A stretch of DNA of 64,000 nucleotides from Bdellovibrionales bacterium (lineage in GTDB: Bacteria; Pseudomonadota; Alphaproteobacteria; UBA2400). The translations under genes and the position numbers were made by a program. Where the stretch lies: the NCBI GenBank assembly GCA_039808765.1, contig JBDHTQ010000004.1, forward strand, positions 74,287-138,286, read 5' to 3'. The notes beneath the pieces are model-generated. The model did no database searches and was not told where the DNA came from. It saw only the letters and a list, made by a program, of their open reading frames with translations. Within the stretch, counting starts at the first letter, position 1, and each line of letters opens with the position of its first letter. Shown piece after piece: positions 1 through 64,000 of this stretch.

Positions 1-19
1 TCCTTTCTAAGAAATTTCA

Positions 20-805
20 TTAACCGAGTTGAGATAATGAACCCATCATTTCGTCGGATGTTTTGATCACGCGTGAGTTCATTTCATAGGCACGCTGTGC
101 GGTAATAAGGCTGGTAATTTCTGAGACAACATTCACGTTCGATTGTTCAATGGAACCTTGTTCGATGGTGCCCAATCCATCCACGCCGGGGATACCGGTA
201 ACGGGCGCACCGGATGCCGGTGTTTCGCGATAAAGGTTGTTGCCGAGGCTTTCGAGGCCGGCTTCATTGGGAAAATCAGCGAGCTCGATTTGGCCGACGG
301 TTTGCGGATCGGTCTGTCCGTCAATCTTTGCTTGCACCTGTCCACTGGCATCAATGGTAATATCGGTTGTGCCTTGAGGAATGGTAAGACCCGGCAACAG
401 CGTATAGCCATCAGACGTAACAATCTGCCCATCGGCATTAAGCTGAAAGCTGCCAGCGCGCGTATAGCTGGTGGTGCCATCAGGCATCTCAATTTGAAAG
501 AAGCCTTTTCCATTGATTGCCAAGTCCAGTTCGTTGCCGGTGATGACGATACTGCCTTGGGTATGAATGCGATAAACCGCTGCCGTCTTAACCCCGGCAC
601 CAATTTGAATGCCTGTTGGCACGATTGTTCCCGCGTCAGAAGATTGGGAGCCGGGCCTGCGGATATTCTGGTAAAGCAGATCCTGAAATTCAGCACGCTG
701 TTGCTTAAATCCAGACGTGGTCATGTTGGCGATGTTGTTGGAAATAACTTCAACATTGGTTTGTTGTGCAAGCATTCCAGTTGCGCCGATGCTTAAACTT
801 CTCAT
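20..805 (-). CDS. flgG: Flagellar basal-body rod protein FlgG
   Basis: 261 aa. N-terminus MRSLSIGATGMLAQQTNVEVISNNIANMTTSGFK and the C-terminal QSNVNVVSEITSLITAQRAYEMNSRVI are the conserved rod-protein termini. The length matches FlgG. Confidence 0.85.
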   Translation of the reverse strand: MRSLSIGATGMLAQQTNVEVISNNIANMTTSGFKQQRAEFQDLLYQNIRRPGSQSSDAGTIVPTGIQIGAGVKTAAVYRIHTQGSIVITGNELDLAINGKGFFQIEMPDGTTSYTRAGSFQLNADGQIVTSDGYTLLPGLTIPQGTTDITIDASGQVQAKIDGQTDPQTVGQIELADFPNEAGLESLGNNLYRETPASGAPVTGIPGVDGLGTIEQGSIEQSNVNVVSEITSLITAQRAYEMNSRVIKTSDEMMGSLSQLG

Positions 806-830
806 AATGAAATCCCTCCTCTAATACTGG

Positions 831-1565
831 CTAAGCCGAAATTTTTGACAATTTGCTGTAGGCGTTACGAAGTAGATCGTGCTCATTTTTCATGATGCGC
901 TGCACGTTTTCGTATTGACGGGAAACGGCAATCATGTTGGTCATTTCTGTAACGGATTGCACATTTGATTGCTCTAAAAATCCTTGCTGAATTTTTGTAT
1001 CTTCAACTGCTTTTGGTTTTTCTTCGCTCAACAAGAGACCGTTTCCAAGGGGGCGCATGCGCTGCTCATTGGGAAACGTATAAACACCCAGTTTGCCTAA
1101 ACTTACTTGGTCGGCAAACACACTGCCATCCGGGGAAACCGTAATCTCGCGCGTGCCCACCGGGATGTTGATCCGGTTACCTGTATCATCCAGAACCGGC
1201 AGGCCGGACGATGTGGTGAGTTCACGCTGATCATTTTGCGTGAACGACCCATTGCGCGTATAGCGTTTGCCATCCAGCGTATCGACTTCAAAGTAACCGT
1301 CACCATTCAGGGCCAAATCCAGAGGATTGCCTGTTTGTATCAGTGCACCGGGCGTCATGTTGCGTGCGGTGCCTTGATCAAGCACCATGCTGTAATTGTT
1401 CAGCGGATCCGAAAATTTTTCCGGCTTCATCATGTATTCAACGAAGAGGGGGGACTCTCCCTTAAAAGCCGTGGTGTTGACGTTGGCAATATTATTGGAC
1501 ACAACAGCCATCTGCCGTTCCAATGCCGCCGCGCGTGATAAGACAATAAGCGATGTGTTTTCCAT
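831..1565 (-). CDS. flgF: Flagellar basal-body rod protein FlgF. The start is trimmed to the Met of MENTSLIVLS; the listed ORF extends to 1721.
   Basis: N-terminal ...ALERQMAVVSNNIANVNTTAFK and the C-terminal EQSNVQSVTEMTNMIAVSRQYE rod-family motifs are present. It lies immediately upstream of flgG on the same strand. Confidence 0.7.
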   Translation of the reverse strand: MENTSLIVLSRAAALERQMAVVSNNIANVNTTAFKGESPLFVEYMMKPEKFSDPLNNYSMVLDQGTARNMTPGALIQTGNPLDLALNGDGYFEVDTLDGKRYTRNGSFTQNDQRELTTSSGLPVLDDTGNRINIPVGTREITVSPDGSVFADQVSLGKLGVYTFPNEQRMRPLGNGLLLSEEKPKAVEDTKIQQGFLEQSNVQSVTEMTNMIAVSRQYENVQRIMKNEHDLLRNAYSKLSKISA

Positions 1566-1810
1566 ATTTTTACTCCCAACCGCTGGGGACTCGATTTTTT
1601 TGTAAGAGCTCACCCATCTAAATTGCCTAATGCATCTCTCATGCCAGAATAAACTTATGTTGTTTTTCAGTAACTTAATCTGGTTGCTTGCGGGTAAGCG
1701 GCAAAACTTTCCGACAATCACTTGTCGGTTAAGCCTTTTTTGTGGTTAATAGAGATTAAAAGGCGGATCGTTCGTTCTAAAACAGGCAGTTCTAAAAAAC
1801 GGGGTAAAAC

Positions 1811-2398
1811 ATGGCCGGGCATTCAGAAAGCGAATCGAAATCGGAAGAAGGTGGCGAGGGCGTCGAAGTGCCTAAAAAGAAGGTTGCAGGCAAAAAAATC
1901 ATTCTGATTGTTGTTGCGCTATTGATTTTAGTGGGAGCCGCTGTGGCGGGTCTCTACTTTACAGGCAAACTGGGCGGGCATAGCGAAGAAACCGCTGTAG
2001 AGGGCGAAGCTCACGGCGAGAAAAAGGCCGAGCATGGCGCTAAAGAAGGCGAACACGGGGATAAAAAAGGCGAAGCCGAAGGAAACGGGTTACCGGTTTT
2101 TTATGATGTGCCGCAGATCTTGGTGAATTTGCAATCTGATCGTAAACGTTCGACATTCTTGCGGCTCAAGGTCAGTTTACAACTTAATAGTGAAGCAGAC
2201 AAAGATGCCGTAGCGGCGGTCTTGCCGCGCGTAGTGGATAGTTTTCAAATGTATTTGCGTGAATTAACACGTGATGAAATGCAAGGCACCGCTGGGTTGG
2301 AGCGCCTGCGAGAAGAGTTGCGTTTGCGTGTGAGTGCTGCCATTGCACCGATCGAAATCAAAGACGTTCTTTTTACGGAAATGATCTTTGGGGATTAG
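1811..2398 (+). CDS. fliL: Flagellar basal body-associated protein FliL
   Basis: 195 aa with a single N-terminal TM segment (IILIVVALLILVGAAVAGL). The C-terminal VFYDVPQILVNLQ...TFLRLKVSLQL...AVLPRVVDSFQMYLRELT pattern is typical of the FliL family. It sits directly upstream of fliM. Confidence 0.75.
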   Translation: MAGHSESESKSEEGGEGVEVPKKKVAGKKIILIVVALLILVGAAVAGLYFTGKLGGHSEETAVEGEAHGEKKAEHGAKEGEHGDKKGEAEGNGLPVFYDVPQILVNLQSDRKRSTFLRLKVSLQLNSEADKDAVAAVLPRVVDSFQMYLRELTRDEMQGTAGLERLREELRLRVSAAIAPIEIKDVLFTEMIFGD

Positions 2399-2461
2399 GC
2401 ATGCGGCTTGCATGTGCTATGTGTGGTATTGAACACCTTGATGTGAAAGTGAAGCGCCAGC

Positions 2462-3532
2462 ATGAGTGATCCTTTTGAAGGGATGAGCGAAGAAGAGCGG
2501 ATGGCGGCAGAATGGGCCGCGGCCTCGGATGATGGCGGCGAAGAAGCCGGTGGGACCGCGCGTGTTCTTAATCAAGATGAAATCGATAGCCTTCTCGGTT
2601 TTGACGGTGATAAAGATAGTTCCGGCCAGTCGGGTATTATGGCGCTCATCAACAGCGCCATGGTTAACTATGAGCGCCTGCCTATGTTGGAGGTGGTGTT
2701 TGATCGGCTTGTGCGCGTGATGTCGACAAGCTTGCGCAACTTTACTTCTGATAACGTGGATGTGAGTATCGACAACATTACGTCCGTGCGTTTTGGCGAT
2801 TACCTCAATTCCATACCTTTGCCCGCAATGTTGGCGGTCTTTAAGGCAGAAGAATGGGACAACTATGGACTAATGGTGATTGATAGCGCCATGATTTATT
2901 CCATTGTTGACGTTCTTCTTGGTGGGCGGCGCGGTACTGCTGCCATGCGTATTGAGGGGCGGCCCTACACCACGATTGAGCGCAGCTTGGTTGAGCGTAT
3001 GGTGCATGTGATTATGGCAGACCTTTCATCGGCATTTGATCCTCTTTCACCCGTTACATTCCGATATGATCGGTTAGAGACTAACCCGCGTTTTGTTGCG
3101 CTGACCCGTCCGTCGAATGCGGCGGTTTTGGTTCGCTTGCGCGTCGATATGGAAGATCGTGGCGGTCGGGTGGAAATTGTTTTGCCTTACGCAACGCTTG
3201 AGCCCGTTCGTGAGCTGCTGCTGCAGATGTTCATGGGAGAAAAATTCGGTCGTGACTCAATCTGGGAAACCCACTTGGGTAATGAGCTGTTTGGGACAGA
3301 TATTGATATTACTGCCGTACTCTCTGAAACCACAGTCGAGTTAAACGATGTGCTGCATTGGAAACCTGGGTCGCAAGTTTTTTTCAACATGAAGAAAACC
3401 GATCTGGTTGAGTTGCGCTGTGGGGAAGTATCGCTTTTTTATGGACGAATGGGGCAGGCTGGTGGGCACATTGCGATCTGTCTTGAAAAAGAAGCGCCCA
3501 AGATGCGCACCACCGATGAGGAAGATGGCTAA
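2462..3532 (+). CDS. fliM: Flagellar motor switch protein FliM
   Basis: 356 aa. The N-terminal CheY-binding peptide LNQDEIDSLLGF is present. The middle domain is CheC-like and the C-terminus is a FliN-like SpoA region (VELRCGEVSLFYGRMGQ). Confidence 0.85.
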   Translation: MSDPFEGMSEEERMAAEWAAASDDGGEEAGGTARVLNQDEIDSLLGFDGDKDSSGQSGIMALINSAMVNYERLPMLEVVFDRLVRVMSTSLRNFTSDNVDVSIDNITSVRFGDYLNSIPLPAMLAVFKAEEWDNYGLMVIDSAMIYSIVDVLLGGRRGTAAMRIEGRPYTTIERSLVERMVHVIMADLSSAFDPLSPVTFRYDRLETNPRFVALTRPSNAAVLVRLRVDMEDRGGRVEIVLPYATLEPVRELLLQMFMGEKFGRDSIWETHLGNELFGTDIDITAVLSETTVELNDVLHWKPGSQVFFNMKKTDLVELRCGEVSLFYGRMGQAGGHIAICLEKEAPKMRTTDEEDG

Positions 3533-3990
3533 TGAATCCTATTATCATAATTTTATTAGATGTGCTTATGCTTGTATTGTTAATGGGAACAATTGTTTCG
3601 GCGTGGCGCCTTCAATCCCGTTTTAAGGTGCTCAAGGATGTTCACAAGGATTTTGAAAAACTGATGCTTCAGTTTGATGAATCGACCAGACGCGCTGATC
3701 AGGGTATAAAAACACTCCACCGTACTGCCGAGCAAGCCGGGAGTGTCTTACAGACGCAAATAGATCGTGCACAATCTTTGTATGATGACCTGTCTACGAT
3801 GGCGGGTGCAGCAGAAAATGTGGCTCGTCGTCTTGATCAGGCATCTGCATCGCTGTCGCAGCAGCGTTCATCGTCCGCACAGTCTGCTGCCGTATCTCGC
3901 GCTGAGTCGGCGGCAGCAGAACCCATTCCACCCGATCCGCGTTCGCGCGCCGAGCGTGAGTTGCTTCAAGCCCTCAACAAGAAAGAGTAA
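3532..3990 (+). CDS. Hypothetical membrane-anchored coiled-coil protein in the flagellar operon
   Basis: 152 aa with an N-terminal TM segment (IIIILLDVLMLVLLMGTIVSA) followed by a Q/A/S-rich helical region. It overlaps the fliM stop (ATGA-type coupling). No family was recognised. Confidence 0.35.
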   Translation: MNPIIIILLDVLMLVLLMGTIVSAWRLQSRFKVLKDVHKDFEKLMLQFDESTRRADQGIKTLHRTAEQAGSVLQTQIDRAQSLYDDLSTMAGAAENVARRLDQASASLSQQRSSSAQSAAVSRAESAAAEPIPPDPRSRAERELLQALNKKE

Positions 3991-3997
3991 GGGAAAA

Positions 3998-4795
3998 ATG
4001 ACCTTGCCACCCCCTTCACGCTTTATTCCTGCGGTTTTGCTGTTGTCGTTTGTATTGGTTGGGGTTAATGGCTTTGATTTGTGGCATGCTTGGCAAAACC
4101 ATTCTTTATCGATGCACTATGGACAGCCTGCACAGGCAGAAACAGCGCCTTCAAACGTTAGCGCTCCCGCCCCAGAAGCGGCGCATGCCAATAGCGCTAC
4201 CGCCAGTATCACACCTACGGGTACGACATCCGCTAGCGCGATGCAATCAGCGGATCACGCAGGCGAAGCAGCAACATCTTCAACAACACCATCGTCAGCG
4301 CCTGCCGCATCTGATACGCAATCAGCGGGTCACAAGAGCGCTCATGACGAAGCCGATGATGCACCTTATCCGCGTACTTTTACACCATCTGAAATTAATG
4401 TGCTGCAAAACCTCTCCAGGCGTCGTGATGAGCTCGATCAACGTGAACAAGCGTTGGATCGGCGTGAAGCCCTGATTACGGCCACTGAACAGCAGGTAGA
4501 CAACAAAGTCAAAGAACTGCAGACCATGAAAGATGATTTACAATCATTATTGAAGCAAGTCGATGATCAACAAAACCAGCGTATCCTTAGTCTAGTCAAA
4601 ATTTATGAGACGATGAAGCCGCGTGAAGCCGCCGCTATCATCGAAACGTTGGATATGACTGTGGCCCTGAGCGTTTTGGAGGAGATGAAAGAAGCGAAAA
4701 GCGCTCCCATTCTCGCATCAATGTCGCCACAAAAAGCAAGTGAAATTACTGTGGCAATGTCGCAACGCAAATCGCTCCCCACCGTGACCCCATAA
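3998..4795 (+). CDS. MotE-like flagellar protein with a signal-anchor N-terminus, a low-complexity linker and a C-terminal MgtE-N/FliG-like helical domain
   Basis: Start chosen at MTLPPPSRFIPAVLLLSFVLVG (a signal-like hydrophobic stretch). The C-terminus LVKIYETMKPREAAAIIETLDMTVALSVLEEMKEAKSAPILASMSPQKASEIT resembles MgtE-N/MotE-type helical repeats, and the gene sits in a flagellar operon. Confidence 0.45.
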   Translation: MTLPPPSRFIPAVLLLSFVLVGVNGFDLWHAWQNHSLSMHYGQPAQAETAPSNVSAPAPEAAHANSATASITPTGTTSASAMQSADHAGEAATSSTTPSSAPAASDTQSAGHKSAHDEADDAPYPRTFTPSEINVLQNLSRRRDELDQREQALDRREALITATEQQVDNKVKELQTMKDDLQSLLKQVDDQQNQRILSLVKIYETMKPREAAAIIETLDMTVALSVLEEMKEAKSAPILASMSPQKASEITVAMSQRKSLPTVTP

Positions 4796-5030
4796 TCCCT
4801 TGCTGCTGTTATTTTGTGCAAAATTGCTTTAAAACGCGATAATAGCGTGCGCAGATATGTAAAATGTTTGGCCATTGAATAAATAAAACAATGAAAATCC
4901 GTGTAAACAAGGGCATCGCTTTTAAAATTAACGATTTAACAACAACCCTGCTTCATAACTTTATGATAGGTTATCTGGATAAAGGCAAAAACGTCTTTGT
5001 CCTCCTCAGGTTTCGTGAAGAGAGGGTCAT

Positions 5031-5432
5031 ATGTCCGTCGATAAAAAAATGCCCGTTCTGGTTGTGGATGATTTTCCTACGATGCGCAAAATCATTCGCA
5101 ATCTTCTTGAGCAATTGGGCTTCAACAATATTACCGAAGCCGAAAATGGCGCAGATGCGTTACGCAAAATGCGTGATGCGGGGGCGCGGCAACATTTCGG
5201 ACTGATTATTTCTGACTGGAATATGGAGCCGATGACAGGTTTGCAATTGTTGCAAGAAGTTCGCGCTGATACCCATCTTAAAGGAACGCCTTTTATTATG
5301 GTTACGGCTGAGTCGAAAAAAGAAAATATTATCGCGGCAAAAGAGGCAGGCGTAAACAACTATATTGTCAAGCCATTTAACGCGATTACCTTGAAGAGCA
5401 AGCTTGAAGCCGTACTTGGGCCAATTGACTAA
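5031..5432 (+). CDS. cheY: Chemotaxis response regulator CheY (single REC domain)
   Basis: 133 aa, REC domain only. Conserved features: VLVVDDFPTMR, the phospho-acceptor context LIISDWNMEPMTG, and the K-box IVKPF. A GAGAGGG RBS precedes the start. Confidence 0.8.
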   Translation: MSVDKKMPVLVVDDFPTMRKIIRNLLEQLGFNNITEAENGADALRKMRDAGARQHFGLIISDWNMEPMTGLQLLQEVRADTHLKGTPFIMVTAESKKENIIAAKEAGVNNYIVKPFNAITLKSKLEAVLGPID

Positions 5433-5484
5433 GGATCGCCCTAAATCTGGGAATATTTATGCGAACAGTGAAAGGAGAGGGCGA

Positions 5485-6075
5485 ATGAGTCAGCCGCAAC
5501 AAAAAGATGTAAACGGAAAAATGCTTACACGTGAAGAGGTGACGTCAGCCATCACGACCTTGATGGAAAAAGTGACAACTCAAACTGCTGAAGCACAAGA
5601 AAAAGTAGTGCATGATCTCTTTGATCTCGCCGCGCAGATTGACAAGCTTTACAGTGAATTGGCCTCGATGCAGCCGCGTACACTGAAAGACGGTGAAATT
5701 CAGTCGGCGCATGACGAATTGATGGCGGTTGTGAAGGCGACACAAGAAGCGACTTTCTCCATCATTCATGAGGCTGAGGCGCTGGAAAAGCTCTCCAAAA
5801 ATTTACCGCCCGAAGCCGCAAAAGAAGTGGTTCAAAGCGTGACGCGAATTTACGAAGCGTGCGGCTTTCAAGACATTACCGGTCAGCGCATTACCAAAGT
5901 GGTCAAAACACTTAAATTCATTGAAGACCGTTTGGATGTGTTGATTCAAAATCTTGGGGTGCAATTGGGAGATGGCGATGATGTTGCGCAAGGTGAGTCC
6001 GCGTTGCTCAATGGGCCTGCTTTGCCGGGTCAAGCCATTTCACAAGATGAAATTGACAAGCTTTTGGGATTCTAG
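5485..6075 (+). CDS. cheZ: CheZ-like CheY-P phosphatase (start trimmed to MSQPQQ, which has an AAAGGAGAGG RBS)
   Basis: Contains a QDITGQRITKV segment (CheZ active-site helix, D..Q). The C-terminus ISQDEIDKLLGF mimics the CheY-binding peptide found at the FliM N-terminus and the E. coli CheZ C-terminus. It lies immediately downstream of cheY. Confidence 0.55.
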   Translation: MSQPQQKDVNGKMLTREEVTSAITTLMEKVTTQTAEAQEKVVHDLFDLAAQIDKLYSELASMQPRTLKDGEIQSAHDELMAVVKATQEATFSIIHEAEALEKLSKNLPPEAAKEVVQSVTRIYEACGFQDITGQRITKVVKTLKFIEDRLDVLIQNLGVQLGDGDDVAQGESALLNGPALPGQAISQDEIDKLLGF

Positions 6076-6106
6076 TGAGGCGTGTTTTCGGACACGAGAT
6101 TAAACT

Positions 6107-6994
6107 TTGGCACGTATCGCATTTATTGGTTTAGGGCAAATGGGCCTTCCTATGGCGACCAACCTTGTGATGGTGGGGCATCATGTGGTGGGGCATGATT
6201 TGCGTGCTTTACAAATGAGTCGTTTGCAAAATGCTGGTGGCTATGTGGCTGAATCAGCAGCTGAAGCAATTAAAGACGCTAATTTTGTCATTACCTGTCT
6301 TCCTGATTTGACAGCTCTGCGCAGTTTATGGATTCAAGATCCAGACGTGCCGAAAACCGTCAACAAAGGCACGATTATTATTGATTGCTCGGCAATCGGT
6401 GTTGACGAAGCGCGCACAATTGCCAGCTATTTAGAAGCCTCGGATCTTTCTGCATTGGATGCAGCGCCGATTGGTGACCCGCGCGATGCCCGTGCCCGCA
6501 TGTTGACCTTTGCGGTGGGTGGGGGGCTTGCGGCTTTTGCTGAAGCTAAGAGTATTTTGGAAGATATGGGCGAGCGTGTTATTCATGTTGGCAAGGCGGG
6601 GATGGGGATTACCACGGCTTTGTGTGTTCAGCTCATGTCGGTGATTAATTTGGTGGGGGTTGCCGAATCTTTTGCTCTGGCTGAACGTATGGGGCTGGGC
6701 GTCGAAAAACTTTTTGAGGTAGCAGCGTTATCGCCTGGTGCATCGTGGGCCTTGGCTGAACGTTGCCCGCAATCGGGGTTAGTACCCCATGCACCAAGTA
6801 ATAATCTTTACGAAGAAGGTTTAGCTGCTGCTCAAATTCTAAAGCAGCTACGCCAGCTGGACCATTCAATTCAAAAGGTTGAAGCGCGGGCACACTTGAC
6901 GCAAGGGGCATTAGCTTTATATAGCGAGTTTTGTCTAACCAAGGACCCCCAGCTTGATTTTTCTGCCATAATTCAGCTCTTGCGTCGGCGTTAG
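6107..6994 (+). CDS. NAD(P)-binding beta-hydroxyacid dehydrogenase family protein (3-hydroxyisobutyrate / 6-phosphogluconate dehydrogenase-like)
   Basis: The N-terminal Rossmann motif IAFIGLGQMGLPMATNL is typical of HIBADH-family enzymes. Length 295 aa; apparent TTG start. Confidence 0.6.
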   Translation: MARIAFIGLGQMGLPMATNLVMVGHHVVGHDLRALQMSRLQNAGGYVAESAAEAIKDANFVITCLPDLTALRSLWIQDPDVPKTVNKGTIIIDCSAIGVDEARTIASYLEASDLSALDAAPIGDPRDARARMLTFAVGGGLAAFAEAKSILEDMGERVIHVGKAGMGITTALCVQLMSVINLVGVAESFALAERMGLGVEKLFEVAALSPGASWALAERCPQSGLVPHAPSNNLYEEGLAAAQILKQLRQLDHSIQKVEARAHLTQGALALYSEFCLTKDPQLDFSAIIQLLRRR

Positions 6995-7130
6995 CGCCTG
7001 ATCTTAATAGATGTTAAGGGGTTGTCATGTATGATAGGCTCAGCTATCAATGGTTATTGATAAGCATCACACATGAAGGGGGGCCATTTTACGGCCTGTC
7101 TCTGGCATAAATTATGTAGAGGTTAAGCAC

Positions 7131-7592
7131 ATGAAGTCGCCTTATTTTGATACTGTTGGTTTAATTGAACGTTTGCACCGTACATTTATGGAAGCATTAC
7201 AAAACGCCCTTAATTCGCGTGGTATTTTGGATATTAGTAACGTTCAGGCGATGATCCTTTATAATATTGGTAATGATGAGATGACAGTGGGTGAGTTGAC
7301 GGCGCGTGGCTATTACCATGGTACCAATGTTTCTTATAATTTGGAACAAATGGTAACTGCAGGTTATTTGGAAAGAGAGCGTTCTACCCATGATCGTCGT
7401 TCGGTGCGGGTGCGCTTAACCGATAAGGGGCTGAAACTGCGGGATACTTTGGCAGAAGTTTTTGAAAAACAGGTCTCAAATCTTGGCCGCGCGTATCTTG
7501 AAGAATCGGCGCTGGCTGGTATTAATGAAACACTGAAACGGCTTGAGCGTTTCTGGCTCAATGCCTCGCAGTACGACAAATTTCCGATTTAG
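7131..7592 (+). CDS. MarR-family winged-helix transcriptional regulator
   Basis: 153 aa. An HTH/wing pattern (MTVGELTAR...VSYNLEQMVTAGYLERERSTHDRRSVRVRLTDKG) is typical of MarR. Confidence 0.6.
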   Translation: MKSPYFDTVGLIERLHRTFMEALQNALNSRGILDISNVQAMILYNIGNDEMTVGELTARGYYHGTNVSYNLEQMVTAGYLERERSTHDRRSVRVRLTDKGLKLRDTLAEVFEKQVSNLGRAYLEESALAGINETLKRLERFWLNASQYDKFPI

Positions 7593-7791
7593 TCTTTTTG
7601 CTTTCTTCTTAGCGTTTCCATTTTCTTGGTGTGGTCATGTTGTGGCTTTTTAAGCGGACAAATGATCGCGTTCGGACATATTGAACTTTATTGTCTTTCA
7701 AGCTGTTTAAGTAAGGATTAAGCATGTAGCGATATTGTTCTCCCAGAGGTGCTGCATTCGTGCGCCAAGAATGGGAATGAGAGGGTGAAAG

Positions 7792-9486
7792 ATGAATCGT
7801 TTAAGCGCAACCTGTGCTGCTGGTTTGTTTTCTTTGGTTTTGGTTGCCGGGATAACAATTCAGCCGGTTTATTCGTATGCTGAATCAGCGATACAAACAG
7901 CCTTGGTTTCACCGAGTGTGCAAGTTGGTGATGCGATTCTTGATCGTGCAGCGCTTCAGGCTGTTTACGGCACCCGTAACTATGAACCTCTGTGGATTGA
8001 AAAGGGAAAGATACGCGATCGCGCAAAGACAATTATTGCGGTACTAACCAATGCGCGCGTGCATGGGTTAAATACAGAAGATTATAATTTATCGCTAATT
8101 CTTAGGCGTGTAGATCAAAAACAATCAACAGCAGATCTCGTGGTGCTTGATCTATTGCTGACCGACGGCTTGATGCGTTATGCCAGTGATGTGCGGGGCG
8201 GGCGAGTTAATCCGCGCCAACTCGCGGGTGAGAAATACATTCGTCAGCAGATCATTGATCCGGTTGAAATTGTTTTGCAAGCGGCAGAAGCACCTGATTT
8301 AGAAGGTTTTTTGGCGCAGCTACCACCCCATACGGCACTTTATCAATCTCAGCTCAAGGCACTTGAAGCGTTGCGTGCCATGCCCGATTGGGTGCCTATC
8401 GCTACGGGTCCTAAACTGCAAAAGGGACAAACATCGTCACGCGTGGAAACATTGCGCCAGCGGTTGTTCGCCACTGGCGAGCTTATGGATGCAGACGTGA
8501 CTGGCACGACGTATGACCAAAAGCTTTTTGACGCTGTGAAAGCCTATCAAATCCGTAATGGATTGGATGCTGACGGTGTGATTGGCGCGAGCACATTGAC
8601 AATGCTCAATATTCCGCGTTCAGAGCGCATTGATCAGGTTATTGCCAATATGGAGCGCCAACGCTGGTTGCCGCAAAGTTTGGGGGGCCGCCACGTTTTG
8701 GTCAATGTGCCTGCGTATGAACTTTTTGCGGTTACAAATAATAATGTCGATTTGCACATGAAGACGATTGTTGGTCGCCCTGATCGTCCAACGCCATTGT
8801 TTGCTGATCTGATTCGCTACGTCGAGTTTAATCCGACGTGGGGTGTTCCTCCGACGATTGCTAAAAAAGATGTGCTCCCCCATCTAAGACAGGATCCCGG
8901 TTATGCGCTTGAGCACAAAAATGTGCGTATTTATCGCGATGGAGTGGAAATTGATCCTTATTCAGTCGATTGGAATGCAGCCAACATTGGGCGCTACACT
9001 CTGCGTGCGCCCCCTGGTCCGCGCAATCCTTTGGGACAGGTCAAGTTTCTTTTCCCTAACCGTTTTGATGTTTATCTCCATGATACGTCAGAGCGCAATA
9101 AATTTGCTTTAACCGAGCGTGACTTAAGCTCGGGGTGTGTTCGTGTAAATGATCCGGCGGCCCTGTCCAATTGGCTGCTCAGCGATAAGGATGGTTGGAG
9201 TGATGAAAAGCGTGTCAGTATTCTGAAAAGCGAAAGACAGACCCGCCTTTCAATGAATAAGCCTGTGCCGGTATGGTTAACCTACACAACTGCGTGGATG
9301 GATGGTGATGGCCATCCTGTCTTCCGACCGGATATCTACAGTTATGACGATGACTTGGTTCACGCCATTGAAGCCACAACTCAGCGCAAGCGTTGGTTGG
9401 TAGTATCGATGGTTCGGGCTGAAAACGACGAGGCTCCGGTTGATACGCTTGCTGATGATAAAGAGGTTCCGCAAGCAGCTCCATAG
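7792..9486 (+). CDS. L,D-transpeptidase (YkuD/ErfK family) with a peptidoglycan-binding domain
   Basis: Signal peptide present. A PG_binding_1-like segment (VKAYQIRNGLDADGVIGASTL) is followed by a YkuD catalytic domain with the HDTSERNKF...SSGCVRVND His/Cys motif. This is a YcbB-like architecture. Confidence 0.7.
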   Translation: MNRLSATCAAGLFSLVLVAGITIQPVYSYAESAIQTALVSPSVQVGDAILDRAALQAVYGTRNYEPLWIEKGKIRDRAKTIIAVLTNARVHGLNTEDYNLSLILRRVDQKQSTADLVVLDLLLTDGLMRYASDVRGGRVNPRQLAGEKYIRQQIIDPVEIVLQAAEAPDLEGFLAQLPPHTALYQSQLKALEALRAMPDWVPIATGPKLQKGQTSSRVETLRQRLFATGELMDADVTGTTYDQKLFDAVKAYQIRNGLDADGVIGASTLTMLNIPRSERIDQVIANMERQRWLPQSLGGRHVLVNVPAYELFAVTNNNVDLHMKTIVGRPDRPTPLFADLIRYVEFNPTWGVPPTIAKKDVLPHLRQDPGYALEHKNVRIYRDGVEIDPYSVDWNAANIGRYTLRAPPGPRNPLGQVKFLFPNRFDVYLHDTSERNKFALTERDLSSGCVRVNDPAALSNWLLSDKDGWSDEKRVSILKSERQTRLSMNKPVPVWLTYTTAWMDGDGHPVFRPDIYSYDDDLVHAIEATTQRKRWLVVSMVRAENDEAPVDTLADDKEVPQAAP

Positions 9487-9797
9487 CCTTTCGTCAAGTT
9501 CTTTATTTTAACCCCCTCTTTTGCACAAAAAATCTATCTGTACCAAAGAGTTATCCTTTTTTGTTAAAGGAGACTCTACTGGTACAGATTTTTTTTAATT
9601 GAGTAATAAGAAAAACACTCGTACAAGAAGGGCGTGCCGCGATCTGAAAGAATGGCATCTGTAAAGAAAATCAAAGTCGGGCAAAGACTGTAAAGGACAT
9701 GATGAAGTATTCCAATCCTTACCAACTTTGCGCGTTGTCTTTAGCGGAGTAAATGAATGCTTCCGCTCTCCTTCAAGAGGACTATACAGGAACACTC

Positions 9798-10430
9798 ATG
9801 ATTGAAAGTTTGAAATTGACTGACAGTTCGTCTGTCTCTCGGCGTGGTTTCTTGCAATTTGGTCTTAAAACCGCTGCCAGTGTTGCGCTTGTTTCATCAA
9901 CCCTAACTGCAGGTCTTCTTCCCACTGAAGCCGCAATGGCTGCAGAGTTTTCCGCCGGAATGGAGCGGATTGCTGGTCAAATCGGTGGTAATCGCCGCCT
10001 TTCGTTTAAAAACACGCATACGGGGGAACGTCTGGTCACAACGTTTTGGCGTGGTGGTGGGTATGACCAGTCGGCGTTGGACGAAATTAATTACATCATG
10101 CGCGATTTTCGCTCAGGTGATCTTCATCTCATCAATACGGGCCTGCTGAACCTGCTTACAATTTTACGTCACAAGCTGGGTACGGATATTCCTGTTAATA
10201 TCATTTCAGGTTATCGCTCACCTAAGACCAATGCCATGTTGCGCTCAAGCAGTGATGGTGTGGCGCGCCGTAGTTTCCATATGCAAGGTATGGCCATTGA
10301 CGTGCGGATGCCGGGAATTGCCACCTCTGGGATTGCTAATACAGCTCGCGGACTGGGCTTAGGTGGCGTGGGCTATTATAGCGATAGCGATTTTGTCCAT
10401 GTTGATGTTGGACCAAAGCGTACATGGTAG
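9798..10430 (+). CDS. DUF882/YcbK-like peptidase M15 family protein with a Tat-type signal
   Basis: Twin-arginine signal SRRGFLQFGLKTAASVAL. The M15-like metal-binding region is ISGYRSPKTN...RSFHMQGMAIDVRM...FVHVDV. The ycbB-ycbK style pairing with the upstream L,D-transpeptidase supports the call. Confidence 0.6.
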   Translation: MIESLKLTDSSSVSRRGFLQFGLKTAASVALVSSTLTAGLLPTEAAMAAEFSAGMERIAGQIGGNRRLSFKNTHTGERLVTTFWRGGGYDQSALDEINYIMRDFRSGDLHLINTGLLNLLTILRHKLGTDIPVNIISGYRSPKTNAMLRSSSDGVARRSFHMQGMAIDVRMPGIATSGIANTARGLGLGGVGYYSDSDFVHVDVGPKRTW

Positions 10431-10496
10431 TTGCTGTTTATTCAGCTGACAAATGGCCGGATTGCACCCGGCCGTTGTTATTTTAAAATCATGGTT

Positions 10497-11411
10497 TTAA
10501 GGCAAGGGGATTTCTGAAACAGGGGTGCCTTTTCGGCGAATAATCACCATCCAACCTGCAAGGCAAACACACAAAAGCCCCAAGCATATGCGCAGCGTAA
10601 GCGGCTCATGGAACATAAATGTTCCATAAACAAGCATCCAGAAAATTTGTGTGTATTGTAATGACGAAAAGTGTGGTGCAGTCATATGCTTTAACGCCAA
10701 GTAATAGCTGCAATTCGCGGTACCGACGACGAGTCCAATCGTCATAACCCAAAACATTTGTAATGATGTAATCGGCTGCCAGTCACCCATGGCGGCAAAA
10801 TTCATGATGACCTGCATTGTGGCGACGGGAATCAGTAAGACTGCGCCTGTATCACTGCGGCCTGCTCGACGCATGATAATGAGCGAAAGAGCGCCAAAAA
10901 ACCCCACGCCAAAACCTGTCAAGTGGGCTACAGAAAATGTGCGGATATGGGGGTTCATCGCGATCAGAACCCCGAAAAACCCGATTAAGACAGCCGCAAT
11001 TTGTCGGGGCCGTAAATATTCTTTGAGAAAAATTGCGCTCAAAACCAAGGCCCACAGCGGGGTTGTAAAAAACAGGGTGTAACACTCGGCCAAAGGCAGT
11101 CGGGTAAGTGTGTAATTAACGCATGCGACATCGGCTACGGCACAAAAGCAATAAAACAACAACCGATATGGGTGTGCGGTGTGTAATCCATTCCACTCGC
11201 GGTTGACGTGAGTCATCCATAAAATGGGAATAAGGGTGAATAATTCATACAAGAAGGCTAACTGAAATTGCCCCAGCCCTTGCATCATGAGATATCGCCC
11301 TAACGCATCCGCTGTACTGTAGCCAAAAAAGGTAAACAGCGCAAAGCCCAGGCTTAAAAGCGGCAGACGGAGCGTAAGGAGAGCCATAGAAAAACCAAGT
11401 ACAGCTAACAA
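10497..11411 (-). CDS. EamA/DMT-family transporter (10 TM-type permease). The true start may be downstream, near 11387.
   Basis: Highly hydrophobic throughout, with a duplicated 5-TM organisation and the Gly/Pro-rich loops typical of drug/metabolite transporter (EamA) proteins. Confidence 0.5.
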   Translation of the reverse strand: MLAVLGFSMALLTLRLPLLSLGFALFTFFGYSTADALGRYLMMQGLGQFQLAFLYELFTLIPILWMTHVNREWNGLHTAHPYRLLFYCFCAVADVACVNYTLTRLPLAECYTLFFTTPLWALVLSAIFLKEYLRPRQIAAVLIGFFGVLIAMNPHIRTFSVAHLTGFGVGFFGALSLIIMRRAGRSDTGAVLLIPVATMQVIMNFAAMGDWQPITSLQMFWVMTIGLVVGTANCSYYLALKHMTAPHFSSLQYTQIFWMLVYGTFMFHEPLTLRICLGLLCVCLAGWMVIIRRKGTPVSEIPLP

Positions 11412-11589
11412 GCATGTGGGCCGATAATCGGTTGGTTATGTGCATGAAAAACATTTTACCAACCTTAAAATATTCTTACGCGAACAGCTTAAGAAAGACT
11501 AAAGAGATTGGTCAACTGCGCTCTTCGTCGTCGGATTACAGCCGAGCGCAGTAACAAAGTGTAGGGTGGTTTTTATAGGCTTGTTGCTG

Positions 11590-12165
11590 CTAATCCATTT
11601 TCTGCATGCTTGTTTTAAGGCGATTTATGCCTTCCCATGCAGATCTCTTGGTTATGCCTTCGGGAAATTTGCCTGTCTCAATCATTACCATTAAATCTCG
11701 TAGGTTCAATTTTTCTGTTTTAACACGTGCTAGCGTTTTCTTACCTGTACGAGGTGATATACTTTGTTTGAATGCAATCAGCTCAATCCGCTTCTCCGAA
11801 CCCTTTCTACCTTGGCAAATACGACCGAGCTTATAAAATCTCTCGCTAACTGAACAATTTTTCTCCACCGCGGTCGTTTGTGAACGCTTTCGCAAACGGT
11901 TAAGCATGGTCGTGGCTGCGGCTTTATTGATGCCGCGAGGCAGCTGTTCCGTCTCGATCATGTGGCTCAAAGCATTCATTGTAACTGTTGCGGTGGTACA
12001 AATCCTTTTCTCTTTTGTGCCATCAGCACCATGGGGTTGATGGCACATAAAAATCAAAGTTACTTTCGGTTGATCACAATCTGAAGTGGGGCCTATCACT
12101 TTTCCCATGCGGGCCATAAAACCGGGAGGATTATCGTTATTTTTAAATGTAGTGTGTGTATTCAT
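11590..12165 (-). CDS. Hypothetical protein (basic, possible wHTH)
   Basis: 191-aa ORF with no recognisable catalytic motif. It lies in a variable AT-richer patch between the EamA gene and ctrA. Confidence 0.3.
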   Translation of the reverse strand: MNTHTTFKNNDNPPGFMARMGKVIGPTSDCDQPKVTLIFMCHQPHGADGTKEKRICTTATVTMNALSHMIETEQLPRGINKAAATTMLNRLRKRSQTTAVEKNCSVSERFYKLGRICQGRKGSEKRIELIAFKQSISPRTGKKTLARVKTEKLNLRDLMVMIETGKFPEGITKRSAWEGINRLKTSMQKMD

Positions 12166-12301
12166 AAATAGCTCGTCATCATCGGGGTTGAGCGGGATTA
12201 CTCAAGGTTGCTTTTATTCAAAACTAAGTGAAAAAAGCAACAAAAAAAACCCCCGAGGAACAAACCTCGGGGTAGACGTAACGTAATGTGTTGATTTGTG
12301 A

Positions 12302-13414
12302 TTAAGCTGCCTGCTGTAAATTAAGCTTAAGACCTGCTTGCTGCATAAGGGTAAGTGCGTCACTTGTGTTTTTTTCTTCCGTTGCTTCAAAGGCAGAAGT
12401 GTTTTTGCCATTCAAACTGATCGGACAGTCTTGCACGATGGATTGAAGTGTTTGCGAGTCGGTTGCTGACTGTAATCTGCTGCCCAACAAGAATGTGGAG
12501 ACAGCCTGCGAATCACTTAACGAAGCTCCCGAGAAGCGGCACAGCTCTGCCAGTCCCTCGATTGGACCCGCCGACAAATGAACACCATTGACTCCTTGTG
12601 AGACCTCTTCAAGCCCAAGTTGTTCTTTTTGTTCAAGGAACAAACGGCGCAGACTGCCAGCATTGGCTTTTTCTGGATTTGTCGTGCCGATCAAATCGTT
12701 GCGCGCTACACTCCAGTCCGTGTTGGTCACGAGACGAAACGTGACGATGGAGCGGCCCGCCTGAACAAAATGCTCCAATTGACGGGGGTGAAACGCATTG
12801 ATGAGGTAGTGGGTTTGCCCATCCCATTTTACAGGAATGCAGTATGTGCCGCCCGCAAGTTTGGTGATTTGGGCATTTTGGCAAAGCAAGTCCAACGATT
12901 CTGCATTCATGAACGGAAATTTTCGCAAAAATTCAAAAGACCCCAGAGGCTTGGCTTCTTCTACGGTCATACCAAATTTTTCTTTGAAGGTGTTTTTAGC
13001 GGTGTCAGACAATGAAGCGAGCGCATTGTTGCTTAAGCGATTGATCACACCATAGTGAGACGCAATGGCTCCACTTTCCTTCATGTATTGAGCGCCAAGC
13101 AAGTTAACTTCGAGAATTGTCATGCCAAACTTTTCAAGGCTTGAAAAAACGAGATCAAGAACGGCAGAGAGGTTGGTTTTGCCGTTGGAAGGTTTGGTGA
13201 TTTCAGGTTTGATGAAAAAAAGCATTTCATTTTTATACGACTGCGGGGAAATGCCTGAGGATTGGTAAAGCGATACGCGACCGGTCGCGGTTGTTTGCGC
13301 GGCTGTTATCGCATTGATGATTTTGCTTTTGAGTTCTTGCACGATATATCTCCCAACATGCGATTTTCTTTGGCAAAAGGGGTTCCGTTGCCTGCGCTGT
13401 TTTAGCCTTACCAA
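12302..13414 (-). CDS. Atypical expanded nucleoside-diphosphate-kinase-fold protein. A more likely start is at 13225 (MLFFIKPE).
   Basis: NDK-like blocks are present: FFIKPE (NDK N-terminal strand), IGTTNPEKANAGSLRRLF (NDK Kpn-loop/GATNP region), and NGVHLSAGPIEGLAELCRF (the NDK catalytic His, NG[T/V]H.S). Non-NDK insertions of about 100 aa and a roughly 90-aa C-terminal extension bring the total to 300+ aa, versus about 140 aa for canonical Ndk. Confidence 0.45.
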   Translation of the reverse strand: MVRLKQRRQRNPFCQRKSHVGRYIVQELKSKIINAITAAQTTATGRVSLYQSSGISPQSYKNEMLFFIKPEITKPSNGKTNLSAVLDLVFSSLEKFGMTILEVNLLGAQYMKESGAIASHYGVINRLSNNALASLSDTAKNTFKEKFGMTVEEAKPLGSFEFLRKFPFMNAESLDLLCQNAQITKLAGGTYCIPVKWDGQTHYLINAFHPRQLEHFVQAGRSIVTFRLVTNTDWSVARNDLIGTTNPEKANAGSLRRLFLEQKEQLGLEEVSQGVNGVHLSAGPIEGLAELCRFSGASLSDSQAVSTFLLGSRLQSATDSQTLQSIVQDCPISLNGKNTSAFEATEEKNTSDALTLMQQAGLKLNLQQAA

Positions 13415-13557
13415 TGGCTATGTTCAAGCAAAAAAAGATAAAAAAATCAGCAAAAATCAGCTTGTATCTATTTTCAGAAATCAGTTGATTCCACGGGCGG
13501 CGGTAAGTTAGGATGCTTCGTATCGTATGGAAATAATTTTTTAAGTGGTGATTAAAC

Positions 13558-14076
13558 ATGGATATTAAACAGCGTAATCGCTATATGGATGGAATATGTT
13601 ATAGTTGGCTCGCCGGAGGTGTGCTTGGAGCAGGTTCGGTCTTGGCGAACTTTTGTTGTCTTGCCCAGCAGCTTGTTGGTCAAAGGGACCCTCCTGTGGG
13701 CGTATCGTTTGCGCTTATGGCGCTGGGGGGGGCGTGTCTTTACTCAGCCTACGCGCTTTGCTTTCTTCCCAAACGATTAAGAGAGGCCAAAATTGTTAAT
13801 ATTTTGCCTGATCCTTCAGCATGCAAATCTCTCCAACGCTATACATTTGGCTATCTGGCTGCCGCAGTCACTGTAGCTGCTCTCAGTGGCTGTAATTATG
13901 CGACAACCGGTCGTTTCTGGAATATATTTGACGCGCCGACCACTCCATTTCGTCATTTAGGGAATAATATTACACCATCCCTAATACCTGAACTGTCTAG
14001 GGTACTGTTCGCGAATAACGCCGATGGGGTCGATCCGAAAAAAACAATTGTTGCACGCTTGCCGTCAATGTCGTAG
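13558..14076 (+). CDS. Hypothetical membrane protein
   Basis: 172 aa with two or three hydrophobic helices. No family recognised. Confidence 0.3.
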   Translation: MDIKQRNRYMDGICYSWLAGGVLGAGSVLANFCCLAQQLVGQRDPPVGVSFALMALGGACLYSAYALCFLPKRLREAKIVNILPDPSACKSLQRYTFGYLAAAVTVAALSGCNYATTGRFWNIFDAPTTPFRHLGNNITPSLIPELSRVLFANNADGVDPKKTIVARLPSMS

Positions 14077-14138
14077 AAGGTTGGCGTTTTTTGTGTTCTA
14101 TGGATTTCTTTTTTTTATAATCAGGGTGAATAACTAAA

Positions 14139-14726
14139 ATGTTGGATACAGAGGGGCTGGCTGATTCGGGCAGCGGAGAATTAACGGCGAAGCCAGAAAA
14201 AAATGACTTAAGCCCTGGGTTTTCAATTGGCATGGCGGCCATAATGGCCGTTCTTTTTTTTACTAACTTTCTGAGCACTGCATTGGGATCGGTGGGAGTT
14301 TTTGCAAATTACCTTGCTCATAGCTTTACCCCGTTGAGTGGAGTGGCTAGCGCGCTGGGCTTGATCGGTAGCTCTGGTCTTGCAGTACATGCGGTGAGAA
14401 CGGCATTTGAGCCGGGGCTAAGAATAGAAGAGAAAGAACCCAAAATTCTAAGGAAAAAAATGATAAGGCGCGTTGCAGTGGTTGCTTTTGCAACGACCGG
14501 ACTTGCATTAGCTAACGGTATTAACATGGTTGAAGGGCATAGAGCGACATTATTCAATAACAAAACGCAACCTGTGATTCCGGCACCTGAGCGCTGTCCT
14601 CCAACAACATCAGTGGTGCCTCCTTCGTACGCTTTTTCAGTTTTTTTGAGTAGGAGTCGGCCTGTTGTATTGGTTCCTTCTGGGTTATTACAAAGACCGA
14701 CATCAGCAAGTCTGACATTGGCATGA
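14139..14726 (+). CDS. Hypothetical membrane protein
   Basis: 195 aa with several TM helices (MAAIMAVLFFTNFL..., GLIGSSGLAV..., VAVVAFATTGLALA). No family recognised. Confidence 0.3.
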   Translation: MLDTEGLADSGSGELTAKPEKNDLSPGFSIGMAAIMAVLFFTNFLSTALGSVGVFANYLAHSFTPLSGVASALGLIGSSGLAVHAVRTAFEPGLRIEEKEPKILRKKMIRRVAVVAFATTGLALANGINMVEGHRATLFNNKTQPVIPAPERCPPTTSVVPPSYAFSVFLSRSRPVVLVPSGLLQRPTSASLTLA

Positions 14727-14880
14727 AAGCTTTTGTACTCATAATATCGAATTTTATAGTGAGCCATACAATTTAGCGAACACGAAGATCAACTATCCGA
14801 TGATAGATCATCTTCGGTCTTAAGATGTTGTCACACTGCCAACCATCACCGGGATTTTACGGCGTGTTATTGCTGGTAAC

Positions 14881-14908
14881 AAAAAAGGGCTCTAATATAA
14901 GAGCCCTT
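14881..14908 (-). terminator. Rho-independent terminator downstream of ctrA
   Basis: On the minus strand a GGGCTC-TTATATTA-GAGCCC hairpin is followed by TTTTTT. It lies about 30 nt 3' of the ctrA stop. Confidence 0.5.
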
Positions 14909-14935
14909 CTTAATATCTATTTCTAATACGTGTGT

Positions 14936-15655
14936 TTATTCAACCATTGCCTGTGAGCCAACGGCAGCTGGTGCTTCTCCGATTGGATCGCGCAAAACGT
15001 AACCGCGGCCCCATACTGTCTCGATATAGCTATCAGTATTGGTGGCTACGGCCAACTTCTTGCGCAACTTGCAAACAAACACGTCGATAATTTTCAATTC
15101 TGGCTCGTCCATTCCGCCATAAAGGTGATTCAAAAACATCTCTTTGGTGAGCGTTGTGCCTTTACGCAGTGAGAGAAGCTCCAGAATGCCATATTCCTTC
15201 CCTGTTAAGTGCAATGGGCGCTCGTCCACCGTAACGGTGCGGGTATCAAGATTGACGGTTAAGCGACCTGTCTTGATTACGCTGTCAGAGTGACCTTTCG
15301 AGCGACGCACAATGGCCTGAATGCGGGCGATAAGTTCGCGCTTGTCAAAAGGTTTGGTCAAATAATCATCGGCGCCAAAGCCTAAGCCCTTGATTTTGTG
15401 ATCTAGTTCTGTGAGGCCCGACAAGATGAGGATCGGTGTGTTCACGCGTGCTGACCGCAAACGACGCAAAACTTCGTAGCCATCAATATCAGGGAGCATC
15501 AGGTCAAGCAAAATGATGTCATAATCATACAGCTTCCCGATTTCCAGTCCATCTTCACCCAGATCTGTCGTGTCGACGATAAATCCCTCTGAATGTAGCA
15601 TTAGCTCAATGCTTTTAGCCGTCGAGCTATCATCTTCAACAAGCAGAACACGCAT
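14936..15655 (-). CDS. ctrA: Cell-cycle response regulator CtrA (OmpR family). The start is trimmed to MRVLLVEDD.
   Basis: Near-identical blocks to Caulobacter/Rhizobiales CtrA: [100 protein letters not shown]. Confidence 0.85.
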
Positions 15656-15864
15656 CTTAACCCCTCCTTGATCTGGGTTACTCTCCCTAACCATTCCGCA
15701 TGCTTTAAAGCAGAGGTCAGGATACATTAACTATCCCTAATATTTCCCAAATTAGTTAACAAAATCTCACCAAGGAAGGCAAGAATAAAATTTTAACCTT
15801 CATTAAAGCGGTTTTGAGCAGATTAAGACTAGGCTAAAAGAATGAATTCGCTTAGCATTCTGTT

Positions 15865-17208
15865 ATGGGAAGTGATCTAGAAACTTTTTTGGCGAACGTT
15901 AATGAAATTCCAGAACAGCAGTTTTTTGGTCGCGTTACGGCGGTTCAGGGATTGATGGTTGAGGTCATTGGGGTCGAAAAACAACTTACGCTGGGTGGTC
16001 GCTGTTATATTGTTAATAGTGAAAACAAGAGAATTCCATGCGAAGTTGTGGGGTTTCGTAAAAAACATGCGCTTTTGATGAGTTACGGGGCTTTGGAGGG
16101 TGTCGGTTTAAATTGCAAAGTTGAGGTATCTTCCAGTCGACCTGCGCTGCATCCAACGGCACTCTGGTTGGGGCGTGTGGTCAATGCATTGGGTGAGCCG
16201 ATTGATGGCAAAGGGCCATTACCGATTGGTGGCATTGCGGCGCCTTTTCGTGCAGCTCCACCGCCCGCCAATTTGCGGCAACGTGTGGCTGGTAAGGTTG
16301 ATTTGGGTGTAAAAGCCCTTAATACCTTTGTCACGCTTTGTCGGGGGCAGCGGATGGGGATTTTTGCGGCCTCAGGTGTTGGCAAATCAGTTTTGATGTC
16401 GATGTTGGCGCGTTATACCAGTTCCGACGTTAATGTCATCGGACTGGTGGGCGAACGTGGCCGCGAAGTGCAGGAGTTTATAAAGGACACATTGGGTGAA
16501 GAGGGGTTAAAACGCTCTATCATTGTGGTGGCAACTTCGGATGAACCTGCGTTGATGCGGCGGCAGGCTGCCTACACCACCCTTGCCCTTGCTGAGTATT
16601 TTCGTGATCAAGGCCAGCATGTGCTGTGCATGATTGATTCGGTTACCCGCTTTGCCATGGCCCAGCGCGAAATTGGCCTTTCAGCGGGTGAGCCACCCAC
16701 AACAAAAGGCTATCCACCGACGGTTTTTAGTGAGCTTCCCAAGCTGTTAGAGCGTGCTGGCCCTGGTGTTGATGGCAACAATGAGGGCGGGGGCGCCATA
16801 ACGGGCCTCTTTACTGTTTTGGTGGAAGGTGACGACCATGACGAACCGATTGCTGACGCCGTTCGCGGTATTCTTGATGGGCATATCGTGTTGGAGCGCT
16901 CGATTGGGGAGCGCGGGCGATACCCTGCGATTAACATTCTTCGCTCTGTTTCCCGCACGATGCCGATGTGCAATACCGATCAAGAAAATGCATTAATTAC
17001 GCGCGCCCGACGGCTTATATCCACCTATGACGATATGGCTGAAATGATCCGGCTAGGTGCGTATCGTATGGGGGCGGATCCGCTGGTTGATGAAGCAATT
17101 GCTTATCGCGAGCCTCTTGAGCGTTTTTTGTCGCAAAAGCCGGGTGAGCATTTTTCATTGGAACAGGGCTACACACAATTGGCTAATGTTCTTCAGCGTC
17201 AAGGCTGA
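15865..17208 (+). CDS. fliI: Flagellum-specific ATP synthase FliI
   Basis: 447 aa T3SS-type ATPase. Walker A GVGKSVLMSMLAR, Walker B LCMIDSVTRFAMAQREI, and the C-terminal helical domain are present. Divergent from ctrA, as in many Rhizobiales. Confidence 0.85.
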   Translation: MGSDLETFLANVNEIPEQQFFGRVTAVQGLMVEVIGVEKQLTLGGRCYIVNSENKRIPCEVVGFRKKHALLMSYGALEGVGLNCKVEVSSSRPALHPTALWLGRVVNALGEPIDGKGPLPIGGIAAPFRAAPPPANLRQRVAGKVDLGVKALNTFVTLCRGQRMGIFAASGVGKSVLMSMLARYTSSDVNVIGLVGERGREVQEFIKDTLGEEGLKRSIIVVATSDEPALMRRQAAYTTLALAEYFRDQGQHVLCMIDSVTRFAMAQREIGLSAGEPPTTKGYPPTVFSELPKLLERAGPGVDGNNEGGGAITGLFTVLVEGDDHDEPIADAVRGILDGHIVLERSIGERGRYPAINILRSVSRTMPMCNTDQENALITRARRLISTYDDMAEMIRLGAYRMGADPLVDEAIAYREPLERFLSQKPGEHFSLEQGYTQLANVLQRQG

Positions 17209-17313
17209 GGAAATAAATTTTAACGCCCTGTCAACTTATTTTGAGGTAAAAGCCAAGATATCCGGCAATGGTTCTTGGCTTATGCGTTGGGGATGCTATG
17301 ATCTGTCAACTGC

Positions 17314-20300
17314 ATGGCGCTTTGGCAAAATGATCAAATAAAGGATTGTGGGCACAAGATGATTCGTTTTTTAAATGACCTTTTTGCTTCGATTTATCTT
17401 GTCTTGCGTCAGCCATTGGAAACATTTATTCGTCTTGAAACGGCGGATGATGAGATAACGCTGGTTGCTGCAGATGGCTCGATGGTGAGCTATATCCGCA
17501 TTGACGGGGCAAAACGCTTAATCGGTGTCAATGAGTTTGAGCATATCGTTGAGCAGGCCAAAATTAAAATCGGCTCGCGTCTTGATCGCCCCGGTTATGC
17601 TCTACAGTTTTATTTTATGCGTGATCCCGCGCGTGTTCGTGGTGAGCTTGAGACCATTATGCGCCCCAATCGTGCGGCCGCAGCAAATCTTGGGCTTGAT
17701 CTGCAGGATTTATTTGAAGAGCGCGCCCGCCATCTTTCCAAGTTCCTGGCATGGGAAGAATGTTATGTTGTGTTGTGGACTCGCCCTGCAGCGTTTGGTG
17801 CTTCGGATTTACGGCGTGAGCTTAAAACACGTTCGGCAATCAAGTGGGTGAATGCACCAGATGCACAATTTCCGTTTGCTGCCCTCGGTGCTTTACGCAC
17901 ACGCCATAAAAGCTTTGTCAGCTCAATTAAAGGTGCTTTCGACGAGCTGGGTATTCGTACGCAAATTTTAGATGTTCACACTGCATTGCGTGCAGTTCGT
18001 TCCAGTTTGTCACCGAGCCATCCTTCCCGTCAGTGGCGCGCATGTTTGCCTGGTGACCCCATCTCCATGCGTGAGCCGCGGTCTCAACGCGACTATTCGG
18101 ATGTTTTATGGCCACCGTTAGCGCGCCAGTTGTTGACCGATGATGCAGAAATTATCAACCAGACACGTGTGCGCATCGGCAACCTTCTCTGGAGCCCGAT
18201 TGATATGACGATGGGGCCAGCTGAAGCGACCGAGTTTCCACGATTGCTGCGGCGGTTGTCTGAATACGATATTCCTTTCCGCATCTCGTGGCTTATCGAA
18301 AGTGCAGGGGCGCAAGGTGCGGGTTTGCGCCGCTTCCTTGTTTCGGTTATCGGATTTACAAAAACCGATAATAAGCTGATTAAGAACTCTCTTGAACATC
18401 TGGATATGATGTCAAAATCAGAGCCGGTGGTTCGTTTGCGTGTTTCTCTGGCCACATGGTGTGGAATCGACCAACCCCAACAACGCCTTGATGAGCAAGC
18501 TTCTGCGCTGATGTCGGCTTTTGAAAGCTGGGGGCAGTGTCAGGTTTCGCAAATTATGGGTGACCCCGTGGAGGGCATTATGTCGTCGGCATTGGGGATT
18601 GCGTGTGCCTCAACGGCCCCTGCTGGTATTGCGCCGCTTGAAGTTGTTTTGCGTCTGCTACCGTGGCAACCTGCTTCTTCGCCGTTTGAGCAGGGCGCGA
18701 TCATGTTCCGTACACCTGAAGGGCGTATCTGGCCCTATCAAACAGGCAGTAGCGTCACGACCACATGGTTTGATCTGATTTTCGCGCAGCCTGGTGCGGG
18801 TAAGTCTGTTTTGCTGAATGCCTTGTCTCTAGGGACGACGCTTACGGCGGGTGTGGCGCGCTTGCCGTATATTGCCATCATTGATATTGGGCCGTCATCG
18901 TCGGGATTGATCTCTCTTATTCGTGACTCGCTTCCCCCCGAGCGTCGCTATGAAGCCGCGCACTATCGTTTACGGATGACGGCGGAGTATGCGATTAATC
19001 CCTTTGATACGCAGTTGGGATGCCGCTATCCTTTGCCGGATGAACGTGCGTATTTGATTGAGCTTTTGACGTTGCTCTGTACGCCACCGGGACAAGAGCA
19101 GCCTTATGACGGTATTACGCAGTTGATTGGGTTTACGCTTGATGAGATGTACCGTTGGCGTGACGATAAACCTGCAGGTGCCGAGCCGCGTGTCTACCTT
19201 CCTTATCTTGATCATGAAGTGGATGAGGCAATCCGTTCGTATAACATTCATCTTCCCAAAGAACCGTATTGGTGGGATGTGGTCGAGCACCTTTTTGAGT
19301 TGGGGCTGATTCACGTTGCGCAATTAGCGCAGCGCCATGCTGTTCCAACCATCACGGATGCGGTAACGGCTTCGCGACGTCCGCAAATCCGCTCCCTTTT
19401 GGAAGAAACAAAGCTAAGCGCCTCTACGGAAAGTATTATTAATGCGTTTGAGCGTATGATTGCTTCGGCTATTCGTGAGTTTCCCATTATCGCCAGCATT
19501 ACCCGCTTTGATATTGGGGGGGCGCGTGTTTGTGCACTCGACTTGATGGAAGTTTCGCCGCAAGGGGATGAATCTGCCGATCGTCAAACTGCTATTCTTT
19601 ACATGTTGGCGCGACATACGTTGGTGCGCAGCTGGTGGTTGGGTGATGATGTGATTCGCCTTATTCCCGAAAAGTACAAATCCTACCATACCAAGCGCCT
19701 TGTTGATATTCGTGAAAGTCCCAAGCGGATTTGTTACGATGAATTCCATCGTACCAGTAAGTCGCATTCTGTGCGCTCGCAGGTGGTGCGCGACGTGCGT
19801 GAAGGTCGTAAATGGGGTGTGCAGATCGTTCTGGCTTCTCAGCTTCTGGAAGACTTCGACGATGCCATGGTTGACTTGGCAACAGGGGTCTGGATTCTCG
19901 GCTCGACGGTTTCTGAAAAAGCCATTGATAAAGCGGTTGATCGGTTCGGTCTATCTGAATCAGCACGTGCCGTTATGAAGGGTAAGTTGACTGGTCCGCG
20001 TGCGGGTGGTGCACCGTGTTTGCTTATTCTCTCCACCAATGATGGACGGTATGAGCAACATTTGATCAACACGCTTGGCCCGATTGAGTTGTGGGCGTTG
20101 TCGACGTCTGCTGAAGACGTGCTGATTCGTAACCGCTTGTACGCACGCCTTGGTGCGCAACGGGCACGCCTGATTTTGGCGTCGAATTATCCAGGCGGTT
20201 CTGCGCGTGCAGAAATTCGCCGTCGCGTGGCGATGGCAACCGAAAAAGGCGAAGTAGATGGTGCAGCAACAGGTGTTGTGATTAATGAGATTGTCGATGA

Positions 20301-20367
20301 GTTAGTTACCCGTTCAATTGCAGAGAGTGCAAAAGATACAGGGCGTACCAAAGCGATCATTATTTAA
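17314..20367 (+). CDS. VirB4-family type IV secretion ATPase, DotO/IcmB/TraU-sized (about 1000 aa). An alternative start is at 17359 (MIRFLND).
   Basis: Walker A FAQPGAGKSVLLN, Walker B-like ICYDEFHRT, and the VirB4/TrbE/CagE signature GRKWGVQIVLASQ (R-K...[AS][TS]Q) are present. The 1017-aa length fits DotO/TraU better than the roughly 800-aa VirB4 of T4A systems. Confidence 0.6.
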   Translation: MALWQNDQIKDCGHKMIRFLNDLFASIYLVLRQPLETFIRLETADDEITLVAADGSMVSYIRIDGAKRLIGVNEFEHIVEQAKIKIGSRLDRPGYALQFYFMRDPARVRGELETIMRPNRAAAANLGLDLQDLFEERARHLSKFLAWEECYVVLWTRPAAFGASDLRRELKTRSAIKWVNAPDAQFPFAALGALRTRHKSFVSSIKGAFDELGIRTQILDVHTALRAVRSSLSPSHPSRQWRACLPGDPISMREPRSQRDYSDVLWPPLARQLLTDDAEIINQTRVRIGNLLWSPIDMTMGPAEATEFPRLLRRLSEYDIPFRISWLIESAGAQGAGLRRFLVSVIGFTKTDNKLIKNSLEHLDMMSKSEPVVRLRVSLATWCGIDQPQQRLDEQASALMSAFESWGQCQVSQIMGDPVEGIMSSALGIACASTAPAGIAPLEVVLRLLPWQPASSPFEQGAIMFRTPEGRIWPYQTGSSVTTTWFDLIFAQPGAGKSVLLNALSLGTTLTAGVARLPYIAIIDIGPSSSGLISLIRDSLPPERRYEAAHYRLRMTAEYAINPFDTQLGCRYPLPDERAYLIELLTLLCTPPGQEQPYDGITQLIGFTLDEMYRWRDDKPAGAEPRVYLPYLDHEVDEAIRSYNIHLPKEPYWWDVVEHLFELGLIHVAQLAQRHAVPTITDAVTASRRPQIRSLLEETKLSASTESIINAFERMIASAIREFPIIASITRFDIGGARVCALDLMEVSPQGDESADRQTAILYMLARHTLVRSWWLGDDVIRLIPEKYKSYHTKRLVDIRESPKRICYDEFHRTSKSHSVRSQVVRDVREGRKWGVQIVLASQLLEDFDDAMVDLATGVWILGSTVSEKAIDKAVDRFGLSESARAVMKGKLTGPRAGGAPCLLILSTNDGRYEQHLINTLGPIELWALSTSAEDVLIRNRLYARLGAQRARLILASNYPGGSARAEIRRRVAMATEKGEVDGAATGVVINEIVDELVTRSIAESAKDTGRTKAIII

Positions 20368-20556
20368 TCGTTTGGTGGCAACTTATCGATTATCTGAATC
20401 CTGAGACTGAATTGCGCAGTGTGTTTTGCGCAGGCCTTACTGTGGGCATGCGTGATTAAAAGGATGCTGATGCTATGCACATATTTTTGATACTGTGTAT
20501 TGGTGCATCAATGTCATGCCCATTATCATTACGTGCGGTTGTTTTGTTGGATAAAA

Positions 20557-22458
20557 TTAAAGTACGCGTTTTTTGTTTTTTTCTGAGGGAATAAGTTCTG
20601 CTGCGGGTAATGGTGACAGCGCTACTTCAGCGGGGTTTAAACGTTGGGCTTCGATCAAGATATCGCGTGCGATAGGGGCCGCAATTTTTGATCCTCCACC
20701 ACCATGTTCAACAATAACGGCAACGGCATAACGTGGTGAGTGAGTGGGGGCATAACCGACGAACAAGGCGTTATCGCGTAAACGCCATTCACGATCTTCG
20801 TTGCGAATGATTCCGCTTGCACGTTCTGCCATAGAAATACGACGCACCTGACTCGTCCCTGTTTTTCCGCCCATCTCTTGACCATTCGTTGTAATCCGTG
20901 CACTGTAGGCAGTGCCGTGTTTGTCGTTACAAACGCTGTTCATTCCCGCAATGATGGCCGACAAATATTCCTCATCAAATCCGAGCGATTTTTCGTTCGT
21001 GAGAGGCGGAGACCTTGTCTGTGTATTGGTGCGCAAGAGTGTTGGCGTTACATCATGGCCGCCATTGACCAAACGTGCGACCATTGCTGCAAGTTGCAGG
21101 GGGGTGGTTTGTAAATCGCCTTGCCCAATGGCAATGTTCAAAGTGTCCCCCCCTTGCCAACGTTCTTTGCGTACCTTTTCTTTCCATTCACGATCGGGGA
21201 CAAGACCTTTCTTCTCGCTGGGCAAGTTAAGCCCTGTTTCTTTGCCCAATCCCAACGTGCGGGCCATATCGGCGATAGGATCAATGCCGATCTTGTTGCC
21301 CAGATCATAGAAATAAACGTCGCAGGACTCGCGCAAGGCACCCACCAGATCAAGTGAGCCATGTCCTCCGTGTTTCCAACAATGAAAAGTATGTCCACCG
21401 AGTTTCATCGCTCCCATGCATGGTACCGTATGTGCAGGAGTAATATGGCCCGTTGAGAGAGCCGCCATTGCTGTTACCATTTTGAATGTTGAGCCGGGGG
21501 AATAAAGACCGGCAATCACTTTATTTGTTAGCGGGGCTGCTTCGTCGTTGCGCAAACTATCCCACAGGGTTTGGGTGATGCCATGGCTAAATGTATTGCT
21601 GTCAAACGTCGGGTGCGATGCAAGAGCATAAATGGCGCCTGTGTGCACATCCATCACGACGCAGGCGGCGCTACGTTCGGTCATCAAACGTTGTTGGGCA
21701 TATTTTTGTAAGTCGATATCCAACGTTAAATTCAGGGTGTTTCCCGGCACACCTTCCTGACGCTGGATTTCTCGAATGACGCGGCCATACGCATTTACTT
21801 CCATATTGGCCGCGCCCACACGACCTCGAAGTGTTTTGTCTTGGGTTTTCTCAATCCCTGACTTGCCGATTTGCAAACCCGATACGCTAAGCAGCGGGTC
21901 GTCATCATCTTCGAGGTCTTTTTTACTAACAGCCCCGACGTAGCCTAAAATATGAGCCGTTGCTTGCGCAAAAGGGTAATAGCGAATTTGGCCTACGTCC
22001 ATGCTGACACCCTCAAGCTCAGGCAACCTGAGCTGCAGTGCTGCGACTTGATCCCACGATAAATTCTCGGCCAAAGTAACGGGATTGAACGGGCGGTTGT
22101 TTTTTATTTCTTGATGGATACGCTTGAGGGCGCTTTCGGAAAAGGGAATAAGTTTTGAAAGATTTGTGAGCGTATTTTCAATTGAAGGTGTTTGCTCGGG
22201 CGTGAGCAATAAGCGAAAATTTTGTTCATTGATCGCCAGTTTTAGTCCCATGCGATCAAGGATCAAACCACGCGGCGGCGCAAGCAAACGTACGCTGATT
22301 CGGTTTTCATCGGCCTGAGTGGTATATTTTACGCTCTGCGTGACCTGCAGGTAATACATGCGTGAAACCAAGCCGCCAAAGAAAGCCGCTTGTAGACCGC
22401 CTAAGAGCAGCGTTCTGCGTGTAAAGAGTCGTTGTCGTTCGCTATCAAAGTCGCGCAT
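20557..22458 (-). CDS. mrdA: Peptidoglycan D,D-transpeptidase PBP2 (MrdA). The start is trimmed to MRDFDSERQ, just after the mreD stop.
   Basis: An N-terminal TM segment and PBP dimerisation domain precede a transpeptidase domain carrying SxxK (STFK), SxN and KTG(T) motifs. It sits downstream of mreBCD. Confidence 0.8.
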   Translation of the reverse strand: MRDFDSERQRLFTRRTLLLGGLQAAFFGGLVSRMYYLQVTQSVKYTTQADENRISVRLLAPPRGLILDRMGLKLAINEQNFRLLLTPEQTPSIENTLTNLSKLIPFSESALKRIHQEIKNNRPFNPVTLAENLSWDQVAALQLRLPELEGVSMDVGQIRYYPFAQATAHILGYVGAVSKKDLEDDDDPLLSVSGLQIGKSGIEKTQDKTLRGRVGAANMEVNAYGRVIREIQRQEGVPGNTLNLTLDIDLQKYAQQRLMTERSAACVVMDVHTGAIYALASHPTFDSNTFSHGITQTLWDSLRNDEAAPLTNKVIAGLYSPGSTFKMVTAMAALSTGHITPAHTVPCMGAMKLGGHTFHCWKHGGHGSLDLVGALRESCDVYFYDLGNKIGIDPIADMARTLGLGKETGLNLPSEKKGLVPDREWKEKVRKERWQGGDTLNIAIGQGDLQTTPLQLAAMVARLVNGGHDVTPTLLRTNTQTRSPPLTNEKSLGFDEEYLSAIIAGMNSVCNDKHGTAYSARITTNGQEMGGKTGTSQVRRISMAERASGIIRNEDREWRLRDNALFVGYAPTHSPRYAVAVIVEHGGGGSKIAAPIARDILIEAQRLNPAEVALSPLPAAELIPSEKNKKRVL

Positions 22459-22460
22459 GG

Positions 22461-22979
22461 TTACAACCCGTCCAAAAATCCGCGTTGCACCCAGTGGAAT
22501 ATCCAAGCGATTGGCGGAAAAAGCGCCAGTCCGGCAACTGTTTGAAACAGGGCGGGCATAAAGGGGATCAACGTTTCATTGATCATGCAGTAAAATCCCC
22601 AGCTTACAACTGCCACCAGTGTAATCAAAATCGCGTAGCCCCACCAGAGCACCAGAAAAGAATGGGCAAGAAAAAGTTGCCGTTGGTGTACCAGTGTGCC
22701 GAAAGCGATTAAAAAAAGCAGGCTGTTGAGGCCCAAGGGGGCTCCGGACAATGTGTCATAGACAAATCCCAAGCTAAAAGCTGAACCAGGTCCAAACAGA
22801 TCGGGACGATAAATGCTCCAATAAAAAACGGCCATTAATCCGATGGATGGCATGATGGCGCCAAAATTGTTTAAGTGCAGTGGCACCATGGTAATGAGAA
22901 CCAGGAAAAGGGCGATAATGAGCGGCGAAAGTGCTCGCGCAGTGCGGTCAATTTTGCTCCACTGATCCCAAACCGTCAT
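22461..22979 (-). CDS. mreD: Rod shape-determining protein MreD
   Basis: Small polytopic membrane protein immediately after mreC. The start is trimmed to MTVWDQ, abutting the mreC stop. Confidence 0.6.
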   Translation of the reverse strand: MTVWDQWSKIDRTARALSPLIIALFLVLITMVPLHLNNFGAIMPSIGLMAVFYWSIYRPDLFGPGSAFSLGFVYDTLSGAPLGLNSLLFLIAFGTLVHQRQLFLAHSFLVLWWGYAILITLVAVVSWGFYCMINETLIPFMPALFQTVAGLALFPPIAWIFHWVQRGFLDGL

Positions 22980-22980
22980 T

Positions 22981-23874
22981 TCACGGCCGCGCGGCAGGAG
23001 CATGCGAGGATGTTGACTCAGGCGAGAGCAAGTCTTCTGGCGTGCCGGGATCAAGAACCTGAACAAATTCCAAACGACCTAAATCAGCTAGCGGTTCAAC
23101 CCGAATTATTCCTCCTTCAGCGTGGCTGATTACGCCGACGGGAATACCCGCTGGATAAATGCCTCCCACTCCTGAGGTAATTATACGCTCACCAATGGTG
23201 GGCATGATATCGGGTGGCAGGCTGGTTAGGCGCAATTGCTCAGAGTTATCCCCCTCCACCAAACCCCGTTGACGGCTTGATTCAAGCAAAACTGGAACAC
23301 GTGCACTAATATCATTGATCATTAATATCCGGCTGGAATGACGACCAACACTAACTATTCGGCCTGCCAACCCCCCTCCTGCCAGCGCAACAAGTCCATT
23401 GCGCAACCCCTCATCATACCCCGCAAGAATGACGATGTTGCGGATGAATGGGCCGCCCACATCGGCAATAACGCGGGCTGTTGTGGTGCGTTGAGTTGGA
23501 TCAATTTGCATTTTTAGCAGATCGCGTAGGCCTTTGTTTTCAGCCTCTAACTTCATCACGGCATTTTGGTATTGGCGCAGACGTTCGTTTTCTGCGAGCA
23601 GTCGTTCATTTTCCGCACGAAGTTCGGTAAGGTTGCCAAGCGTGGCAATAAAGTGGGCTGCGCTCCCAACGGGAGTTGCTACGGTTGCCAGAACAACGGT
23701 GAACGCATCGGTCATTCGGGTGCGTGCATTTTCAGCCAGCTGTGGTTGGACCAGTGAAAATAAGAGGAGAAAAACAGCGGCAATCACCATCATAGGCAGC
23801 GTCCAGCGCTGGGTATTGAGCGTGGTGAGAGTCAATGTCTTGGGTGTTGGCTGCTTGCGCGATGCGTTCATCAT
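22981..23874 (-). CDS. mreC: Rod shape-determining protein MreC
   Basis: Signal-anchor followed by a coiled coil (LRAENERLLAENERLRQY) and beta-rich MreC domains. It lies between mreB and mreD. Confidence 0.75.
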   Translation of the reverse strand: MMNASRKQPTPKTLTLTTLNTQRWTLPMMVIAAVFLLLFSLVQPQLAENARTRMTDAFTVVLATVATPVGSAAHFIATLGNLTELRAENERLLAENERLRQYQNAVMKLEAENKGLRDLLKMQIDPTQRTTTARVIADVGGPFIRNIVILAGYDEGLRNGLVALAGGGLAGRIVSVGRHSSRILMINDISARVPVLLESSRQRGLVEGDNSEQLRLTSLPPDIMPTIGERIITSGVGGIYPAGIPVGVISHAEGGIIRVEPLADLGRLEFVQVLDPGTPEDLLSPESTSSHAPAARP

Positions 23875-23919
23875 AATGTCAGCTCAACTCCTTTTCTTCA
23901 TCAACATAGGGCCGGTTTG

Positions 23920-24957
<1,038 letters not shown>

Positions 24958-25171
24958 TTATGACGCCTTCCTGTGCCTCATCGTGGCCTATGCGAGGCAT
25001 ACCCAATTGAAAGAAAACTTGCAAGAGGTGAGACCATACCCCACAAGAGCGATTTAGCAGAAAAATCAGTTAAAGCGAAACAAAAAAGCCAGCACGTGGT
25101 TCGCACTGGCTTTTTTATAAGCGGGGGAGAATTTTTATGTCAGATAATTCTCACGAGTCCCATTACAAAGA

Positions 25172-25612
25172 TTAACGATCGTCGCCGTCGGCATCCACAT
25201 CGTTTTCGTTGGATGTCCCCATTCCTTCATCGGATGTCGCATCCTCATCGGCTTGGGGTGTTGTTGTGCCTTCTTCCATGGTTGTGGCTTGCTCGGCAGC
25301 AGGAGCGGGTGTTACAGGTGTTGCTGCGGTCGATTCGGTTGATGGGGCAGGGGCTGCTTCCATCATTTTATTCGATGTATCTTCTTCTGTAGTGGTTTGA
25401 GGAGCAGTTGTTTCAGCTGGAGTGGTTTCTTCAGTTCCTGCAGCAGGCGCAATGCTGTTGTATGCTGCGCCGGTAGAAGCGGTTGTTTCAGCCGCCTTGT
25501 TCGTTGAAGACTGGGTCCACAGCCAACCGGTTGCAATCACTGCAGCCAGAACGATCAACGGCACAATCAGTTTGCCGTTACCTGAGGATTGATTGGGGGT
25601 ATTGTTCGCCAT
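25172..25612 (-). CDS. Hypothetical membrane-anchored acidic low-complexity protein
   Basis: An N-terminal TM segment (LIVPLIVLAAVIATGWLW) is followed by a T/A/E/P-rich disordered acidic tail. Confidence 0.3.
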   Translation of the reverse strand: MANNTPNQSSGNGKLIVPLIVLAAVIATGWLWTQSSTNKAAETTASTGAAYNSIAPAAGTEETTPAETTAPQTTTEEDTSNKMMEAAPAPSTESTAATPVTPAPAAEQATTMEEGTTTPQADEDATSDEGMGTSNENDVDADGDDR

Positions 25613-25784
25613 TGAATCGTACTCCGAAAATGAGCCAGAAAATCTTCTCAGAAATCTGGGCTGTGGTTATCTATGTAAACACCTTAGCGTGAGAGAGAGA
25701 CGAGGGCAATGGGCCTCTTGCCGCAGTGTCTGTTAATTTTGACAGGGGTATAGGTTTGTGCAGAAATGCTTTTCAATCAACCGT

Positions 25785-26540
25785 TTAACAGAATGCGCTT
25801 TTTTGTGCCTGATCAATAAAATGATGAGCCAGTCGTGTACGTGATGGGGGCAATATCCCCTTTTTTTGTGAAAAAACATGGGTGGAAAGAAAATAACCTG
25901 TTAATGCAAGTCCCTCTACAATGGCTTGCGTGGGATCGCTGTCAGGGGATTCATTCGCCGTGAGAAAAGCGGGCAACTTCAAAAGTTTTTCAAGATAGGG
26001 GGCAGCGGCTTCAGCACAAACCGCCCGCGCACTTTTGGGGCTAACATGTGTGAGACCTGTGGTCGCACCACTGACCGCACAGGTACTTAAATCCACCCCG
26101 TAGCCCAGGTCACGCAAGAGCCCGATTTCCCACCGGACATAGCTGTAAGGCCAGTGTTCTGAATGGCTCAGACTTTCAAGTAAGGCACTTAAGCCGTGGA
26201 ATGTTGCCGGATAGGGCTGCTGTTCAGCCATGGCCTGCTCAACCACGCTTAAGGCTGCAGTCATAGCAAGTAAACGCTCAGATTGACTCATGATCATGGC
26301 TGGCCAAGGGTATGCTGTTTCCAGTGACGTGAAATGACCCAGCTGCTCGCTCAAGCGCGTTCGCCAAGCGCAGCGTACGGCATTACCAGGCTGGATGATT
26401 GCTGCTTTGGTGCGAGATTGGCCACCATTGAGGATGCCCAACACACGCCCATGCTGTTCGCTCATTACACTTAATAGGATGTTGTTTTCGCCTTGCGGGC
26501 GGGCGCTTAAAATGAGGCCGTCATCTTGCCATTCAATCAT
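25785..26540 (-). CDS. recO: DNA repair protein RecO
   Basis: 251 aa. N-terminal OB-fold pattern MIEWQDDGLILSARPQGENNILLSVMSEQHGRVLG, and a central Cys-containing region. Confidence 0.75.
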   Translation of the reverse strand: MIEWQDDGLILSARPQGENNILLSVMSEQHGRVLGILNGGQSRTKAAIIQPGNAVRCAWRTRLSEQLGHFTSLETAYPWPAMIMSQSERLLAMTAALSVVEQAMAEQQPYPATFHGLSALLESLSHSEHWPYSYVRWEIGLLRDLGYGVDLSTCAVSGATTGLTHVSPKSARAVCAEAAAPYLEKLLKLPAFLTANESPDSDPTQAIVEGLALTGYFLSTHVFSQKKGILPPSRTRLAHHFIDQAQKSAFC

Positions 26541-26596
26541 GGCTTAGTGATGGCGGCTCTTCTGCGTTTTGTCAAATACCACTTTTGAGAAAAAGC

Positions 26597-27061
26597 TTAA
26601 GGTCTTTTTTGTTCAAGCTGTTGGATTAAAATAGATTTAACAGTTGAGGGTGGCAAAACTTTGTTATTGGCTTCTTCAAGTTTTGCACGCACAAAATTCA
26701 TATCAACCAAGTTGGTGCCTTGTCCGCGATCTTGCAGGGTGCCGTATAACCCCGAAAGGTAAGCGTCGCGCAAAAGCGGCATGTATGCATTAACAGCCTC
26801 TGCTTTTTCCTTGTTTTCAACTTCGAGGGCGACGACCAAAAAAAGACTTTGTACCACTTTTCCATTTTTGAGAATGGGGATGCTCATTGGGGCAATGGAG
26901 ATAAATTGCGGGCCTTTTGGCTCTTCTTTTTCACCTTCGCCGCCTTCTCCTTCACCTCCCTCGCTGCCATGTTTGGCGCTATTGGCCCACGCATGATGGG
27001 TTAAGGGGCTGCTTAAGCATAAAGCAAAAGCCAAGAGTAAAAGAAGAAAGACGTTTTTCAT
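26597..27061 (-). CDS. FliL-family-like periplasmic protein (a second, orphan FliL-like gene)
   Basis: Signal peptide present. The region ISIAPMSIPILKNGKVVQSLFLVVALEVENKEKAEAVNAYMPLLRDAYL follows the FliL-domain pattern (h.h.h.V.L.....YLP.hRD.hh) seen in the fliL at 1811. Confidence 0.4.
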   Translation of the reverse strand: MKNVFLLLLLAFALCLSSPLTHHAWANSAKHGSEGGEGEGGEGEKEEPKGPQFISIAPMSIPILKNGKVVQSLFLVVALEVENKEKAEAVNAYMPLLRDAYLSGLYGTLQDRGQGTNLVDMNFVRAKLEEANNKVLPPSTVKSILIQQLEQKRP

Positions 27062-27147
27062 GGTGACCTCAATGTCAATGCGCTCTTACCAGCAACAACT
27101 TCAAGATAGCGGCTAAATCTTAAGATGTGGCGAACATTTTTCGCGTT

Positions 27148-27180
27148 AAAAAATAAAAACGCACCCGTTGGAATGCGTTT
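27148..27180 (-). terminator. Rho-independent terminator downstream of clpA
   Basis: On the minus strand an AACGCA-TTCCAACGGG-TGCGTT hairpin is followed by TTTTTATTTTTT. Confidence 0.45.
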
Positions 27181-27213
27181 TCATGTTGTGATGATCAACG
27201 AAGTGAGGCGAAG

Positions 27214-29541
27214 TTATTCAACCGGCTCTTGGGTTGATGCCGCGTCTTCTTCATCATGATTCGTTTCGTGTTCAGTTTGTTCAAACGCGAAAGTCAGCTT
27301 GTCGTTTTCGACTTTTACCTTGGCGACTCCTCCCTTGACCAGCTTGCCGAAGAGGATTTCTTCCGCCAGCGGCTTTTTGAGATGCTCTTGAATCACACGG
27401 CTCAGGGGACGGGCGCCCATTTGCGGATCATAGCCCCGCACACCCAACCATTTACGGGCTTCTTCGCTCAGATCAATCGTGACATGGCGTTCAGAAAGTT
27501 GGCCTTCCAATTCCAGCACAAACTTATCGACCACCCGACCAATTGTTTCTTCGCTCAAAGCACCGAAGGGAATTATCGCATCCAGACGGTTGCGGAATTC
27601 TGGCGTAAACAGCTTGCTGATGGCTTCCATGTCTTCGCCTGTGCGAATACCATTGCCAAAACCAATCGCCCGTTTAGCCATGTCGGCAGCCCCAGCGTTG
27701 GTGGTCATGATCAAGATCACGTTGCGACAATCAATGCTTTTGCCGTTGTGGTCGGTCAAGCGACCGCTGTCCATCACCTGTAGAAGAATGTTGAACAAAT
27801 CTGGATGGGCTTTTTCAACTTCGTCGAGTAACAGCACAGCATGCGGGTGCTGGTCAATCGCATCGGTCAACAACCCGCCTTGATCGAAACCCACATAACC
27901 CGGAGGTGCACCAATCAGTCTTGAGACAGAATGTTTCTCCATGTATTCCGACATATCAAAGCGGATCATTTCAATCCCCAGCGACTTCGCCAGTTGACGG
28001 GCCACTTCAGTTTTACCAACACCTGTCGGACCTGAGAAAAGATAGTTACCAATTGGTTTGTCAGCCGAGCGCAAGCCGGCACGAGCCAGTTTGATTGCTG
28101 ATGAAAGCGCTTCTATGGCCTTTTCTTGCCCAAAAACAACGGTGCGCAAGTCACGCTCCAGATTTGCGAGCTGTTCACGGTCGTTACTGCTGACCGTTTT
28201 AGGCGGAATGCGTGCCATGGTGGCAATTGCCGCTTCAATATCTTTGACGTTGATGACGGTTTTGCGTTCGTTTTCTGACAAGAGATGCTGACTTGCGCCC
28301 ACTTCGTCAATCACATCAATGGCCTTGTCCGGCAGCTTGCGATCACTGATATACTTGGCCGATAAATCCACAGCTGCTTTGAGAGCACTCGCGGTATAAC
28401 GAACCTTATGATGCTTTTCGTAATAAGGTTTGAGACCCTGCAGAATTTTGAGCGCATCTTCTGGTGTTGGCTCATTCACATCGATCTTTTGGAAGCGACG
28501 CACAAGCGCACGATCTTTTTCAAAGAAACCGCGGAACTCTTTATACGTCGTCGAACCGATACAGCGCAGCGTTCCGGCAGAGAGTGACGGTTTAAGGAGG
28601 TTCGAGGCATCCATGGCCCCGCCAGATGTTGAACCGGCGCCAATAACTGTGTGAATTTCATCAATGAAAAGAACCGCTTTGCCATGTTTTTCGAGTGCGG
28701 TTACAACAGCTTTCAGGCGTTCTTCAAAATCACCGCGATAGCGTGTTCCCGCGAGTAGAGCACCCATATCAAGGGCAAAGATTGTGATTCCTTCCAAAAC
28801 TTCCGGCACGCTGTGTTCTGTAATGCGGCGGGCCAAACCTTCTGCAATCGCCGTTTTACCCACACCCGGATCACCCACCAGCAACGGATTGTTTTTGGTG
28901 CGACGGCAGAGAATCTGGATTGTACGCTCCACTTCCATCTCACGGCCGATCAGCGGGTCTATTTTTCCATTTTTAGCTTTTTCATTCAGATCAATACAGT
29001 AGGACTCGAGTGGATCTTTATCCTTTTTCGCCGCGCTAGCTTTATCAGGGATTGCGGCACCTGTTTCTTCATCACTGCGAGAAGAATTTATCGGCCCGTT
29101 CATACCCGGCACTTTAGCGATGCCGTGACTAATGAAATTTACTGCATCAAAGCGCGTCATTTCCTGTTCTTGTAGAAAGTAAACAGCGTGGCTTTCACGT
29201 TCAGAGAAAAGCGCCACCAAAACGTTGGCTCCCGTTACTTCATCGCGGCCAGCGCTCTGCACATGAATGGCAGCCCGTTGTAAAACGCGCTGAAAACCAG
29301 CTGTGGGTTTGGCATCCCCCAACGCAGGAATAACCAGATTGCCTAATTCCGTATCCAGATAGTCGCTCAAGTCACGCTGTAGGCGTTCAACATCCACACC
29401 ACACGCACGCAGAACAGGAATTGAATCGGCATCTTCGGTCAATGACAGCAATAAATGTTCCAGCGTGGCATATTCATGTCGCCGGGCATTCGCCTGACCA
29501 AGTGCACGATGTAATGACTGTTCAAGATTTCGCGAAAGCAT
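27214..29541 (-). CDS. clpA: ATP-dependent Clp protease ATP-binding subunit ClpA
   Basis: 775 aa. The Clp N-domain is followed by two AAA+ modules with Walker A motifs GDPGVGKT and GPTGVGKT, and a ClpB/ClpA D2-small domain. Confidence 0.9.
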   Translation of the reverse strand: MLSRNLEQSLHRALGQANARRHEYATLEHLLLSLTEDADSIPVLRACGVDVERLQRDLSDYLDTELGNLVIPALGDAKPTAGFQRVLQRAAIHVQSAGRDEVTGANVLVALFSERESHAVYFLQEQEMTRFDAVNFISHGIAKVPGMNGPINSSRSDEETGAAIPDKASAAKKDKDPLESYCIDLNEKAKNGKIDPLIGREMEVERTIQILCRRTKNNPLLVGDPGVGKTAIAEGLARRITEHSVPEVLEGITIFALDMGALLAGTRYRGDFEERLKAVVTALEKHGKAVLFIDEIHTVIGAGSTSGGAMDASNLLKPSLSAGTLRCIGSTTYKEFRGFFEKDRALVRRFQKIDVNEPTPEDALKILQGLKPYYEKHHKVRYTASALKAAVDLSAKYISDRKLPDKAIDVIDEVGASQHLLSENERKTVINVKDIEAAIATMARIPPKTVSSNDREQLANLERDLRTVVFGQEKAIEALSSAIKLARAGLRSADKPIGNYLFSGPTGVGKTEVARQLAKSLGIEMIRFDMSEYMEKHSVSRLIGAPPGYVGFDQGGLLTDAIDQHPHAVLLLDEVEKAHPDLFNILLQVMDSGRLTDHNGKSIDCRNVILIMTTNAGAADMAKRAIGFGNGIRTGEDMEAISKLFTPEFRNRLDAIIPFGALSEETIGRVVDKFVLELEGQLSERHVTIDLSEEARKWLGVRGYDPQMGARPLSRVIQEHLKKPLAEEILFGKLVKGGVAKVKVENDKLTFAFEQTEHETNHDEEDAASTQEPVE

Positions 29542-29544
29542 GGA

Positions 29545-29883
29545 TTACTCCCTCTCCATAACGCACTGCAACGGATGTTGGTGTTGCCGTGCTTGATCTA
29601 TAACCTGCATCACCTTCGTTTCCGCCACCTCGTAGGTATACACACCGCATATACCGACCCCCTCGTGGTGGACACTCAGCATGATGCTGGTTGCCTCCTC
29701 TTGATTTTTATGGAAATACCTTTCTAAGATGTGAATGACGAACTCCATTGGCGTGTAATCATCATTCAAAAGCAGCACTTTATAAAGTGAAGGTCGTTTG
29801 TTTTTGACAGCCGGTAATGGTTTGTCAATAATTTGTACATCGTCATCTTCTTGTGGATCTGAGAGGTCTGGTATGTTGGCCAT
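29545..29883 (-). CDS. clpS: ClpS adaptor protein (start trimmed to MANIPD)
   Basis: The [20 protein letters not shown] core is diagnostic of ClpS. It lies immediately upstream of clpA. Confidence 0.75.
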
Positions 29884-30116
29884 GGTCAAAAACACCTTAA
29901 ATTTGAGCATATTTTGTTGAGTCAACTAACAAGTTGCTGTGCCATATCCAGAATCGGTGGCCAAAGTTTGCCATTGAAACTGTGTCATTGGATGTGAAAA
30001 AGCAAGTTTTTCACAAATTTTTTTTCGGCAAAATTTTTTATCTCAAAAAAAGAAAAAATTTTAGCCGAATGCTTTTTAACCGTACTCCAACGTGCATCTT
30101 CTCTGGCGGGAAGAAA

Positions 30117-30611
30117 CTATTTCAACTTGTTAAAGCGAATGGTTTGCTGGCCCGAGCTGTCGTATGTCGTCATGTATGGTTCTTCGCCCAATTCATTTTC
30201 AAGACCAACGATAAAACGTACTTTAGAGTCGCTGTCTTTTAACACCAGGGTGGGACTCTGGTACTTGCCTTCCAAACGTAGCAGCGCTCGGATTTTACCT
30301 TTGTCGTCAGAAAGGGCAAGAAGAGGGTTGCCTTGATCTGGACCAGGGCCATATGTACCGATTTGGATGCGCTCAGTTCCGTTTTTGTCCAGAAACTTTA
30401 AGGCGGTGCCACCGTTTTGAGCAAAGGCTTGAATGCCGAAATTATTGGTCGAAGGGTCACGGATAGAGAAATATGATTCCCAAATTGTTTCGGCCCATGC
30501 TGGTGTAAACGTCATCAGCATTTGAGCGCTCATCCCACCGAGAAAAGCTGCAAAGAACAACCCGACAAACCGCAACGATATATGTGAAATGAAAGACTTC
30601 AGTTTGCGCAT
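30117..30611 (-). CDS. Hypothetical exported or membrane-anchored protein
   Basis: 164 aa with an N-terminal hydrophobic segment. No family recognised. Confidence 0.3.
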   Translation of the reverse strand: MRKLKSFISHISLRFVGLFFAAFLGGMSAQMLMTFTPAWAETIWESYFSIRDPSTNNFGIQAFAQNGGTALKFLDKNGTERIQIGTYGPGPDQGNPLLALSDDKGKIRALLRLEGKYQSPTLVLKDSDSKVRFIVGLENELGEEPYMTTYDSSGQQTIRFNKLK

Positions 30612-30689
30612 GAGTAATCCTTTCCAAACAAAACCGACGCTGAAGCAGCCCCTCAGCGCCGGTTAATTTAGCTTAAAGAAAGTAAAAAG

Positions 30690-31274
30690 TTAAGCGGCTT
30701 TTGAAACCTTTTCAATCGAATCATTGATTCGTTGATTAAAGGGCTCCATCACCTCATTGGCGACCTTTACGGCCATGTCGGAAATCTTTGACGTGCCGGA
30801 AATCAGATGATCCATCGAGTTGCGTGCGTATTCACTTTGAACATCGACCAAGTCTTGCAATGTGCGAATGTTCAGAGCGGCCTGGCTGGCTTGAACGCTG
30901 AGCTCCATTGATGACTGAGTAAAGCTGTAAATCGCTTTGCCAAGTTCTTCTGTTGCTTTCGCTAAAACCTGGGTTGAGCGAAGAGCGGCATCCATATTCT
31001 CTTTATTGAATTGAGATGCTTGAGCAAAGTTTTGCGGCGATGTCAGCTGTGCAACTTTATCTTGGATGCTGTTTACAGAGATGTTGCTCGCGTTTTGCGG
31101 GAAGTTTTGGTACATTTTCTTGTAAGTCTCTTCAATAGCCGAGGTGTTCCACAGCGGATTGCGGGACGTGCTTTGGTTGCTTGATGAGCGTTTTGCTTTG
31201 CTCTTGATTGACTTGGTGGCGCTCGTCTTCGTCGCGGTCGAGCGTTTGGTGTTTTTGGAGATTGTTTTAGCCAT
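30690..31274 (-). CDS. Phasin-family (PHA granule-associated) protein with a Lys-rich N-terminal tail
   Basis: A phasin_2-like amphipathic helical region (LQDLVDVQSEYARNSMDHLISGTSKISDMAVKVANEVMEPFNQRIN) follows a K/S/T-rich basic N-terminus. Confidence 0.55.
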   Translation of the reverse strand: MAKTISKNTKRSTATKTSATKSIKSKAKRSSSNQSTSRNPLWNTSAIEETYKKMYQNFPQNASNISVNSIQDKVAQLTSPQNFAQASQFNKENMDAALRSTQVLAKATEELGKAIYSFTQSSMELSVQASQAALNIRTLQDLVDVQSEYARNSMDHLISGTSKISDMAVKVANEVMEPFNQRINDSIEKVSKAA

Positions 31275-31428
31275 TTACGAGATCCTTTCTGATCCATTTG
31301 TGCACTGCAATAAACTGAAAATAAGCCGATTCAGCTCTTGATGCAAGGGTTATTGTGCGCTGCACAATAAAATAAACCATCTAACCCTGAGGATAGTGCA
31401 AAAAAAATAGAAGTCTAGCAGAATTTAT

Positions 31429-31857
31429 TTAGGAAGAAGTTGATGATTCGTGCAGAATTCGCTGTAATTGTGAGATCGCCTCTCGTTGTTGCGCTGCAGT
31501 GTATGTGTTATGATGAGGGGTCCCCCATATCGGGTGAGGCCATTGGGCGTCATTGATTTGACGTGCCACAATGTGCACGTGGAGTTGAGCAACAATGTTG
31601 CCCAGCGCTGCAACATTGATTTTATCACAGGGTACATATGACGCAAGTTTTTGGGAACAATGGCAAATTTCGTTCATAAGCCTATGAGCGTCTGCCGCAC
31701 TTAAATCTGAGATTTCGCTTACGTTGGCGCGCTGCGGGATAAGAATGATCCATGGCCACGTGGCGTTAAGCGATAAACGTATTTGGCAAAGCGATAAGCT
31801 GGTGATTAAAACGGATGATTCTTCTAAGCGAGGATCAAGTGAAAAGTCTTTTTCCAT
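31429..31857 (-). CDS. HIT-family (histidine triad) hydrolase
   Basis: A histidine-triad motif (QLHVHIVAR, H-x-H-x-H) is present. Length 142 aa. Confidence 0.65.
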   Translation of the reverse strand: MEKDFSLDPRLEESSVLITSLSLCQIRLSLNATWPWIILIPQRANVSEISDLSAADAHRLMNEICHCSQKLASYVPCDKINVAALGNIVAQLHVHIVARQINDAQWPHPIWGTPHHNTYTAAQQREAISQLQRILHESSTSS

Positions 31858-31926
31858 TTTAGAACCCTCACATTGCAGACAAAAAAGGCGCCCCGAAGGA
31901 CGCCTTTTGCTGTATTAAGCATTGCT

Positions 31927-32589
31927 CTATAGAATTTTACATCCAAGAATACTGATGCTTAAGCCAAACTCAAGGCTGCTCACCAAGTTACCATTAAAAC
32001 GCATATTTCCTGAGCAGTCGACAGAGAAAGTGCCAAGCGGTCCGAAATTGGCAACCGCACGACCATTTCCGATGCCAAAGCTTACTTTACGCAAGGCGCT
32101 GGCCAGACCATCTGTCCACATTTCCGGACACATTAGTGAGCTTAAAACGGCAGGCAGTTTAAGGTCTACCCGAATAAGATCCATTAAGGAGTTAAAAGGT
32201 CCAGCCCCTGAAAGGGTAAAGGAAAGGCTGTTAAGAAGGGTTGTGATCACGCCGAAGGGGTCAAGAATGCTCAAAAAGAGACTAAGAATGTTGTTAATCG
32301 CCGAAGTAATTGCATTTTTGAGACGTGTAGCAAAAGAAACACGCCAAACGTTTGCGTTGGTTGTTGCGCAGTCGAACTGCTGCATAGAGCTAGGCGGACG
32401 ATGCAGTGCATAAATAATATCGTCGCTTTGCTCGATACCACGGTTAGCAGCATCGCTCATTTCTGTGAACAATTGCTCATCGCATCCGTCAGCGCCAATG
32501 GCTGGAGCTGTCTGCGCGTGAGAAATCTGAGGTGATAACAGTGTTAAGGCCAAAGCCAAAAAGACGCATGAAAAATAACGACCGAGCAT
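31927..32589 (-). CDS. Hypothetical secreted protein
   Basis: A clear Sec signal (MLGRYFSCVFLALALTLLSPQISHAQTAPA) is followed by a Cys-containing domain. The gene is divergent from the T4SS-like operon. Confidence 0.35.
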   Translation of the reverse strand: MLGRYFSCVFLALALTLLSPQISHAQTAPAIGADGCDEQLFTEMSDAANRGIEQSDDIIYALHRPPSSMQQFDCATTNANVWRVSFATRLKNAITSAINNILSLFLSILDPFGVITTLLNSLSFTLSGAGPFNSLMDLIRVDLKLPAVLSSLMCPEMWTDGLASALRKVSFGIGNGRAVANFGPLGTFSVDCSGNMRFNGNLVSSLEFGLSISILGCKIL

Positions 32590-32813
32590 GTGACTCCTCC
32601 TAGCTTAGTTAAGGTTTAACATAAACTTCGCCTTGCTGCTAGCTAAGAATGTTAAAAATTCTCCTATTGAAGTTTAACGGGTGGGCGATTAAATAAAAAT
32701 TAATTTATTAAAAGAGTGCATGAACCTTTAAATATTGGCTATTTTCTCTGAGAACGTGTAAAGGGTTGGGGTGGTGTTGCGTCTTTTTTGCATCAGAATC
32801 AAGGGGAGAGACA

Positions 32814-33899
32814 ATGTTTTCTTTTAAAATGTTCTCCGATTTTCCCCCCTGGATTTTATCGCTTTTGGCGCGTAAAAAGGGTGATACTGGTCATAAGTCT
32901 GGTCGTATTGCACGTCCGCCGCGCAAAATTTCAACGCACAGCCTTCGGCGGGTGGAGCAATATAGAAAACAGCCACCGAAGGGTGCTTTAGCCACGGTGC
33001 GCTCTGCTCGACGCCATGCTTACCAGATAAAAGAGGATCGCGGGCAACCAAAAAAAGTACCTGTTTCTCCCGATTCACCGCGCGTAATGGCGGGAGGTGT
33101 TTTGCCTCAACATGTGCGTTTACGTAACGACAAATTCGATGTCGAAATGCTGGGATTGATTGCGGATGCTCAACAAATTGAGAATAAGCTCGTTTGGGAT
33201 TCTGAAAAAATTACCTCTGAAATCAGTGAAGACCTGAAAGCCGAGGATGAAGGTGTTATTGGTCCCGCTGAAATGGCACAACGGATGGAGCGGGAGCATT
33301 CAGAGCAATATAAAAAATTCTCCATACGACATGAAAATTTTGAGCGGGCGTTAAAAGACGTTTCTCGTCCGGACCCTGCGCAAACGCTTTCTCCGCGAGT
33401 ATCCGACGAGAAGGGGTTACGTGAGCGTAAGTTCGGCTCAAAAATAAGTGAGAGGGTTTTTCCACCCGCGGAAGCTGGTGATCGTAATCACCCAAAAATG
33501 AAAGACAGTGCAACAGTAAGCCTTCAGCGTGTATGGCAATCGCGTGCACAGAAGAGCATGCTTACGCGTCTCGATAATCAAATGAAAAATATAAAGGATA
33601 AGTTAAATGTTCTGCGGGGTGATTTTGACAACGAACTCCATATTAAAAAAGAAAATTATCTTGCGCAGGCTGTGCAGGATGTCAACATGATTGCTGAGCA
33701 AACAGTGCCGAGCACACCATCAGAGGCACGCCCTCAGGTTGACATGGACGCAGATAAAGAAAGGAGGCGCCAAGAGGCCTATTTCAGGCGTCAGCGGCAA
33801 CTGCAAAAAATTAATGCTGCGCCTCAGCCGAAGCCTCCGAAATTTACTTCCCCGGACTCTGCGAAGCGTCGTAAAAAAGATGATGAGACGTCAATCTGA
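32814..33899 (+). CDS. Hypothetical highly charged (K/R/E/D-rich) protein, likely cytoplasmic
   Basis: About 360 aa, strongly polar and charged, with coiled-coil stretches. It is the first gene of the co-directional T4SS-like operon. Confidence 0.35.
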   Translation: MFSFKMFSDFPPWILSLLARKKGDTGHKSGRIARPPRKISTHSLRRVEQYRKQPPKGALATVRSARRHAYQIKEDRGQPKKVPVSPDSPRVMAGGVLPQHVRLRNDKFDVEMLGLIADAQQIENKLVWDSEKITSEISEDLKAEDEGVIGPAEMAQRMEREHSEQYKKFSIRHENFERALKDVSRPDPAQTLSPRVSDEKGLRERKFGSKISERVFPPAEAGDRNHPKMKDSATVSLQRVWQSRAQKSMLTRLDNQMKNIKDKLNVLRGDFDNELHIKKENYLAQAVQDVNMIAEQTVPSTPSEARPQVDMDADKERRRQEAYFRRQRQLQKINAAPQPKPPKFTSPDSAKRRKKDDETSI

Positions 33900-33904
33900 T
33901 TTTA

Positions 33905-34681
33905 TTGCATATGGGGCTGGAGGATCGCATGATTGATAGCGACACAGCGGGTTGGTTTGGTGCATTTTCCGGTGTTCTGATTGGCTTAACGCTCGGCAGT
34001 TTTGTCGGTATGGCCAGTTGGCGATGGCCGTTGGGTAAAAACTTTATTGTCCCCTCTTCGTGTCCTGCGTGTCTGCATCGTCTTACGCTGCGTGAGCTTA
34101 TTCCTGTTTTTAGCTGGGTAATTCAAAGAGGGCGTACACGATGTTGTGATCGCCCGCTTTCGTTGCGCTATCCCGCGGTCGAAGCATTGAACGGTATTTT
34201 GCTCGGTATCGTGGGTTGGAATGCGGGCTTGGGTACAGCGTTTATTTTGCTTGCGATGCTGTTTTGCGCTTTGTCAATTGGTGCATTGATTGATCTTGAA
34301 TGGAAAATTATTCCAGACGGAGTAAATTGCGCGGTGGCAATTTTGGGGGTTTGTTGGGTGGTTTTTCTGGCACCACAAGATTGGGGTTATCGCTTGATCA
34401 ATGTTCTTCAGTGTGGAAGCTTGGGTGTTTTTTTGGCGTATTTTTATTCTAAATGGCGAAAAAAGGATATGCTGGGGTGGGGAGATGTCAAGCTTATGGC
34501 AGCTTCTGGCTTTTGGTTTCCGCCGCAGTGGGTTGGTTTTTACTTGTTTTTTGCGGCGCTACAGGGCATCGGCCTGTCCCTTTACTGGCGACGACGCACG
34601 GGCGAGGCTGAATATCCCTTTGTTCCCCCGCTTGCTGTATCGCTTGCGGTATTAATGATCTGGCAAACATTTGTTGATTAA
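33905..34681 (+). CDS. Prepilin peptidase (A24 family, with an N-terminal zinc-ribbon domain)
   Basis: The N-terminal Cys tetrad is C-P-A-C...C-C (PSSCPACLHRL...RTRCCDRP). A polytopic membrane domain follows, carrying the conserved acidic residues (LIDLEWKIIPDG..., GWGDVKLMAA). Confidence 0.65.
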   Translation: MHMGLEDRMIDSDTAGWFGAFSGVLIGLTLGSFVGMASWRWPLGKNFIVPSSCPACLHRLTLRELIPVFSWVIQRGRTRCCDRPLSLRYPAVEALNGILLGIVGWNAGLGTAFILLAMLFCALSIGALIDLEWKIIPDGVNCAVAILGVCWVVFLAPQDWGYRLINVLQCGSLGVFLAYFYSKWRKKDMLGWGDVKLMAASGFWFPPQWVGFYLFFAALQGIGLSLYWRRRTGEAEYPFVPPLAVSLAVLMIWQTFVD

Positions 34682-34735
34682 GTGCAAGTGGTTACCCCTC
34701 TCGACGAAGAGGGAAATATACGGTAAATCTAACTT

Positions 34736-35464
34736 ATGAGTTCAAAAAGCGTGTCACCTCCCGTTAGTTTGGTCAAAAAATCAGACCATTTGGTCCTCCC
34801 TCCGAAAGCGGAAGAGCGCCATTCCACAGTAGATGGACTGGCGCTTGTCATGGCGCGCAATAATTTTTATGTTTTTCACTATCACAAAATTTTGTACATC
34901 GTTTTGGCTCAATTGGCTGGAATTATCATTTTGGTAATGATTTTGTTTCGGTTATTTGAATTTACCGATTCGCGGGATTATTTTTTTCCTGTTCAGCAAG
35001 ACAGCACATTGATCATCGAACGGCCTCTTTATGAGTCCGTTTATAGTGACGACGAAATGCGTCGGTGGGTGGAAGAGGCGACCACCACCACACTCACCTT
35101 TGGTTATTACGATTATCAGATGCGCTGGCAAGATTCGCGCGGTTATTTTACGCCCCAGGGATGGGCCAGCTACAATCGTGCGATGGAAAATGTTTTAAAC
35201 TACATTGGTGTTGGCATAGAAAACTCTGCCAAGAAAGTCATTCTGACCCGTGTTCATCCAGGCAAAGGGGCAGAAATCAAACGGCAGGGAATTTCTAATG
35301 GGGTTTATACGTGGGATTTTACGATCAGTTTGGATGTGACATATTTTGGTACAAGTGAACAAAGTCGGGAGACGTGGAACGTCGACCTTAGAATTGTGCG
35401 CATGCCTTCTAATATCAGTCGCTATGGTCGAGGGATCAAGTGGTTAGTTGCGTTGAAGGAATGA
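34736..35464 (+). CDS. Bitopic VirB8/DotI(IcmL)-like T4SS inner-membrane component, paralogue 1
   Basis: Short cytoplasmic N-terminus, one TM segment (IVLAQLAGIIILVMILF), then a periplasmic domain of about 170 aa. The family-level pattern (FGYYDY...R..FTPQGW...) is shared with the three downstream paralogues. Confidence 0.4.
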   Translation: MSSKSVSPPVSLVKKSDHLVLPPKAEERHSTVDGLALVMARNNFYVFHYHKILYIVLAQLAGIIILVMILFRLFEFTDSRDYFFPVQQDSTLIIERPLYESVYSDDEMRRWVEEATTTTLTFGYYDYQMRWQDSRGYFTPQGWASYNRAMENVLNYIGVGIENSAKKVILTRVHPGKGAEIKRQGISNGVYTWDFTISLDVTYFGTSEQSRETWNVDLRIVRMPSNISRYGRGIKWLVALKE

Positions 35465-35467
35465 TCT

Positions 35468-36205
35468 ATGGCGTTTAAGCTTTTCTCCTCTTCCTCTTCT
35501 TCTGCCGTGCGTAAAGACAGCGAGGTTTTTGCCAAGCCTTCCGATATGCTGATGTCTGTGCAGAGTCAGCAGGATTTTTATTCCATCAGCTATCGTTTTC
35601 TGGTTAAGACCTCACTCTTCTTGGGAACAATCGTTATTGTTTTGATTGTACTCTGTTGTGGAATTGTTATTTTTTCGGCGCCGCATGATCGTTTTTTTAC
35701 CGCATCAGTAGATGGGCGGGTTGAGCGCGTGGTGCCCCTCAATATCGCAACCGCACCGACGGCTGAGATGGCGCAAAAAGTGCGAGATCACATTTCACGT
35801 GCGCTTAATTTTGGTTATCTTGACTATGAGCAACGTCGCGCCGAAAATTTATCGCCCTTTACAGCTTCTGCGTTCGAGAAGCTACAGGATCAGACATTGT
35901 TGCCGTTTGGTTTGCGCGACATGCTCAAAAAGATGCTCGTTTTTAAGACGTCACCGTTAAAATCTCCGGGTGTGTCATTGGTTGCCAATAATGTAGATCA
36001 AAACTTTACCATGCAATGGATTTTCGACGTTCCCGTTAAAATTGAGGTGAGTTCGGATGATCCAAGCGTGAAAGATGCTAATCGACAAGATATCGTCGTG
36101 ATTCGTGTTCTTGTGAAGCGTTCGGCTGATATTGACACGCCTGGCGGGTACATCATCTGGGACATTCAGGGGATAAAAATTATTAATCATGGAGGGGCAT
36201 CATGA
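35468..36205 (+). CDS. VirB8/DotI(IcmL)-like bitopic protein, paralogue 2
   Basis: Same architecture (TM segment LFLGTIVIVLIVLCCGIVIF) and a shared motif (LNFGYLDYEQRRAENLSPFTASAF). Confidence 0.4.
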   Translation: MAFKLFSSSSSSAVRKDSEVFAKPSDMLMSVQSQQDFYSISYRFLVKTSLFLGTIVIVLIVLCCGIVIFSAPHDRFFTASVDGRVERVVPLNIATAPTAEMAQKVRDHISRALNFGYLDYEQRRAENLSPFTASAFEKLQDQTLLPFGLRDMLKKMLVFKTSPLKSPGVSLVANNVDQNFTMQWIFDVPVKIEVSSDDPSVKDANRQDIVVIRVLVKRSADIDTPGGYIIWDIQGIKIINHGGAS

Positions 36206-36978
36206 CTGATTTGAGCTCTTCTGCCAAAAAGCCTGCGGATGTCCAAAAGAAAGCATCAGCAAATGCTACGGTAGCGAAAAAGAATTCGGCCCGTACAGCC
36301 GCCGGCAAAAAAGGGACTCAAAAGCCCGCGTCGAAAAGTGGGCTGAAAAAGTTTGTGTTGCGTTTGAAGGAAGCGCTTTACAGCCAAACACTGCAACCTG
36401 CTGATGTCTCGATGCGGCAGACTTTTTTGGCAACCATCGGGGTTGTGATTTTGATTGCGGGTATTTTTGCTTTTGTTTTTGGCAATAAGCGCGCTGATTT
36501 GCTTTTTGCCAGCCATAGCGGAAAGCTAACGCCCATTCAGTATGTTGACACACCAAGTATTAGTAATGAGGCTGTGATCAACTGGGCCATGGCCGCATTT
36601 ATGGATATCAAAAACTTTAATTTTAACAACATTGATGAACGATTTAATAGCGCATATCGTTATTTTACGCCTGAGGGATGGGACTCTTTCGTGGCCGCAC
36701 TCTACAAGAGTGGTATCATTGACGCCATCAAAACCAATAAACAGTACGTGAGCGCTGTTCCAGGAGGGGCACCAATTATGCAGTCCGAAACAGATGATCC
36801 GGGACATTATTCATGGGTTGTACAAATTCCGTATCAAATGACCACGGTTTGGCGTGATAGTAATGGTACCAATCGGGAAAAAACAGATAGTAAAGTCGCG
36901 ACGATTACGGTGGAGAGTATTCCCACAAACACCTCACTGGCGGGTTACCCCTTCGGGATATCAAGGATAAACGAATAA
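36202..36978 (+). CDS. VirB8/DotI(IcmL)-like bitopic protein, paralogue 3
   Basis: Same architecture (TM segment ATIGVVILIAGIFAFVF) and motif (YRYFTPEGWDSF). It overlaps the upstream gene by 4 nt. Confidence 0.4.
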   Translation: MTDLSSSAKKPADVQKKASANATVAKKNSARTAAGKKGTQKPASKSGLKKFVLRLKEALYSQTLQPADVSMRQTFLATIGVVILIAGIFAFVFGNKRADLLFASHSGKLTPIQYVDTPSISNEAVINWAMAAFMDIKNFNFNNIDERFNSAYRYFTPEGWDSFVAALYKSGIIDAIKTNKQYVSAVPGGAPIMQSETDDPGHYSWVVQIPYQMTTVWRDSNGTNREKTDSKVATITVESIPTNTSLAGYPFGISRINE

Positions 36979-37652
36979 TGACTTTTTCAGGAAAACCCGT
37001 GAGCTTGGTTAAAAAAACCGATATTCAGCGTAATCGGCAATCTTATTTCCGGCTAAACAATAATTTCTTGCGTGATCGTGCGCGTTTTATGGTGGTTCTA
37101 AAGTTTCAGCAATATTTGACTGTGATTCTGCTCTGCATTCTCTTTGGCCTGCTTTTTGGGGTTGTCAGTACCAATTATCGGGTTTTTGCGACAAGTAATA
37201 ATGGAACGCTCGTCCCTAACACGCCGATCGATCAGGAAGTACAGGAAAGCGTGTTGATGACATGGGTTGTAACAACGGTTCTGGAAGCTTCAACGATTGG
37301 ATTTTTCGATTATGAGCTAAGGTTTCAGCAGCTTCGAAGTGCATTTACCGATCAGGGATGGGAATCCTACAACCGCTTTTTACGAACAAGTTTTAATAAA
37401 AAAACCTCTATTCGTGCAGAATTGGAAAATGGCCATATTTTGCTGCAACCCAAAATTTCAACCCCGCCACAAATTTTGCGACGTGGGCTGGTGGGGGGGG
37501 TTATGACGTATCATCTTCAGCTTGAGATTGTTATTCGCGGCGTGTGGAGCGAAGATATGCGAATCCCCAAAATACTGGATTTGATTGTTGAAAGGGTGAC
37601 ACCGGAAATAAATTCAGATGGTTTGGCGATCTCACAGTGGAGAATCTCTTAA
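36978..37652 (+). CDS. VirB8/DotI(IcmL)-like bitopic protein, paralogue 4
   Basis: Same architecture (TM segment LTVILLCILFGLLFGVV) and motif (GFFDYELRFQQLRSAFTDQGWESY). Its start overlaps the upstream stop. Confidence 0.4.
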   Translation: MTFSGKPVSLVKKTDIQRNRQSYFRLNNNFLRDRARFMVVLKFQQYLTVILLCILFGLLFGVVSTNYRVFATSNNGTLVPNTPIDQEVQESVLMTWVVTTVLEASTIGFFDYELRFQQLRSAFTDQGWESYNRFLRTSFNKKTSIRAELENGHILLQPKISTPPQILRRGLVGGVMTYHLQLEIVIRGVWSEDMRIPKILDLIVERVTPEINSDGLAISQWRIS

Positions 37653-37778
37653 TTTCTTTGTAGATTGTTAAGAAGTCCTCGTCACAATCGGTTGGTCGAG
37701 CTTAAAGTGTCGCATAAAAGCAACGGCCTGACACTGAGTTTATCTTGAAGGTTTCCTGAGAAAAGTTTAAACCTTATA

Positions 37779-38786
37779 GTGTGTTGTGGAGTGCTTGAGA
37801 TGTTTCAGAAACGGTTTTTTCTCCTTTTGCTTATGGTTGTTGCGCTAGCGAGCAGCGTGGCTCAGCCTGTTTGGGCGTCTTCGAATATGGGGCGAGGGTC
37901 GTCGAGCCAAGGCGGAGATGTTGGTTTGGAAGGTTTTGTTGAGCCACCACAAATCAGTCAGGAAGAAATTCTTAGAAAAGCCAAACAGATGGCGTTTGAT
38001 AACGCTCTGGATGGAGCAATGCCCCTCTCGCCTGAGCAGATTGCGGCTATTATTCAAAAAATGTCAATCGTGCAGGAAGCTGCTGCGCCAGCCATAGCAA
38101 ATCCCGTGCGCCCTAAGCCAGTCCTAAAGGTTGAAACAATTTCGCTTGACCCTGGTACTCAGCCCCCTGTCATCAAGGTGGCTGCGGGCTATGTGACGTC
38201 GGTTATGATTCTTGATGCCACCGGGGCGCCGTGGGAGATTAAAGATATTGCGTATGTTGGCAAATTTAACGCGGCCATTCCCAACAGTGCGCCGCATACG
38301 TTTCGAATTTTGCCCCTTAATCGCTTTTATGAGGGCAACTTGACGCTGCAGTTGGTGGGGCTTGCAACACCTGTTACCTTCCGTCTTGAGGCCGGTGAAG
38401 ATGAGGTTTATTACCGTTATGATGTGCGGTTACCTGTTATTGGTCCCAACGCTAAGGCCCCGCAATTTAAGTCTGCAAACAGCATGGTGGCCGGCGATTC
38501 TGTTATGATGGCGGTTTTGAGCGGTTATCCTCCCGCTTCGTCAAAGCGGTTGCAGGTCTCTGGGCTTGATGATCGTTCGGCGGCTTGGGAGATTAATGGT
38601 CAAATTTTCTTGCGCACACCCCACACCTTGCTTTCGCCTGCGTGGTCTGGCAGCACGACATCGGGGGATGGTACCACAGTTTATGCAATTCCCGATACGC
38701 CTGTGCTGCTTCTGTCAGATCAGGGGGTTATGGTTCGTGCACGCTTAAGTCGCCCTAAAGGTATTGTTGAGGGAGAAGCTCAATGA
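37779..38786 (+). CDS. Secreted VirB9/DotH(IcmK)/TraN-like T4SS outer-membrane-complex protein
   Basis: Sec signal (LLLLMVVALASSVAQPVWA) followed by a beta-rich sequence (VIKVAAGYVTSVMILD..., LTLQLVGLATPVTFRLEAG). Its position between the VirB8-like and VirB10-like genes matches the conserved B8-B9-B10 / dotI-dotH-dotG order. Confidence 0.4.
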   Translation: MCCGVLEMFQKRFFLLLLMVVALASSVAQPVWASSNMGRGSSSQGGDVGLEGFVEPPQISQEEILRKAKQMAFDNALDGAMPLSPEQIAAIIQKMSIVQEAAAPAIANPVRPKPVLKVETISLDPGTQPPVIKVAAGYVTSVMILDATGAPWEIKDIAYVGKFNAAIPNSAPHTFRILPLNRFYEGNLTLQLVGLATPVTFRLEAGEDEVYYRYDVRLPVIGPNAKAPQFKSANSMVAGDSVMMAVLSGYPPASSKRLQVSGLDDRSAAWEINGQIFLRTPHTLLSPAWSGSTTSGDGTTVYAIPDTPVLLLSDQGVMVRARLSRPKGIVEGEAQ

Positions 38787-40120
38787 GTAATACATCCGAT
38801 TTTAATGAAACACCCGGTAATTCTCGTTACCGTCGCCCGAACAAGGCGAGCAGTCTTTCTCAGATGTGGCAAAATCCAATCGTCAAGCTTGTTATCGTTT
38901 TGATGGTTTTGGGTGGGGCTGCTCTGGCTGGAATGAAGTTCCTATCGGGGGGGCGTGATGAACAGGAAACAGTTTTGGCAACGCCTGGTTCTGGCGGTGG
39001 TGCTGCAAAAGTAGGTAACCAAATAACACCCGAGTATCAGTTGGCTGTTCAGCAAAGTGATATTCGTAACGCTGCAGAAGCGCGTGCAACGGGTGATACT
39101 GCTGTGCCAACACCTTTGCAGACTGCTGTATCATCACCAGAAGTTGACACTGACATGAATGCCGCTCAAGGGGAGGATCCCATTCGTCAGTTTGAAGCCA
39201 TTTTGCAGAAGGATGGACAGGGAAAGAAGAGTAATTTGCCTCCTCCACAAACAACGCAGCCGGCTGTTCAGGTTCCGCCTGAAGTTTTAAAGCAGCTTAC
39301 GGAAGCGATGGCTAATCAGATTGGTGCGATGATGAAGACGTGGACACCTCCCACAATGTCTCAGGTTACATCGAACATCAAGGAAGAGGACATTTTGATG
39401 CGCAATACGCCGAAGGAAATTTCGGTCGACAGTTTGAAGCCTCTGACCGAGTCTAAACCGGTTGTGACTGCGGGTAGTGTTTATTATGGGCAGATGATTA
39501 TTGAAGCCAATTCTGACATTCCGGGCCCGATTATGGCGCAAATTCTCACTGGACCTTTGGCCGGAGGGCGTGCAATCGGTCAGTTTCAAACGTTTCGCAA
39601 CCATCTTTTGATTCGCTTTGATACGGTTTCACTTGGCACAAATCAGATGAGCGTGGATATTATCGCCCTTGATCCCAATACTACTCTTGGTGGGATTGCG
39701 AGCGAGGTTGACCCGCGTTACTTCCAACGTGTTTTGCTGCCTGCTGCTGCTGCGTTTATTTCTGAATATGGTCAAGCGCTTTCAGAGCCGACCAGCACGG
39801 TAAGTGTTTCAGGGACGGATGGTACCAACATCTCTACTTCGACCAATGAGCGCGATGCAAAAGATGCGATGTATGCTGGTATTGGTGCTGCATCAGAGAA
39901 GATCGAGCAATTCGTGACAGAAGAAGCATCGTCAATTAAGCGCCTTGTTCGCGTTGGCGTGGGCACGCCAATCGGCATGTTTTTTGTGAAGCCTGTTTGC
40001 GGCTTTAGCGGGCAGTGTAATGCGGGGTCAGCGGTAACGCCTGCTTCTTCGCCTTCCCCTTCCCCCGTATCTGTGAGTGGTGTTGTTTCTCCGACATCGA
40101 CATCTTATATTCAACGTTGA
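38783..40120 (+). CDS. VirB10/TrbI/DotG-family T4SS protein
   Basis: N-terminal TM segment (IVKLVIVLMVLGGAALAGM), then a Pro/Gln-rich linker. The C-terminal domain aligns block-by-block to VirB10/TrbI: AGSVYYGQMIIEANSDIPGPIMAQI, GGRAIGQF, LIRFDTVSLGTNQMSVDIIALDPNTTLGGIASEVDPRYFQRVLLPAAAAFIS. Confidence 0.65.
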   Translation: MSNTSDFNETPGNSRYRRPNKASSLSQMWQNPIVKLVIVLMVLGGAALAGMKFLSGGRDEQETVLATPGSGGGAAKVGNQITPEYQLAVQQSDIRNAAEARATGDTAVPTPLQTAVSSPEVDTDMNAAQGEDPIRQFEAILQKDGQGKKSNLPPPQTTQPAVQVPPEVLKQLTEAMANQIGAMMKTWTPPTMSQVTSNIKEEDILMRNTPKEISVDSLKPLTESKPVVTAGSVYYGQMIIEANSDIPGPIMAQILTGPLAGGRAIGQFQTFRNHLLIRFDTVSLGTNQMSVDIIALDPNTTLGGIASEVDPRYFQRVLLPAAAAFISEYGQALSEPTSTVSVSGTDGTNISTSTNERDAKDAMYAGIGAASEKIEQFVTEEASSIKRLVRVGVGTPIGMFFVKPVCGFSGQCNAGSAVTPASSPSPSPVSVSGVVSPTSTSYIQR

Positions 40121-40130
40121 GGTTTTAGTG

Positions 40131-42086
40131 ATGAGAGCTTTTGGTAAACGCGGCGGATCAAATAATCAAAACGACGAGGGATTTGAGGACGAAAACCTTC
40201 CCCCGGAAGATTATTATCAAGAGGAATTTTCTGCTTCTACGCTCGATTCTGAACAAGGCGATGATGACTGGGATTCTTTGTCTGATAATGAAGATTCTGT
40301 CCTCTCTCAAGCTGAGGAAATGAAACATCGTTCCTCGCCCATTGCGCGCATGATTCCTTGGTTTGCCTTGGGTGTGATTGTCGCGGGGGGAATTGTTTAC
40401 TACTTGACGGCCAATATGGGTTCCGGTGTGATTCAGCCGGGAAGTGCTATAACTGCTACCCCTGTTGCCCCGTCAACCAATACTACAGATGAACAATTTG
40501 CCAAACCTATGACATCGCGCGCAACGCCCAGCAGCACAAGTGGTGGGGCAGCGTCAACATCTTCTGGTTCTCCCGAGACGTCAGCATCAGTGTCCATGCC
40601 GGCCTTGCCATCGGATACTGCTTCTGCAAGTGCTCAAACCACCCGATCCGGCTCGTTTATCCCCTCTGACGACGGCACAATTAAATGGGTAGAGCCTGTT
40701 CAATCTCCTGACCAGACGGCCAATAAGGGCAATGTTACGGAGACAGGGACAGCGACGTCTGCATCTACAACAGCTACTGCTGCCACTAACACACCCAGTT
40801 CGGTAACAGAGCAAACTGAGACATCACAACCGCAAACAACGCCGATCATTGGATCACAAGAAACAGTGGAAACCCCGGTTACCACACCGCCTGATTTTTC
40901 TAAGCAGATGGCTTCTATTAATTCCTCATCTGTGACGGATAAACCGGTCACGCCAAACTCACAAAATTCTTCAGCTGCGCAGGAAACTGTCCCATTAAAA
41001 GAACAAACCACGCCGACCGCACCTGCGACACCTAAAAATATTTCGACGGCCAATGACCAACATGCTTCTGAAACAGCTGTTGCCGTGACGCCCTCGACGT
41101 CATCTTCTGACGCCGCGACAAACGAGCGTTCGCCTGAGTCGCTCTTGATGAGTGCGATGAAGTCAACAGCAGATCAGGCAAAAATCCCGCCTGTCGAGAC
41201 GCCTGCAATGACGGCAACAACCGCTCCCACGACGGCCCTTCCAGCAGCGGCTATTCCAACAACGGCAAATGTTAAACCGACGGGCGCTTCTTCTGTACCA
41301 TCTTCATCAGAAGCACCGATACCCAGTGCTGTCACGTCGTCGGGGGAGGCTTCGTCTGCTACATCGGCTCCCTCGCCGTCAGGATTAACGTCAACCTTGG
41401 TTCCGACGTTAGCACCAACAACATCGGTTACAGCACCTGTTTCATCTCAGGGGCTGGGCGTAAGTTCTTCCATTTCGTCGTCCGTCGATGCAACAAAAAC
41501 ACCATCAGCTTCAACTGAAGATGTTGATGATCTCAATTCACGCATGGCTGTGCTTGAGCAGCGATTAGGTGACCTGACGCAGGCATTGGATAAAGTTGCT
41601 GTGCAGAGTACCTCAAAATCATCGGCTACCTCTGAACAAAACACTCAAGCGATGGCTCAGGCTGGTGCATTAAACACTCAGCTTTCTGCACAAATTAAAT
41701 CGCTGCAAAGTGAAATGCAGTCTCTTAAGTCGCAGGTAAAAGATCAAAGCCGGGCGGCCGTGCCGTCATCTGTCACAACATCACCTGTTGTAACATCGGT
41801 TGAAAATAAACAGCCACCCAAAACAATTCCGCTTTTGCCATCCAAGCCCCAGACGGAATCACACAAAGTGGCAACTGCATCGTCCCCTGCTCAAGCCAAT
41901 TCTGCTAAAGCGTGGGAACTGCGTGCGGCGCAGGCTGGCGAGGCTTGGGTAGCGCGTAAAGGCTCAGACAATTTGCAGCATGTCACGGTCGGTCAGTCCG
42001 TGAGTGGTTTGGGTCGCGTGACCAGTATTCGTGAGAAAAATGGGGCATGGGTTGTCGTGACAACAGGCGGTACGCTGCGTCAGTAA
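40131..42086 (+). CDS. Ser/Thr/Ala/Pro-rich bitopic protein with a C-terminal coiled coil and a small beta domain, possibly the DotF/IcmG/TraP analogue
   Basis: TM segment (IPWFALGVIVAGGIVYYL) followed by about 380 aa of S/T/A/P-rich low complexity. A coiled coil (LEQRLGDLTQALDK...LQSEMQSLKSQVKD) and a compact C-terminal domain follow. The gene sits immediately after the VirB10-like gene, as dotF follows dotG. Confidence 0.3.
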   Translation: MRAFGKRGGSNNQNDEGFEDENLPPEDYYQEEFSASTLDSEQGDDDWDSLSDNEDSVLSQAEEMKHRSSPIARMIPWFALGVIVAGGIVYYLTANMGSGVIQPGSAITATPVAPSTNTTDEQFAKPMTSRATPSSTSGGAASTSSGSPETSASVSMPALPSDTASASAQTTRSGSFIPSDDGTIKWVEPVQSPDQTANKGNVTETGTATSASTTATAATNTPSSVTEQTETSQPQTTPIIGSQETVETPVTTPPDFSKQMASINSSSVTDKPVTPNSQNSSAAQETVPLKEQTTPTAPATPKNISTANDQHASETAVAVTPSTSSSDAATNERSPESLLMSAMKSTADQAKIPPVETPAMTATTAPTTALPAAAIPTTANVKPTGASSVPSSSEAPIPSAVTSSGEASSATSAPSPSGLTSTLVPTLAPTTSVTAPVSSQGLGVSSSISSSVDATKTPSASTEDVDDLNSRMAVLEQRLGDLTQALDKVAVQSTSKSSATSEQNTQAMAQAGALNTQLSAQIKSLQSEMQSLKSQVKDQSRAAVPSSVTTSPVVTSVENKQPPKTIPLLPSKPQTESHKVATASSPAQANSAKAWELRAAQAGEAWVARKGSDNLQHVTVGQSVSGLGRVTSIREKNGAWVVVTTGGTLRQ

Positions 42087-42104
42087 CCCTATTGCAGAAA
42101 AAAA

Positions 42105-42149
42105 GCACAGCCATCTGGTGAGCGTACCACGGTCACCAGATGGCTGTGC
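42105..42149 (+). terminator. Perfect 17-bp inverted repeat (GCACAGCCATCTGGTGA-loop-TCACCAGATGGCTGTGC) just after the stop of the DotF-like gene
   Basis: Read directly from the sequence. It is preceded by an A7 run and followed by a weak T-rich stretch. It could be a terminator/attenuator or an RNA stability element. Confidence 0.35.
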
Positions 42150-42412
42150 AGCTTTGTTCGCATCATCACTTTCGTGTGTTTATGGTAAATCCTGAGTAGA
42201 TAGAATCGAAGAAGCCATCTTTGGCGCCGTATTTGCGTTAAAAATATAAAATAGAGCATTTCTACCTTTTGGAGATGCGCTCTAGCCCTGCAATTGACTC
42301 TACACCATCCGTGTTTTTGATTTTTTGCAGTAGGGGAAAATGATTGACTTCAATACGGCATTCGTCCAGATTAAGGCCACAAAGACTTTTTTATACTTAG
42401 AAGGAGATATCA

Positions 42413-42901
42413 ATGAGCAATTTAGGAGAAAAATTTAAAGAATCGGCTGAAAAGTTCAAAAATTACATCCAAGGAAATAAAACGACAGTACGTATGTTTT
42501 GTGGTGTGTCCACAGCTTTTCTTTTCGGAGCAGCTTTAGATCATACCCTGATGTGGGCAAGTATGCTTGCACCAACTTCATTAACACTGCCTAGCGCAAC
42601 CATTAGCGTTGCGTTGGGTTTCGGCGCTGCTCGCCAGATTGATAAGGGGTTAAAATTATTGCCAAATGATGATAATAACAGTATTTTAGGCTCGCCAAAA
42701 GCAGGATTTATAGATGCCGCTGGATTCGCCGTATTGTCAGGCATGGCAACGCATATGGGTTTTGCGTTATCGTTGTGTGAGTTTCCAAAAGCATCTGTAT
42801 TCGGCCTCCTTGTAGGGGGAATTTGTGGCGCTACCGCAGTTGCTTTGTTTCGTGATAGTGCGCACGCGCTGCGCTCAAAAGTTTCTCGAGCAATGCATTA
42901 A
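42413..42901 (+). CDS. Small polytopic membrane protein in the T4SS-like operon (about the size of IcmC/DotE)
   Basis: 162 aa with 3-4 hydrophobic helices and an AGGAG RBS upstream. No family recognised. Confidence 0.3.
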   Translation: MSNLGEKFKESAEKFKNYIQGNKTTVRMFCGVSTAFLFGAALDHTLMWASMLAPTSLTLPSATISVALGFGAARQIDKGLKLLPNDDNNSILGSPKAGFIDAAGFAVLSGMATHMGFALSLCEFPKASVFGLLVGGICGATAVALFRDSAHALRSKVSRAMH

Positions 42902-43216
42902 TTTTATATGGTTCAATTTTTTCAGGCGAGATATTGTTCAGCGTGATTTGTGAGGAAGCGTTCTGGATCGATTATTGTTTGTTCCTGTTTTTCCTGTGCC
43001 TGGCATTGGTGGCTGCATTTTTGCGTGCAGACAAAAATGCCAGGTTTTTACGTTTTTAAGAAAACAAACCGATTGCGAGAGTGAAATTTTTGGTTAAGGA
43101 CTCGTTTTTTAGCGAATTTGTTCTAAATTCTCGTAAAATTTATCGATTAATTAAAGTAATGGGTGTTCATTTGATCATTCTAACCTGTTATAATTGCAGG
43201 ATAAGATAGAGGAGAT

Positions 43217-44191
43217 GTGCCTATGGATTGCACTAAAAAAGATTTTTTCGCTTCAAAATCAAATGGATGCCTAACGTTCAGTGTGGCTCTAATCAGCGTG
43301 CTGTTCTTTGCTTTTCCTGCATTCGCTGATGAAGATTTGGGCGCAAGCATTCTTAGTGTCGTTAATTCGGGTTACAGTAATGTTCCAATTATTCTGACGT
43401 ATTTCTCTTACATTGCGGGGCTTATGCTTGGTCTGATCGGTTTAAATAAAATAAAAACCCATTTCGTTGGTGGGAATCAGCCTCTTTCTGGTGGATTGTG
43501 GCATCTGGTTGGCGCATCGCTGCTAATTTCTTTGCCCACAGCATGGGGCATGATTGTTCGTTCTCTCAAAACGGGTTCTGTATCGGGTTCCACGCGGGCT
43601 GTGGCCGATTTAAGTGGGGCAGGTGGGGGCACAGGGAGCTTATCGCTTGACCAAATGATGATCGACTTGGTAACCAATATCCAAGCACCGATGGGCTACC
43701 TTTTGTGGAGCTTGAGTGCAGTATTGGGACTATTCTTCCTAACCACCTCATTTTTGCGAATGGCCAAAAACTCTGGTCAGGATGGACCGCGTAACTCACT
43801 GGGTGCGGGAACACTCAGCCGAGTAGTTATCGGCGGGTTACTTCTTTCATTCTCGGCGACGGCAGACATTGTAACGACCACCCTGTTTGGTACCAATGTT
43901 CTTAAATTTTCATCAATGGATCTGAGCGGTTCGGTAGATGCGAATGCGTTAGACCATATTAATGCGACCATTTCGGCTGTGTTGGTTTTCGTTCAGATTC
44001 TTGGGTTCATTGCTTTTATGCGTGGTTTTTTGATGCTTCGTGCCCAGTTTGACGGTGGTAACGGAAGTACAGCGGCTGCTTTTACCCATATTATTGGTGG
44101 AGCGGTGGCGTTTAATATTTCCTCATTTATGGGGATTATGGAAAAAACGTTCTGTGCAACCGCTGGGTGTAGCGTCTTTGAATTTAACTGA
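43217..44191 (+). CDS. Polytopic membrane protein with a signal peptide, last gene of the T4SS-like operon
   Basis: 324 aa. A signal-like N-terminus (FSVALISVLFFAFPAFADE) is followed by about 6 TM helices and Gly-rich loops. A strong terminator follows. Confidence 0.3.
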   Translation: MPMDCTKKDFFASKSNGCLTFSVALISVLFFAFPAFADEDLGASILSVVNSGYSNVPIILTYFSYIAGLMLGLIGLNKIKTHFVGGNQPLSGGLWHLVGASLLISLPTAWGMIVRSLKTGSVSGSTRAVADLSGAGGGTGSLSLDQMMIDLVTNIQAPMGYLLWSLSAVLGLFFLTTSFLRMAKNSGQDGPRNSLGAGTLSRVVIGGLLLSFSATADIVTTTLFGTNVLKFSSMDLSGSVDANALDHINATISAVLVFVQILGFIAFMRGFLMLRAQFDGGNGSTAAAFTHIIGGAVAFNISSFMGIMEKTFCATAGCSVFEFN

Positions 44192-44212
44192 GGTTCCATC
44201 TTTTCCAAAACT

Positions 44213-44236
44213 GGGGGCTTCGGCCCCCTTTTTTTG
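44213..44236 (+). terminator. Rho-independent terminator ending the T4SS-like operon
   Basis: GGGGGCTTCGGCCCCC hairpin followed by TTTTTTT. Confidence 0.55.
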
Positions 44237-44357
44237 TGCTTAATTTATTGGCTGCTATTATGTTGTCCATCAAATGATTCGAGGGATTGCGCGTCGTGCT
44301 TAAGTGTGGCTTTATCGCCCTTGAGCAAAATGCTTACTCTTTGTCGGGTGGGGGATA

Positions 44358-45524
44358 GTGGTGCAGTCTTCATACATTTTTACAAGCGAATCCGTATCTG
44401 AAGGACATCCTGATAAGGTATGCGATCGCATATCCGATAGTTTGCTGGACCATTTTCTAACCGTTGATCCCAATGCGCGTGTGGCAATTGAAACATTAGC
44501 GACAACCAACACGGTTGTTCTTGCCGGGGAGGTTCGCAGCAATACCGAGGTTTCTCGCCAAACGCTTGAAAATGTAGCGCGTAAAGCGGTTAAGGAAATC
44601 GGCTACGAGCAGGAAGGATTCAGTTGGAAAACCCTTAATATTCAATCTTTTATTCACGCACAATCGGCAGATATTGCACGCGGCGTTGATGCGGCTCTTA
44701 ATAAGGACGAGGGGGCAGGGGATCAGGGCATTATGTTTGGTTATGCCTGTGATGAAACCCCCCAGCTCATGCCGGCTCCCCTTTTTTATGCACATAAAAT
44801 TCTGCAATTGTTGGCTGAGGCGCGCCATAGCCGTCTGGCTGATAAATTAGGGCCAGATGCCAAAAGCCAGGTCAGTATCGCGTATGAAAACAATCGGCCG
44901 ATGCGCTGTACCTCGCTTGTTCTTTCTACGCAACATGCAGGCAATCTTGAGCAGGATGAGGTTAAAGCGATTGTTCTGCCAGTACTTGAACAGGCCATTC
45001 CGCAAGGATGGATGTGCGATGAGCGCGCGTTATATATCAACCCAACCGGACGGTTTGTGATTGGCGGGCCGGATGGCGATGCCGGGCTAACGGGGCGCAA
45101 GATCATTGTCGATACTTATGGCGGGGCTTCACCGCATGGAGGCGGCGCTTTTTCAGGCAAAGACCCGACAAAGGTAGATCGCTCTGCCGCGTATGCGATG
45201 CGTTATTTGGCCAAGAATGTGGTGGCGGCTGGTTTGGCAAAACGTTGCTGTATTCAGGTGTCTTATGCGATCGGGGTGGCATATCCCTTATCCTTATACG
45301 TTAACACCTATGGCACAAATGAAGTCGACGAAGGGAAAATCGCAGAAACCCTCCGTGCCCTCATGAATTTAAGTCCACGCGGTATCCGTGAGCATCTAAA
45401 GCTCAATCGCCCCATCTACGCACGCACATCCGCTTATGGTCACTTTGGTCGTGAGCCGGAGGCTGATGGTGGCTTTAGTTGGGAAAAGCTGGATTTGGTC
45501 GATGCGCTAAAATCGGCATTTTAA
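44358..45524 (+). CDS. metK: S-adenosylmethionine synthetase MetK
   Basis: 388 aa. Conserved blocks: [37 protein letters not shown]...[23 protein letters not shown]. Confidence 0.9.
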
Positions 45525-45535
45525 GAGGTGTAGCG

Positions 45536-46273
45536 ATGAATAAGATTGCATTAATTACCGGGGCTAATCGGGGCTTGGGGTATGAGGCCGCTCGGCAATT
45601 GGGCCAATGTGGCTATCACATTATTTTGGGTGTGCGAACATTAAGCAAAGGCATGGCTGCAGCAGCACAGCTTAAAAAGGAAGGGATCAATGTGATTGCC
45701 ATCCAACTGGATGTGACGAACGAAGCGAGCCTGAAAAAAGCGGCCGAGCAGATTGCGCAGTCTTATGATCACCTCGATGTTTTGATCAACAATGCTGGTA
45801 TCGGTCGCAATGAAGATGTGCAACCATCCGTTACGCCTCAGTCGATTTGGCAGGAAGTTTTTACGACCAATTTCTTTGGGTTGGTTGCCTGTACCCAGGC
45901 GTTTTTACCGCTTCTCAAAAAATCACCAGCAGGCCGGATCGTGAATGTTAGCAGCATTATGGGCTCGATTTCGCTTGCAGCAGACGAAAAAAATTATGAA
46001 TTTTCGAAATGGGTCGGCGTTGGTGCTGGCGCATACTCTGCCTCGAAAGCGGCTGTAAACATGTTTACAGTTCATCTTGCCCGCGAATTAAAGGATACAT
46101 CAGTCAAGGTCAATACTGTACATCCGGGCTGGGTTAAAACTGACATGGGGGGACAAGAGGCTCCGATGGAAATTCCTGAGGGTGCAAAAACCTTGGTGGA
46201 TCTTGCCACACTGCCCCCTGATAGCGCTGTGACAGGACAGTTTATTCATATGGGTCAAGCATTAGCTTTTTAG
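45536..46273 (+). CDS. Short-chain dehydrogenase/reductase (SDR) family oxidoreductase
   Basis: Cofactor-binding motif TGANRGLG, NNAG, and the catalytic YxxxK (YSASKAAV). Confidence 0.7.
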   Translation: MNKIALITGANRGLGYEAARQLGQCGYHIILGVRTLSKGMAAAAQLKKEGINVIAIQLDVTNEASLKKAAEQIAQSYDHLDVLINNAGIGRNEDVQPSVTPQSIWQEVFTTNFFGLVACTQAFLPLLKKSPAGRIVNVSSIMGSISLAADEKNYEFSKWVGVGAGAYSASKAAVNMFTVHLARELKDTSVKVNTVHPGWVKTDMGGQEAPMEIPEGAKTLVDLATLPPDSAVTGQFIHMGQALAF

Positions 46274-46630
46274 TTTACGTCAAAAAAATTATGTCTTGGG
46301 TCCTTCTGATTGTGGCAAAAGCTTAATACACTTATCCGCGCGTGAGCGAATGCCGTTAATCACCAAAAAAATGTCCCCACTTGCGGCCATTGCCGCATCA
46401 TGGCGGGCAGCGCCATCCCAAATCTGGGCAAGATTGCACACACCGAATGTATAAAAAGAGGCGACCAAGGGTTTTGTCACGACAAATTCTTCAACTTTTG
46501 CTGCAAAATGCCTCATATGTTTGTATATTTTTAAAAAGAATGGTTAAAGAATTGGTGCTCTTGTTACAAGCTAAAAAAAGTTAAGATATAGCAGACGCCG
46601 GTTTACGAAATTCCGTATAAGCAGTTTTGT

Positions 46631-47509
46631 TCATTTACTTTTTTGCTCGTTAAGGTGCGGTAACTGAATGTGAGCAGCACGCAGCGTGTTAGAGAGTAAA
46701 CATGCCACCGTCATTGGGCCAACACCACCGGGCACAGGTGTGATTGCCCTTGCTTTTTCTGCGCATTCAGCAAAGGCTAGATCGCCTATCAGTTTTCCTT
46801 CACCGTTACGGGTGATCCCCACATCAATAAGAATACTTCCCTCTTTTACCCATGAGCCTTTAACCAGTTCAGCCACACCCGTTGCCGTAACAATGATATC
46901 CGCTTGGTGCGCCAAAAGGGCGAGATCACGCGTATGGCGATGGGCAATCGTGACAGTGCATTCCGCTTGATTGAGTAATTCCGCCATCGGGTGTCCCACC
47001 AGTAACGATCGCCCGATCACGAGCGCATTCATTCCCACAAGTGAGGGTTCAACAGTGTGAATAAGCCGCATACATCCTTGTGGCGTGCAGGGCACGAATC
47101 CAGTGGTTTGGTTTTGGGCAAGCAGACCTTGATTCAACGGATGCAGGCCGTCTACATCTTTGCGTGGGTCAATAAGGGGTAAAAAATCATATGCATTCAG
47201 CTCGGGGGGAAGGGGGAGCTGTAAAAGAATCCCATGTACGTCAGGGTTATTGTTGAGAGAAATAATCGCCTGACGCAATTCCTCTGCGGACGTTGCAGGA
47301 TTTAAAAAAACGGGGACTGTATCTATTCCCACGTTTTTACAGGCAGAAATTTTCTTTTGAACATAAATCTGACTGGCCGGGTCATCGCCAACCAAGATCG
47401 TCGCCAGTGTCACCCTCTTGAGACTGATCGCCTCATAGTGTGAGGCTTCTTGCTTTACCTTTTCAAGAAGAATAGACGCGATTGCCTTGCCATCAATAAC
47501 GTGTGCCAT
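46631..47509 (-). CDS. folD: Bifunctional methylenetetrahydrofolate dehydrogenase/cyclohydrolase FolD
   Basis: 292 aa. Conserved blocks: ATILVGDDPASQIYV, HGILLQLPLP, TPQGCMRL, GRSLLVGHPMAELL, PVPGGVGPMTVA. Confidence 0.85.
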   Translation of the reverse strand: MAHVIDGKAIASILLEKVKQEASHYEAISLKRVTLATILVGDDPASQIYVQKKISACKNVGIDTVPVFLNPATSAEELRQAIISLNNNPDVHGILLQLPLPPELNAYDFLPLIDPRKDVDGLHPLNQGLLAQNQTTGFVPCTPQGCMRLIHTVEPSLVGMNALVIGRSLLVGHPMAELLNQAECTVTIAHRHTRDLALLAHQADIIVTATGVAELVKGSWVKEGSILIDVGITRNGEGKLIGDLAFAECAEKARAITPVPGGVGPMTVACLLSNTLRAAHIQLPHLNEQKSK

Positions 47510-47512
47510 GGG

Positions 47513-47812
47513 TTATAAGGGGGTGTGAATAACCAAAGGGACAAGATACCACCACAAACACTGACGTATAAACTCAATGAGCAAAATTAAGATGACCGGA
47601 GAAATATCAATCCCGCTAATTGGAGGGATTTTACGACGAATAGGTTTTAAAAGTGGCTCGGTAAGTGAGATACAAAAACGATAAATTGTTCGCACCAATT
47701 CGTTATGTCCATTGATGACATTAAAGGTGAGAAGAAGGTTTAAAAGAACGGCAATAATCAGTACCCACGAATAGAGGTTCAGAAGAGTATTAATAAGGTT
47801 GATAAATGGCAT
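47513..47812 (-). CDS. YggT-family small membrane protein
   Basis: 99 aa with two TM helices and the proline-containing loop characteristic of YggT/Ycf19. It sits next to folD. Confidence 0.45.
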   Translation of the reverse strand: MPFINLINTLLNLYSWVLIIAVLLNLLLTFNVINGHNELVRTIYRFCISLTEPLLKPIRRKIPPISGIDISPVILILLIEFIRQCLWWYLVPLVIHTPL

Positions 47813-47913
47813 CGTGTATTCTCCCCGGGATCAAGGTAGCAGGTTGTAAAAAAGAGGCAAGTACAGCTTGACAGATGCGGCCCAAATCGGCCAATCTCCG
47901 CACTGCAAACAGT

Positions 47914-47989
47914 GGGGCAATAGCTCAGTTGGTAGAGCGCTACATTCGCATTGTAGAGGTCGGGAGTTCGACTCTCCTTTGCTCCACCA
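47914..47989 (+). tRNA. tRNA-Ala (anticodon CGC)
   Basis: Cloverleaf folded by hand. The acceptor stem GGGGCAA/TTGCTCC carries the Ala identity pair G3:U70. D-arm GCTC-AGTTGGTA-GAGC; anticodon arm CTACA-TTCGCAT-TGTAG (anticodon CGC); T-arm GGGAG-TTCGACT-CTCCT; discriminator A; encoded CCA. Confidence 0.8.
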
Positions 47990-48145
47990 TTCCGTCTGGC
48001 CGGTCAGGCCTTTTTGCATATATCCCCTGCTTTTGTCCCGATTGAGGGGGTATTTCGCCACCACCGGGTCGGGGAGAGCGGACTTTCGGTCCTTAATCGG
48101 CCTCTTCGGGCTAGAATTCTCCGTTTCAGATTGTGTCCGACCCGC
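47958..48145 (+). repeat. Direct repeat copy 1 (attL-like). It covers the 3' 32 nt of tRNA-Ala plus about 155 nt downstream.
   Basis: About 190 bp that recurs with roughly 93% identity at 54279-54470. The two copies bracket a 6.3-kb insert. Confidence 0.6.
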
Positions 48146-48292
48146 GAGCGTATATGTGGCAGAATTATTCAAAATCACTTTGCGAAATGTGATCGACGCT
48201 CGCCGCGCGCGATTTATTTTAATACCGCCAATCACATCGCCTTACGCCCGGACATCTTCATATTCCTAGAGGCAAGTTTCACTACCTAATTT

Positions 48293-49300
48293 TTAAAGTT
48301 CTGGGAACATCACATCTGCCATATATGCTGCCACATTACGGGGTCGGCCGATGGCGGGCATGTGGTGCATGGCGAGACCGGGGTTGGCATTAATCTCGAT
48401 GATCGCATGGGTAACCGTAGTCTGATCGACGGTAATGTCCGGAGTAAGAAAATCGATCCCTACACAGGGAAGACCATCGAATGTCTGCAGTGCTCTTTTT
48501 GCAATGCTCAACACCGAGGAATGAATCACATCTGTCATGTCCGTTGATACGCCGCCTTGAGCTAGATTAGAAATGAGTCGCAGATAGATTTTTTCACCTT
48601 TATTCGGGACGTGATCAAAGTTCAGGCCCTTCTGCTGCAGGTAATTCAGCACGATATCGTCGAGGGCTATGGGGCAGAGGGCACTACCCTCTTTCTTTTT
48701 GACAGACTCCCGCCGGAGACTTTCCTGCTCAGCTAGAGCTCGGATATTGTTTTTGCCGTCACCTATTACATGCGCGGGATCGCGAAGTAGAACTGCGTAG
48801 TCTCCCTTGGTGGTGATGAAGATGCGGTACTCGTTGCCGTGAATATGCCGTTCGACGATAAAGAAAGATTGCTCTCCTGCCTGATGGAGAAGGGCGTAAA
48901 TTGCATCCTGCAGCTGTTCTCTGTTTTCGAGGCCGGAGCGAACTAACTCGCCATGCGAGCCGGTATTCGGTTTGACCACAAGCGGGAAGCCGATTTCGTC
49001 GCCATAATTCAGCGCTGCCTCGATATCGCCGCCCGTGAAGATTCGTCCCTCGGGCACATACAGCCCACTCTCTTCCAGAAGTAATTTAGCCGTGTGTTTG
49101 TCCGCCGCTAACGAGGACGGCAGATAAGGCACGATTTTGCTAGCCCGGTCGAGCAGATACTCAGTCGTTCCTTTATAAGACACCCGCATAAGCTCGAGAT
49201 TGTAGTCGAGCGAAGTGACATTCGCCCCGCGGCGCACGAGTTCTTCAACCAGGAGACGCTGATTGGTATGAAGACAGCTGAGATCAAGTGTACTCGTCAC
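48293..49300 (-). CDS. ATP-grasp ligase (RimK / LysX / graspetide-ligase-like)
   Basis: 335 aa with a GTG start. ATP-grasp blocks present: FPLVVKPNTGSHGELV, HIHGNEYRIF, IIEINANPG. Confidence 0.65.
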   Translation of the reverse strand: MTSTLDLSCLHTNQRLLVEELVRRGANVTSLDYNLELMRVSYKGTTEYLLDRASKIVPYLPSSLAADKHTAKLLLEESGLYVPEGRIFTGGDIEAALNYGDEIGFPLVVKPNTGSHGELVRSGLENREQLQDAIYALLHQAGEQSFFIVERHIHGNEYRIFITTKGDYAVLLRDPAHVIGDGKNNIRALAEQESLRRESVKKKEGSALCPIALDDIVLNYLQQKGLNFDHVPNKGEKIYLRLISNLAQGGVSTDMTDVIHSSVLSIAKRALQTFDGLPCVGIDFLTPDITVDQTTVTHAIIEINANPGLAMHHMPAIGRPRNVAAYMADVMFPEL

Positions 49301-49417
49301 TTACTGCGGACGAGGCCGACCAGTGACGGGACGCGGATCAACGTCAAGTTTGCGCGGCGAACGGCCACGGGCAGGTCGGCTGCGATAATTTTCAGTCGGA
49401 TTATTATCTTCAGACAT
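49301..49417 (-). CDS. Candidate 38-aa Pro/Arg-rich peptide gene (possible RiPP precursor/substrate), below the 60-aa ORF-track cutoff
   Basis: Translated by hand: MSEDNNPTENYRSRPARGRSPRKLDVDPRPVTGRPRPQ*. An SD-like GAGGTG lies 5 nt upstream of the ATG. The TAA stop abuts the GTG start of the ATP-grasp gene, and the ORF fills the gap between the methyltransferase and ATP-grasp genes. Confidence 0.4.
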   Translation of the reverse strand: MSEDNNPTENYRSRPARGRSPRKLDVDPRPVTGRPRPQ

Positions 49418-49476
49418 TTGGCACCTCACTCTACAGGCAATTCTAGCATCTGGCAAACGGGTTTTGCAAGCAGAAA

Positions 49477-50154
49477 TTATCCTTCAAAAATAAGCACGTT
49501 ATGACCGATTTCAGCAGTGTTAACTTTTTGGCCGACCGCTTCGCCCCATATACCGCCGATGATGTGGCGAGCATGGGTAATATCCCTGAACTGAAAGCTC
49601 GTTGCCAGCCGGGCGGTGATCCGAAAGCCGGCTACGTCCTGAAGCCAGGCGTTATAAGCGATTGAAACGGGGATTTTTTCTCTTATCTCTTCAAACATGC
49701 CGCTGGCATCGTTCTCAACCAGAAAAATTCTACCGCCGGGATGTAAAGAGGCGCGGACGCAGTTCAGAATATCTAGTCGCTTCGGCTCACTGCTAATGGT
49801 ACCAAGCATCCAGCAGGCGAGCGCGATATCGTATTTTCCGAGGTTGGGATTTTCAGCAGCATCGGCGTGAATGAATGAGATGTTTCTAAAGTTTCGGGTC
49901 TGCGCCCGCGCTATCGTCAGCTGCGCCTCAGCAGCGTCTAGCCCACAGATATGCTGCGCATGGGGAGCAAAAAGTCTTAGATATTTTCCGGTGCCGCAGC
50001 CGAGATCAAGCATGGTCTTGTTTTCGATGTGGGGTAATAGCCAATTAAAGACCTGGCCTCGGGCATCTTCAGCTGCGCAAAACTCTTCATAAAGATTGGC
50101 CTTCTGGTAATAGACTTCTGATTTTTCTTGAAGGTTGTTCTTGGAATAGCTCAT
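49477..50154 (-). CDS. Class I SAM-dependent methyltransferase (start trimmed to MSYSKNN, an ATGA overlap with the upstream stop)
   Basis: SAM-binding motif I LDLGCGTGKYL plus a motif II/III acidic loop. Length about 225 aa. Confidence 0.65.
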   Translation of the reverse strand: MSYSKNNLQEKSEVYYQKANLYEEFCAAEDARGQVFNWLLPHIENKTMLDLGCGTGKYLRLFAPHAQHICGLDAAEAQLTIARAQTRNFRNISFIHADAAENPNLGKYDIALACWMLGTISSEPKRLDILNCVRASLHPGGRIFLVENDASGMFEEIREKIPVSIAYNAWLQDVAGFRITARLATSFQFRDITHARHIIGGIWGEAVGQKVNTAEIGHNVLIFEG

Positions 50155-52565
50155 GCTTTCTTTTCCCATAGCAGAATGATGTCTTTGTTGTTGTCTTCCC
50201 ACGCGCTTTGAATCTCGATTTCCGTGTAAACGCCGTCGGCGTAATGACCGAAAGCTTTATGGCGAGCTTCCGAGTCGTTGATCCGGCTGCGCACGTTTGA
50301 TCCATTCATGTTGTAGGCGTCAAAGACGTAGCCGAGAATCATCTGACCGCCGGGCCGAAGGCGTTTAGCCATTGGCGTAACGATCTTCGACCGGAACTCT
50401 TCAAGATAATCACTGTCATACATGTGGTGCGCGTAATCGCTGAGGTTGGAGAGGAGGATGGTGTCGTAGCTGTCTTCCGTCTGTGCCATCTCTTCAGCTG
50501 TAAGGGTATTCCATTTCACCTCTAGCTTATGGCAAGCCGTCTGTGCTTTTGCATAGGCATCTATATTGGCGAGATAGGGATTGTTGAGAGCAATCCGCTC
50601 GCCTGACTGCTGTTTGCGGAACAAAGCCGAATGGCGCATAGCTGAGCCATCCATGTTGAAGAATTTGTAGGCGCTATCAAAGAAGTATCTGGCAGAAAGA
50701 CTTAATCCATCCCTGCAGATTTGATATCTATCGTGCTCCATAAGCAAGAGGAAATTCTGGAACTCTGAAATTCCGAAAGTATGGAGAGCTGCCAGCTTGA
50801 GTTCAGCCATATATTTTGCAAGCAGGTTGACGTCAAAATTTACAACGCTCTTCGCCCCAGCCATACAGACGTTGATCAATTGATCGCCCGATGCACCGAC
50901 GGTCAGGACGTCCTTGCCAGAAAAGTCGAGAAAGTTAAGATACCCGCCGATATTCTCTGTTGCGAAGGCATAGACAGGGCTCGCCTTTGAATAGCGCCCT
51001 CCGCGCTGAAGATTGGCGATCAGATCGCCTTCGAACAAGGAAGCGATGAATTCGGCCTCGGCAAATTGGGGAACGATTTGCATCGGGCAGCGATCAAGTC
51101 CTGATCGGGTAAGGCCAGTCACTAAATGCCGGAATGAAGTGTTCTCACGGTCCTCAAGAATTTCCCGTAGGGTGTGATCATGTAGCGTCTTTTCTGCGAT
51201 ATAAGTCGGGCGGCGCTCCGCCACCCACGTGCAGGGTGAAATACGCCCTTTATGGTCGATAAAGAGGAACCGCTCTCCACCAGGGCAGGCGCCGCAGCCC
51301 TCCTTCACCGTTTCGGCGAAGTTGCCGTTGACTTTGATGCGGCCCGAGAATTCCGCGCGAAGCGCCTCGATCTCAGCCTTCATTTCGCTGATGGGACGGT
51401 CACACAACATGGCTGGACGGTTGCGCATGCGTCCGACCGGTTCCATCAGGGAATAAATCACCTCATTGCAACCAAGCTCAAAACAGAATTCGGTGATTGC
51501 CCGCATTTCGTTCTGATTGTTCCGGTAAAGAACGCAACCAATACGCACATAAATTCCGTTGTCTACAAGATGTTTTAAGCCATTAATCGTCGGTGTATAA
51601 GTTCGCTTTCCACGTATTGCTTCCTGCAGCTCTTGCGTATGCCCGTCGAGGCTGACATGAACCATATCAAGCTTCAGAGAAGCTAGTTCCTGCACCACCT
51701 CTGCCGTGATGAAGGCGGCGTTTGTCGAGAGGTCCGTTCGGAAGTTCTGCTGGCGAGCATACTTCAGAATATCCATAAGATCGGGTCGCGTAAACGGCTC
51801 GCCCCCCGTGATCTTGAGATGCGTGAACCCGCATTCCTTCAGACCATCGATTGTCTCGTAAATTTTGGCCGTGGAAAGTTCATCGGCCTGCGGGCGCGAG
51901 GTCGAGCTGAAAATGCAGTAACGGCAGCCGTAGTTGCAGGTATTAGTTATTTCCCAGATGACTCGGCCGCCATGGCGGGGAATGCGGAAGAGGCAGAACG
52001 ACGTTGCAGGATCGTAATCATCGGCGCAGAGTTCATAGGCTTTCTCTATATTATCGTCGATCAACCCAGCGGTTGTATCCACAAGTTGATATGGTTTGCC
52101 ATATTGTTCAAGAAGAGTGATTATCTCTGACGTTGGCATTTGCCTCTTTAAGCGCGCATCAATCTGCGCGTTCGAAAGATCTCCGCCTTGGAGGCGCGCC
52201 ATGCGCTCAATATCATTGCAATGCACGACGATGACACCGTCGACCATATCGAGATATCCATCCTCGATAAGTCGCGCCCATTCTAGGACGACAAGACCTT
52301 CCGCAGCCTGGACTTGCCGTTGCGCCTCGGTGCGCGTAGACTCGCTTACTTTCTCCCACAAAGCCTCAAAATGATCGGGGTCGGAGCCACCGATAGTGCG
52401 GCGTATCGTGTCGATGGAAACAAGAGTGGCTCCCACTTTTTTGACCAGACGATCCGCCAGCGTCGTTTTTCCCGCTCCCATGCCGCCCGTAATGCCGATG
52501 ACGCGTGAGGCCATTCTAATATTCCCAGCCAAGGCCATAGCGCAGCGGGCAGAGCGACACGACAT
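50151..52565 (-). CDS. Three-part fusion protein: a P-loop kinase-like N-terminus (dephospho-CoA-kinase-like), a radical SAM core with a SPASM/twitch-like Cys-rich extension, and a C-terminal domain of unknown function
   Basis: The N-terminal VIGITGGMGAGKTTLADRL is a CoaE/AAA-kinase P-loop. The radical-SAM cluster motif is TNTCNYGCRYCIF (CxxxCxxC). An auxiliary Cys region follows (CGACPGG...ISPCTW). A further roughly 280-aa domain brings the total to 804 aa. Confidence 0.55.
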   Translation of the reverse strand: MSCRSARCAMALAGNIRMASRVIGITGGMGAGKTTLADRLVKKVGATLVSIDTIRRTIGGSDPDHFEALWEKVSESTRTEAQRQVQAAEGLVVLEWARLIEDGYLDMVDGVIVVHCNDIERMARLQGGDLSNAQIDARLKRQMPTSEIITLLEQYGKPYQLVDTTAGLIDDNIEKAYELCADDYDPATSFCLFRIPRHGGRVIWEITNTCNYGCRYCIFSSTSRPQADELSTAKIYETIDGLKECGFTHLKITGGEPFTRPDLMDILKYARQQNFRTDLSTNAAFITAEVVQELASLKLDMVHVSLDGHTQELQEAIRGKRTYTPTINGLKHLVDNGIYVRIGCVLYRNNQNEMRAITEFCFELGCNEVIYSLMEPVGRMRNRPAMLCDRPISEMKAEIEALRAEFSGRIKVNGNFAETVKEGCGACPGGERFLFIDHKGRISPCTWVAERRPTYIAEKTLHDHTLREILEDRENTSFRHLVTGLTRSGLDRCPMQIVPQFAEAEFIASLFEGDLIANLQRGGRYSKASPVYAFATENIGGYLNFLDFSGKDVLTVGASGDQLINVCMAGAKSVVNFDVNLLAKYMAELKLAALHTFGISEFQNFLLLMEHDRYQICRDGLSLSARYFFDSAYKFFNMDGSAMRHSALFRKQQSGERIALNNPYLANIDAYAKAQTACHKLEVKWNTLTAEEMAQTEDSYDTILLSNLSDYAHHMYDSDYLEEFRSKIVTPMAKRLRPGGQMILGYVFDAYNMNGSNVRSRINDSEARHKAFGHYADGVYTEIEIQSAWEDNNKDIILLWEKKA

Positions 52566-53910
52566 TCATATTTGGTGTGCGGTACCGAAGTGCCTCCACG
52601 TTCATAAATTCATCCGGGTGGCGGACCACAGCATAGCCACCCCCGCTCAGTTCTGCTGCGATGCCCTCGACGGCTTCGCGCACCCGCTCGGAGCTTACCT
52701 TGGCTAGGTTCTGGTTCTGCATGCCCTGATGAATGTATTGCGTCGAAGGAATGTCGGAATAATCCTCATAAATTCTGCTACCCATGCGGATGGCCAGATG
52801 GTGCAGCCGCACTTCTTCAGTGCGAAGTTCCAGAATGAGATCGGCCGTGCGTTGGAGTTCATCCTCAGTTGATCCGGGCAGATCCATGATCCAGCTTGTC
52901 CGCACGCGGAAACCCATCTCTCGTGTGCGATTCACGATGCGGCGCACATCGTCCGCATTGACCTTCTTGTGGATAGAGTTTAGAAGCCGATCATCGCCGG
53001 ATTCGACGCCATAGTGGATCCAGCGGAATCCCGCCTCATGCATGGTTTCCATCATCTCTTCTTCGAACAGGTTGAGCGAGCCGAGGCACCCCATTGCGAC
53101 TTTTATCTTGCGCGCGATAAGTTCTTCGCAGATATCCTTCATACGTTTGCGTCCGACGGTTGCGTTATCGTCGAGGAACAAAATTTTCTTCGCGCCGCAT
53201 TCATTGACGAGATACTCAATCTCATTTGCGATGGCTCCAGCACTGCGTCCGCGCCAGTTGCCCCAGAATCCGGGGACATGGCAGAAATCGCATTTCATGT
53301 GGCATCCACGGCTGGAAAGGATGGTACGTACATCGATATAGGCATCAAGGTCAACGAGGCTGCGTTTAGCGATGGGAAGCGTGTCGAGATCGAACGGCTG
53401 GCTTGGGCGATCCGTGACGTGAATGTCTAGACTTCCGTCCAGATAGCAAATCCCCGGTATTTGCTTGAGCGAATTCTGAGACCATGTTGGTACCGCAAGT
53501 AGCGCGCTCAGAGCCAGCTCCATCTCATGCCGTATCAGAACATCTACAGGCGTCCCGCTGAAAAGAAGCTGCTCAGGCTTATAGGTCGCCGTTTTCCCAC
53601 CAACGATGACCTTTGCCCCCCGCGCCCTAGCCTGATCAGCGATGTTCCGAACAGCCTCAAGCGTCCCATCGCAATGAAGAGGGATGTGATAATCATAGAT
53701 GATAATGGCGATATCATATGCAAAATCGGTCATATGATTTTTGAAATCTTCCGGTCGGATCTGGCGGACATCCATATCCAACAGTCGCACTTCATGGCCG
53801 AGCACCGCGACAAAGGATGCCGTAACCAAAACATCGATTGGCTCGATCAGGATACCCTTGGAACTGAACGGCACATTTGGCGGATTGATGATCAATGCCT
53901 TCATTTCCAA
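52516..53910 (-). CDS. B12-binding-domain radical SAM protein (class B rSAM)
   Basis: An N-terminal Rossmann-like B12-binding region (MKALIINPP...) is followed by SSRGCHMKCDFCHV (CxxxCxxC) and a TIM-barrel radical-SAM core. Length 464 aa. Confidence 0.7.
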   Translation of the reverse strand: MEMKALIINPPNVPFSSKGILIEPIDVLVTASFVAVLGHEVRLLDMDVRQIRPEDFKNHMTDFAYDIAIIIYDYHIPLHCDGTLEAVRNIADQARARGAKVIVGGKTATYKPEQLLFSGTPVDVLIRHEMELALSALLAVPTWSQNSLKQIPGICYLDGSLDIHVTDRPSQPFDLDTLPIAKRSLVDLDAYIDVRTILSSRGCHMKCDFCHVPGFWGNWRGRSAGAIANEIEYLVNECGAKKILFLDDNATVGRKRMKDICEELIARKIKVAMGCLGSLNLFEEEMMETMHEAGFRWIHYGVESGDDRLLNSIHKKVNADDVRRIVNRTREMGFRVRTSWIMDLPGSTEDELQRTADLILELRTEEVRLHHLAIRMGSRIYEDYSDIPSTQYIHQGMQNQNLAKVSSERVREAVEGIAAELSGGGYAVVRHPDEFMNVEALRYRTPNMNVVSLCPLRYGLGWEY

Positions 53911-54278
53911 ATGTTTACCTCAATTCTTAAAAGATGGGGCAGACTAACATATCTCTCTTCGAGAAATCCACTTTAATATATTGAACTCAAGCCTTGTTTT
54001 CTGGCCTCGCGTCCGAACCTACGGACCTCCAAAATAGCCATCATTTACCCCGGTTAAGGTATAGCACCGAGTGCTATTAACATCAAGGTAGTATACCTGT
54101 GTGTTTGGGTCATTCTGAGATCAGGTTTCTCACCTGAATCTCTCCCTTGCAGAGGAGAGTCCTGCAATCGGTATCCTGCATCGTTGCAGAGCAACATTTC
54201 TGTTATGAAATGACATAATATCAGCTGGTTAGGCCATATCATGACAGGAATTAGCCATGGTTGGGCATATAGTTGCTG

Positions 54279-54470
54279 GTCGGACCGGGAGTTCGACTCT
54301 CCTTTGCTCCACCATTCCGTCAGGGCGGTCAGGCCATTTTGCATATATCCCCTGCTTTTTCCCCGATTGAGGGGGTATTTCGCCACCACCGGGTCGGGGA
54401 GAGCGAACTTCCCGCCCTTAATCGGCCTCTTCGGGCTAGAATTCTCCGTTTCAGATTGTGTCCGACCCGA
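54279..54470 (+). repeat. Direct repeat copy 2 (attR-like). It consists of the tRNA-Ala 3' fragment plus the downstream segment.
   Basis: It matches 47958-48145, including GGGAGTTCGACTCTCCTTTGCTCCACCA. Only the 3' end of the tRNA is duplicated, as expected for a tRNA-targeted insertion. Confidence 0.6.
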
Positions 54471-54735
54471 TAGACCGTTATTGGGCTGCATCAAAGCTAA
54501 GCGTATGGCGCTGTTCCTGCCACATGAGAGAAAGGGGTTTGCTGACCAGCTTTTCTTTGCTCAGGCCGTCCGGCTGCTTGCCAGCGAGGATATCCTTGTT
54601 GTTAATAATGATCCCATCATCTGCTGAAACTACAGCTGAAACTACAGATGCTGACAGCCAAACGAGCAGCGTTTTTAGCTTGGTAGTTTCTGTCGGGGTA
54701 TGCAAGAATGACGAGATAAAAATAGGTAGGTTATC

Positions 54736-55479
54736 TTGGAAAGAATTGCCTGCGATAGAGAAATGATTACCCTGCCTCCAGCGCATGAGTTTGCGAAGTT
54801 GGAGACGAAGGTGTTTCGCACACTTAAAGATGCACACTTGGCAATGCGTGATATTGAGGAGCTGCCATTTTTTAAAATGTCCGATGAAAAGTTGCGGCCT
54901 GATATTAGAAAGGTAGTAAAAGTAATTCTAGATTTGACGCCCGAGCTAGTTAAGTTTGTCCAAGCGCAGTTTGACAGCAAAATTCTACATTTGTCGCTTG
55001 GCGGGTCGGCTGTTTTTAGGAGCAACCCAGCTGACTTGGATTTTAATTTAATCGTTAGTGGGTCTCATTTTTCATATCGGGAATATGCTTTTAGTCAAAT
55101 TGGGATACGAGGCGCGCCGCAAGATATCCTTGATCAATTTTCTTTTATTGCGTTTGGCGCAGATAATCTCGCTGGCACTGCTGCATGTGAGGATAGTATT
55201 TTAAACAAAGGATATTTGCACCAAGACATCATAAGCAGAGAGTTGATAATTTATGATATGCGGAATTTGCTTCTCTACGGACATCCAGTCACGGTTTCTC
55301 CAGGAGTAGACTTGATACTGAAGCGTGTGATGACTGGTATTGGCTTTGCTCGCCGGGGGCTTACAGGAGAGGTCGTGCGCTACACGACTCCAGAGAGAAA
55401 AATAAGAAAAGCTGTTTCAAGAATTGAAGAGGCGGAAGCTATCATCAAGGAGCTTATTCGCCGTGGTGCATCAGGCTAA
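54736..55479 (+). CDS. Nucleotidyltransferase-fold (Pol-beta superfamily) protein of unknown function
   Basis: hG[GS]x9-13Dh[DE]h signature present: HLSLGGSAVFRSNPADLDFNLIV. Length 247 aa (the start may be at MITLPPAH). Confidence 0.35.
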   Translation: MERIACDREMITLPPAHEFAKLETKVFRTLKDAHLAMRDIEELPFFKMSDEKLRPDIRKVVKVILDLTPELVKFVQAQFDSKILHLSLGGSAVFRSNPADLDFNLIVSGSHFSYREYAFSQIGIRGAPQDILDQFSFIAFGADNLAGTAACEDSILNKGYLHQDIISRELIIYDMRNLLLYGHPVTVSPGVDLILKRVMTGIGFARRGLTGEVVRYTTPERKIRKAVSRIEEAEAIIKELIRRGASG

Positions 55480-56543
55480 CAGGCCGGCCCCTTGCTTTTA
55501 ATACTGGCTATTGATTGTTCGATTACAACTGACATATCGCTGGAATTAATAGCTGATAACCTGTTGTAGAGAGTTGCCAAGACTGATTGATCTTTCTGAA
55601 AGCGCAAACCCATCCTTCTGGAATAGGTCAGTAGTTCTTTTTGTCTTGAAGAGTAGCTCCAGTTTTTGCCATCAAGACTAAGTAGCGAAAGCAAGCGAAG
55701 AATTTCTGGCTCACTGACTATGCTTCGGATAGCAGGATCTGCGAGCACCTCATTTGCAGGCATCTTTGACAGCCCAATATAGCCGAGTGGTGGTAAGCTT
55801 AGATTCCGGAATCCAAAATTGAATGGTGCGACCTTATTAAGAGTGCCAAGTCCAACAAACGCCCACGCGCGATCATGAGACAGCTTCTCAGCTAGGTATA
55901 TGGGAAATAGGGCATTGCTCACTCTAGGGTCAAGTTTAAGGTCATTTAAGCCAATTGAATTGAGTGGAACTCCGGTCTTTCTCTTTTTGCTAATGAGAGC
56001 TTGCTGCGGCATAGAGGCAAGCTGACCTGACCAGTTAGATGGTTTGTTGATAATAGGCAGATATAGTGATAATTCATTTGCATGATGGGCGAGCGGCATA
56101 CTTAAAATATTGCGCGTTTGATGAGCGGGGGTGATTGGTTTTCCGCAGTTCGCGCAATCAACGGGTGCAGGCGCTGTAGCAAAGGCCTGAGGGCCGTCAC
56201 AGCTGCTACAAACTAGAATTTTTTGCTGGCTGAGGGTGATCGTACCACTCTCAATCGCGCGCATGAGTTGAACTCCCACCCAACTATGAAAAGCTGGATC
56301 GTTATCAAAGTAATGAGGCTTGTCTTTGCTGTACATGCTATAAGCACGCAGTGTGTCTTCATAGCGCTTAAAGGGATCATCAATTCCGGTTTTAAGTCCG
56401 GTATTCCACAGAGCGTGGCCAGTTAGTCCCGGGATATGTAATTCGTTAAAAATATCAGTTAGTACAACAGGGAGCAGTCTCCCTGGAGCAGAGATGGATA
56501 AGTTAGCCATTCCCACTGGCGAGGTTGTTATTATGGTTTTCAT
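55476..56543 (-). CDS. Hypothetical protein with a C-x2-C...C-x2-C zinc-ribbon-like segment
   Basis: 355 aa. The segment LVCSSCDGPQAFATAPAPVDCANCGKP suggests a Zn ribbon. There are weak class-I-synthetase-like hints (HIPG...GH, LSKM) but no confident family. The gene is AT-rich. Confidence 0.3.
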   Translation of the reverse strand: MKTIITTSPVGMANLSISAPGRLLPVVLTDIFNELHIPGLTGHALWNTGLKTGIDDPFKRYEDTLRAYSMYSKDKPHYFDNDPAFHSWVGVQLMRAIESGTITLSQQKILVCSSCDGPQAFATAPAPVDCANCGKPITPAHQTRNILSMPLAHHANELSLYLPIINKPSNWSGQLASMPQQALISKKRKTGVPLNSIGLNDLKLDPRVSNALFPIYLAEKLSHDRAWAFVGLGTLNKVAPFNFGFRNLSLPPLGYIGLSKMPANEVLADPAIRSIVSEPEILRLLSLLSLDGKNWSYSSRQKELLTYSRRMGLRFQKDQSVLATLYNRLSAINSSDMSVVIEQSIASIKSKGPAC

Positions 56544-56623
56544 TATGCCCCCATGGATTTTTAATCACATTTAAGTGAGCAAGGTCAACGTTGAATTGTA
56601 GGTGGCCATCCGTTTTTGTATGA

Positions 56624-57547
56624 TCATAACTTAATAAATCTGGAGATTTCTAATTTAAGTAATTTGTCCTGTAGTGGGCTGCCATGTCCATAATCGGGCA
56701 CGATGAACAGTTTTGAGTTATTCATCGCTTTATGAAGAGCCCACGCCTGCTCAGGCGGGCAGACAAAATCGAGGCGATTATGAACAATGAGAGTGTGTTT
56801 ATCTTTGATGATGTCGATGTTATCCAGAATTTGGTTGTCACAGAGGAAGAAATTTTCTTTTTCATAATGCATACGAATCCTGAAATTATCTAGATGTGCG
56901 CCACTGGGTTCGTTCTGGCTAATTTCTGGCGATAGGCTGCCAAGTTCATGCTCATAGCTGCCGTATTTGTTCAGTGCTGAGATGCATTGTTGTTTGTCAC
57001 CTGATAATGCTAGAGCGGCGTAATATTGCTGTGCGTTCGTATTTTTCGGCAGATTAGATGTAACGTTCTCCATAAGGTCAGGATAGAAGCGACCAGAATC
57101 GTGTGCGATCCAATCAATGTCCACGCGACGGGCAAGAAAAGCTTGGGTGATAATGATCTTATTGACCAGCGCTGGGTAAGTTTCTGCAAAGACTAAAGCG
57201 AGCGTTGCGCCCCACGAACAGCCGTAAATTACTGCGTGATCAATGTTGAGCTTATCAAGAAGCCTTTTTGCATCGTGAACGGTATGTTGTGTTGTGTTTT
57301 CCTCTAATTTGCCGGTTGGTAGCGATTTTCCGCGACCACGTTGATCGAACATTATGATACGACAGACATTCAAATTAAAAGCATTTGCATGTTTTGGTTT
57401 GCTAAAAGAGCCAGGGCCACCATGAAAGGAGAGAATTGGCAGTCCATTTGGATTCCCAAACTCATGAAAGTAGACCAAATGTCCATCCTCTTCGGGAAGA
57501 TAGCCTGTATTGAACGGTTTGTGTTCTCTGCTTATAAAGGTAAACAT
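56624..57547 (-). CDS. Alpha/beta hydrolase, proline-iminopeptidase-like
   Basis: HGGPGS oxyanion motif and the nucleophile elbow GCSWG. The N-terminus (YLPEEDGHLVYFHEFGNPNGLPILSFHGGPG) matches the prolyl aminopeptidase family. Confidence 0.6.
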   Translation of the reverse strand: MFTFISREHKPFNTGYLPEEDGHLVYFHEFGNPNGLPILSFHGGPGSFSKPKHANAFNLNVCRIIMFDQRGRGKSLPTGKLEENTTQHTVHDAKRLLDKLNIDHAVIYGCSWGATLALVFAETYPALVNKIIITQAFLARRVDIDWIAHDSGRFYPDLMENVTSNLPKNTNAQQYYAALALSGDKQQCISALNKYGSYEHELGSLSPEISQNEPSGAHLDNFRIRMHYEKENFFLCDNQILDNIDIIKDKHTLIVHNRLDFVCPPEQAWALHKAMNNSKLFIVPDYGHGSPLQDKLLKLEISRFIKL

Positions 57548-57608
57548 GGATTATTCCAATATTATAGTACGATGAAGAAATATACTAACGACGATGAAAA
57601 AGTCAAAG

Positions 57609-64000: not shown

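Follow-up and report, generated by a model that had tools for sequence, protein, structure and literature searches.

A tRNA-Ala-associated insert in the 64,000-nucleotide stretch of DNA analysed here (the window) is probably a horizontally mobile modification cassette that acts on an invariant glutamate of a small peptide or protein; in this reading, for which the chemistry is predicted from sequence, the insert is a horizontally acquired, self-contained unit and the 38-aa peptide that it encodes is the dedicated substrate. The cassette appears to encode a previously undescribed system for modifying peptides or proteins, and our searches returned no family model or paper matching it. The preliminary description had placed the combination of enzymes outside any named class, and no curated family was matched. 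The features that it listed were all present, but some gene starts and family names needed refinement.

The insert and its operon

The roughly 6.3-kb insert had been described as bracketed by direct repeats of about 190 bp, and the two copies that we located (Table 1) were 95% identical, 6,325 nt apart, and the sole direct repeat of at least 40 nt in the 64 kb. The left copy runs from the tRNA T-arm to 155 nt beyond the tRNA 3' end; it begins with the last 29 nt of tRNA-Ala and continues through a tRNA terminator-like hairpin (47994-48009) into downstream sequence. The right copy opens with a second tRNA-Ala 3' end and lacks the tRNA 5' half, and only a weak tmRNA/tRNA-like Rfam match (54263-54314) was obtained in its region. 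A 28-nt segment of the tRNA 3' end occurs exactly twice in the window, with zero occurrences expected by chance. As originally stated, the insert lacks an integrase: no integrase domain was found in the sequence enclosed by the repeats or within 8 kb to the right. The G+C content was 0.51-0.54 in the insert, 0.46-0.47 to its left and 0.42-0.45 to its right; some other parts of the window likewise have about 0.5 G+C. At the DNA level, related cassettes are homologous to 48293-53904 alone, and not to the flanks or repeats. Because this homology ends at the cassette edges and the flanks share no additional gene family across phyla, we regard the cassette as self-contained. It may have entered next to tRNA-Ala by recombination across the 184-nt segment including the tRNA 3' end, and would now be without an integrase of its own.

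All genes of the insert lie on the minus strand and are tightly coupled. The B12-radical SAM and fusion genes are joined as TAG-A-ATG, the methyltransferase start ATG overlaps the fusion stop codon (ATGA), and the small ORF and ATP-grasp gene meet as TAA-GTG; the latter two junctions are those on which a single coupled operon had been proposed. The leader contains one sigma-70-like match (54242-54215), not above chance, and showed no homology to other cassettes.

Table 1. Features of the insert and its borders, with positions in the window
Feature	Position	Strand	Evidence
tRNA-Ala(CGC), intact gene	47914..47989	+	ARAGORN; Rfam tRNA 68.3 bits
Left direct repeat, attL-like, 184 nt	47961..48144	.	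Repeat search and alignment
ATP-grasp ligase, 335 aa, GTG start abutting small-ORF TAA	48293..49300	-	NCBIfam, PDB matches
Small ORF, 38 aa, MSEDNNPTENYRSRPARGRSPRKLDVDPRPVTGRPRPQ, predicted substrate	49301..49417	-	Sequence
Class I SAM-dependent methyltransferase, 225 aa	49477..50154	-	Pfam Methyltransf_25/12/23/11
Fusion C-terminal domain, DUF3419 (BtaA family)	50154..51065	-	Pfam PF11899 35.8 bits, cut-off 28.2
Fusion middle domain, radical SAM core (CNYGCRYC) and partial SPASM / twitch-like Cys region	51066..52010	-	Pfam Radical_SAM 1.6e-27
Fusion N-terminal domain, CoaE-family P-loop kinase (GITGGMGAGKTT)	52011..52514	-	Pfam CoaE 52.5 bits, cut-off 27
B12-binding radical SAM enzyme	52516..53910	-	Pfam B12-binding 42.3 bits, Radical_SAM 92.8 bits
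Non-coding operon leader, presumed promoter region	53911..54285	-	Sequence; unique to insert
Right direct repeat, attR-like, 184 nt	54286..54469	.	Repeat search and alignment

Enzymes of the cassette

The catalytic motifs of the enzymes are intact, as read from the translations. The ligase had been labelled RimK-type, and its pairing with a small peptide taken as a graspetide hallmark. On its sequence matches, it is instead a member of the cyanophycin-synthetase G-domain/GshB clade, neither RimK nor of graspetide type: RimK was only a weak secondary match, and no graspetide ligase matched at E ≤ 1e-3. The best NCBIfam models were cyanophycin synthetase (9e-67; 226 bits, cut-off 877) and GshAB (2e-49), both far under cut-off, with N-acetylglutaminylglutamine synthetase also resembling the ligase. 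The cyanophycin synthetase G domain, CphA2 and GshAB were matched at E values of 1e-45 to 1e-27, and the PDB matches were 7lgm (7.6e-45), 7ta5 (3.6e-40) and 3ln7 (7.2e-35). Its translation contains both the ATP-binding Lys (VVKPNTGSHG) and the E-x-N Mg site (IIEINANPG). Like CphA, CphA2 and GshAB, its best sequence matches, the ligase would form an amide bond through ATP-grasp acyl-phosphate chemistry; unlike them, it stands alone, lacking both the M (Mur-ligase-like) and N domains of CphA1 and the GshA domain, and is always paired with a motif protein.

These results bear on whether the product is a graspetide-type RiPP, with side-chain ester or amide macrocycles made in the 38-mer by the ATP-grasp enzyme and the other enzymes acting as tailoring enzymes. 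The small peptide gene does adjoin the ATP-grasp gene, as in microviridin-type systems, and the Ser/Thr/Lys and Asp/Glu residues of the peptide are linkable in principle. However, the ligase falls in another clade, what is conserved is a three-residue motif rather than a spaced donor/acceptor core, a leader is absent, five further enzyme activities are present, and no such cassette appears in the graspetide survey paper, all of which makes this reading very improbable.

The B12-dependent radical SAM enzyme was recognized as such from the outset, and both its Pfam domains were recovered. It comprises 462 aa from the ATG at 53904, or 464 aa from the TTG at 53910, and carries the CX3CX2C motif CHMKCDFC. 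Its NCBIfam matches, all under cut-off, were BchE, HpnJ and the MCR glutamine C-methyltransferase (1e-33 to 1e-36), and included the hopanoid/lipid enzymes HpnJ, HpnR and TIGR04072. The best solved structure was PDB 9ccb (1.5e-16), the glutamine C-methyltransferase QCMT of methyl-coenzyme M reductase (PMC12931638). QCMT acts on glutamine within a polypeptide chain, a residue chemically close to the cassette's invariant Glu; the cassette enzyme is nonetheless far under the QCMT family cut-off (114.6 bits, cut-off 360), with the BchE and HpnJ models scoring equal or higher.

The fusion protein (50151-52514, minus strand) had been given 804 aa, from a start at 52565. This version probably starts too early, with the true start at ATG 52514, 1 nt past the B12-radical SAM stop codon; the longer form is doubted because homologues begin immediately downstream of the preceding stop codon and the public gene call is 787 aa (P0001). 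A fusion of a kinase, a radical SAM domain with a SPASM-like extension and an unrecognized C-terminal domain had been proposed; the fusion stood, but the extension is partial and twitch-like, and the last domain is DUF3419, matched above the Pfam cut-off over profile positions 11-133 of 385 (the N-terminal third). The kinase could be specified as a CoaE-family P-loop domain, with the NCBIfam dephospho-CoA kinase model under its cut-off (44.7 bits, cut-off 65.6). In the middle domain, the SPASM match (20.5 bits) was slightly under the Pfam cut-off, and the twitch-like region contains C427-x12-G-x4-C445 and C493; invariant Cys residues of this domain were seen by alignment. Its PDB matches were PqqE (4.6e-14), SkfB (7.7e-10) and tetraether lipid synthase (2e-6). 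The DUF3419 domain has a class I SAM-binding fold that includes a helical insert and a VLTVGASGD loop (AlphaFold model pLDDT 96). Foldseek returned only distant methyltransferase matches (TM ~0.4), and 654 cluster representatives at E ≤ 1e-10 were retrieved from 1.84 billion.

The middle domain also raised the idea of a nucleotide-modifying defence module, a viperin-like radical SAM enzyme with its kinase on a genomic island. PADLOC pVip models ('viperins associated with kinases') matched the domain at 81.6 bits, the window copy lies within a tRNA-linked island, and one relative is located beside Abi_alpha, T5orf172 and DUF2726 genes. Against this, the viperin-specific NCBIfam model reached 65.9 bits with a cut-off of 180, and the AhbD, MftC and PqqE models scored higher; the domain has an auxiliary-cluster Cys region, which viperins lack; such a module would account for neither the other five components nor the motif protein; and the cassette was not found on plasmids, in phages or in IMG/VR. 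We therefore give a defence function hardly any weight.

The class I SAM methyltransferase, identified correctly in the preliminary description, has LDLGCGTG as motif I, and its closest solved relatives are N-methyltransferases (PDB ToxA, 1.6e-11; phosphoethanolamine N-methyltransferase, 1.7e-8). A DUF3419/BtaA domain likewise stands beside a class I methyltransferase in BtaA/BtaB betaine-lipid synthesis, the two are fused in some cassette loci, and the phosphoethanolamine N-methyltransferases among the solved relatives extend the analogy. Unlike BtaA, the cassette domain shares a polypeptide with a radical SAM domain and a kinase, lacks a lipid context, and matches only the N-terminal third of the profile.

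The motif protein and distribution of the cassette

The 38-codon ORF has its own Shine-Dalgarno sequence, as first noted, in the form of GAGG 6 nt upstream of its ATG. Its Pro/Arg content had been emphasized; the ORF is real, but its relevant feature is two copies of [S/G/T]-E-[D/N/S] (S2-E3-D4 and T8-E9-N10), only two being present in the window peptide. In its homologous ORFs (loci L083, L084, L085 and L001; 38 to 106 aa) E3 and E9 are invariant. The motif was enriched over shuffled sequences in the window peptide (P=0.0045) and in most proteins tested, with P values of 0.06-0.24 in 4 of 18, a three-residue motif in low-complexity sequence giving weak statistics for each individual protein.

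Radical SAM and DUF3419 domains occurred together in 75 loci, 55 of which had all six enzyme parts; most of the others were truncated at contig ends or translated with genetic code 25. The loci belong to Alphaproteobacteria, Patescibacteria/Peribacteria (CPR), Woese-, Pace- and Nanoarchaeota (DPANN), Methanosarcinales, gut Clostridia, Bacilli, Mollicutes and Gastranaerophilales (Melainabacteria). Seven components co-occur across these phyla: the B12-radical SAM enzyme, CoaE-like kinase, twitch-type radical SAM, BtaA-family domain, methyltransferase, ATP-grasp ligase and motif protein. Depending on the locus, fusions join the kinase and radical SAM, the radical SAM and DUF3419, or the three together, with or without the methyltransferase, and these differing patterns therefore point to one pathway. 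Across phyla, the flanks contained no further conserved gene family and no co-occurring lipid or nucleotide pathway genes.

In 62 loci a motif ORF preceded the ATP-grasp gene, with at least two copies of [SGTMA]E[SDNT] in 60 of them; unbiased k-mer counts gave repeated ESR in 47, GESR in 28 and SESR in 22 of the 62. The encoded proteins (38-488 aa, usually directly upstream of the ligase gene) are otherwise unrelated between lineages, their sole common feature being the repeated [S/G]-E-[S/D/N] with invariant Glu, as GESR/SESR in most lineages and SED/GED in the clade of the window. The motif often occupies the very start (MSE...) or end (...ESRW, ...GE) of the protein, its positions being mostly internal or N-terminal rather than C-terminal. 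Atypical loci had the motif ORF elsewhere in the cluster, and far from being missing or disrupted in orthologous clusters, it was found in or beside essentially every complete locus.

This retention weighs on a peptide-independent pathway to a small molecule (for example a modified dipeptide or tripeptide solute, a derivative of a nucleoside or cofactor, or a betaine-type lipid head group), with the ORF being an unrelated disordered protein or regulator. The known roles of the CoaE and BtaA families lie in nucleotide and lipid metabolism rather than in peptide chemistry, with nucleotide ribose and diacylglycerol as the respective targets; the resemblance of the ligase to GshB, N-acetylglutaminylglutamine synthetase and cyanophycin synthetase, the lipid-enzyme matches of both radical SAM components, and a cassette without leader, RiPP recognition element (RRE) or protease are also compatible with such a pathway. 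Yet it leaves unexplained why a repeated-Glu-motif ORF with no other conservation, usually translationally coupled to the ligase, is kept within the cassette in about 60 loci and two domains of life, and the flanks offered no partner pathway. Homology to a defined small-molecule pathway had been named as a check, and no enzyme reached the cut-off of a curated model of this kind, the NCBIfam matches being all far below. We consider this explanation improbable.

Somewhat less improbable, though still unlikely, is a carrier or scaffold role (LysW/LysX- or pearlin-like), in which the motif protein is a multivalent handle and not the final product: the ATP-grasp enzyme would hang an amino-acid-like block on Glu gamma-carboxylates or a C-terminal Glu, and the kinase, two radical SAM enzymes, BtaA-like domain and methyltransferase would build a metabolite or cofactor that is then cleaved off. 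LysX/LysW/LysZ combine an ATP-grasp enzyme, a small acidic-motif protein ending in ...GE and a kinase; the cassette pairs the same three, with a small-protein Glu carboxylate as the presumed ligation point preceding a kinase step. Several of its substrates end exactly in ...GE or ...GES, the closest ligase relatives handle free amino acids, several motif copies would let each protein yield more product, and LysX gave weak matches (NCBIfam 1.9e-10; PDB 1uc8 1.5e-4; pre-ATP-grasp domain E 0.09). However, the ligase is much closer to CphA/GshB (1e-66), the window peptide lacks zinc-finger Cys and an EDWGE tail, and the motifs are mostly not C-terminal. The kinase is of the P-loop CoaE type, another fold family than the amino-acid kinase LysZ. 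LysY/J/K homologues, including a LysK-like release hydrolase, or any other conserved extra gene were not found, and the radical SAM and SAM-alkyl transfer steps have no counterpart in the LysW pathway.

For the favoured reading, modification of the motif protein itself, triceptides, with three-residue cyclophane motifs (aromatic-X-X), and the bioinformatically defined His-Xaa-Ser repeat system HxsABCD offer the nearest parallels: a small gene-encoded protein with several very short motifs lies beside SPASM/twitch-type radical SAM enzymes, and recognition seems to rest on the motif itself. The HxsC4 model matched the radical SAM domain weakly (1.9e-14). The cassette differs in its [S/G]-E-[S/D/N] motif, in the lack of a detected RRE, and in adding a B12-radical SAM enzyme, CoaE-like kinase, BtaA-family domain, N-methyltransferase-like enzyme and CphA/GshB-type ligase.

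Predicted chemistry and product

The ligase may phosphorylate a carboxylate and couple it to an amine, as proposed because its relatives all form amide bonds from acyl-phosphates. The closest of these use C-terminal alpha-carboxylates of small peptides, not protein side chains; the most parsimonious target here would be the invariant Glu (E3 and E9), through its gamma-carboxylate, giving a Gln-like isopeptide or branch. The B12-radical SAM enzyme may C-methylate this Glu or a group attached to it, since QCMT, the closest relative of solved structure, methylates a protein glutamine. The trifunctional fusion could act successively on the same site: the twitch radical SAM domain would abstract a hydrogen atom and so bring about cross-linking, oxidation or decarboxylation, the BtaA-like domain would transfer an alkyl group (3-amino-3-carboxypropyl or methyl) from SAM, and the CoaE-like kinase would phosphorylate a hydroxyl. 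The stand-alone methyltransferase is predicted to methylate an amine, because its nearest relatives are N-methyltransferases; transfer of 3-amino-3-carboxypropyl from SAM followed by methylation has analogies in diphthamide and wybutosine synthesis.

Of the earlier proposal of a novel RiPP or peptide-modification pathway, the coupled peptide-modification operon outside curated families stood, whereas classical RiPP features were missing: no conserved protease, exporter/transporter, leader or RRE was found for the module, the last having been a suggested check. A RiPP is for this reason only one of several possible outcomes, beside a modified protein or a carrier-built metabolite. Because the module has neither protease nor exporter, its product would stay in the cell as a modified peptide or protein, or be freed by housekeeping peptidases.

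Probable integration of a self-contained operon at tRNA-Ala

The tRNA-Ala(CGC) gene beside the cassette is the sole tRNA gene in the 64-kb window, as detected by ARAGORN and in agreement with Rfam. A repeat finder located a 184-nt direct repeat on either side of the operon, with 95% identity and a spacing of 6,325 nt, and pairwise alignment showed that the identity starts abruptly in the T-arm of the tRNA and stops abruptly 155 nt past it. On the left, the intact tRNA is followed by the repeat; on the right, a 3′ fragment of the tRNA is followed by the same repeat. The 28-nt 3′ segment of the tRNA occurs exactly twice in the window, against zero occurrences expected by chance. No other direct repeat of at least 40 nt was found in the window, nor were further copies or a composite island detected. 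The DNA similarity to related cassettes of other organisms is confined to the operon, which indicates that the cargo is exactly this operon; the cargo has sharp edges, and the insert is modestly richer in G+C. Taken together, the repeat and tRNA layout, the cargo edges and the base composition read as the pattern classically left by integration into the 3′ end of a tRNA gene. A length of 184 nt is long for an att core. Domain searches revealed no integrase-like domain either within the insert or across the adjoining 8 kb (54.4–62.5 kb), leaving recombination between homologous segments, loss of an integrase, or mobilization in trans as possible routes. The preliminary description of a tRNA-Ala-associated insert, bracketed by direct repeats and devoid of an integrase, was confirmed by ARAGORN, Rfam, the repeat finder, alignment and the domain searches. 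A tRNA gene also lies within 1 kb of the cassette at a few loci in other genomes (L004, L042 and L060), and most loci have none at that distance. A search for close relatives of the host gave none; the nearest FolD relatives in metagenomes (best match 53% identical) show no synteny with the window locus.

All supported coding capacity between the repeats lies on the minus strand and forms a self-contained 5.6-kb cassette of five genes, encoding a B12-dependent radical SAM enzyme (B12-rSAM), a three-domain fusion protein, a class I methyltransferase, a 38-codon ORF and an ATP-grasp ligase. The tight gene junctions claimed earlier are present in the sequence: ATGA between the fusion and the methyltransferase, and TAA-GTG between the small ORF and the ligase, to which the former is translationally coupled. 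The TAG-A-ATG junction between the B12-rSAM and the fusion holds if the fusion starts at the position listed in the table, which gives a 787-aa product, as on public record and in agreement with all homologs.

Several features of the surroundings were also recorded. A sigma-70-like match inside the operon, immediately 5′ of the small ORF, might serve as an internal promoter boosting substrate expression, with the qualification that such matches in this region are not above chance. To the left of the insert is metK, which encodes SAM synthetase; four activities of the insert consume SAM, and the proximity is probably coincidental, a matter of how housekeeping genes are ordered. The right flank contains a run of ORFs without Pfam match (247, 355, 484, 209, 230 and 242 aa) together with an alpha/beta hydrolase and a sulfotransferase, and G+C falls to 0.35–0.42 at 58–62 kb; it may represent further foreign or effector-like DNA.

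Positions of features in the window and in cassette loci of other genomes
Feature	Sequence	Position	Strand	Remark
metK (SAM synthetase)	window	44358-45524	+	2.4 kb left of insert
tRNA-Ala(CGC)	window	47914-47989	+	
Direct repeat, left copy	window	47961-48144		
Direct repeat, right copy	window	54286-54469		
DNA similarity to related cassettes	window	48293-53904		
Small ORF	window	49301-49417	-	
Sigma-70-like match	window	49440-49469	-	TTGCAA-18 nt-TAGAAT with TG
Probable start of fusion gene	window	52514	-	
Right flank	window	54736-62475		
Alpha/beta hydrolase	window	56624-57547		
Sulfotransferase	window	57609-58433		
Four extra genes ahead of cassette	L083	922-5092		
Four extra genes ahead of cassette	L084	2422-6598		
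Defence-island-like genes	L084	12382-14843		directly 3′ of cassette
Micavibrio MAG locus	L072	8604-10946		

Recurrence of the cassette and its motif protein

A protein search returned 92 relatives of the fusion protein in four architectures, namely kinase-rSAM-DUF3419, rSAM-DUF3419, kinase-rSAM and methyltransferase-fused forms. One genome per species was scanned with an alignment of the fusion relatives as query, yielding 80 loci, and the six-frame ORFs of all loci were searched with the proteins of the window. The rSAM and DUF3419 domains occur together in 75 loci, and all six enzyme parts, in one orientation, in 55; most of the others end at a contig edge or are from Peribacteria and readable only in genetic code 25. 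There are two gene orders, ending in DUF3419-methyltransferase-ORF-ATP-grasp in Proteobacteria and CPR bacteria, and in DUF3419-ORF-ATP-grasp-methyltransferase in Firmicutes and archaea. The host range is strikingly broad and includes alphaproteobacterial MAGs, Patescibacteria/Peribacteria/Peregrinibacteria, Woese-, Pace- and Nanoarchaeota, Methanosarcinales, gut Clostridia, Bacilli, Mollicutes and Gastranaerophilales. An exhaustive search of the C-terminal domain of the fusion against 1.84 billion cluster representatives returned 654 matches at E≤1e-10, of which 62 reached E≤1e-30. The best are fusions of 600–800 aa or proteins of about 300 aa that stand alone, the two forms also present in the cassettes; the module is therefore rare, yet old or highly mobile. 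No true member was found in PLSDB, GenBank phages or IMG/VR, where only generic PqqE- or MoaA-like rSAM proteins matched. Clustering of all flanking ORFs revealed no protease, exporter, hydrolase or other extra family common to the phyla.

Individual loci differ in their surroundings and completeness. The two closest relatives of the window cassette, L083 and L084, have four additional co-oriented genes that are absent from the window, encoding a PhyH-type dioxygenase, a hypothetical protein of 378 aa, an AAA_33 kinase and a glycosyltransferase, which may be further tailoring enzymes. L084 also carries DUF2726, Abi_alpha and T5orf172/MUG113 genes. The best match among the species-representative genomes is a Micavibrio MAG (L072; 76% identity over residues 18–268), in which the cassette apparently stops after the start of the rSAM domain though the contig goes on. 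In three Peribacteria (L012–L014), the cassette is fragmented under code 11 and open under code 25 (UGA = Gly), where the motif protein is encoded upstream of the B12-rSAM and not beside the ligase.

An ORF encoding a protein of 38–488 aa, unalignable between lineages, lies just upstream of the ATP-grasp gene in 62 loci, and essentially every complete locus has a motif ORF in the cassette or adjoining it; in those of atypical gene order (L010, L007 and L012–L014), it is encoded elsewhere in the cluster. ESR topped an unbiased count of k-mers occurring at least twice per protein (47 of 62 loci), with GES, SES, GESR and SESR next, and 60 of the 62 proteins contain at least two copies of [SGTMA]-E-[SDNT]. 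The motif Glu is invariant; Gly or Ser precedes it in 92% of instances, and Ser, Asp, Asn or Thr follows. The form varies with lineage: GESR/SESR in Clostridia, Bacilli and DPANN archaea, SENL/GENL and GESP in alphaproteobacterial MAGs, GESG/GESE in CPR bacteria, and SED/GED in the clade of the window. Motif counts exceeded those of composition-preserving shuffles at P < 0.05 in 14 of 18 proteins, with P = 0.0045 for the window peptide. The N-terminus is MSE- or ME- in 39 of the 62 proteins, the C-terminus is -ESRW in 13, and several CPR proteins end in -GE or -GES. Neither a Pfam nor an NCBIfam family was found for these proteins.

The closest relatives of the window 38-mer are 57–106 aa long and contain two to four additional GEDL copies. 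Their alignment keeps M1, E3, D4, N6, E9, R12, P15 and R17 invariant, and the 38-mer is therefore a genuine, if short, member of the family with two motif copies (S-E3-D and T-E9-N). The preliminary description had named absence or disruption of the small ORF in orthologous clusters as evidence against a role for a peptide; the opposite was observed, the ORF being kept in the 62 loci and in the atypical ones.

Other features of the motif proteins are restricted to particular lineages. A C-terminal Trp is recurrent, as -ESRW in L032, L036, L048, L054, L057, L064, L073 and others, and as -RSPRPW in L084 and L085, close relatives of the window peptide, which itself ends in -RPRPQ. In DPANN and Methanosarcinales (L018, L021, L030, L042, L077, L010 and L038), a conserved N-terminal globular region of about 100 aa, with the pattern LKxTYGSxDIxxLVDFxxxAP...HVYG..., precedes C-terminal GESR repeats, and Firmicutes proteins have a conserved helical or coiled-coil region instead. 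Neither region has a Pfam or NCBIfam match. A PqqA-like E-x-x-x-Y spacing was present in some substrates only and inconsistently, and was dropped.

Relationships of the cassette enzymes

The preliminary description labeled the ligase RimK-type, which the searches did not support: RimK is a weak secondary match, and models of the CphA/GshB clade score far better. The best NCBIfam models were cyanophycin synthetase (9e-67, G-domain region only), the GshB-like half of GshAB (2e-49) and N-acetylglutaminylglutamine synthetase (3e-45), with RimK, LysX and Ddl at 1e-13 or weaker. In the PDB, the best matches were CphA1 (7.6e-45), CphA2 (3.6e-40) and GshAB (7e-35), and all matches at E≤1e-3 were CphA1, CphA2, GshAB, Ddl or LysX/RimK chains; graspetide ligases of the MdnB/MdnC/PsnB clade were absent. 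The 335-aa enzyme is nevertheless distinct from cyanophycin synthetase, which comprises N, G and Mur-ligase-like M domains, since it aligns to the G region only (model positions 209–474 of 871) and scores 226 bits against a family cut-off of 877.

A gene-encoded precursor candidate is clustered with modifying enzymes, one element of the general definition of a RiPP. The specific proposal of a graspetide-type RiPP did not hold up: the ligase clade argues against it, and we regard it as very improbable. Graspetide precursors combine a conserved leader with a core in which Ser/Thr/Lys and Asp/Glu side chains are joined into macrocycles; no common leader was seen among the 62 substrates, which share a three-residue motif only. 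A different reading makes the small protein a carrier, LysW-like or pearlin-like, on which a small molecule is assembled. This would fit the trio of ligase, kinase and small protein as well as the -GE termini; however, no release enzyme accompanies the cassette and carrier features are missing. LysW has about 55 residues, carries a zinc finger at its N-terminus and ends in EDWGE, whereas the window peptide has no Cys and ends differently, GE/GES ends being limited to some distant motif proteins. The window ligase matches LysX at only 1.9e-10 (40 bits against a cut-off of 276), and none of LysZ, LysY, LysJ and LysK of the LysW/LysX system is encoded in the cassette or its flanks. We consider a carrier role unlikely.

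The N-terminal domain of the fusion protein scored above the cut-off of the Pfam CoaE model (52.5 bits; cut-off 27) but below that of the NCBIfam equivalog TIGR00152 (44.7 bits; cut-off 65.6), suggesting a CoaE-family fold and not a CoaE ortholog. The nearest relatives of the middle domain are AhbD, MftC, NirJ, PqqE and SkfB. Outside the SAM cluster, C191, C427, C445 and C493 are the only invariant Cys residues in the alignment, and C344 is nearly so. The SPASM-like Cys extension proposed earlier stood in part: a partial Cys region is present (profile positions 1–52 of 67), but the SPASM score of 20.5 bits falls short of the 21.5-bit cut-off, and the CX2CX5CX3C block is absent from the alignment; a full SPASM domain has seven Cys and holds two auxiliary clusters. 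By sequence, the domain is best described as twitch-like with a partial SPASM Cys pattern. A viperin-type defence function, considered for the same domain, was rejected as generic rSAM similarity; the NF038283 score (65.9 bits against a cut-off of 180) and the conserved extra Cys speak against it, since viperins have no auxiliary cluster, and we give it scarcely any credence.

The C-terminal domain matched Pfam DUF3419 with 35.8 bits (gathering threshold 28.2), covering only profile positions 11–133 of 385, and most homologs of the fusion protein also have a precomputed PF11899 match. According to the betaine-lipid papers, the DUF3419 family is BtaA, the SAM:diacylglycerol 3-amino-3-carboxypropyl transferase. 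The AlphaFold model of the domain (pLDDT 96) displays a class I SAM-binding fold with a helical insert, and a structure search returned generic class I methyltransferases only, as distant solved neighbors with TM of about 0.4. Alkyl transfer from SAM is a candidate activity of the domain; BtaA moves 3-amino-3-carboxypropyl to a hydroxyl acceptor.

The B12-rSAM matched PF02310 (42.3 bits; cut-off 32.1) and PF04055 (92.8 bits) and has CHMKCDFC as its CX3CX2C motif; it has the domains of a B12-dependent radical SAM enzyme and is predicted to bind cobalamin. It scored alike against models of BchE, HpnJ and the methyl-CoM-reductase glutamine C-methyltransferase, and its best solved relative is PDB 9ccb, which is QCMT, the glutamine C-methyltransferase of methyl-CoM reductase (PMC12931638). 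The closest solved relatives of the stand-alone methyltransferase are N-methyltransferases, namely ToxA and phosphoethanolamine N-methyltransferases. Catalytic motifs read from the translations are intact throughout, including both CX3CX2C motifs, the Walker A loop, two SAM loops, and the ATP-grasp Lys and E-x-N site. Every curated equivalog match lies far below its cut-off, so that no protein of the set can be assigned to a defined pathway. The CoaE, BtaA and GshB family backgrounds would also suit a small-molecule or lipid pathway independent of any peptide, but this would leave the conserved motif ORF without explanation, and we judge it improbable.

Proposed modification of the motif glutamate

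The seven components are co-inherited and variously fused, and the only conserved feature of the accompanying protein is a Glu-centered motif. We consider it probable that they constitute a dedicated modification cassette acting on the motif peptide, and hold each single step of the following scheme with much less confidence. CphA1, GshB and LysX convert a carboxylate to an acyl-phosphate and then to an amide. The cassette ligase would likewise activate a carboxylate as acyl-phosphate and form an amide, placed on the motif Glu because this is the sole invariant carboxylate, to give a Gln-like branch that the QCMT-like B12-rSAM would C-methylate. Fusion of the kinase, twitch rSAM and BtaA-like domains suggests consecutive steps on one site, at which a radical would abstract hydrogen, SAM would donate an alkyl group and a hydroxyl would be phosphorylated. 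The side chain following the motif Glu is an unlikely kinase target, since Asn or Asp may stand there. In some loci, the BtaA-like domain continues into a fused N-methyltransferase-like enzyme, by analogy mirroring the BtaA/BtaB pairing and the diphthamide and wybutosine pathways, in which 3-amino-3-carboxypropyl transfer is followed by methylation.

Searches for an RRE or PqqD domain gave no match, even at E≤10 on the unassigned regions, and no protease or transporter for release and export is conserved in the flanks across phyla. As signal peptide, leader, RRE, protease and exporter are all lacking, the product would be a modified intracellular peptide or protein, or something freed by housekeeping enzymes. 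We give roughly even chances to a fuller reading, in which this system of Bacteria and Archaea would turn the Glu of [S/G]-E-[S/D/N] repeats in a dedicated disordered protein into a new and heavily elaborated residue, amide-branched, C-methylated, SAM-alkylated (possibly 3-amino-3-carboxypropyl), N-methylated and phosphorylated, with a distribution enriched in small-genome symbionts (CPR, DPANN and gut Mollicutes-like Firmicutes). The same estimate covers two variants. Each motif might build and release copies of a Glu-derived cofactor-like molecule, by analogy with PQQ and mycofactocin; or, more boldly, the rSAM might add a 5′-deoxyadenosyl group and the kinase phosphorylate its 3′-OH to give a nucleotide-decorated peptide, as suggested by the CoaE-like character of the kinase and its fusion to the rSAM domain.

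The curated models and the open-access papers and preprints searched contained no description of the cassette or the motif; an account in a subscription journal is possible. The cassette belongs with gene-encoded peptide modification systems, among which its motif, ligase clade, kinase-rSAM-BtaA fusion and host range are new. If the proposed action on the motif peptide holds, the cassette would represent a new family of ribosomal peptide or protein modification with a new recognition motif and a novel enzyme combination, in which a ligase of CphA/GshB type and a QCMT-like B12-rSAM join a BtaA-like SAM transferase and a twitch rSAM with its fused CoaE-like kinase. It would also represent the first non-lipid role for DUF3419/BtaA and the first peptide-linked role for a CoaE-type kinase. 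It is one of the few multi-enzyme biosynthetic modules common to CPR bacteria, DPANN archaea and reduced-genome gut Firmicutes. Since these organisms have shed most biosynthesis, the product likely matters for their host-dependent lifestyle.

Follow-up and report, generated by a model that had tools for sequence, protein, structure and literature searches.

The 64-kb stretch of DNA analyzed here (the window) carries an intact tRNA-Ala(CGC) gene on the plus strand (47914..47989; called by ARAGORN and matched by Rfam RF00005 with 68.3 bits), which probably anchors an array of genomic islands. The same tRNA gene is also found beside yggT-folD in the related loci L082, L085, L089, and L094. Repeat searching and MAFFT alignment identified one direct repeat pair on the plus strand, 47961-48144 and 54286-54469, whose copies are 184 nt long and identical at 175 positions, with nine mismatches and no gaps (95.1% identity). 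Each copy comprises the 29-nt 3' end of tRNA-Ala(CGC) and exactly 155 nt past the CCA, and the duplication therefore far exceeds its tRNA part. An earlier sequence-only reading had described these long imperfect repeats as about 190 bp at about 93% identity, with about 155 nt duplicated beyond the tRNA; both features proved to be real. The left copy covers tRNA positions 48-76 and a 155-nt non-coding module, and its start at position 48 coincides with the 5' edge of the T-stem, a point in favor of the serial integration proposed below. The right copy consists of a displaced tRNA fragment (54286-54314) and its own 155-nt module; because the displaced 29 nt are identical to the 3' end of the tRNA gene, the insert has the boundary that characterizes a tRNA-anchored island.

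A 28-mer and a 32-mer taken from the repeat each occur exactly twice in the window, where no occurrence is expected by chance. With a covariance model of the last 91 nt of the repeat, the right copy scores 105.7 bits over 54385-54475 and no third copy was detected in the window; blastn and pattern searches likewise revealed neither a third decayed copy nor a further distal arm there. All nine differences between the two copies are confined to repeat positions 37-130, while the first 36 nt and the last 54 nt are identical, a clustering to which we assign P ~0.002 by our own estimate against a uniform spread. An assembly artefact is unlikely, since the copies differ at nine positions and have unique flanks around each. 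The two copies are closest to each other (94-95%, compared with 72-86% to other members of the family), and in-lineage duplication or gene conversion would therefore also fit, which counts against serial integration.

Directly past the tRNA lies a terminator-like hairpin, GGCC-GGTCA-GGCC with a T-run (47994..48015, plus strand). The sequence-only reading took this hairpin for a tRNA terminator, which agrees with the terminator scan for the left copy but not for the right, where no terminator was called; the restriction of the call to the left copy also favors serial integration. Three of the nine substitutions in the right copy weaken the terminator stem and the T-run. The other GC-rich stems named in that reading are present in the sequence.

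The repeats bracket a 6.1-kb cluster of four radical-SAM/ATP-grasp genes, all on the minus strand. After a left non-coding spacer (48145..48292), for which blastn found no homologue in any fetched locus, the cluster contains an ATP-grasp ligase resembling the ATP-grasp part of cyanophycin synthetase or GshAB (48293..49300; Pfam and NCBIfam, with all NCBIfam matches below the curated cut-offs), a class I SAM-dependent methyltransferase (49477..50202; Pfam Methyltransf_25, Methyltransf_12, and Methyltransf_23), a fusion of a CoaE-like kinase with radical SAM/SPASM and DUF3419 domains (50151..52565; Pfam), and a B12-binding radical SAM enzyme (52516..53910; Pfam B12-binding and Radical_SAM). A protein 100% identical to the fusion is on record (P0001), and its orthologues are 54-64% identical. 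Loci L081, L092, and L093 share the order of the four genes, inside larger biosynthetic clusters, and no repeats, arms, tRNA, or recombinase were found around the homologues there, which argues that the cargo is a passenger. The insert ends in a non-coding right arm (54122..54285; blastn, motif search), which abuts the partial tRNA and terminates in GGTCGGAC. By blastn, this arm is 70% identical over 166 nt to the stretch abutting a partial tRNA in L084, and an alignment running from its last 85 nt on through the repeat reaches 81% over 391 nt. We read 54122..54285 as the putative distal attachment arm of the insert, about 164 nt long.

The absence of an integrase from the insert, which the sequence-only reading had pointed out, was borne out by Pfam and NCBIfam searches of its genes and by tblastn searches in which the family recombinase described below and its DUF2924 and DUF3489 partner proteins served as queries: between 48145 and 54285, no integrase, recombinase, DUF2924, or DUF3489 was found. 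The insert thus has no integrase gene of the kind that a tRNA island carries within it, and no ORF of 150 aa or longer in the 64-kb window encodes an integrase domain. What it retains are putative attL- and attR-like ends (the 184-nt proximal end and the 164-nt distal arm, each with homology to ends in other loci) with cargo only between them, the configuration of a cis-mobilizable element (CIME). No related autonomous element that could mobilize it was found in tandem: the adjacent element keeps only 35 recombinase codons, and the 64-kb window has no other copy.

This recombinase remnant, absent from the sequence-only reading, lies 8 nt to the right of the right repeat. It represents the last 35-37 codons of a large serine recombinase on the minus strand (54481..54591; stop codon 54478-54480), and by tblastn residues 527-561 of the 563-aa recombinase of L086 match 54591-54487 with 71% identity (E = 4e-9). 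The stub lies outside both the Resolvase and the Recombinase domains. It belongs to a region of orphan genes, an alpha/beta hydrolase, and a sulfotransferase (54470..60587; blastn, windowed identity, Pfam), which is probably what remains of an older island. From 54538 onward, this region matches L082 with 97.5-99.9% identity, compared with a divergence of 6-26% in the core genes of that locus, and the identity to L082 jumps from 72% to more than 99% at 54538, inside the stub.

Full-length homologues of the recombinase in related loci have Resolvase and Recombinase domains, DUF2924 and DUF3489 neighbors, and varied cargo (L086, L088, L089, L090, and L094), and recombinases with both domains (PF00239 and PF07508) lie at the island edge in L086, L088, L089, L090, L094, L096, and L098. 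In every locus with that side available, the 3' end of the recombinase gene faces a tRNA 3' end at a distance of 165-290 nt. The adjacent tRNAs are of five species (Ala-CGC, Ala-UGC, Lys-CUU, Lys-UUU, and Gln-UUG), and the same geometry occurs on a Sphingobium chromid and a Ralstonia megaplasmid. From this position, converging on tRNA genes in every locus examined, we infer that the serine recombinase is the integrase.

These observations bear on a more conventional explanation, in which the locus is an ordinary tyrosine-integrase tRNA island with a long attL/attR identity block whose integrase was later deleted, the serine stub being unrelated debris. The T-arm is a classic sublocation for tyrosine integrases, and Haemophilus phage HP1, with about 180 bp of shared sequence, illustrates how long such an identity block can be. 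When tyrosine-integrase elements target sites inside genes and substitute the 3' part of the gene, their attP/attB identity is documented to reach ~250 bp (PMC10111431), and tRNA genes are used by 44.5% of tyrosine but only 4.9% of serine integrases (PMC7192596). Our locus resembles these long blocks in that the repeat is much longer than a crossover core, starts in the tRNA, and restores the gene. It differs in that 155 of the 184 nt lie past the gene and are unneeded for its restoration, and in that the identity, on the best-supported reading, is between element and element rather than between element and host target. Moreover, no Phage_integrase domain was found in the window or beside the tRNA in any related locus, the tRNA-side gene is a serine recombinase in every lineage and beside all five tRNA species, and the 155 nt co-occur with the serine recombinase gene. 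We therefore consider a lost tyrosine integrase very unlikely.

Comparison of the locus with and without the insert, as the sequence-only reading had proposed, was possible in two metagenomic loci. Both L082 and L087 show an uninterrupted site with tRNA, 155-nt module, and recombinase remnant but no insert; the remnant is a stub in L082 and the C-terminal 270 aa in L087. The FolD of L082 is 78% identical and its flanks are the same on both sides; in both loci the segment is present in a single copy. A FolD scan of the genome collection returned nothing closer than 53% identity. L082 was also considered as an arbiter of which window copy is the resident one and was uninformative, with informative sites split 3 to 4. 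At L084, the succession of arm, partial tRNA, 155 nt, and recombinase recurs with different cargo, a Fic gene. Within reach, the far ends of single islands (L089, L094, L096, L097, and a 49-kb stretch of the Sphingobium chromid) yielded no displaced tRNA fragment, and no distal end with both arm and displaced tRNA fragment was found for any single family island in the window, the 10-kb flanks, or the 49 kb of the Sphingobium locus, a point against serial integration. Placement of the crossover in the tRNA T-arm, which we infer, consequently draws on two junctions only, the right copy of the window and L084.

The 155-nt module is not the unconserved spacer that it might have been. It is 72-94% identical among relatives, compared with 49-73% at third codon positions of the adjacent recombinase genes, which supports its interpretation as a putatively functional, conserved non-coding element rather than neutral spacer. 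Its last 80 nt (left copy, 48065..48144, plus strand; covariance model R1, 105.6 bits) have a predicted conserved fold, derived with RNAalifold and pair counts from 9-10 homologues, with a closing helix CGGGTCGG/CCGACCCG, a second helix GGAGAA/TTCTCC, and an inner hairpin. In the same 9-10 sequences from which the structure was derived, 93.8-95.5% of cells are paired and 4-6 pairs show double changes, compared with 1.7-1.8 in shuffles (reached in 0-1 of 500) and 0-3 in slid controls, so that covariation support for the predicted fold is modest. G-U pairs favor the tRNA strand. When each copy was folded alone on both strands, the z-scores of -0.2 to -0.8 were no better than those of shuffles, and the minimum-energy folds of the two copies differ from each other. 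The two window copies show none of the compensatory changes that the sequence-only reading had suggested looking for; pairing survives two U-G to C-G changes, and one other change disrupts a pair. An Rfam search, also suggested there, found no match in the 155 nt past the CCA (47000-55500, E up to 1); the matches returned in that interval were the tRNA and two far below threshold, Plastid-ycf2 antisense to the tRNA and tmRNA (12.7 bits) on the displaced tRNA fragment. No matches came from a metagenome pattern consisting of a central 22-mer of the segment or from two viral-contig scans. The proposal of a functional structured element is thus supported in part, by conservation beyond third codon positions and modestly by covariation, but not by Rfam or by single-copy folds.

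Whose element the module is can be judged from its distribution. In L090 it follows tRNA-Lys(CUU), and everywhere it adjoins a large serine recombinase gene or its stub, contrary to the idea of a segment proper to the tRNA-Ala locus. The window module is also closer to the copy in L085 (86%) than to that in L082 (79%), though the host of L082 is the nearer relative. Since the module changes tRNA partner and its similarity ignores host relatedness, it belongs to the element and not to the host locus, and most plausibly forms part of the attachment end of the element. The same evidence makes it extremely unlikely that the segment is a host small RNA or tRNA trailer that a local rearrangement copied along with the tRNA 3' end and whose link to islands is only incidental. 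Such an RNA would agree with conservation above that of third codon positions, with the modest covariation for the plus-strand fold, and with G-U pairs favoring the tRNA strand. It would not explain why the segment also follows tRNA-Lys(CUU) and adjoins a recombinase gene or stub in all cases, and it is further opposed by the missing Rfam match, by single-sequence folds no better than shuffles, and by the terminator that lies between the tRNA promoter and the folded part.

Taken together, we regard the locus as probably two decayed members of a single genomic-island family arrayed in tandem at the 3' end of tRNA-Ala(CGC), and the 184-nt repeats as most likely the homologous tRNA-proximal ends of two related elements rather than an oversized target duplication. 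From the tRNA outward, intact islands of this family in related loci comprise the tRNA 3' end, the ~155-nt module (a tRNA terminator hairpin followed by an 80-nt inverted-repeat or stem-loop unit), a converging large serine recombinase, DUF2924, DUF3489, and variable cargo. The older island, E1, would extend from 54286 onward and keep the last 35 recombinase codons. The newer, CIME-like element, E2 (47961-54285), would hold both cis-acting ends and the radical-SAM/ATP-grasp cluster but no recombinase. E2 would have recombined into the tRNA T-arm previously rebuilt by E1, and its entry would have displaced the tRNA 3' end and 155-nt module belonging to E1 by 6.3 kb in the downstream direction. 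There are precedents: tandem arrays form as integration restores attB (PMC7192596), serial integration leaves partial tRNAs and integrase fragments (bioRxiv 10.1101/2020.12.28.424599), and CIMEs keep att sites without an integrase (PMC6323972). On the other side, a 2-bp overlap is normally all that serine integrases require, and their association with tRNA genes is rare (PMC7192596), which counts against this order of events. There is also no visible enzyme for the insertion of E2, because E2 has no trace of a recombinase and that of E1 is reduced to a stub even in L082, where E2 is missing; the recombinase that moved E2 would either have acted in trans or have been lost since. Finally, the module is joined to six different kinds of DNA at precisely ...GACCCG, which leaves a second recombination point at this position unaccounted for by serial integration, and inspection by eye revealed no convincing dyad symmetry around the junction.

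Alternatively, a circular DNA carrying the cargo and a 184-nt copy, such as an element excised in a sister strain, may have entered by a RecA-dependent, Campbell-type single crossover, with no site-specific enzyme acting in this genome. A stretch of 184 nt at 95% identity suffices for RecA, a crossover anywhere within it would give an identical product, and the insert has no recombinase and only a stub beside it. Homologous exchange nearby is indicated by the jump in identity to L082 at 54538, and for tandem integrated copies observed elsewhere, homologous recombination and re-integration at a reconstituted attB have both been named as possible origins (PMC12884075). However, the junction between arm and partial tRNA at tRNA position 48, which recurs in L084 with different cargo, still needs a site-specific event somewhere, and the proposal alters only the last step of the serial integration favored here. 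We consider entry by homologous crossover possible but unlikely.

Serial integration of two islands places the locus close to tandem arrays of integrative genetic elements, some of them decayed, at one tRNA gene, as resolved by TIGER/Islander (PMC7192596), and to the tycheposon islands of Prochlorococcus (bioRxiv 10.1101/2020.12.28.424599). As in those arrays, a complete tRNA gene lies at one end and a partial copy separates the units, the newer unit is on the tRNA side with the older pushed inward, integrase fragments remain, and cargo varies. Our locus is unlike them in its 184-nt repeated block, which results from the 155-nt module that each unit carries past the tRNA end, in its enzyme (a large serine recombinase with DUF2924/DUF3489 instead of a tyrosine integrase), and in the lack of a working recombinase in either unit. 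E2 resembles the CIMEs of streptococcal ICE systems (PMC6323972) in its attL- and attR-like bounds, its cargo-only content, and its tandem position with a related element. In contrast to CIMEs, its neighboring "helper" is dead, with only a recombinase stub, no conjugation genes lie nearby, mobilization is putative, and recombinase family and target are different. Like large serine integrases such as that of Bxb1 (PMC1470463), the family has Resolvase and Recombinase domains and a gene at the edge of foreign DNA. Known large serine integrases, however, have att sites shorter than 50 bp, mostly in protein-coding genes, whereas in the present clade a distance of 165-290 nt, with a conserved, possibly structured spacer, separates the gene from the tRNA 3' end. 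A 2020 survey put tRNA use by serine integrases at 4.9% and described it as rare, not reported before, and still to be proven (PMC7192596).

The long repeat is most likely the ordinary outcome of serial integration and decay at a tRNA hotspot, and the locus most likely a known process in unusual guise rather than a new kind of element. Less ordinary is a coherent clade of large serine recombinases beside at least five tRNA genes, behind a conserved, possibly structured spacer. Speculatively, and with low confidence, the observations could be joined into one scheme, in which a DUF2924/DUF3489-partnered large serine recombinase clade integrates islands with a ~155-nt structured, cargo-swapping module into alpha- and betaproteobacterial tRNA genes and moves recombinase-less cargo in trans. 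The module would then rebuild the tRNA 3' end and its terminator, hold recombinase-related GGTCGG(AC) sites, and end in a second fixed recombination point, ...GTGTCCGACCCG, the fixed junction that closes the 80-nt unit, at which unrelated cargo would be swapped in, with six junction types. Recombinase-less units such as the radical-SAM cluster would be taken up and mobilized in trans. If confirmed, the clade would bring tRNA-targeting enzymes into the serine-integrase toolbox and explain the spread of defense systems, metal resistance, and an uncharacterized radical-SAM/ATP-grasp pathway among alphaproteobacteria. Among these hosts is the bacterium from which the window derives, which also carries Dot/Icm secretion genes.

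Two direct repeats of 184 nt bound the insert beside tRNA-Ala(CGC) (47914-47989, plus strand), the left copy at 47961-48144 and the right copy at 54286-54469. Pairwise alignment gives 9 mismatches and no gaps (95.1% identity), and 28-nt and 32-nt sub-patterns of the repeat each occur twice in the window, where none would be expected by chance. The sequence-only reading had located and described these long direct repeats correctly, as a pair beginning inside the tRNA gene; its picture of a long imperfect repeat stands, with a measured identity slightly above its estimate. The repeat starts at the 5' edge of the T-stem (tRNA position 48); each copy therefore takes in 29 tRNA nucleotides and continues for exactly 155 nt beyond the CCA end. 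All nine differences fall between repeat positions 37 and 130; the copies agree fully over 36 nt at the start and 54 nt at the end. The 184-nt repeat is genuine and is accounted for by a known process.

A search with the best-conserved 28-mer of the 155-nt segment retrieved four metagenomic loci, to which the contexts of recombinase homologues were added (comparison loci are numbered L081-L098). In these loci, a large serine recombinase gene encoded on the minus strand has its 3' end immediately past ...GTGTCCGACCCG. In L086 this gene is full length (563 aa; it has both a Resolvase and a Recombinase domain) and is preceded by DUF2924 and DUF3489 genes, an arrangement also found in L088, L089, L090 and L094. 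The cargo varies by locus and includes helicase/DUF1156 genes, type I restriction-modification and Piwi genes, and heavy-metal ATPases. In the window, the last 35 codons of such a gene remain at 54591-54487 on the minus strand (tblastn, 71% identity, E = 4e-9), with the stop codon 8 nt from the end of the right repeat; this adjoining stub had been missed in the sequence-only reading. In L084, the recombinase frame is broken into two ORFs near 1610-1630 (1630-1860 and 767-1609, minus strand), either as a frameshifted pseudogene or, coverage of this contig being low, through a sequencing error.

A genome-collection search with FolD found at most 53% identity among species representatives, and the closest relative (78% identity) lies on the Logan contig L082, which also has a recombinase stub of the same kind. 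This contig is syntenic with the window on both sides of the insert site, in the order metK, an SDR gene, folD, yggT, tRNA-Ala(CGC), a single 155-nt copy and then the window's right flank, with no insert between the segment and that flank. A comparison with a relative lacking the insert had been proposed from the sequence, and L082 supplies it as an empty site with one segment copy. The insertion therefore amounts to 6,325 bp, made up of 6,141 bp of unique DNA and one repeat. Identity to L082 is 100% at the tRNA 3' end, 78.6% over the 155 nt, 72% at 54470-54537 and 97.5-99.9% at 54538-60587 (L082 1-6050); on the left flank it is 74-94% over the aligned genes (core folD, yggT, metK) and about 59%, with large gaps, at 46274-46630. 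The abrupt jump at about 54538 falls inside the recombinase stub, and the region right of the right repeat (region R, 54470-60587) has therefore been exchanged recently between two diverged lineages. This exchange probably occurred by homologous recombination, with one crossover in conserved recombinase sequence, and fits the locus being an exchange hotspot. Region R contains orphan genes, an alpha/beta hydrolase gene and a sulfotransferase gene.

Tandem accretion by site-specific recombination is the simplest account of the locus, and we lean towards it. An island of this family (E1, the decayed island from 54286 on, now region R) would first have integrated at the tRNA, supplying a new tRNA 3' end and its own 155-nt module. 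A related element with a radical-SAM cluster (E2, 47961-54285) would later have recombined into the rebuilt tRNA, displacing E1's end, and the 184-nt repeats would be the homologous ends of E2 and E1. Tandem arrays are known to form as integration restores attB (PMC7192596), successive integrations in Prochlorococcus islands have left partial tRNAs and pieces of integrase behind (bioRxiv 10.1101/2020.12.28.424599), and identity blocks can reach about 250 bp (PMC10111431). With both ends present and no recombinase, E2 fits the definition of a cis-mobilizable element (PMC6323972). No enzyme able to have inserted E2 is visible, and the far end of a single island was seen in none of the loci examined, the Sphingobium locus included. 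Each window copy has its nearest relative in the other, a pattern also compatible with gene conversion or an origin within the lineage. One RecA-mediated crossover anywhere in the 184 nt would have yielded a structure identical to that from tandem accretion; we consider this homologous-recombination variant rather unlikely.

The junctions also bear on tandem accretion. The right window copy and L084 share a left junction: a non-coding arm runs up to position 48 of a partial tRNA that retains the 3' part. The two arms are 70% identical over 166 nt, and a second alignment, covering the arm's last 85 nt and running through the repeat, gives 81% over 391 nt; the cargo behind the arm differs, being the radical-SAM cluster in the window and a Fic gene in L084. 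An attP, or the seam of two tandem elements, would be expected to take this form. The arm terminates in GGTCGGAC (54278-54285, plus strand, beside the right copy), the exact inverse of an 8-mer that each repeat copy carries 2 nt short of its end (minus strand, at 54460-54467 in the right copy, where it forms an inverted pair with the arm end, and at 48135-48142 in the left). The whole window holds four copies against 0.75 expected, three of them at repeat edges, and motifs of this type may be recombinase binding sites. A related GGGTCGG lies in the module's closing helix, and GGTCGG in the tRNA itself.

On the side opposite the tRNA, six unrelated kinds of DNA meet the module, each of them exactly at ...GACCCG: the 3' end of the recombinase gene, an ORF of 371 aa (L085 610-1725; L086 12252-13367), a DUF3800 gene (L088 11687-12340), another DUF3800 gene (L090 11628-11993), a 5.5-kb block of nine genes including ThiF and Multi_ubiq (L094 11635-17197) and the window's radical-SAM element. 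Unrelated cargo between module and recombinase gene in the relatives always begins directly after ...GTGTCCGACCCG and, where checked (L085/L086, L088), replaces the recombinase's last 7-13 codons. This junction looks like a fixed cargo slot.

Distribution indicates that the 155-nt segment is part of the element and not of the host locus. It is 86% identical to L085 and 79% to L082, although L082 is the closer host, and in L090 and L091 it follows tRNA-Lys(CUU), with the recombinase again on the far side. That the segment is a host small RNA or tRNA trailer is thus the least credible reading, given its presence after another tRNA beside the recombinase and a similarity that does not follow host kinship. 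In more distant recombinase homologues, the gene likewise converges on a tRNA, with 165-290 nt between the two 3' ends; the tRNA is Ala(UGC) in L096, Gln(UUG) in a Sphingobium chromid and Lys(UUU) in a Ralstonia megaplasmid. Their spacers, judged by eye, keep short motifs resembling GGGTATTTC and TTCTCC..GTT, and a tRNA is present in every recombinase locus with sequence on that side. The tRNA-tied serine-recombinase clade, the conserved module and the fixed cargo junction are the less familiar features here; a 2020 survey put serine-integrase use of tRNA genes at 4.9% of cases and termed it previously unreported and unproven (PMC7192596).

The segment is under constraint: locus pairs whose recombinase third codon positions are 49-73% identical retain 72-94% identity in the non-coding segment, and 85-100% in its last 33 nt, which bears out the earlier suggestion that it is more than unconserved spacer. 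For 9-10 homologues, RNAalifold predicts two structures: a terminator hairpin beside the tRNA and, at the segment's distal end, a unit of 80 nt. Two helices, the closing one CGGGTCGG/CCGACCCG and a second GGAGAA/TTCTCC, make up this unit together with an inner hairpin. In pair counts on the same 9-10-sequence alignment from which the structure was derived, 93.8-95.5% of cells are paired. Two-sided changes occur in 4-6 pairs of this structure, itself taken from that small alignment, against 1.7-1.8 in shuffles; 0-1 of 500 shuffles reached the observed count, and slid controls gave 0-3 such pairs. The case for a conserved fold is suggestive only. Each window copy folded alone did no better than shuffles, and two of the checks proposed in the sequence-only reading gave no support: Rfam returned no match to the segment, and no pair is altered on both sides between the copies. 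In the predicted inner hairpin, the copies differ by U-G to C-G at two pairs and by the loss of a third pair, and the terminator-like hairpin is found only in the copy joined to the live tRNA.

The cargo consists of four minus-strand genes, overlapping or tightly spaced, at 48293-53910: a B12-binding radical SAM enzyme, a fusion of CoaE-like kinase, radical SAM/SPASM and DUF3419, a SAM methyltransferase and an ATP-grasp ligase. None matched NCBIfam at or above curated cut-offs. G+C content is 49-56% in the insert versus 43-50% on the left side and 41-47% on the right. The identical gene order recurs in unrelated metagenomic contigs (L081, L092, L093; 62-68% nucleotide identity) within larger biosynthetic clusters, and the set is a conserved module that represents an uncharacterised biosynthetic pathway. 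No repeats, tRNA or recombinase were found around the cluster in those contigs, and it is therefore passenger cargo. Genes for PhyH dioxygenase, glycosyltransferase and AAA_33 kinase accompany the set there. As had been noted from the sequence, the insert lacks an integrase: no integrase domain was found in it or in window ORFs of at least 150 aa, which makes a tyrosine-integrase island that has since lost its integrase quite improbable.

Elsewhere in the window, Dot/Icm type IVB secretion genes lie at 34736-40120 (four tandem DotI/IcmL paralogues, DotH/IcmK and a TrbI/DotG-like gene), next to a prepilin peptidase gene at 33905-34681. Together with the many ORFs without a Pfam match, the Dot/Icm genes suggest a host-associated alphaproteobacterium, and the orphan genes to the right of the tRNA are possible effector genes. 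The stretch at 58600-63000, with low G+C (33-42%) and ORFs of 209-484 aa without a Pfam match, looks like foreign or fast-evolving DNA deeper in the same flexible region. Flagellar genes at 20-4795 and 15865-17208 (FlgF/FlgG-like rod proteins, FliL, FliM and a FliI-type ATPase) represent ordinary core content.

Follow-up and report, generated by a model that had tools for sequence, protein, structure and literature searches.

The stretch of DNA analyzed here (the window) comprises 64,000 nucleotides from a Bdellovibrionales bacterium (GTDB lineage Bacteria; Pseudomonadota; Alphaproteobacteria; UBA2400; assembly GCA_039808765.1, contig JBDHTQ010000004.1, positions 74,287 to 138,286 of the forward strand), and it contains a 6.1-kb inserted island that carries only four enzyme genes and an ORF of 38 amino acids, all on the minus strand. 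The ORF reads from an ATG at 49417-49415 to a TAA at 49303-49301 and encodes MSEDNNPTENYRSRPARGRSPRKLDVDPRPVTGRPRPQ, which includes 7 Pro, 8 Arg, 2 Glu, 3 Asp, 2 Thr, and 1 Lys; the GTG start of the ATP-grasp gene (49300-49298) directly follows its stop codon. The enzymes comprise six modules, a B12-radical SAM, a CoaE-like kinase, a radical SAM/SPASM, DUF3419, a class I methyltransferase, and a cyanophycin-synthetase-like ATP-grasp. The GC content of the island is 50-56%, as compared with 43-47% in the flanks, and the island, which is inserted at a tRNA-Ala, is absent from a close relative (L069; L numbers designate the related loci that were compared, and P numbers entries in the public protein collection).

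Features of the 38-codon ORF, the enzyme cassette, and the island that carries them (window coordinates)
Position	Strand	Feature	Observations
49301..49417	-	38-aa ORF (stop included), MSEDNNPTENYRSRPARGRSPRKLDVDPRPVTGRPRPQ	Shortest member of the MSE[D/S/N]/[G/S/T]-E-[D/S/N] peptide family; motifs S2-E3-D4 and T8-E9-N10; identical protein P0124 in the public collection
49422..49427	-	Shine-Dalgarno-like GAGGTG	4 nt upstream of the ATG; read directly from the sequence
49440..49469	-	Promoter-like site TTGCAA-18 nt-TAGAAT, with TG before the -10, in the 59-nt gap after the methyltransferase stop	Weak evidence only; 9/12 match, but the number of such sites in the region equals the chance expectation
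48293..49300	-	Stand-alone ATP-grasp ligase (335 aa) resembling the G domain of cyanophycin synthetase	ATP-grasp Lys (K110) and E302-x-N304 metal-ligand motif conserved
49477..50154	-	Class I SAM methyltransferase	Likely start is the ATG at 50154, overlapping the upstream stop as ATGA; longest ORF runs to 50202; the L024 gene call starts at the equivalent Met
50151..52514	-	Fusion protein: CoaE-like P-loop kinase, radical SAM with a SPASM-like region (CxxxCxxC present), and DUF3419 (BtaA-type)	Likely start is the ATG at 52514, 1 nt after the B12-rSAM stop; longest ORF runs to 52565
52516..53910	-	B12-binding radical SAM enzyme (464 aa)	First gene of the cassette
48145..54285	.	6.1-kb inserted island carrying only the cassette	Absent from the close relative L069
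47961..48144	+	Left copy of the 184-nt direct repeat	Starts in the T-arm of tRNA-Ala(cgc), which lies at 47914-47989
54286..54469	+	Right copy of the 184-nt direct repeat	95% identical to the left copy; contains a partial tRNA 3' end

The observation made in the first-pass annotation, that a small co-oriented ORF lies between the methyltransferase and ATP-grasp genes, is confirmed, but some details require correction. The Shine-Dalgarno sequence had been placed 5 nt rather than 4 nt from the ATG. The ORF does not fill a 59-bp gap, as had been stated; the interval between the methyltransferase and ATP-grasp genes is 176 nt (49301-49476), of which the ORF occupies 117 nt, leaving 59 nt upstream. 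It is also not entirely unannotated, since the exact 38-residue sequence is already in the public protein collection (P0124, NCBI source, from a contig of 238,603 nt, the same size as that given for the identical ATP-grasp P0001 and MetK P0128), so that some gene caller has predicted it, although exact look-ups of the peptide and the ATP-grasp in a contig index found neither. The protein has no name, and Pfam and NCBIfam gave no family for it or for ten longer relatives.

It should be noted that the open frame alone is not evidence for a gene, because Pro/Arg-rich, GC-rich DNA is open in several frames; the antisense ORF at 49268-49504 (+) is an example, but it was rejected as a candidate since it overlaps both neighboring genes and its frame shows no selection signal. 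The case for the ORF rests on conservation. The same six modules co-occur in about 30 related loci, from Proteobacteria to candidate-phyla bacteria, with varying order and fusions, and a variable-length ORF or protein tail almost always lies directly upstream of the ATP-grasp, even where the methyltransferase or the B12 enzyme has moved. In relatives this ORF ends 0-27 nt before the ATP-grasp start or overlaps it (by 4 nt in L025 and L072 and by 26 nt in the L068 gene call). The closest relatives, L024, L063, L064, L065, L068, L025, and L070, whose ATP-grasps are 55-71% identical, all encode MSED...GGGED[H/Y]RS...GEDL...GEDL peptides of 57-224 residues at this site; the 57-aa and 70-aa homologues in L024 and L063 had not been called as genes. 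The ATG TCN GAR GAY start varies only at synonymous positions, whereas the 5' leader is unalignable; after the methyltransferase stop, CTTGCAAAA is shared exactly with L024, but L063 has CTTGCGAAA and L065 only GCTTGC. In contrast, 0 of 20 ATP-grasp homologues outside the cassette have such an ORF; these controls came from a scan of GTDB, which returned only homologues of ≤39% identity that lack the cassette.

Conservation in homologous clusters and the pattern of codon substitution had been proposed in advance as tests of the ORF, with missing ORFs or frameshifts counting against it, and the outcomes were in its favor: homologous clusters keep an intact ORF at this position, substitutions are mostly synonymous in this frame, and indels are in frame. 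In six pairwise comparisons among the close relatives, two of them including the window ORF, pN is 0.20-0.37 and pS is 0.55-0.78, and the proposed frame has the lowest pN/pS of the six frames; in a further set of comparisons pN is 0.20-0.53 against pS of 0.64-0.97. In the subgroup of GESR-type members, dN/dS is 0.25-0.33 and all indels are in frame.

The members usually start MSE[D/S/N], and the only family-wide feature is one or more [G/S/T]-E-[D/S/N] motifs, of which there are 79 instances in 19 peptides (position -1: G 61, S 15, T 3; position +1: S 42, D 31, N 6). The motif is enriched over composition-preserving shuffles in most members, and both Glu residues of the window peptide lie within it (p about 0.002 against such shuffles), but it should be recognized that the motif is short and was defined after looking at the data. 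L040 has only a 40-aa ORF without the strict motif, and L059 is unclear. Other apparent exceptions are large proteins in the cassette that end in Ser/Gly-rich tails with a terminal Glu, such as those of L030 (...GASGE), the ClpB-like protein of L032 (...SSSGE), and L034 (...GYGSNE), and these conform to the rule. A profile search of 1.84 billion representatives found only five true members of the MSED subgroup and two spurious repeat proteins. The window peptide has only two motifs, SED and TEN, and has lost both GEDL motifs of its closest relatives, the aligned positions reading KLDVD. The predicted model of the peptide has no fold (pLDDT 61).

The AlphaFold model of the ATP-grasp has a pLDDT of 91.9, and its best fold matches are CphA2, the G domain of CphA1, and GshAB (TMq 0.78-0.84), which are also its best sequence matches (E 8e-45, about 30% identity). 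K110 and E302-x-N304 are invariant in 27 homologues, and the G-domain-type ATP-grasp fold with its ATP and Mg ligands is thus present in the predicted structure. Cyanophycin synthetases and GshAB phosphorylate a carboxylate at the end of a peptide chain and add an amino acid. However, the protein does not have the three-domain architecture of CphA1 (N domain, ATP-grasp G domain, and Mur-ligase-like M domain): it has 335 residues as compared with about 900, residues 59-334 align to CphA1 residues 210-478 only, the score of 226 bits is far below the family cut-off of 877 bits, and it is linked to a gene-encoded peptide and to radical SAM enzymes.

The interpretation offered in the first-pass annotation is partly supported. 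The ORF is a genuine operon member and the best candidate for the peptide substrate of the cluster, as had been suggested, but the implied graspetide-type chemistry, in which Thr or Lys would form ester or isopeptide rings with Asp or Glu, is not supported. Graspetides (microviridin-type RiPPs made by MdnB/MdnC-type ligases; PMC8939145) likewise have an ATP-grasp gene next to a small peptide gene containing Asp, Glu, Thr, and Lys, and some of their loci also encode SPASM enzymes and UbiE-like methyltransferases. However, the present ligase belongs to the cyanophycin-synthetase/GshAB clade; its best PDB and NCBIfam matches are cyanophycin synthetase, GshAB, and NAGGN synthetase, and no microviridin-type (MdnB/MdnC, MvdC/MvdD) family or structure appears among the matches at E ≤ 0.01 or in the top 50 fold matches. 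The peptide has no Phhx(1,2)h leader signature and no TxxxT...D...D type core, and Thr and Lys are not conserved across the 19 family members; whether the product contains omega-ester or omega-amide macrocycles was not measured. The CPR graspetide branches in PMC8939145 also differ in ligase type, partner genes, and precursor features.

Comparison with RiPP precursors modified by radical SAM/SPASM enzymes, including multi-core precursors, gives a mixed picture. As with PqqA and PqqE in PQQ biosynthesis, a small gene, of a kind that gene callers often miss, sits inside an operon of radical SAM/SPASM, B12-radical SAM, and methyltransferase enzymes and carries a short repeated motif containing an invariant Glu, and the generic requirement for a short peptide gene adjacent to, co-oriented with, and conserved with modifying enzymes is satisfied. 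On the other hand, no PqqD/RRE Pfam match occurs in any cassette protein, although divergent RREs could escape Pfam, no leader/core architecture can be recognized, and the island contains no protease or exporter, so that a classical secreted RiPP is not indicated; one distant relative (L072) has an S9 peptidase and a PIG-L gene downstream. The motif region can also be the tail of large proteins, and the enzyme set matches no curated RiPP family in NCBIfam. An aromatic partner for the Glu, as in PQQ, was considered but rejected because L060 has no aromatic residue at all.

In amino-group carrier protein systems (LysW/LysX and AmCP-dependent secondary metabolism; PMC11726168; PDB 5k2m and 3vpb), a small, easily overlooked peptide is also encoded beside an ATP-grasp ligase. 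In these systems the substrate is amide-linked to a Glu γ-carboxylate of the carrier and is processed while tethered by several enzymes, including a kinase. Some distant relatives of the window peptide end in SGE, but the window peptide has no Cys or His and ends ...RPRPQ, and so has neither the Zn-binding globular part nor the C-terminal EDWGE tail of the carrier, which has about 54 residues; the motifs are internal and repeated. LysX-type ligases are only remote matches (LysX_arch, E 1.9e-10, 40 bits against a 276-bit cut-off; LysX and ArgX structures, TMq 0.47-0.50), and no LysZ, LysY, LysJ, or LysK homologues are present. Glutamylation of disordered Gly/Glu-containing tails, by RimK on ribosomal protein S6 (PMC10375531) and by TTLL enzymes on tubulin (bioRxiv 10.1101/2020.06.07.139295), involves ATP-grasp enzymes that add amino acids to Glu residues, either C-terminal or internal through an isopeptide branch, which fits the ...SGE tails and the internal GE[S/D/N] motifs; however, those systems consist of a single enzyme, whereas here five further modules are obligatorily linked, and RimK is a distant fold match (TMq about 0.55). 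In the betaine-lipid pathway (PMC10685587), BtaA transfers the homoserine moiety of SAM to an oxygen and BtaB trimethylates its amine, and the cassette similarly pairs a DUF3419 (BtaA-type) domain with a class I methyltransferase, but the Pfam match covers only the N-terminal third of the DUF3419 model (E 3e-10), similarity of the methyltransferase to BtaB was not examined, and there is no lipid context. Tagging of the Pup/PafA type, defined by a disordered tag ending in GGQ or GGE and a glutamine-synthetase-like PafA/Dop ligase, does not apply, since the peptide, although disordered, ends in PQ without GG and no PafA/Dop-type protein is in the island. PADLOC gave only generic radical SAM (pVip) and methyltransferase similarity, which is not a known defense system, a scan of IMG/VR found no viral copy of the ATP-grasp, and full-text literature searches found no description of this cassette or motif, although a prior mention in the 2009 amidoligase survey by Iyer et al. 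cannot be excluded.

Taken together, the most probable explanation, in which we have moderate confidence, is that the ORF is a translated gene encoding the dedicated substrate (precursor or scaffold) peptide of a conserved, horizontally mobile six-module modification cassette. What the analysis itself demonstrates is that the peptide family is conserved, is under purifying selection in this frame only, is intrinsically disordered, and is genetically welded to the ATP-grasp gene, with the motif as its only family-wide feature. The rest is inference: that the invariant Glu is the reaction site; that the ATP-grasp phosphorylates a carboxylate of the peptide, most plausibly the Glu γ-carboxylate, the only one available at internal motifs, and then ligates an amine to it; that the radical SAM, kinase, DUF3419, and methyltransferase modules either build that amine or elaborate the adduct while it is tethered; and that Ser, Asp, or Asn at +1 and Gly or Ser at -1 would give a flexible turn that presents the Glu. 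In this view the window peptide is a minimal two-motif version. There is no direct evidence of translation or modification, only single chains were modeled, and the chemistry is unknown. It should also be noted that the nearest characterized ATP-grasp relatives act on C-terminal α-carboxylates, whereas the C termini of the family are not conserved (that of L024 is ...PRPW), and that the CoaE-like kinase hints at a nucleotide-like small-molecule substrate, so that the cassette could make a small molecule with the peptide in another role.

A less likely alternative is that the gene is real and conserved but that its product is an accessory factor for the ATP-grasp or the radical SAM enzymes, such as a primer, an activator, a product-binding or self-protection peptide, or a scaffold that recruits the enzymes. 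The lack of a protease, exporter, or RRE, the kinase and BtaA-like domain, which are typical of small-molecule chemistry, and the C-terminal helical or coiled-coil part of many members, which could mediate binding, are consistent with this. However, a folded accessory protein would conserve a domain, whereas only a tripeptide motif in a disordered, length-variable region is conserved; the motif is repeated up to 8 times and occurs as tails on unrelated large proteins, which is the behavior of modification sites, and the helical part is absent from the window, L024, and L063 peptides. It is also unlikely that the ORF is, in this genome, a decayed remnant of a longer family member that no longer functions. 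It is the shortest member, lacks both GEDL motifs and the C-terminal helix, and has the rarer TEN variant as its second motif, but the start codon, Shine-Dalgarno sequence, frame, and stop-start junction are intact, the four enzyme genes are full-length with catalytic motifs present, pN is below pS against L024 and L063, MSEDNN is identical to L024, and Thr at -1 and Asn at +1 both occur elsewhere in the family.

A regulatory upstream ORF or leader peptide, for which only the act of translation matters, perhaps to couple or tune ATP-grasp expression or to sense Arg or Pro supply, or a chance ORF in GC-rich spacer DNA, is very unlikely. The stop-start abutment implies translational coupling, 15 of 38 codons are Pro or Arg, and other frames of this DNA are also open, but MSED and the motif Glu are invariant among the five aligned close relatives, with synonymous variation, homologues reach 100-1164 residues, and the motif persists across phyla whose codon usage differs completely. 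The proline-rich, ribosome-targeting peptide proposed as the other possibility in the first-pass annotation is not supported and is most improbable: the peptide is cationic and has two PRP triplets (DPRPV and RPRPQ), but Pro/Arg richness is confined to the GC-rich relatives, the wider family is Ser/Gly/Tyr/Arg-rich and its GESR-type members have almost no Pro, the conserved part is acidic, and no signal peptide, exporter, or immunity gene is present in the island.

A more far-reaching possibility, which remains tentative, is that the ORF marks a previously undescribed post-translational modification system, in which a mobile six-module enzyme set would install a complex, multistep modification, possibly a homoserine- or betaine-like or nucleotide-containing adduct joined through the γ-carboxylate, on the Glu of [G/S/T]-E-[D/S/N] motifs in disordered peptides or protein tails. 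The substrates would range from a free 38-residue peptide to the tails of ClpB-like and macro-domain-like proteins, and the system would be spread by horizontal transfer among Proteobacteria, candidate-phyla bacteria, and DPANN archaea.

Because gene callers miss members of this family, as in L024 and L063, surveys of the cassette based on annotation would not see the substrate. If the peptide is the substrate, the window provides the smallest natural version of an uncharacterized peptide or protein modification system, one 38-residue peptide with two motifs and four enzyme genes in 6.1 kb, and thus a directly clonable test case. The cassette is widespread in genome-reduced symbiotic lineages, with ATP-grasp homologues named from Patescibacteria, Woesearchaeota, Nanoarchaeota, and Margulisiibacteriota, and these lineages seldom keep large biosynthetic operons; the combination of a B12-radical SAM, a SPASM radical SAM, a CoaE-like kinase, a BtaA-like domain, a methyltransferase, and a CphA-like ligase predicts new chemistry on glutamate.

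The first-pass annotation described a small ORF between the methyltransferase and ATP-grasp genes, and this observation is confirmed. The ORF is real, lies on the minus strand and encodes the 38-residue product MSEDNNPTENYRSRPARGRSPRKLDVDPRPVTGRPRPQ. A GAGGTG sequence lies 4 nt before the ATG, and the GTG of the ATP-grasp gene follows the stop with no gap. The interval between the methyltransferase stop and the ATP-grasp start is 176 nt, of which the ORF takes 117 nt and leaves 59 nt upstream. The upstream genes are tightly packed, the B12-radical SAM stop being 1 nt from the likely start of the fusion protein, whose own stop overlaps the likely methyltransferase start as ATGA. The exact 38-aa sequence is present, unnamed, in the public protein collection (entry P0124, from an NCBI contig of 238,603 nt, with the identical ATP-grasp and MetK on a contig of the same size), and the earlier description of the ORF as unannotated therefore holds only for the track of ORFs of ≥60 aa.

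Pfam and NCBIfam searches identify the neighboring products as a B12-binding radical SAM enzyme, a fusion of a CoaE-like P-loop kinase, a radical SAM with a SPASM-like region (best matches AhbD, MftC, NirJ, and PqqE) and a DUF3419 domain, a class I SAM methyltransferase, and a stand-alone ATP-grasp, but no curated equivalog fits any of these proteins. The nearest relatives of the ATP-grasp are the G domain of cyanophycin synthetases and the GshAB ligase domain (E 8e-45 to 7e-35). A confident AlphaFold model (pLDDT 91.9) matches CphA2 and CphA1 at TMq 0.78-0.84, whereas RimK, Ddl, and LysX lie far behind and no graspetide ligase is among the top 50 matches.

Coordinates of the features discussed, in the window and in related loci (L numbers)
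Sequence	Position	Strand	Feature
Window	49417-49301	minus	38-aa ORF; ATG at 49417-49415, TAA at 49303-49301
Window	49427-49422		GAGGTG
Window	48293-49300		Stand-alone ATP-grasp; GTG start at 49300
Window	49477-50154		Class I SAM methyltransferase; stop at 49477
Window	50154-50151		ATGA overlap of fusion stop and likely methyltransferase start
Window	50151-52514		Kinase-radical SAM-DUF3419 fusion; likely start ATG 52514
Window	52516-53910		B12-binding radical SAM enzyme
Window	49268-49504	plus	78-aa antisense ORF
Window	48145-54285		Insertion carrying the cassette
Window	47914-47989		tRNA-Ala(cgc)
Window	47961-48144		Direct repeat, 184 nt, left copy
Window	54286-54469		Direct repeat, 184 nt, right copy
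Window	47914-48144		tRNA-Ala(cgc) and left repeat together
L069	4650-4883		Empty site
Window	38783-44191		IncI/Dot-Icm-like type IVB secretion genes
Window	38783-40120		DotG/IcmE and TraO-like match
Window	43217-44191		TraQ-like match
Window	58400-63000		Low-GC stretch
L030	6863-8329		488-aa protein with Glu-ending tail
L032	5486-8980		1164-aa ClpB-like protein with Glu-ending tail
L034	2501-4393		630-aa protein with Glu-ending tail
L036	6651-7034		Domain of about 110 aa plus GESR repeats
L038	3649-4224		Domain of about 110 aa plus GESR repeats
L061	1171-1728		Domain of about 110 aa plus GESR repeats
L024	1146-5322		Upstream extension of the cassette
L068	919-5092		Upstream extension of the cassette
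L072	10012-13045		Downstream PIG-L and S9 peptidase genes
L057	8713-9428		Peptide ORF and ATP-grasp gene with frameshifts
L064	5375-11028		Mobile and defense-type genes
L024	11106-13567		Mobile and defense-type genes

Protein searches, exact-protein look-ups, and a metagenome scan gave about 45 loci (designated here by L numbers) carrying relatives of the ATP-grasp at 39-71% identity. In all loci with enough flanking DNA the same six modules co-occur, but in different orders and fusion states: kinase-rSAM-DUF3419 as one protein, rSAM-DUF3419, rSAM-DUF3419-methyltransferase, or all modules separate. Fusion and co-transfer of the modules argue that they act in one pathway. Some relatives extend the cassette; L024 and L068 add a PhyH-type dioxygenase, an unknown 378-aa protein, an AAA_33 kinase, and a family-1 glycosyltransferase upstream, whereas the distant relative L072 has a PIG-L deacetylase and an S9 prolyl-oligopeptidase directly downstream.

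Directly upstream of the ATP-grasp there is almost always an ORF of very variable length. Among the closest relatives, that of L024 (57 aa) reads MSEDNNHGYGGGEDHRSAPSRRPSRSPAPPRSPGEDLRGPRRGGEDLGPSPRSPRPW, that of L063 (70 aa) reads MSEDHNYGQGGGEDHRS...GEDL...GEDL...PRPW, those of L064, L065, L068, L070, and the protein entry P0126 (98-122 aa) have the same N-terminal part plus a helical C-terminal part, and that of L025 (224 aa) reads MSEDYEFS...SGED... More distant cassettes have other variants: MSENLSSGSSGENL... in L060 and L072, MSENSYGSS...GSGEDS in L058, MSEDGESPSD in L046, MSESVSGGESYS...GESPSGESYS in L037, MSGESGD...GGESGD in L039, MSESRGGESRSYSSY...GESRSSGESR... in L041-L054, and C-terminal SSGES...GES arrays ending at the stop in L029 and L031. 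L036, L038, and L061 share an unannotated N-terminal domain of about 110 aa, without a Pfam or NCBIfam match, followed by 2-8 GESR repeats; in L038 this gene sits after the radical SAM gene rather than before the ATP-grasp. The loci that at first seemed to lack the ORF carry large proteins in the cassette whose S/G/Y-rich tails end in Glu: a repeat/coiled-coil protein in L030 (...GYGASGE at the C terminus), a ClpB-like AAA+ protein in L032 (...RRSSSSGE), and a protein with a weak macro-domain match and a coiled coil in L034 (...SSGYGSNE). The family-wide feature is the tripeptide [G/S/T]-E-[D/S/N], of which there are 79 instances in 19 peptides (position −1: G 61, S 15, T 3; position +1: S 42, D 31, N 6). 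In 14 of these 19 peptides (MSG-E in L039) the first motif forms the N terminus, as MSE[D/S/N].

Conservation in homologous clusters, the codon-substitution pattern, and the occurrence of frameshifts had been named in the first-pass annotation as the grounds on which the ORF would stand or fall, and the comparisons indicate that it is coding and more than a chance ORF. Among the close relatives the 5′ leader is unalignable, but the start ATG TCN GAR GAY is kept with synonymous changes only, and pN is 0.20-0.53 while pS is 0.64-0.97. In six pairs the proposed frame has the lowest pN/pS of all six frames (0.26-0.53), followed, as expected, by the antisense frame that shares its third positions; it should be recognized, however, that the alignments were guided by the translation of this frame, which favors it somewhat. 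In the GESR subgroup dN/dS is 0.25-0.33 against the most diverged member, and every indel is in frame. In the L057 copy (VOFF01000680.1) both the peptide ORF and the ATP-grasp gene are broken by frameshifts, reflecting either joint decay or assembly error. The motif, although defined after inspection, is enriched over composition-preserving shuffles in most members (P about 0.002 for the window peptide). None of 20 ATP-grasp homologues outside the cassette (about 28-39% identity) has a motif-bearing upstream ORF, and the window contains no second MSE[D/S/N] small ORF. The antisense ORF spans the small ORF and overlaps both neighboring genes; similar open antisense or alternative frames in L024 and L063, like this one, reflect the P/R/G-rich codon composition and show no selection signal.

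The window peptide is the shortest member of the family. It aligns as MSEDNN----PTENYRS...RSP...KLDVDPRP...PRPQ against MSEDNNHGYGGGEDHRS...RSPGEDL...GGEDLGPSPR...PRPW, so that it keeps two canonical motifs, SED and TEN, but lacks the two GEDL motifs and, like the L024 and L063 peptides, the C-terminal helix. Its Pro/Arg richness is shared only with the GC-rich relatives, and its AlphaFold model shows no fold (pLDDT 61).

The analysis demonstrates a disordered, motif-bearing peptide that is conserved, selected, and genetically coupled to a CphA/GshAB-type ATP-grasp inside a six-module cassette, whereas it is by inference that the peptide is regarded as the substrate or scaffold and the invariant Glu as the reactive residue. 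ATP-grasp ligases form an acyl-phosphate on a carboxylate and pass it to an amine. At internal motifs the only carboxylate is the Glu γ-carboxylate (with the Asp side chain at +1 only in some lineages), but at the tails ending in GE both the α- and γ-carboxylates of the terminal Glu are free. Working analogies are provided by the TTLL glutamylases, which branch from internal Glu residues of disordered tubulin tails (bioRxiv 10.1101/2020.06.07.139295), and by LysX, which loads an amino acid on a Glu γ-carboxylate of the small carrier LysW, after which a kinase and other enzymes work on the tethered intermediate (AmCP systems are described in PMC11726168). The DUF3419 domain is of the BtaA type; with the N-methylase BtaB, BtaA builds an O-homoserine betaine from SAM (PMC10685587). 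The DUF3419 plus methyltransferase pair may therefore add and methylate a 3-amino-3-carboxypropyl unit, and the CoaE-like kinase hints at a ribose or nucleotide hydroxyl, but these last points are speculation. The absence of an RRE, protease, or exporter from the window island argues against a classical secreted RiPP.

Among the alternatives, the peptide could be an accessory factor rather than the substrate, or the window copy could be a decayed remnant. A pure upstream-ORF regulator and a proline-rich antimicrobial-type peptide are both poorly compatible with the family-wide conservation of an acidic motif and with homologues of 100-1164 aa.

The 184-nt direct repeat, whose two copies are 95% identical, starts in the T-arm of tRNA-Ala(cgc). 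A contig from a close relative (L069; MetK 96% identical) has the same flanking genes, with a single tRNA-Ala, a single copy of the repeat, and no cassette, and the cassette with its peptide gene is therefore the only content of a 6.1-kb insertion at the 3′ half of the tRNA gene. The GC content of the insertion is higher than that of the flanks, and no integrase lies inside. Between the window and L069 the left flank is only 81-89% identical but the right flank is 98% identical, suggesting a recombination mosaic. The host is an alphaproteobacterium only distantly related to named Rhodospirillales (MetK 71-74% identical), which carries Dot/Icm-like type IVB secretion genes a few kb from the island, with FliI, ClpA, and PBP2 genes upstream. 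Beyond the sulfotransferase gene lies a stretch of markedly low GC (33-40%, against 45-55% elsewhere), the content of which was not examined. In other hosts the cassette sits among mobile and defense-type genes, with HipA/HTH, Mrr-like, and NikA-like genes in L064 and Abi_alpha, DUF2726, and T5orf172 genes in L024, which is consistent with horizontal spread.

Full-text literature searches, which did not extend to the 2009 amidoligase survey, found no description of the cassette or the motif, and the CPR graspetide loci of PMC8939145 differ in ligase clade, partner genes, and precursor features. The system fails the tests of membership for graspetides, cyanophycin synthetase (of which it shares only the G-domain-type ATP-grasp fold), LysW/LysX, and Pup/PafA. 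The interpretation in the first-pass annotation is upheld only in part: its reading of the ORF as a precursor or substrate peptide is supported by comparative evidence, although it is unproven biochemically, but the graspetide-like and proline-rich readings are not supported. The system works like a RiPP pathway or a carrier-peptide pathway. A gene-encoded peptide with dedicated modifying enzymes is an arrangement that is already known, but here it is combined with a new enzyme set and a new recognition motif.

Follow-up and report, generated by a model that had tools for sequence, protein, structure and literature searches.

PqqE is a radical SAM enzyme whose target is a Glu in a small ribosomal peptide, and BTA1-type fusions join the BtaA and BtaB activities. 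To our knowledge, neither a CoaE-type kinase nor a BtaA-type SAM transferase has been tied to peptide or protein modification before, and our literature search returned no link of either enzyme type to such modification. QCMT (PDB 9CCB) is the B12-dependent radical SAM glutamine C-methyltransferase of methyl-coenzyme M reductase (PMC12931638). In sinefungin biosynthesis, a B12-dependent radical SAM enzyme is paired with a kinase (SinC/SinF), and the kinase adds phosphate to a ribose hydroxyl of an adenosylated amino acid; the RiPP-like peptide gene of that cluster, sinA, is dispensable, and the pathway acts on free arginine (bioRxiv 10.64898/2026.05.21.726688). Here, we describe a gene cassette, found in a 64,000-nt stretch of DNA from a Bdellovibrionales bacterium (hereafter, the window), in which relatives of several of these enzymes stand side by side.

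RESULTS

A genuine three-domain fusion

The 804-codon ORF examined here (Table 1) encodes a CoaE-family P-loop kinase, a PqqE-like radical SAM domain with a twitch domain, and a DUF3419/BtaA-like SAM-dependent transferase. An earlier note, made from the sequence alone, had described a three-domain fusion at this position, and the ORF call, the Pfam domains, conserved homologues, and an AlphaFold2 model all confirm it. Translation probably starts at ATG 52514, yielding a protein of 787 aa, as this codon lies 1 nt past the stop of the upstream gene; residues 1-19 of the ORF are disordered in the predicted model, and the database copy of the protein (P0001) begins at M18 and is 787 aa long.

Two of the checks that the note had proposed, namely, a search for the same fusion in other genomes and a structure prediction of domain packing, both turned out in its favor. 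The same three-domain architecture is present in P0002-P0009, P0016, P0022, P0028-31, P0040, and P0044, which come from independent ENA, Logan, and JGI assemblies and match at 38-64% identity; at least four other independent assemblies carry the fusion. Likewise, five of the 50%-identity cluster representatives that we found (1.84 billion searched) are three-domain proteins. AlphaFold2 returned a single compact model (mean pLDDT 88.4, pTM 0.76), and the linkers align well. A frameshift or assembly error, which the occurrence of the three parts as separate genes in most relatives might suggest, is ruled out by the independent homologues of matching architecture, by the well-aligned linkers, and by the compact model, and we give it next to no weight. 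Three consecutive genes of a conserved operon have been joined in this ORF, and the fusion is both genuine and lineage-specific.

Table 1. Positions of the cassette operon, the domains of its fusion protein, and the surrounding island in the window
Feature	Position	Strand	Basis
tRNA-Ala(CGC); 3' end is the probable island insertion site	47914..47989	+	ARAGORN
Direct repeat, left copy, 184 nt	47961..48144	.	Repeat search, pairwise alignment
ATP-grasp amino-acid ligase, last operon gene	48293..49300	-	NCBIfam, PDB
38-aa peptide gene (MSEDNNPTENYRSRPARGRSPRKLDVDPRPVTGRPRPQ)	49301..49417	-	GAGG 6 nt before ATG
Class I SAM-dependent methyltransferase	49477..50154	-	Pfam Methyltransf_25/11/12/23
Three-domain fusion, 804-codon ORF	50151..52565	-	ORF call
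Three-domain fusion, probable CDS	50151..52514	-	Start at ATG 52514
DUF3419/BtaA-like SAM-dependent transferase, fusion residues 501-804; class I Rossmann fold with helical insert	50151..51065	-	
Radical SAM core (CX3CX2C) and twitch, fusion residues 186-500	51066..52010	-	Pfam, invariant Cys, structures
CoaE-family P-loop kinase domain, fusion residues 18-185	52011..52514	-	Profile versus PDB, motifs
B12-binding-domain radical SAM enzyme (class B), first operon gene	52516..53910	-	Pfam B12-binding and Radical_SAM
Direct repeat, right copy, 95% identical; far island end	54286..54469	.	Repeat search, alignment

Domains of the fusion protein

The N-terminal domain has the CoaE fold, in agreement with the P-loop kinase proposed in the note. 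More specifically, it matches CoaE/AAA_18 at residues 22-131 (CoaE, 46.3 bits versus a Pfam cutoff of 27), carries the P-loop GITGGMGAGKTT, and, in a profile search against the PDB, retrieved 15 dephospho-CoA kinase structures as its top matches (best 1.8e-23). G10, G15, K16, D35, R107, D112, and R121 are invariant in the kinase alignment (A2), and the P-loop G/K, the catalytic-type Asp (VDxxRR), and the lid Arg/Asp are kept. Although the CoaE motifs are present, the window kinase falls short of the NCBIfam equivalog model TIGR00152 (45.2 bits versus a cutoff of 65.55; relatives 36.7-70.7, two of which pass the cutoff), and kinases of the window clade lack ~40 aa of the helical CoA-binding (substrate-binding) insert. 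A weak resemblance to seryl-tRNA(Sec) kinase is confined to the P-loop region.

The middle domain belongs to the radical SAM superfamily, as the note had read from its CxxxCxxC motif: Pfam Radical_SAM (PF04055) matches residues 205-360 with 97.1 bits (cutoff, 29.5), 22 homologues all retain the cluster motif CNYGCRYC (C210/C214/C217) unchanged, and the structural matches agree. The second Cys-rich stretch is C427-x12-G-x4-C445. Its two Cys residues, together with C493 and C191, are likewise invariant in the 22 homologues, and thus provide four ligands, enough for one auxiliary [4Fe-4S] cluster. The pattern fits the one-cluster twitch subtype, i.e., half a SPASM domain. The SPASM-like region of the note is a partial (twitch) domain and not a full SPASM domain: PF13186 stays sub-threshold at residues 427-479 (18.2 bits versus 21.5), and of the seven-Cys motif (CX9-15GX4C ... 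CX2CX5CX3C ... C) the alignment contains only CX12GX4C, C493, and C191 as invariant elements. The nearest structures are PqqE, SkfB, and SuiB, with PqqE being the top Foldseek hit and matching by sequence at 1.4e-14; viperin, MoaA, and BlsE are also among the structural matches. NCBIfam equivalog cutoffs were missed for PqqE (101.7 versus 381), MftC (105.3 versus 265), and AhbD (112.4 versus 500), as was that for prokaryotic viperin (65.9 versus 180). The suggestion in the note that a kinase-radical SAM fusion was unheard of did not stand, since PADLOC holds a 'viperin-kinase fusion' model (PDLC02905), of which the window protein is not a member.

The large C-terminal domain noted earlier proved to be a separate unit of ~300 aa that folds confidently on its own (predicted structure, pLDDT 96.5) and resembles DUF3419/BtaA. 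DUF3419 (PF11899) matches residues 531-646 of the full protein at 35.8 bits and the domain alone at 40.1 bits (cutoff, 28.2), and is matched by all 25 relatives; the alignment of the window domain covers profile positions 11-132 of 385 only. Y..F.TEN, GSGD, and D578 are invariant, giving the N-terminal acidic motif and, after it, the SAM-binding glycine-rich loop. Sequence searches returned no solved relative of this domain.

The operon and its putative tRNA-Ala island

The operon runs from the B12-type radical SAM gene through the fusion, the class I methyltransferase gene, and the 38-aa peptide gene to the ATP-grasp ligase gene, and ORF spacing and start sites show it to be translationally coupled. 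The methyltransferase ORF is open to 50202, with a likely ATG (judged from homologues) at 50154 that overlaps the fusion stop as ATGA, and the stop of the peptide gene abuts the GTG of the ATP-grasp gene. Against the NCBIfam models for BchE, HpnJ, and the MCR glutamine C-methyltransferase, the first enzyme scored below every cutoff (QCMT family TIGR04014, 114.6 bits versus 360), and its best PDB match is 9ccb (1.5e-16); because BchE and HpnJ score about as high as QCMT, these comparisons do not fix its reaction type. The ATP-grasp ligase, whose gene is present in about 70 related cassettes, is related to the cyanophycin synthetase G-domain, GshAB, and RimK (PDB 7lgm, 7.6e-45), scoring 225.8 bits against NCBIfam cyanophycin synthetase, far under the cutoff of 877.

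The operon sits on a putative 6.3-kb island between 184-nt direct repeats at tRNA-Ala, the left copy of which starts in the T-arm and spans the terminal 29 nt of the tRNA and a further 155 nt downstream. Pfam and NCBIfam searches of the island and of the two ORFs outside it gave no integrase domain.

A rare cassette shared by bacteria and archaea

Six enzyme activities and a small repeat protein form a seven-component cassette, all parts of which were recovered by genome scanning at about 70 loci in Proteobacteria, CPR bacteria, DPANN archaea, Methanosarcinales, and gut Firmicutes, and 139 of the 50%-identity cluster representatives match at E <= 1e-30 (1.84 billion searched). The gene order is identical in L001-L009, and the alignments show intact catalytic motifs. 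The cassette is rare and has spread by horizontal transfer across bacteria and archaea. The kinase, radical SAM, and DUF3419 parts are adjacent but separate in most relatives, with all genes separate in L023 and L030; the kinase and radical SAM parts are fused in Bacilli, the radical SAM and DUF3419 parts in Alphaproteobacteria and CPR bacteria, and all three in the window, L001, L002, L090, and L091, whereas in L007/L014 the methyltransferase is joined to the DUF3419 domain as well.

Many of the hosts are host-dependent or have small genomes (CPR, DPANN, Mollicutes, Micavibrio, and the window bacterium, which carries Dot/Icm). This host range suggests a function in inter-organism conflict or association.

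Beyond generic domains, NCBIfam and Pfam placed no cassette protein in a curated family above cutoff, and a full-text literature search, Pfam, NCBIfam, and PADLOC contained no description of the cassette. PADLOC, run on the window proteins and one Firmicute cassette, gave generic matches to the radical SAM core only, which speaks against a known defense system, and an IMG/VR scan for a phage origin yielded distant radical SAM genes and no cassette copy.

A small protein with Glu-centered repeats

A small-protein gene directly precedes the ATP-grasp gene in most loci, and 35 of the 71 loci in which the ATP-grasp gene was located have an ORF starting with MS[ED] that ends a few nt from the ATP-grasp start. 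These proteins are mostly disordered and carry 2-19 copies of [G/S]-E-[S/D/N]-x (GESR, SENL, GEDL); in archaea and Mollicutes, the motif lies at the C-terminal end of a longer protein, and in L019 and L017 the gene is relocated, yet the locus keeps a repeat-bearing ORF. We counted 298 occurrences of [GST]E[SDN] in the small proteins versus 68 expected from composition-preserving shuffles. Per 100 aa, the small proteins hold 3.45 motifs and the 923 other ORFs at these loci 0.20; for 91% of the small proteins, the density lies above the 99th percentile of this background. The variants follow enzyme clades, i.e., ED[NLY] in the window clade, ENL in Alphaproteobacteria, and ESR, ESP, or ESY elsewhere.

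The window peptide (MSEDNNPTENY...) has two copies of [G/S/T]-E-[S/D/N] and is homologous to those of L090/L091 (MSEDNNH..GEDY..GEDL) and L002 (MEDNNH..GEDN). No Pfam or NCBIfam family matches the repeat protein above cutoff, and HxsA weakly matches one repeat protein. By eye, some repeat proteins have the E-x3-Y spacing of PqqA, which is not general. We infer from gene neighborhood and motif conservation that the 38-aa peptide is probably the substrate of the cassette enzymes, which fits the analogy to RiPP-like peptide modification drawn in the earlier note.

DISCUSSION

We favor, with a probability of roughly 0.6, the reading that the cassette encodes a RiPP-like post-translational modification pathway: the small protein would be its substrate or scaffold and the invariant Glu of the repeats its worked site, which is what would make the system RiPP-like. 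A candidate precursor gene is associated with the tailoring enzymes and its motif is conserved, and the nearest characterized relatives of the enzymes (PqqE, 1.4e-14; QCMT/9ccb, 1.5e-16; cyanophycin synthetase; GshAB) act on Glx or carboxylates of peptides. Some features run against a RiPP-like reading: (i) Pfam and NCBIfam gave no PqqD/RRE, protease, or transporter match among the cassette proteins, where most RiPP clusters have an RRE, a leader protease, and an exporter, and ABC/FtsX genes lie near about 11-14 loci only; (ii) the kinase is close to genuine CoaE, with two relatives above the equivalog cutoff; and (iii) with its 38 aa and two motifs, the window peptide is short and has no counterpart of the helical tail seen in most homologues, and a clear repeat ORF was not seen in several CPR loci (L013, L015, L016, L020-22).

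In the RiPP-like pathway, the ATP-grasp enzyme would convert a carboxylate (the Glu side chain or the C-terminus) to an acyl phosphate and join it to an amine. Both radical SAM enzymes would remove hydrogen from Glu, either in its side chain or in the backbone; the B12 enzyme may then methylate the Glu site, as QCMT does on Gln, and the twitch enzyme, like PqqE acting on Glu, may make or cleave a C-C bond. The DUF3419 domain would transfer an alkyl group from SAM, 3-amino-3-carboxypropyl (as with BtaA) being somewhat likelier than methyl, and the separate methyltransferase would methylate the product, as BtaB does after BtaA. The CoaE-like domain might phosphorylate a hydroxyl of the intermediate; were the latter to bear an adenosine-type group, this could be a ribose 3'-OH. 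The three-domain fusion could hand one tethered substrate between its active sites. The final product may stay attached to the protein or be released from it as a small molecule. That a CoaE-type kinase and a BtaA-type SAM transferase are obligatorily paired with an amino-acid ligase and two radical SAM enzymes predicts new glutamate chemistry, and because the cassette brings its own short Glu-centered motif, this chemistry is directly testable by co-expression and mass spectrometry.

A possible but clearly less probable alternative is a small-molecule nucleotide pathway, whose product might be, for example, a nucleotide analogue with antiviral or toxic action, made as viperin and its partner kinase do, or a natural product of the nucleoside class. 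In such a pathway, a free nucleotide would be the substrate of the kinase and radical SAM domains and would be decorated by the transferase, the methyltransferase, and the ligase. The repeat protein could then have a part in regulation or immunity, or could serve just as the last acceptor. The CoaE-family kinase agrees with this, as do the pVip match (81.6 bits) and the structural matches to viperin, MoaA, and BlsE; NUDIX genes adjoin the cassette in 5 loci and are no more than 5 kb away in about 13, other loci have MazG-like genes nearby, Abi genes neighbor the cassette in L004 and L091, and the context is one of mobile DNA (Mob_Pre adjoining in 5 loci, and the putative tRNA island in the window). 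The closeness to CoaE together with the NUDIX/MazG neighbors makes us lean slightly toward a nucleoside-type acceptor for the kinase and hints that the substrate is of a nucleotide type and not simply a hydroxyl of the peptide. However, the PADLOC pVip models align at positions 6-156 of 262 only, the viperin score is 65.9 against a cutoff of 180, and peptide maturases are the best sequence and structure matches of the radical SAM domain. We know of no viperin with the four-Cys auxiliary-cluster site that is invariant here. A clade-specific Glu-motif repeat protein across bacteria and archaea would be left unaccounted for, and there is neither a PADLOC system match nor an IMG/VR copy.

Another possibility, which we regard as doubtful, is that the cassette builds nucleoside-amino-acid units on a ribosomal template by adenosylation, phosphorylation, and finishing. 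One of the two radical SAM enzymes would put adenosyl, from SAM or adenosylcobalamin, on the Glu side chain of each repeat; the CoaE-like domain would phosphorylate the 3'-OH of the ribose, much as CoaE acts on dephospho-CoA; a SAM- or CoA-like moiety would be completed by the BtaA-like domain, the methyltransferase, and the ATP-grasp enzyme; and the NUDIX and MazG neighbors would trim or detoxify the product. If so, the outcome would be a protein with many nucleotide-like side chains or a released antimetabolite.

Two further alternatives seem very improbable. In a betaine-lipid-type pathway, DUF3419 and the methyltransferase would act as BtaA/BtaB on a homoserine-betaine head group, the other enzymes being accessory; PF11899 is the BtaA family, the window domain exceeds its gathering cutoff, and the methyltransferase is always adjacent and sometimes fused. 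Yet only positions 11-132 of 385 align, BtaA/BtaB require no radical SAM enzyme, kinase, ATP-grasp enzyme, or repeat protein, no cassette protein matches a membrane-protein family in Pfam or NCBIfam, and hosts of the cassette include CPR and DPANN lineages, whose lipid synthesis is limited. Equally slight is the chance of tRNA/rRNA modification on wybutosine logic (radical SAM, aminocarboxypropyl transferase, methyltransferases), to whose TYW1, TYW2, and TYW3/4 the enzyme types are loosely parallel and to which the weak seryl-tRNA(Sec) kinase likeness of the P-loop region might be added, given that Pfam shows no RNA-binding domain, the patchy, mobile-island distribution is unlike that of housekeeping RNA modification, and the repeat protein and ATP-grasp ligase find no explanation.

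Among known systems, viperin with CMPK2 and the PADLOC viperin-kinase fusion share an N-terminal P-loop kinase fused to or beside a radical SAM enzyme, but only the generic radical SAM core aligns, the window protein has an auxiliary cluster, and its kinase is of another family. The sinefungin cluster, by description rather than sequence, has a B12-dependent radical SAM enzyme, a kinase, and a peptide gene, whereas our cassette is without a cobalamin adenosyltransferase. CoaE shares its fold, P-loop, catalytic Asp, and lid motifs with the window kinase, which differs in being sub-equivalog, ~40 aa shorter in the insert, and always embedded in the cassette. BtaA/BtaB and the fused BTA1 likewise have DUF3419 followed by, or fused to, a class I methyltransferase with SAM-binding motifs kept, but the window domain is ~300 aa against a 385-position profile, only the first third aligns, and it sits in a peptide cassette, not among lipid genes. 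The Hxs (His-Xaa-Ser) system and multi-core RiPP precursors also place a small protein of 3-4-residue repeats beside radical SAM maturases, while the cassette motif is Glu-centered and its enzyme set differs from that of Hxs; we know of no established chemistry for either. QCMT, the best solved relative of the first operon enzyme, modifies Glx within a protein, though the score lies below the cutoff of 360 and the cassette also occurs in organisms without methyl-coenzyme M reductase. Finally, PqqE/PqqA, SkfB, SuiB, and MftC share the radical SAM core with an auxiliary-cluster domain and give the best sequence and structure match; the window enzyme differs in lying far below the family cutoffs, lacking a PqqD/RRE partner, being fused to a kinase and a SAM-dependent transferase, and having a presumed substrate with many short repeats in place of one core.

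Architecture of the fusion protein

The 804-codon ORF on the reverse strand at 50151..52565 encodes a CoaE-like kinase, a radical SAM (rSAM) enzyme and a DUF3419 domain in one chain. The earlier note had read three domains directly from the sequence, and Pfam agrees, finding CoaE, Radical_SAM, a sub-threshold SPASM match and DUF3419 (see the table). The possibility raised there of an artificial fusion is excluded: relatives with the same architecture exist, and AlphaFold2 models the full chain as one compact body (pLDDT 88.4, pTM 0.76). Residues 1-19 are probably untranslated, with the real start downstream, because they are disordered in the structure model, the database entry for the protein starts at M18 (787 aa), and the ATG at 52514 lies one base past the upstream gene's stop codon.

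Location of features in the window and at related loci (L numbers denote loci on other contigs or genomes)
Feature	Location	Strand	Match or remark
rSAM with B12-binding domain	52516..53910	(-)	Pfam
CoaE (also AAA_18)	fusion residues 22-131	(-)	46.3 bits, cutoff 27 (Pfam)
Radical_SAM	fusion residues 205-360	(-)	97.1 bits, cutoff 29.5 (Pfam)
SPASM	fusion residues 427-479	(-)	18.2 bits, cutoff 21.5, sub-threshold (Pfam)
DUF3419	fusion residues 531-646	(-)	35.8 bits, cutoff 28.2 (Pfam)
Class I methyltransferase	49477..50154	(-)	Pfam
38-codon ORF, methyltransferase-ligase interval	49301..49417	(-)	GAGG six bases 5' of ATG
ATP-grasp ligase	48293..49300	(-)	
Direct repeats	47961-48144 and 54286-54469		184 nt, unusually long
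ORFs called across the repeats	47831-48235, 47868-48269, 54054-54494, 54241-54627		
Dot/Icm type IVB secretion and prepilin peptidase genes	33905-40120		
ORFs of 247 aa and 355 aa	54736-56543	(+) and (-)	
Proline-iminopeptidase-like hydrolase	56624-57547		
Sulfotransferase	57609-58433		
NUDIX/MazG-like neighbours	L033 12320-14024; L082 8747-9307; L024 5626-6171; L047/L049 ~5660-6210; L004 11513-11827		
Reduced cassette	L055 5975-9709		
Extra upstream genes	L090 430-4600; L091 422-4598		

The N-terminal kinase seen in the earlier note is borne out by a profile built from 19 such domains, whose top matches are 15 dephospho-CoA kinase structures (best, 1.8e-23). Its catalytic motifs are intact, and alignment shows the P-loop, the Asp following strand 2 (VDxxRR) and the lid Arg/Asp to be invariant. 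The NCBIfam CoaE equivalog gives the window domain 45.2 bits and its relatives 36.7 to 70.7 bits (cutoff, 65.55), and ~40 residues of the helical substrate-binding insert of CoaE have been lost in the window clade. The rSAM domain retains an invariant CX3CX2C motif and four further invariant Cys (C191, C427-x12-G-x4-C445, and C493), predicting a one-cluster twitch form rather than a full SPASM domain. Among solved structures, PqqE, SkfB and SuiB are closest to it in both sequence and fold, followed by BlsE, anSME, viperin and MoaA, and all curated NCBIfam equivalog cutoffs are missed widely. The C-terminal domain matched PF11899, the family of BtaA, in 25/25 relatives tested, with the alignment confined to the initial third of the profile. 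A sequence search for solved structures of this domain found none; its model is very confident (pLDDT 96.5), and a glycine-rich loop (GSGD), the acidic D578 and an LSNxxDY motif are invariant.

Gene order and fusion states

A protein search with the fusion returned 92 relatives in four architectures: kinase + rSAM + DUF3419 (~770-810 aa), rSAM + DUF3419 (~610-650 aa), kinase + rSAM (~484 aa), and forms additionally carrying a methyltransferase (849-999 aa). Their contigs share one gene order (B12-type rSAM, CoaE-like kinase, rSAM, DUF3419, methyltransferase, small ORF, ATP-grasp ligase), and a scan of species-representative genomes yielded ~70 further loci with every part of this cassette. All genes are most commonly separate (e.g., L023 in Clostridia and L030 in Nanoarchaeota); kinase and rSAM are fused in Bacilli, rSAM and DUF3419 in Alphaproteobacteria and CPR bacteria, all three in the window and in L001, L002, L090 and L091, and the methyltransferase is joined too in L007/L014. 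This gene order and these fusion and fission states establish the window protein as a lineage-specific fusion of three adjacent genes, and the fusion is strong evidence that the kinase, rSAM and DUF3419 activities belong to one pathway. Members of this family are rare: when 1.84 billion cluster representatives were searched exhaustively with HMMER, only 139 proteins matched at E <= 1e-30, five of them three-domain forms.

Two variants were seen. A complete Woesearchaeota chromosome (L055) carries a reduced cassette of B12-rSAM, rSAM and methyltransferase, at which DUF3419, ATP-grasp and repeat ORF were searched for and not found; it may represent a related yet different system. In L090 and L091, the closest relatives of the window cassette, four additional co-oriented genes lie upstream, none of which occurs on the window island; they encode a PhyH-type dioxygenase, an unknown 378-aa protein, an AAA_33-type P-loop protein and a glycosyltransferase.

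The operon genes are translationally coupled, as evident from the one-base gap between the B12-rSAM stop codon and the fusion start codon, the ATGA overlap of fusion and methyltransferase, and the small ORF's stop codon abutting the ligase GTG. The best solved relative of the B12-rSAM is 9CCB (1.5e-16), which is QCMT according to a review (PMC12931638); the matching NCBIfam family is named methyl-coenzyme M reductase glutamine C-methyltransferase. Since the cyanophycin synthetase G-domain (7.6e-45) is among its nearest relatives, together with GshAB and RimK-type enzymes, the ATP-grasp protein is predicted to be an amino-acid ligase rather than a graspetide cyclase.

A repeat protein accompanies the cassette

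Across loci, the ORF terminating at the ligase start encodes a small protein, rich in Ser, Glu and Arg, in which a Glu-centred motif occurs 2-19 times. The window product is MSEDNNPTENYRSRPARGRSPRKLDVDPRPVTGRPRPQ, and homologous peptides are found at the corresponding position of the closest cassettes, namely MSEDNNHRYGGGEDYRS..GEDL..GEDL (L090), MSEDNNHGYGGGEDH..GEDL..GEDL (L091) and MEDNNHNNGSFGEDNN (L002). The motif reads SEDN, GEDL or GEDY in the window clade, SENL or GENL in Alphaproteobacteria, GESP or GESY in L018 and L008, and GESR or SESR in Firmicutes, DPANN archaea, Methanosarcinales and some CPR bacteria. It lies far above chance: [GST]E[SDN] was observed 298 times versus 68 expected from composition-keeping shuffles, at a density of 3.45 per 100 residues versus 0.20 for 923 further ORFs from these loci, and 91% of the small proteins exceed the background 99th percentile. 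The protein begins exactly MS[ED] at 35 of the 71 loci with a located ATP-grasp gene, and many copies end in ...GESR or ...GESRW. In L019 and L017, the gene has moved, yet the repeat ORF remains within the locus. No Pfam or NCBIfam model covers it.

In archaea and Mollicutes, a folded or helical part precedes the repeats. The archaeal GESR repeats follow a conserved ~100-aa domain (..KELKGTYGSNDI..LV.F...AP..L.....Y.FEK.G...) with no Pfam or NCBIfam match, and a helix motif common to Bacilli and Mollicutes reads (Y/F)N(S/N)(L/V/I)(E/D)D(I/V)DxLIExxE (loci listed for these parts: L029, L038, L026, L046, L083, L017). Either may be the part recognized by the enzymes.

Genomic context

In the window, the peptide gene and the four enzyme genes form a 6.3-kb island flanked by direct repeats with 95% identity to each other, the left one starting within the T-arm of tRNA-Ala(CGC). 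Such an arrangement resembles the trace left by an integrative element; Pfam and NCBIfam revealed no integrase on the island. The long ORFs predicted over the repeats seem to be read-through of tRNA and repeat sequence, not genes. The cassette is carried by mobile, accessory DNA. Elsewhere, a Mob_Pre plasmid recombination/relaxase gene lies 76-85 nt upstream of the B12-rSAM in five loci from gut Clostridia and Bacilli MAGs (L023, L039, L041, L045, L060), and Abi_2/AbiD and Abi_alpha genes adjoin the cassette in L004 and L091.

Past the right repeat lie two ORFs with no Pfam, NCBIfam or PADLOC match, then hydrolase and sulfotransferase genes, and from 58 kb on the GC content drops to 0.39-0.43 (host GC, ~47%); this region may be a second accessory island. 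The window further encodes two DotI/IcmL-like proteins, DotH/IcmK (5.9e-66), a TrbI/DotG-like protein and a prepilin peptidase, and its Dot/Icm genes point to a Legionellales-like intracellular host.

Proposed pathway and alternatives

For three of the enzymes, precedents suggest a Glx residue or carboxylate as target: PqqE forms a cross-link at a Glu of PqqA, QCMT methylates a protein Gln, and the ATP-grasp ligase family activates carboxylates. We infer, as the likeliest reading, that the repeat protein is substrate or scaffold, its invariant Glu being the target. The ligase would couple an amine to a carboxylate, either that of the Glu side chain or a C-terminal one, and the two rSAM enzymes would perform C-H chemistry on the residue, i.e., methylation plus C-C bond formation or cleavage. 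The BtaA-like domain would transfer an alkyl group from SAM, aminocarboxypropyl being somewhat likelier than methyl, and the methyltransferase would act afterward, as BtaB does after BtaA. The kinase may phosphorylate a hydroxyl of an intermediate, its acceptor being the least certain step.

NUDIX genes lie directly beside the cassette in 5 Firmicute loci and within 5 kb in ~13, and other loci have MazG-like pyrophosphohydrolase genes next to it or nearby, which hints at a nucleoside-diphosphate-type compound. CoaE phosphorylates the 3'-OH of an adenosine moiety. Together with these neighbours, the kinase's closeness to CoaE means that the intermediate could contain an adenosine-type group. 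A recent preprint provides a precedent from sinefungin synthesis, where arginine is adenosylated by a B12-dependent rSAM enzyme before a kinase phosphorylates the ribose (10.64898/2026.05.21.726688). A comparable route here would be the most novel interpretation and is distinctly improbable.

The kinase family, the NUDIX, MazG and Abi neighbours and the mobile context would also fit a free-nucleotide pathway of the viperin-plus-kinase type, which we regard as unlikely: the protein falls short of the viperin family in NCBIfam and PADLOC comparisons, and the repeat protein is left without explanation. Betaine-lipid and RNA-modification pathways, each accounting for only a minority of the components, are both highly improbable.

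Curated families and defence-system models cover neither the cassette nor the repeat protein nor the fusion, and all three are undescribed in the literature searched. The enzyme set is without precedent; in its general logic, tailoring enzymes paired with a small substrate that has its own gene, the cassette follows RiPP or protein-maturation systems.
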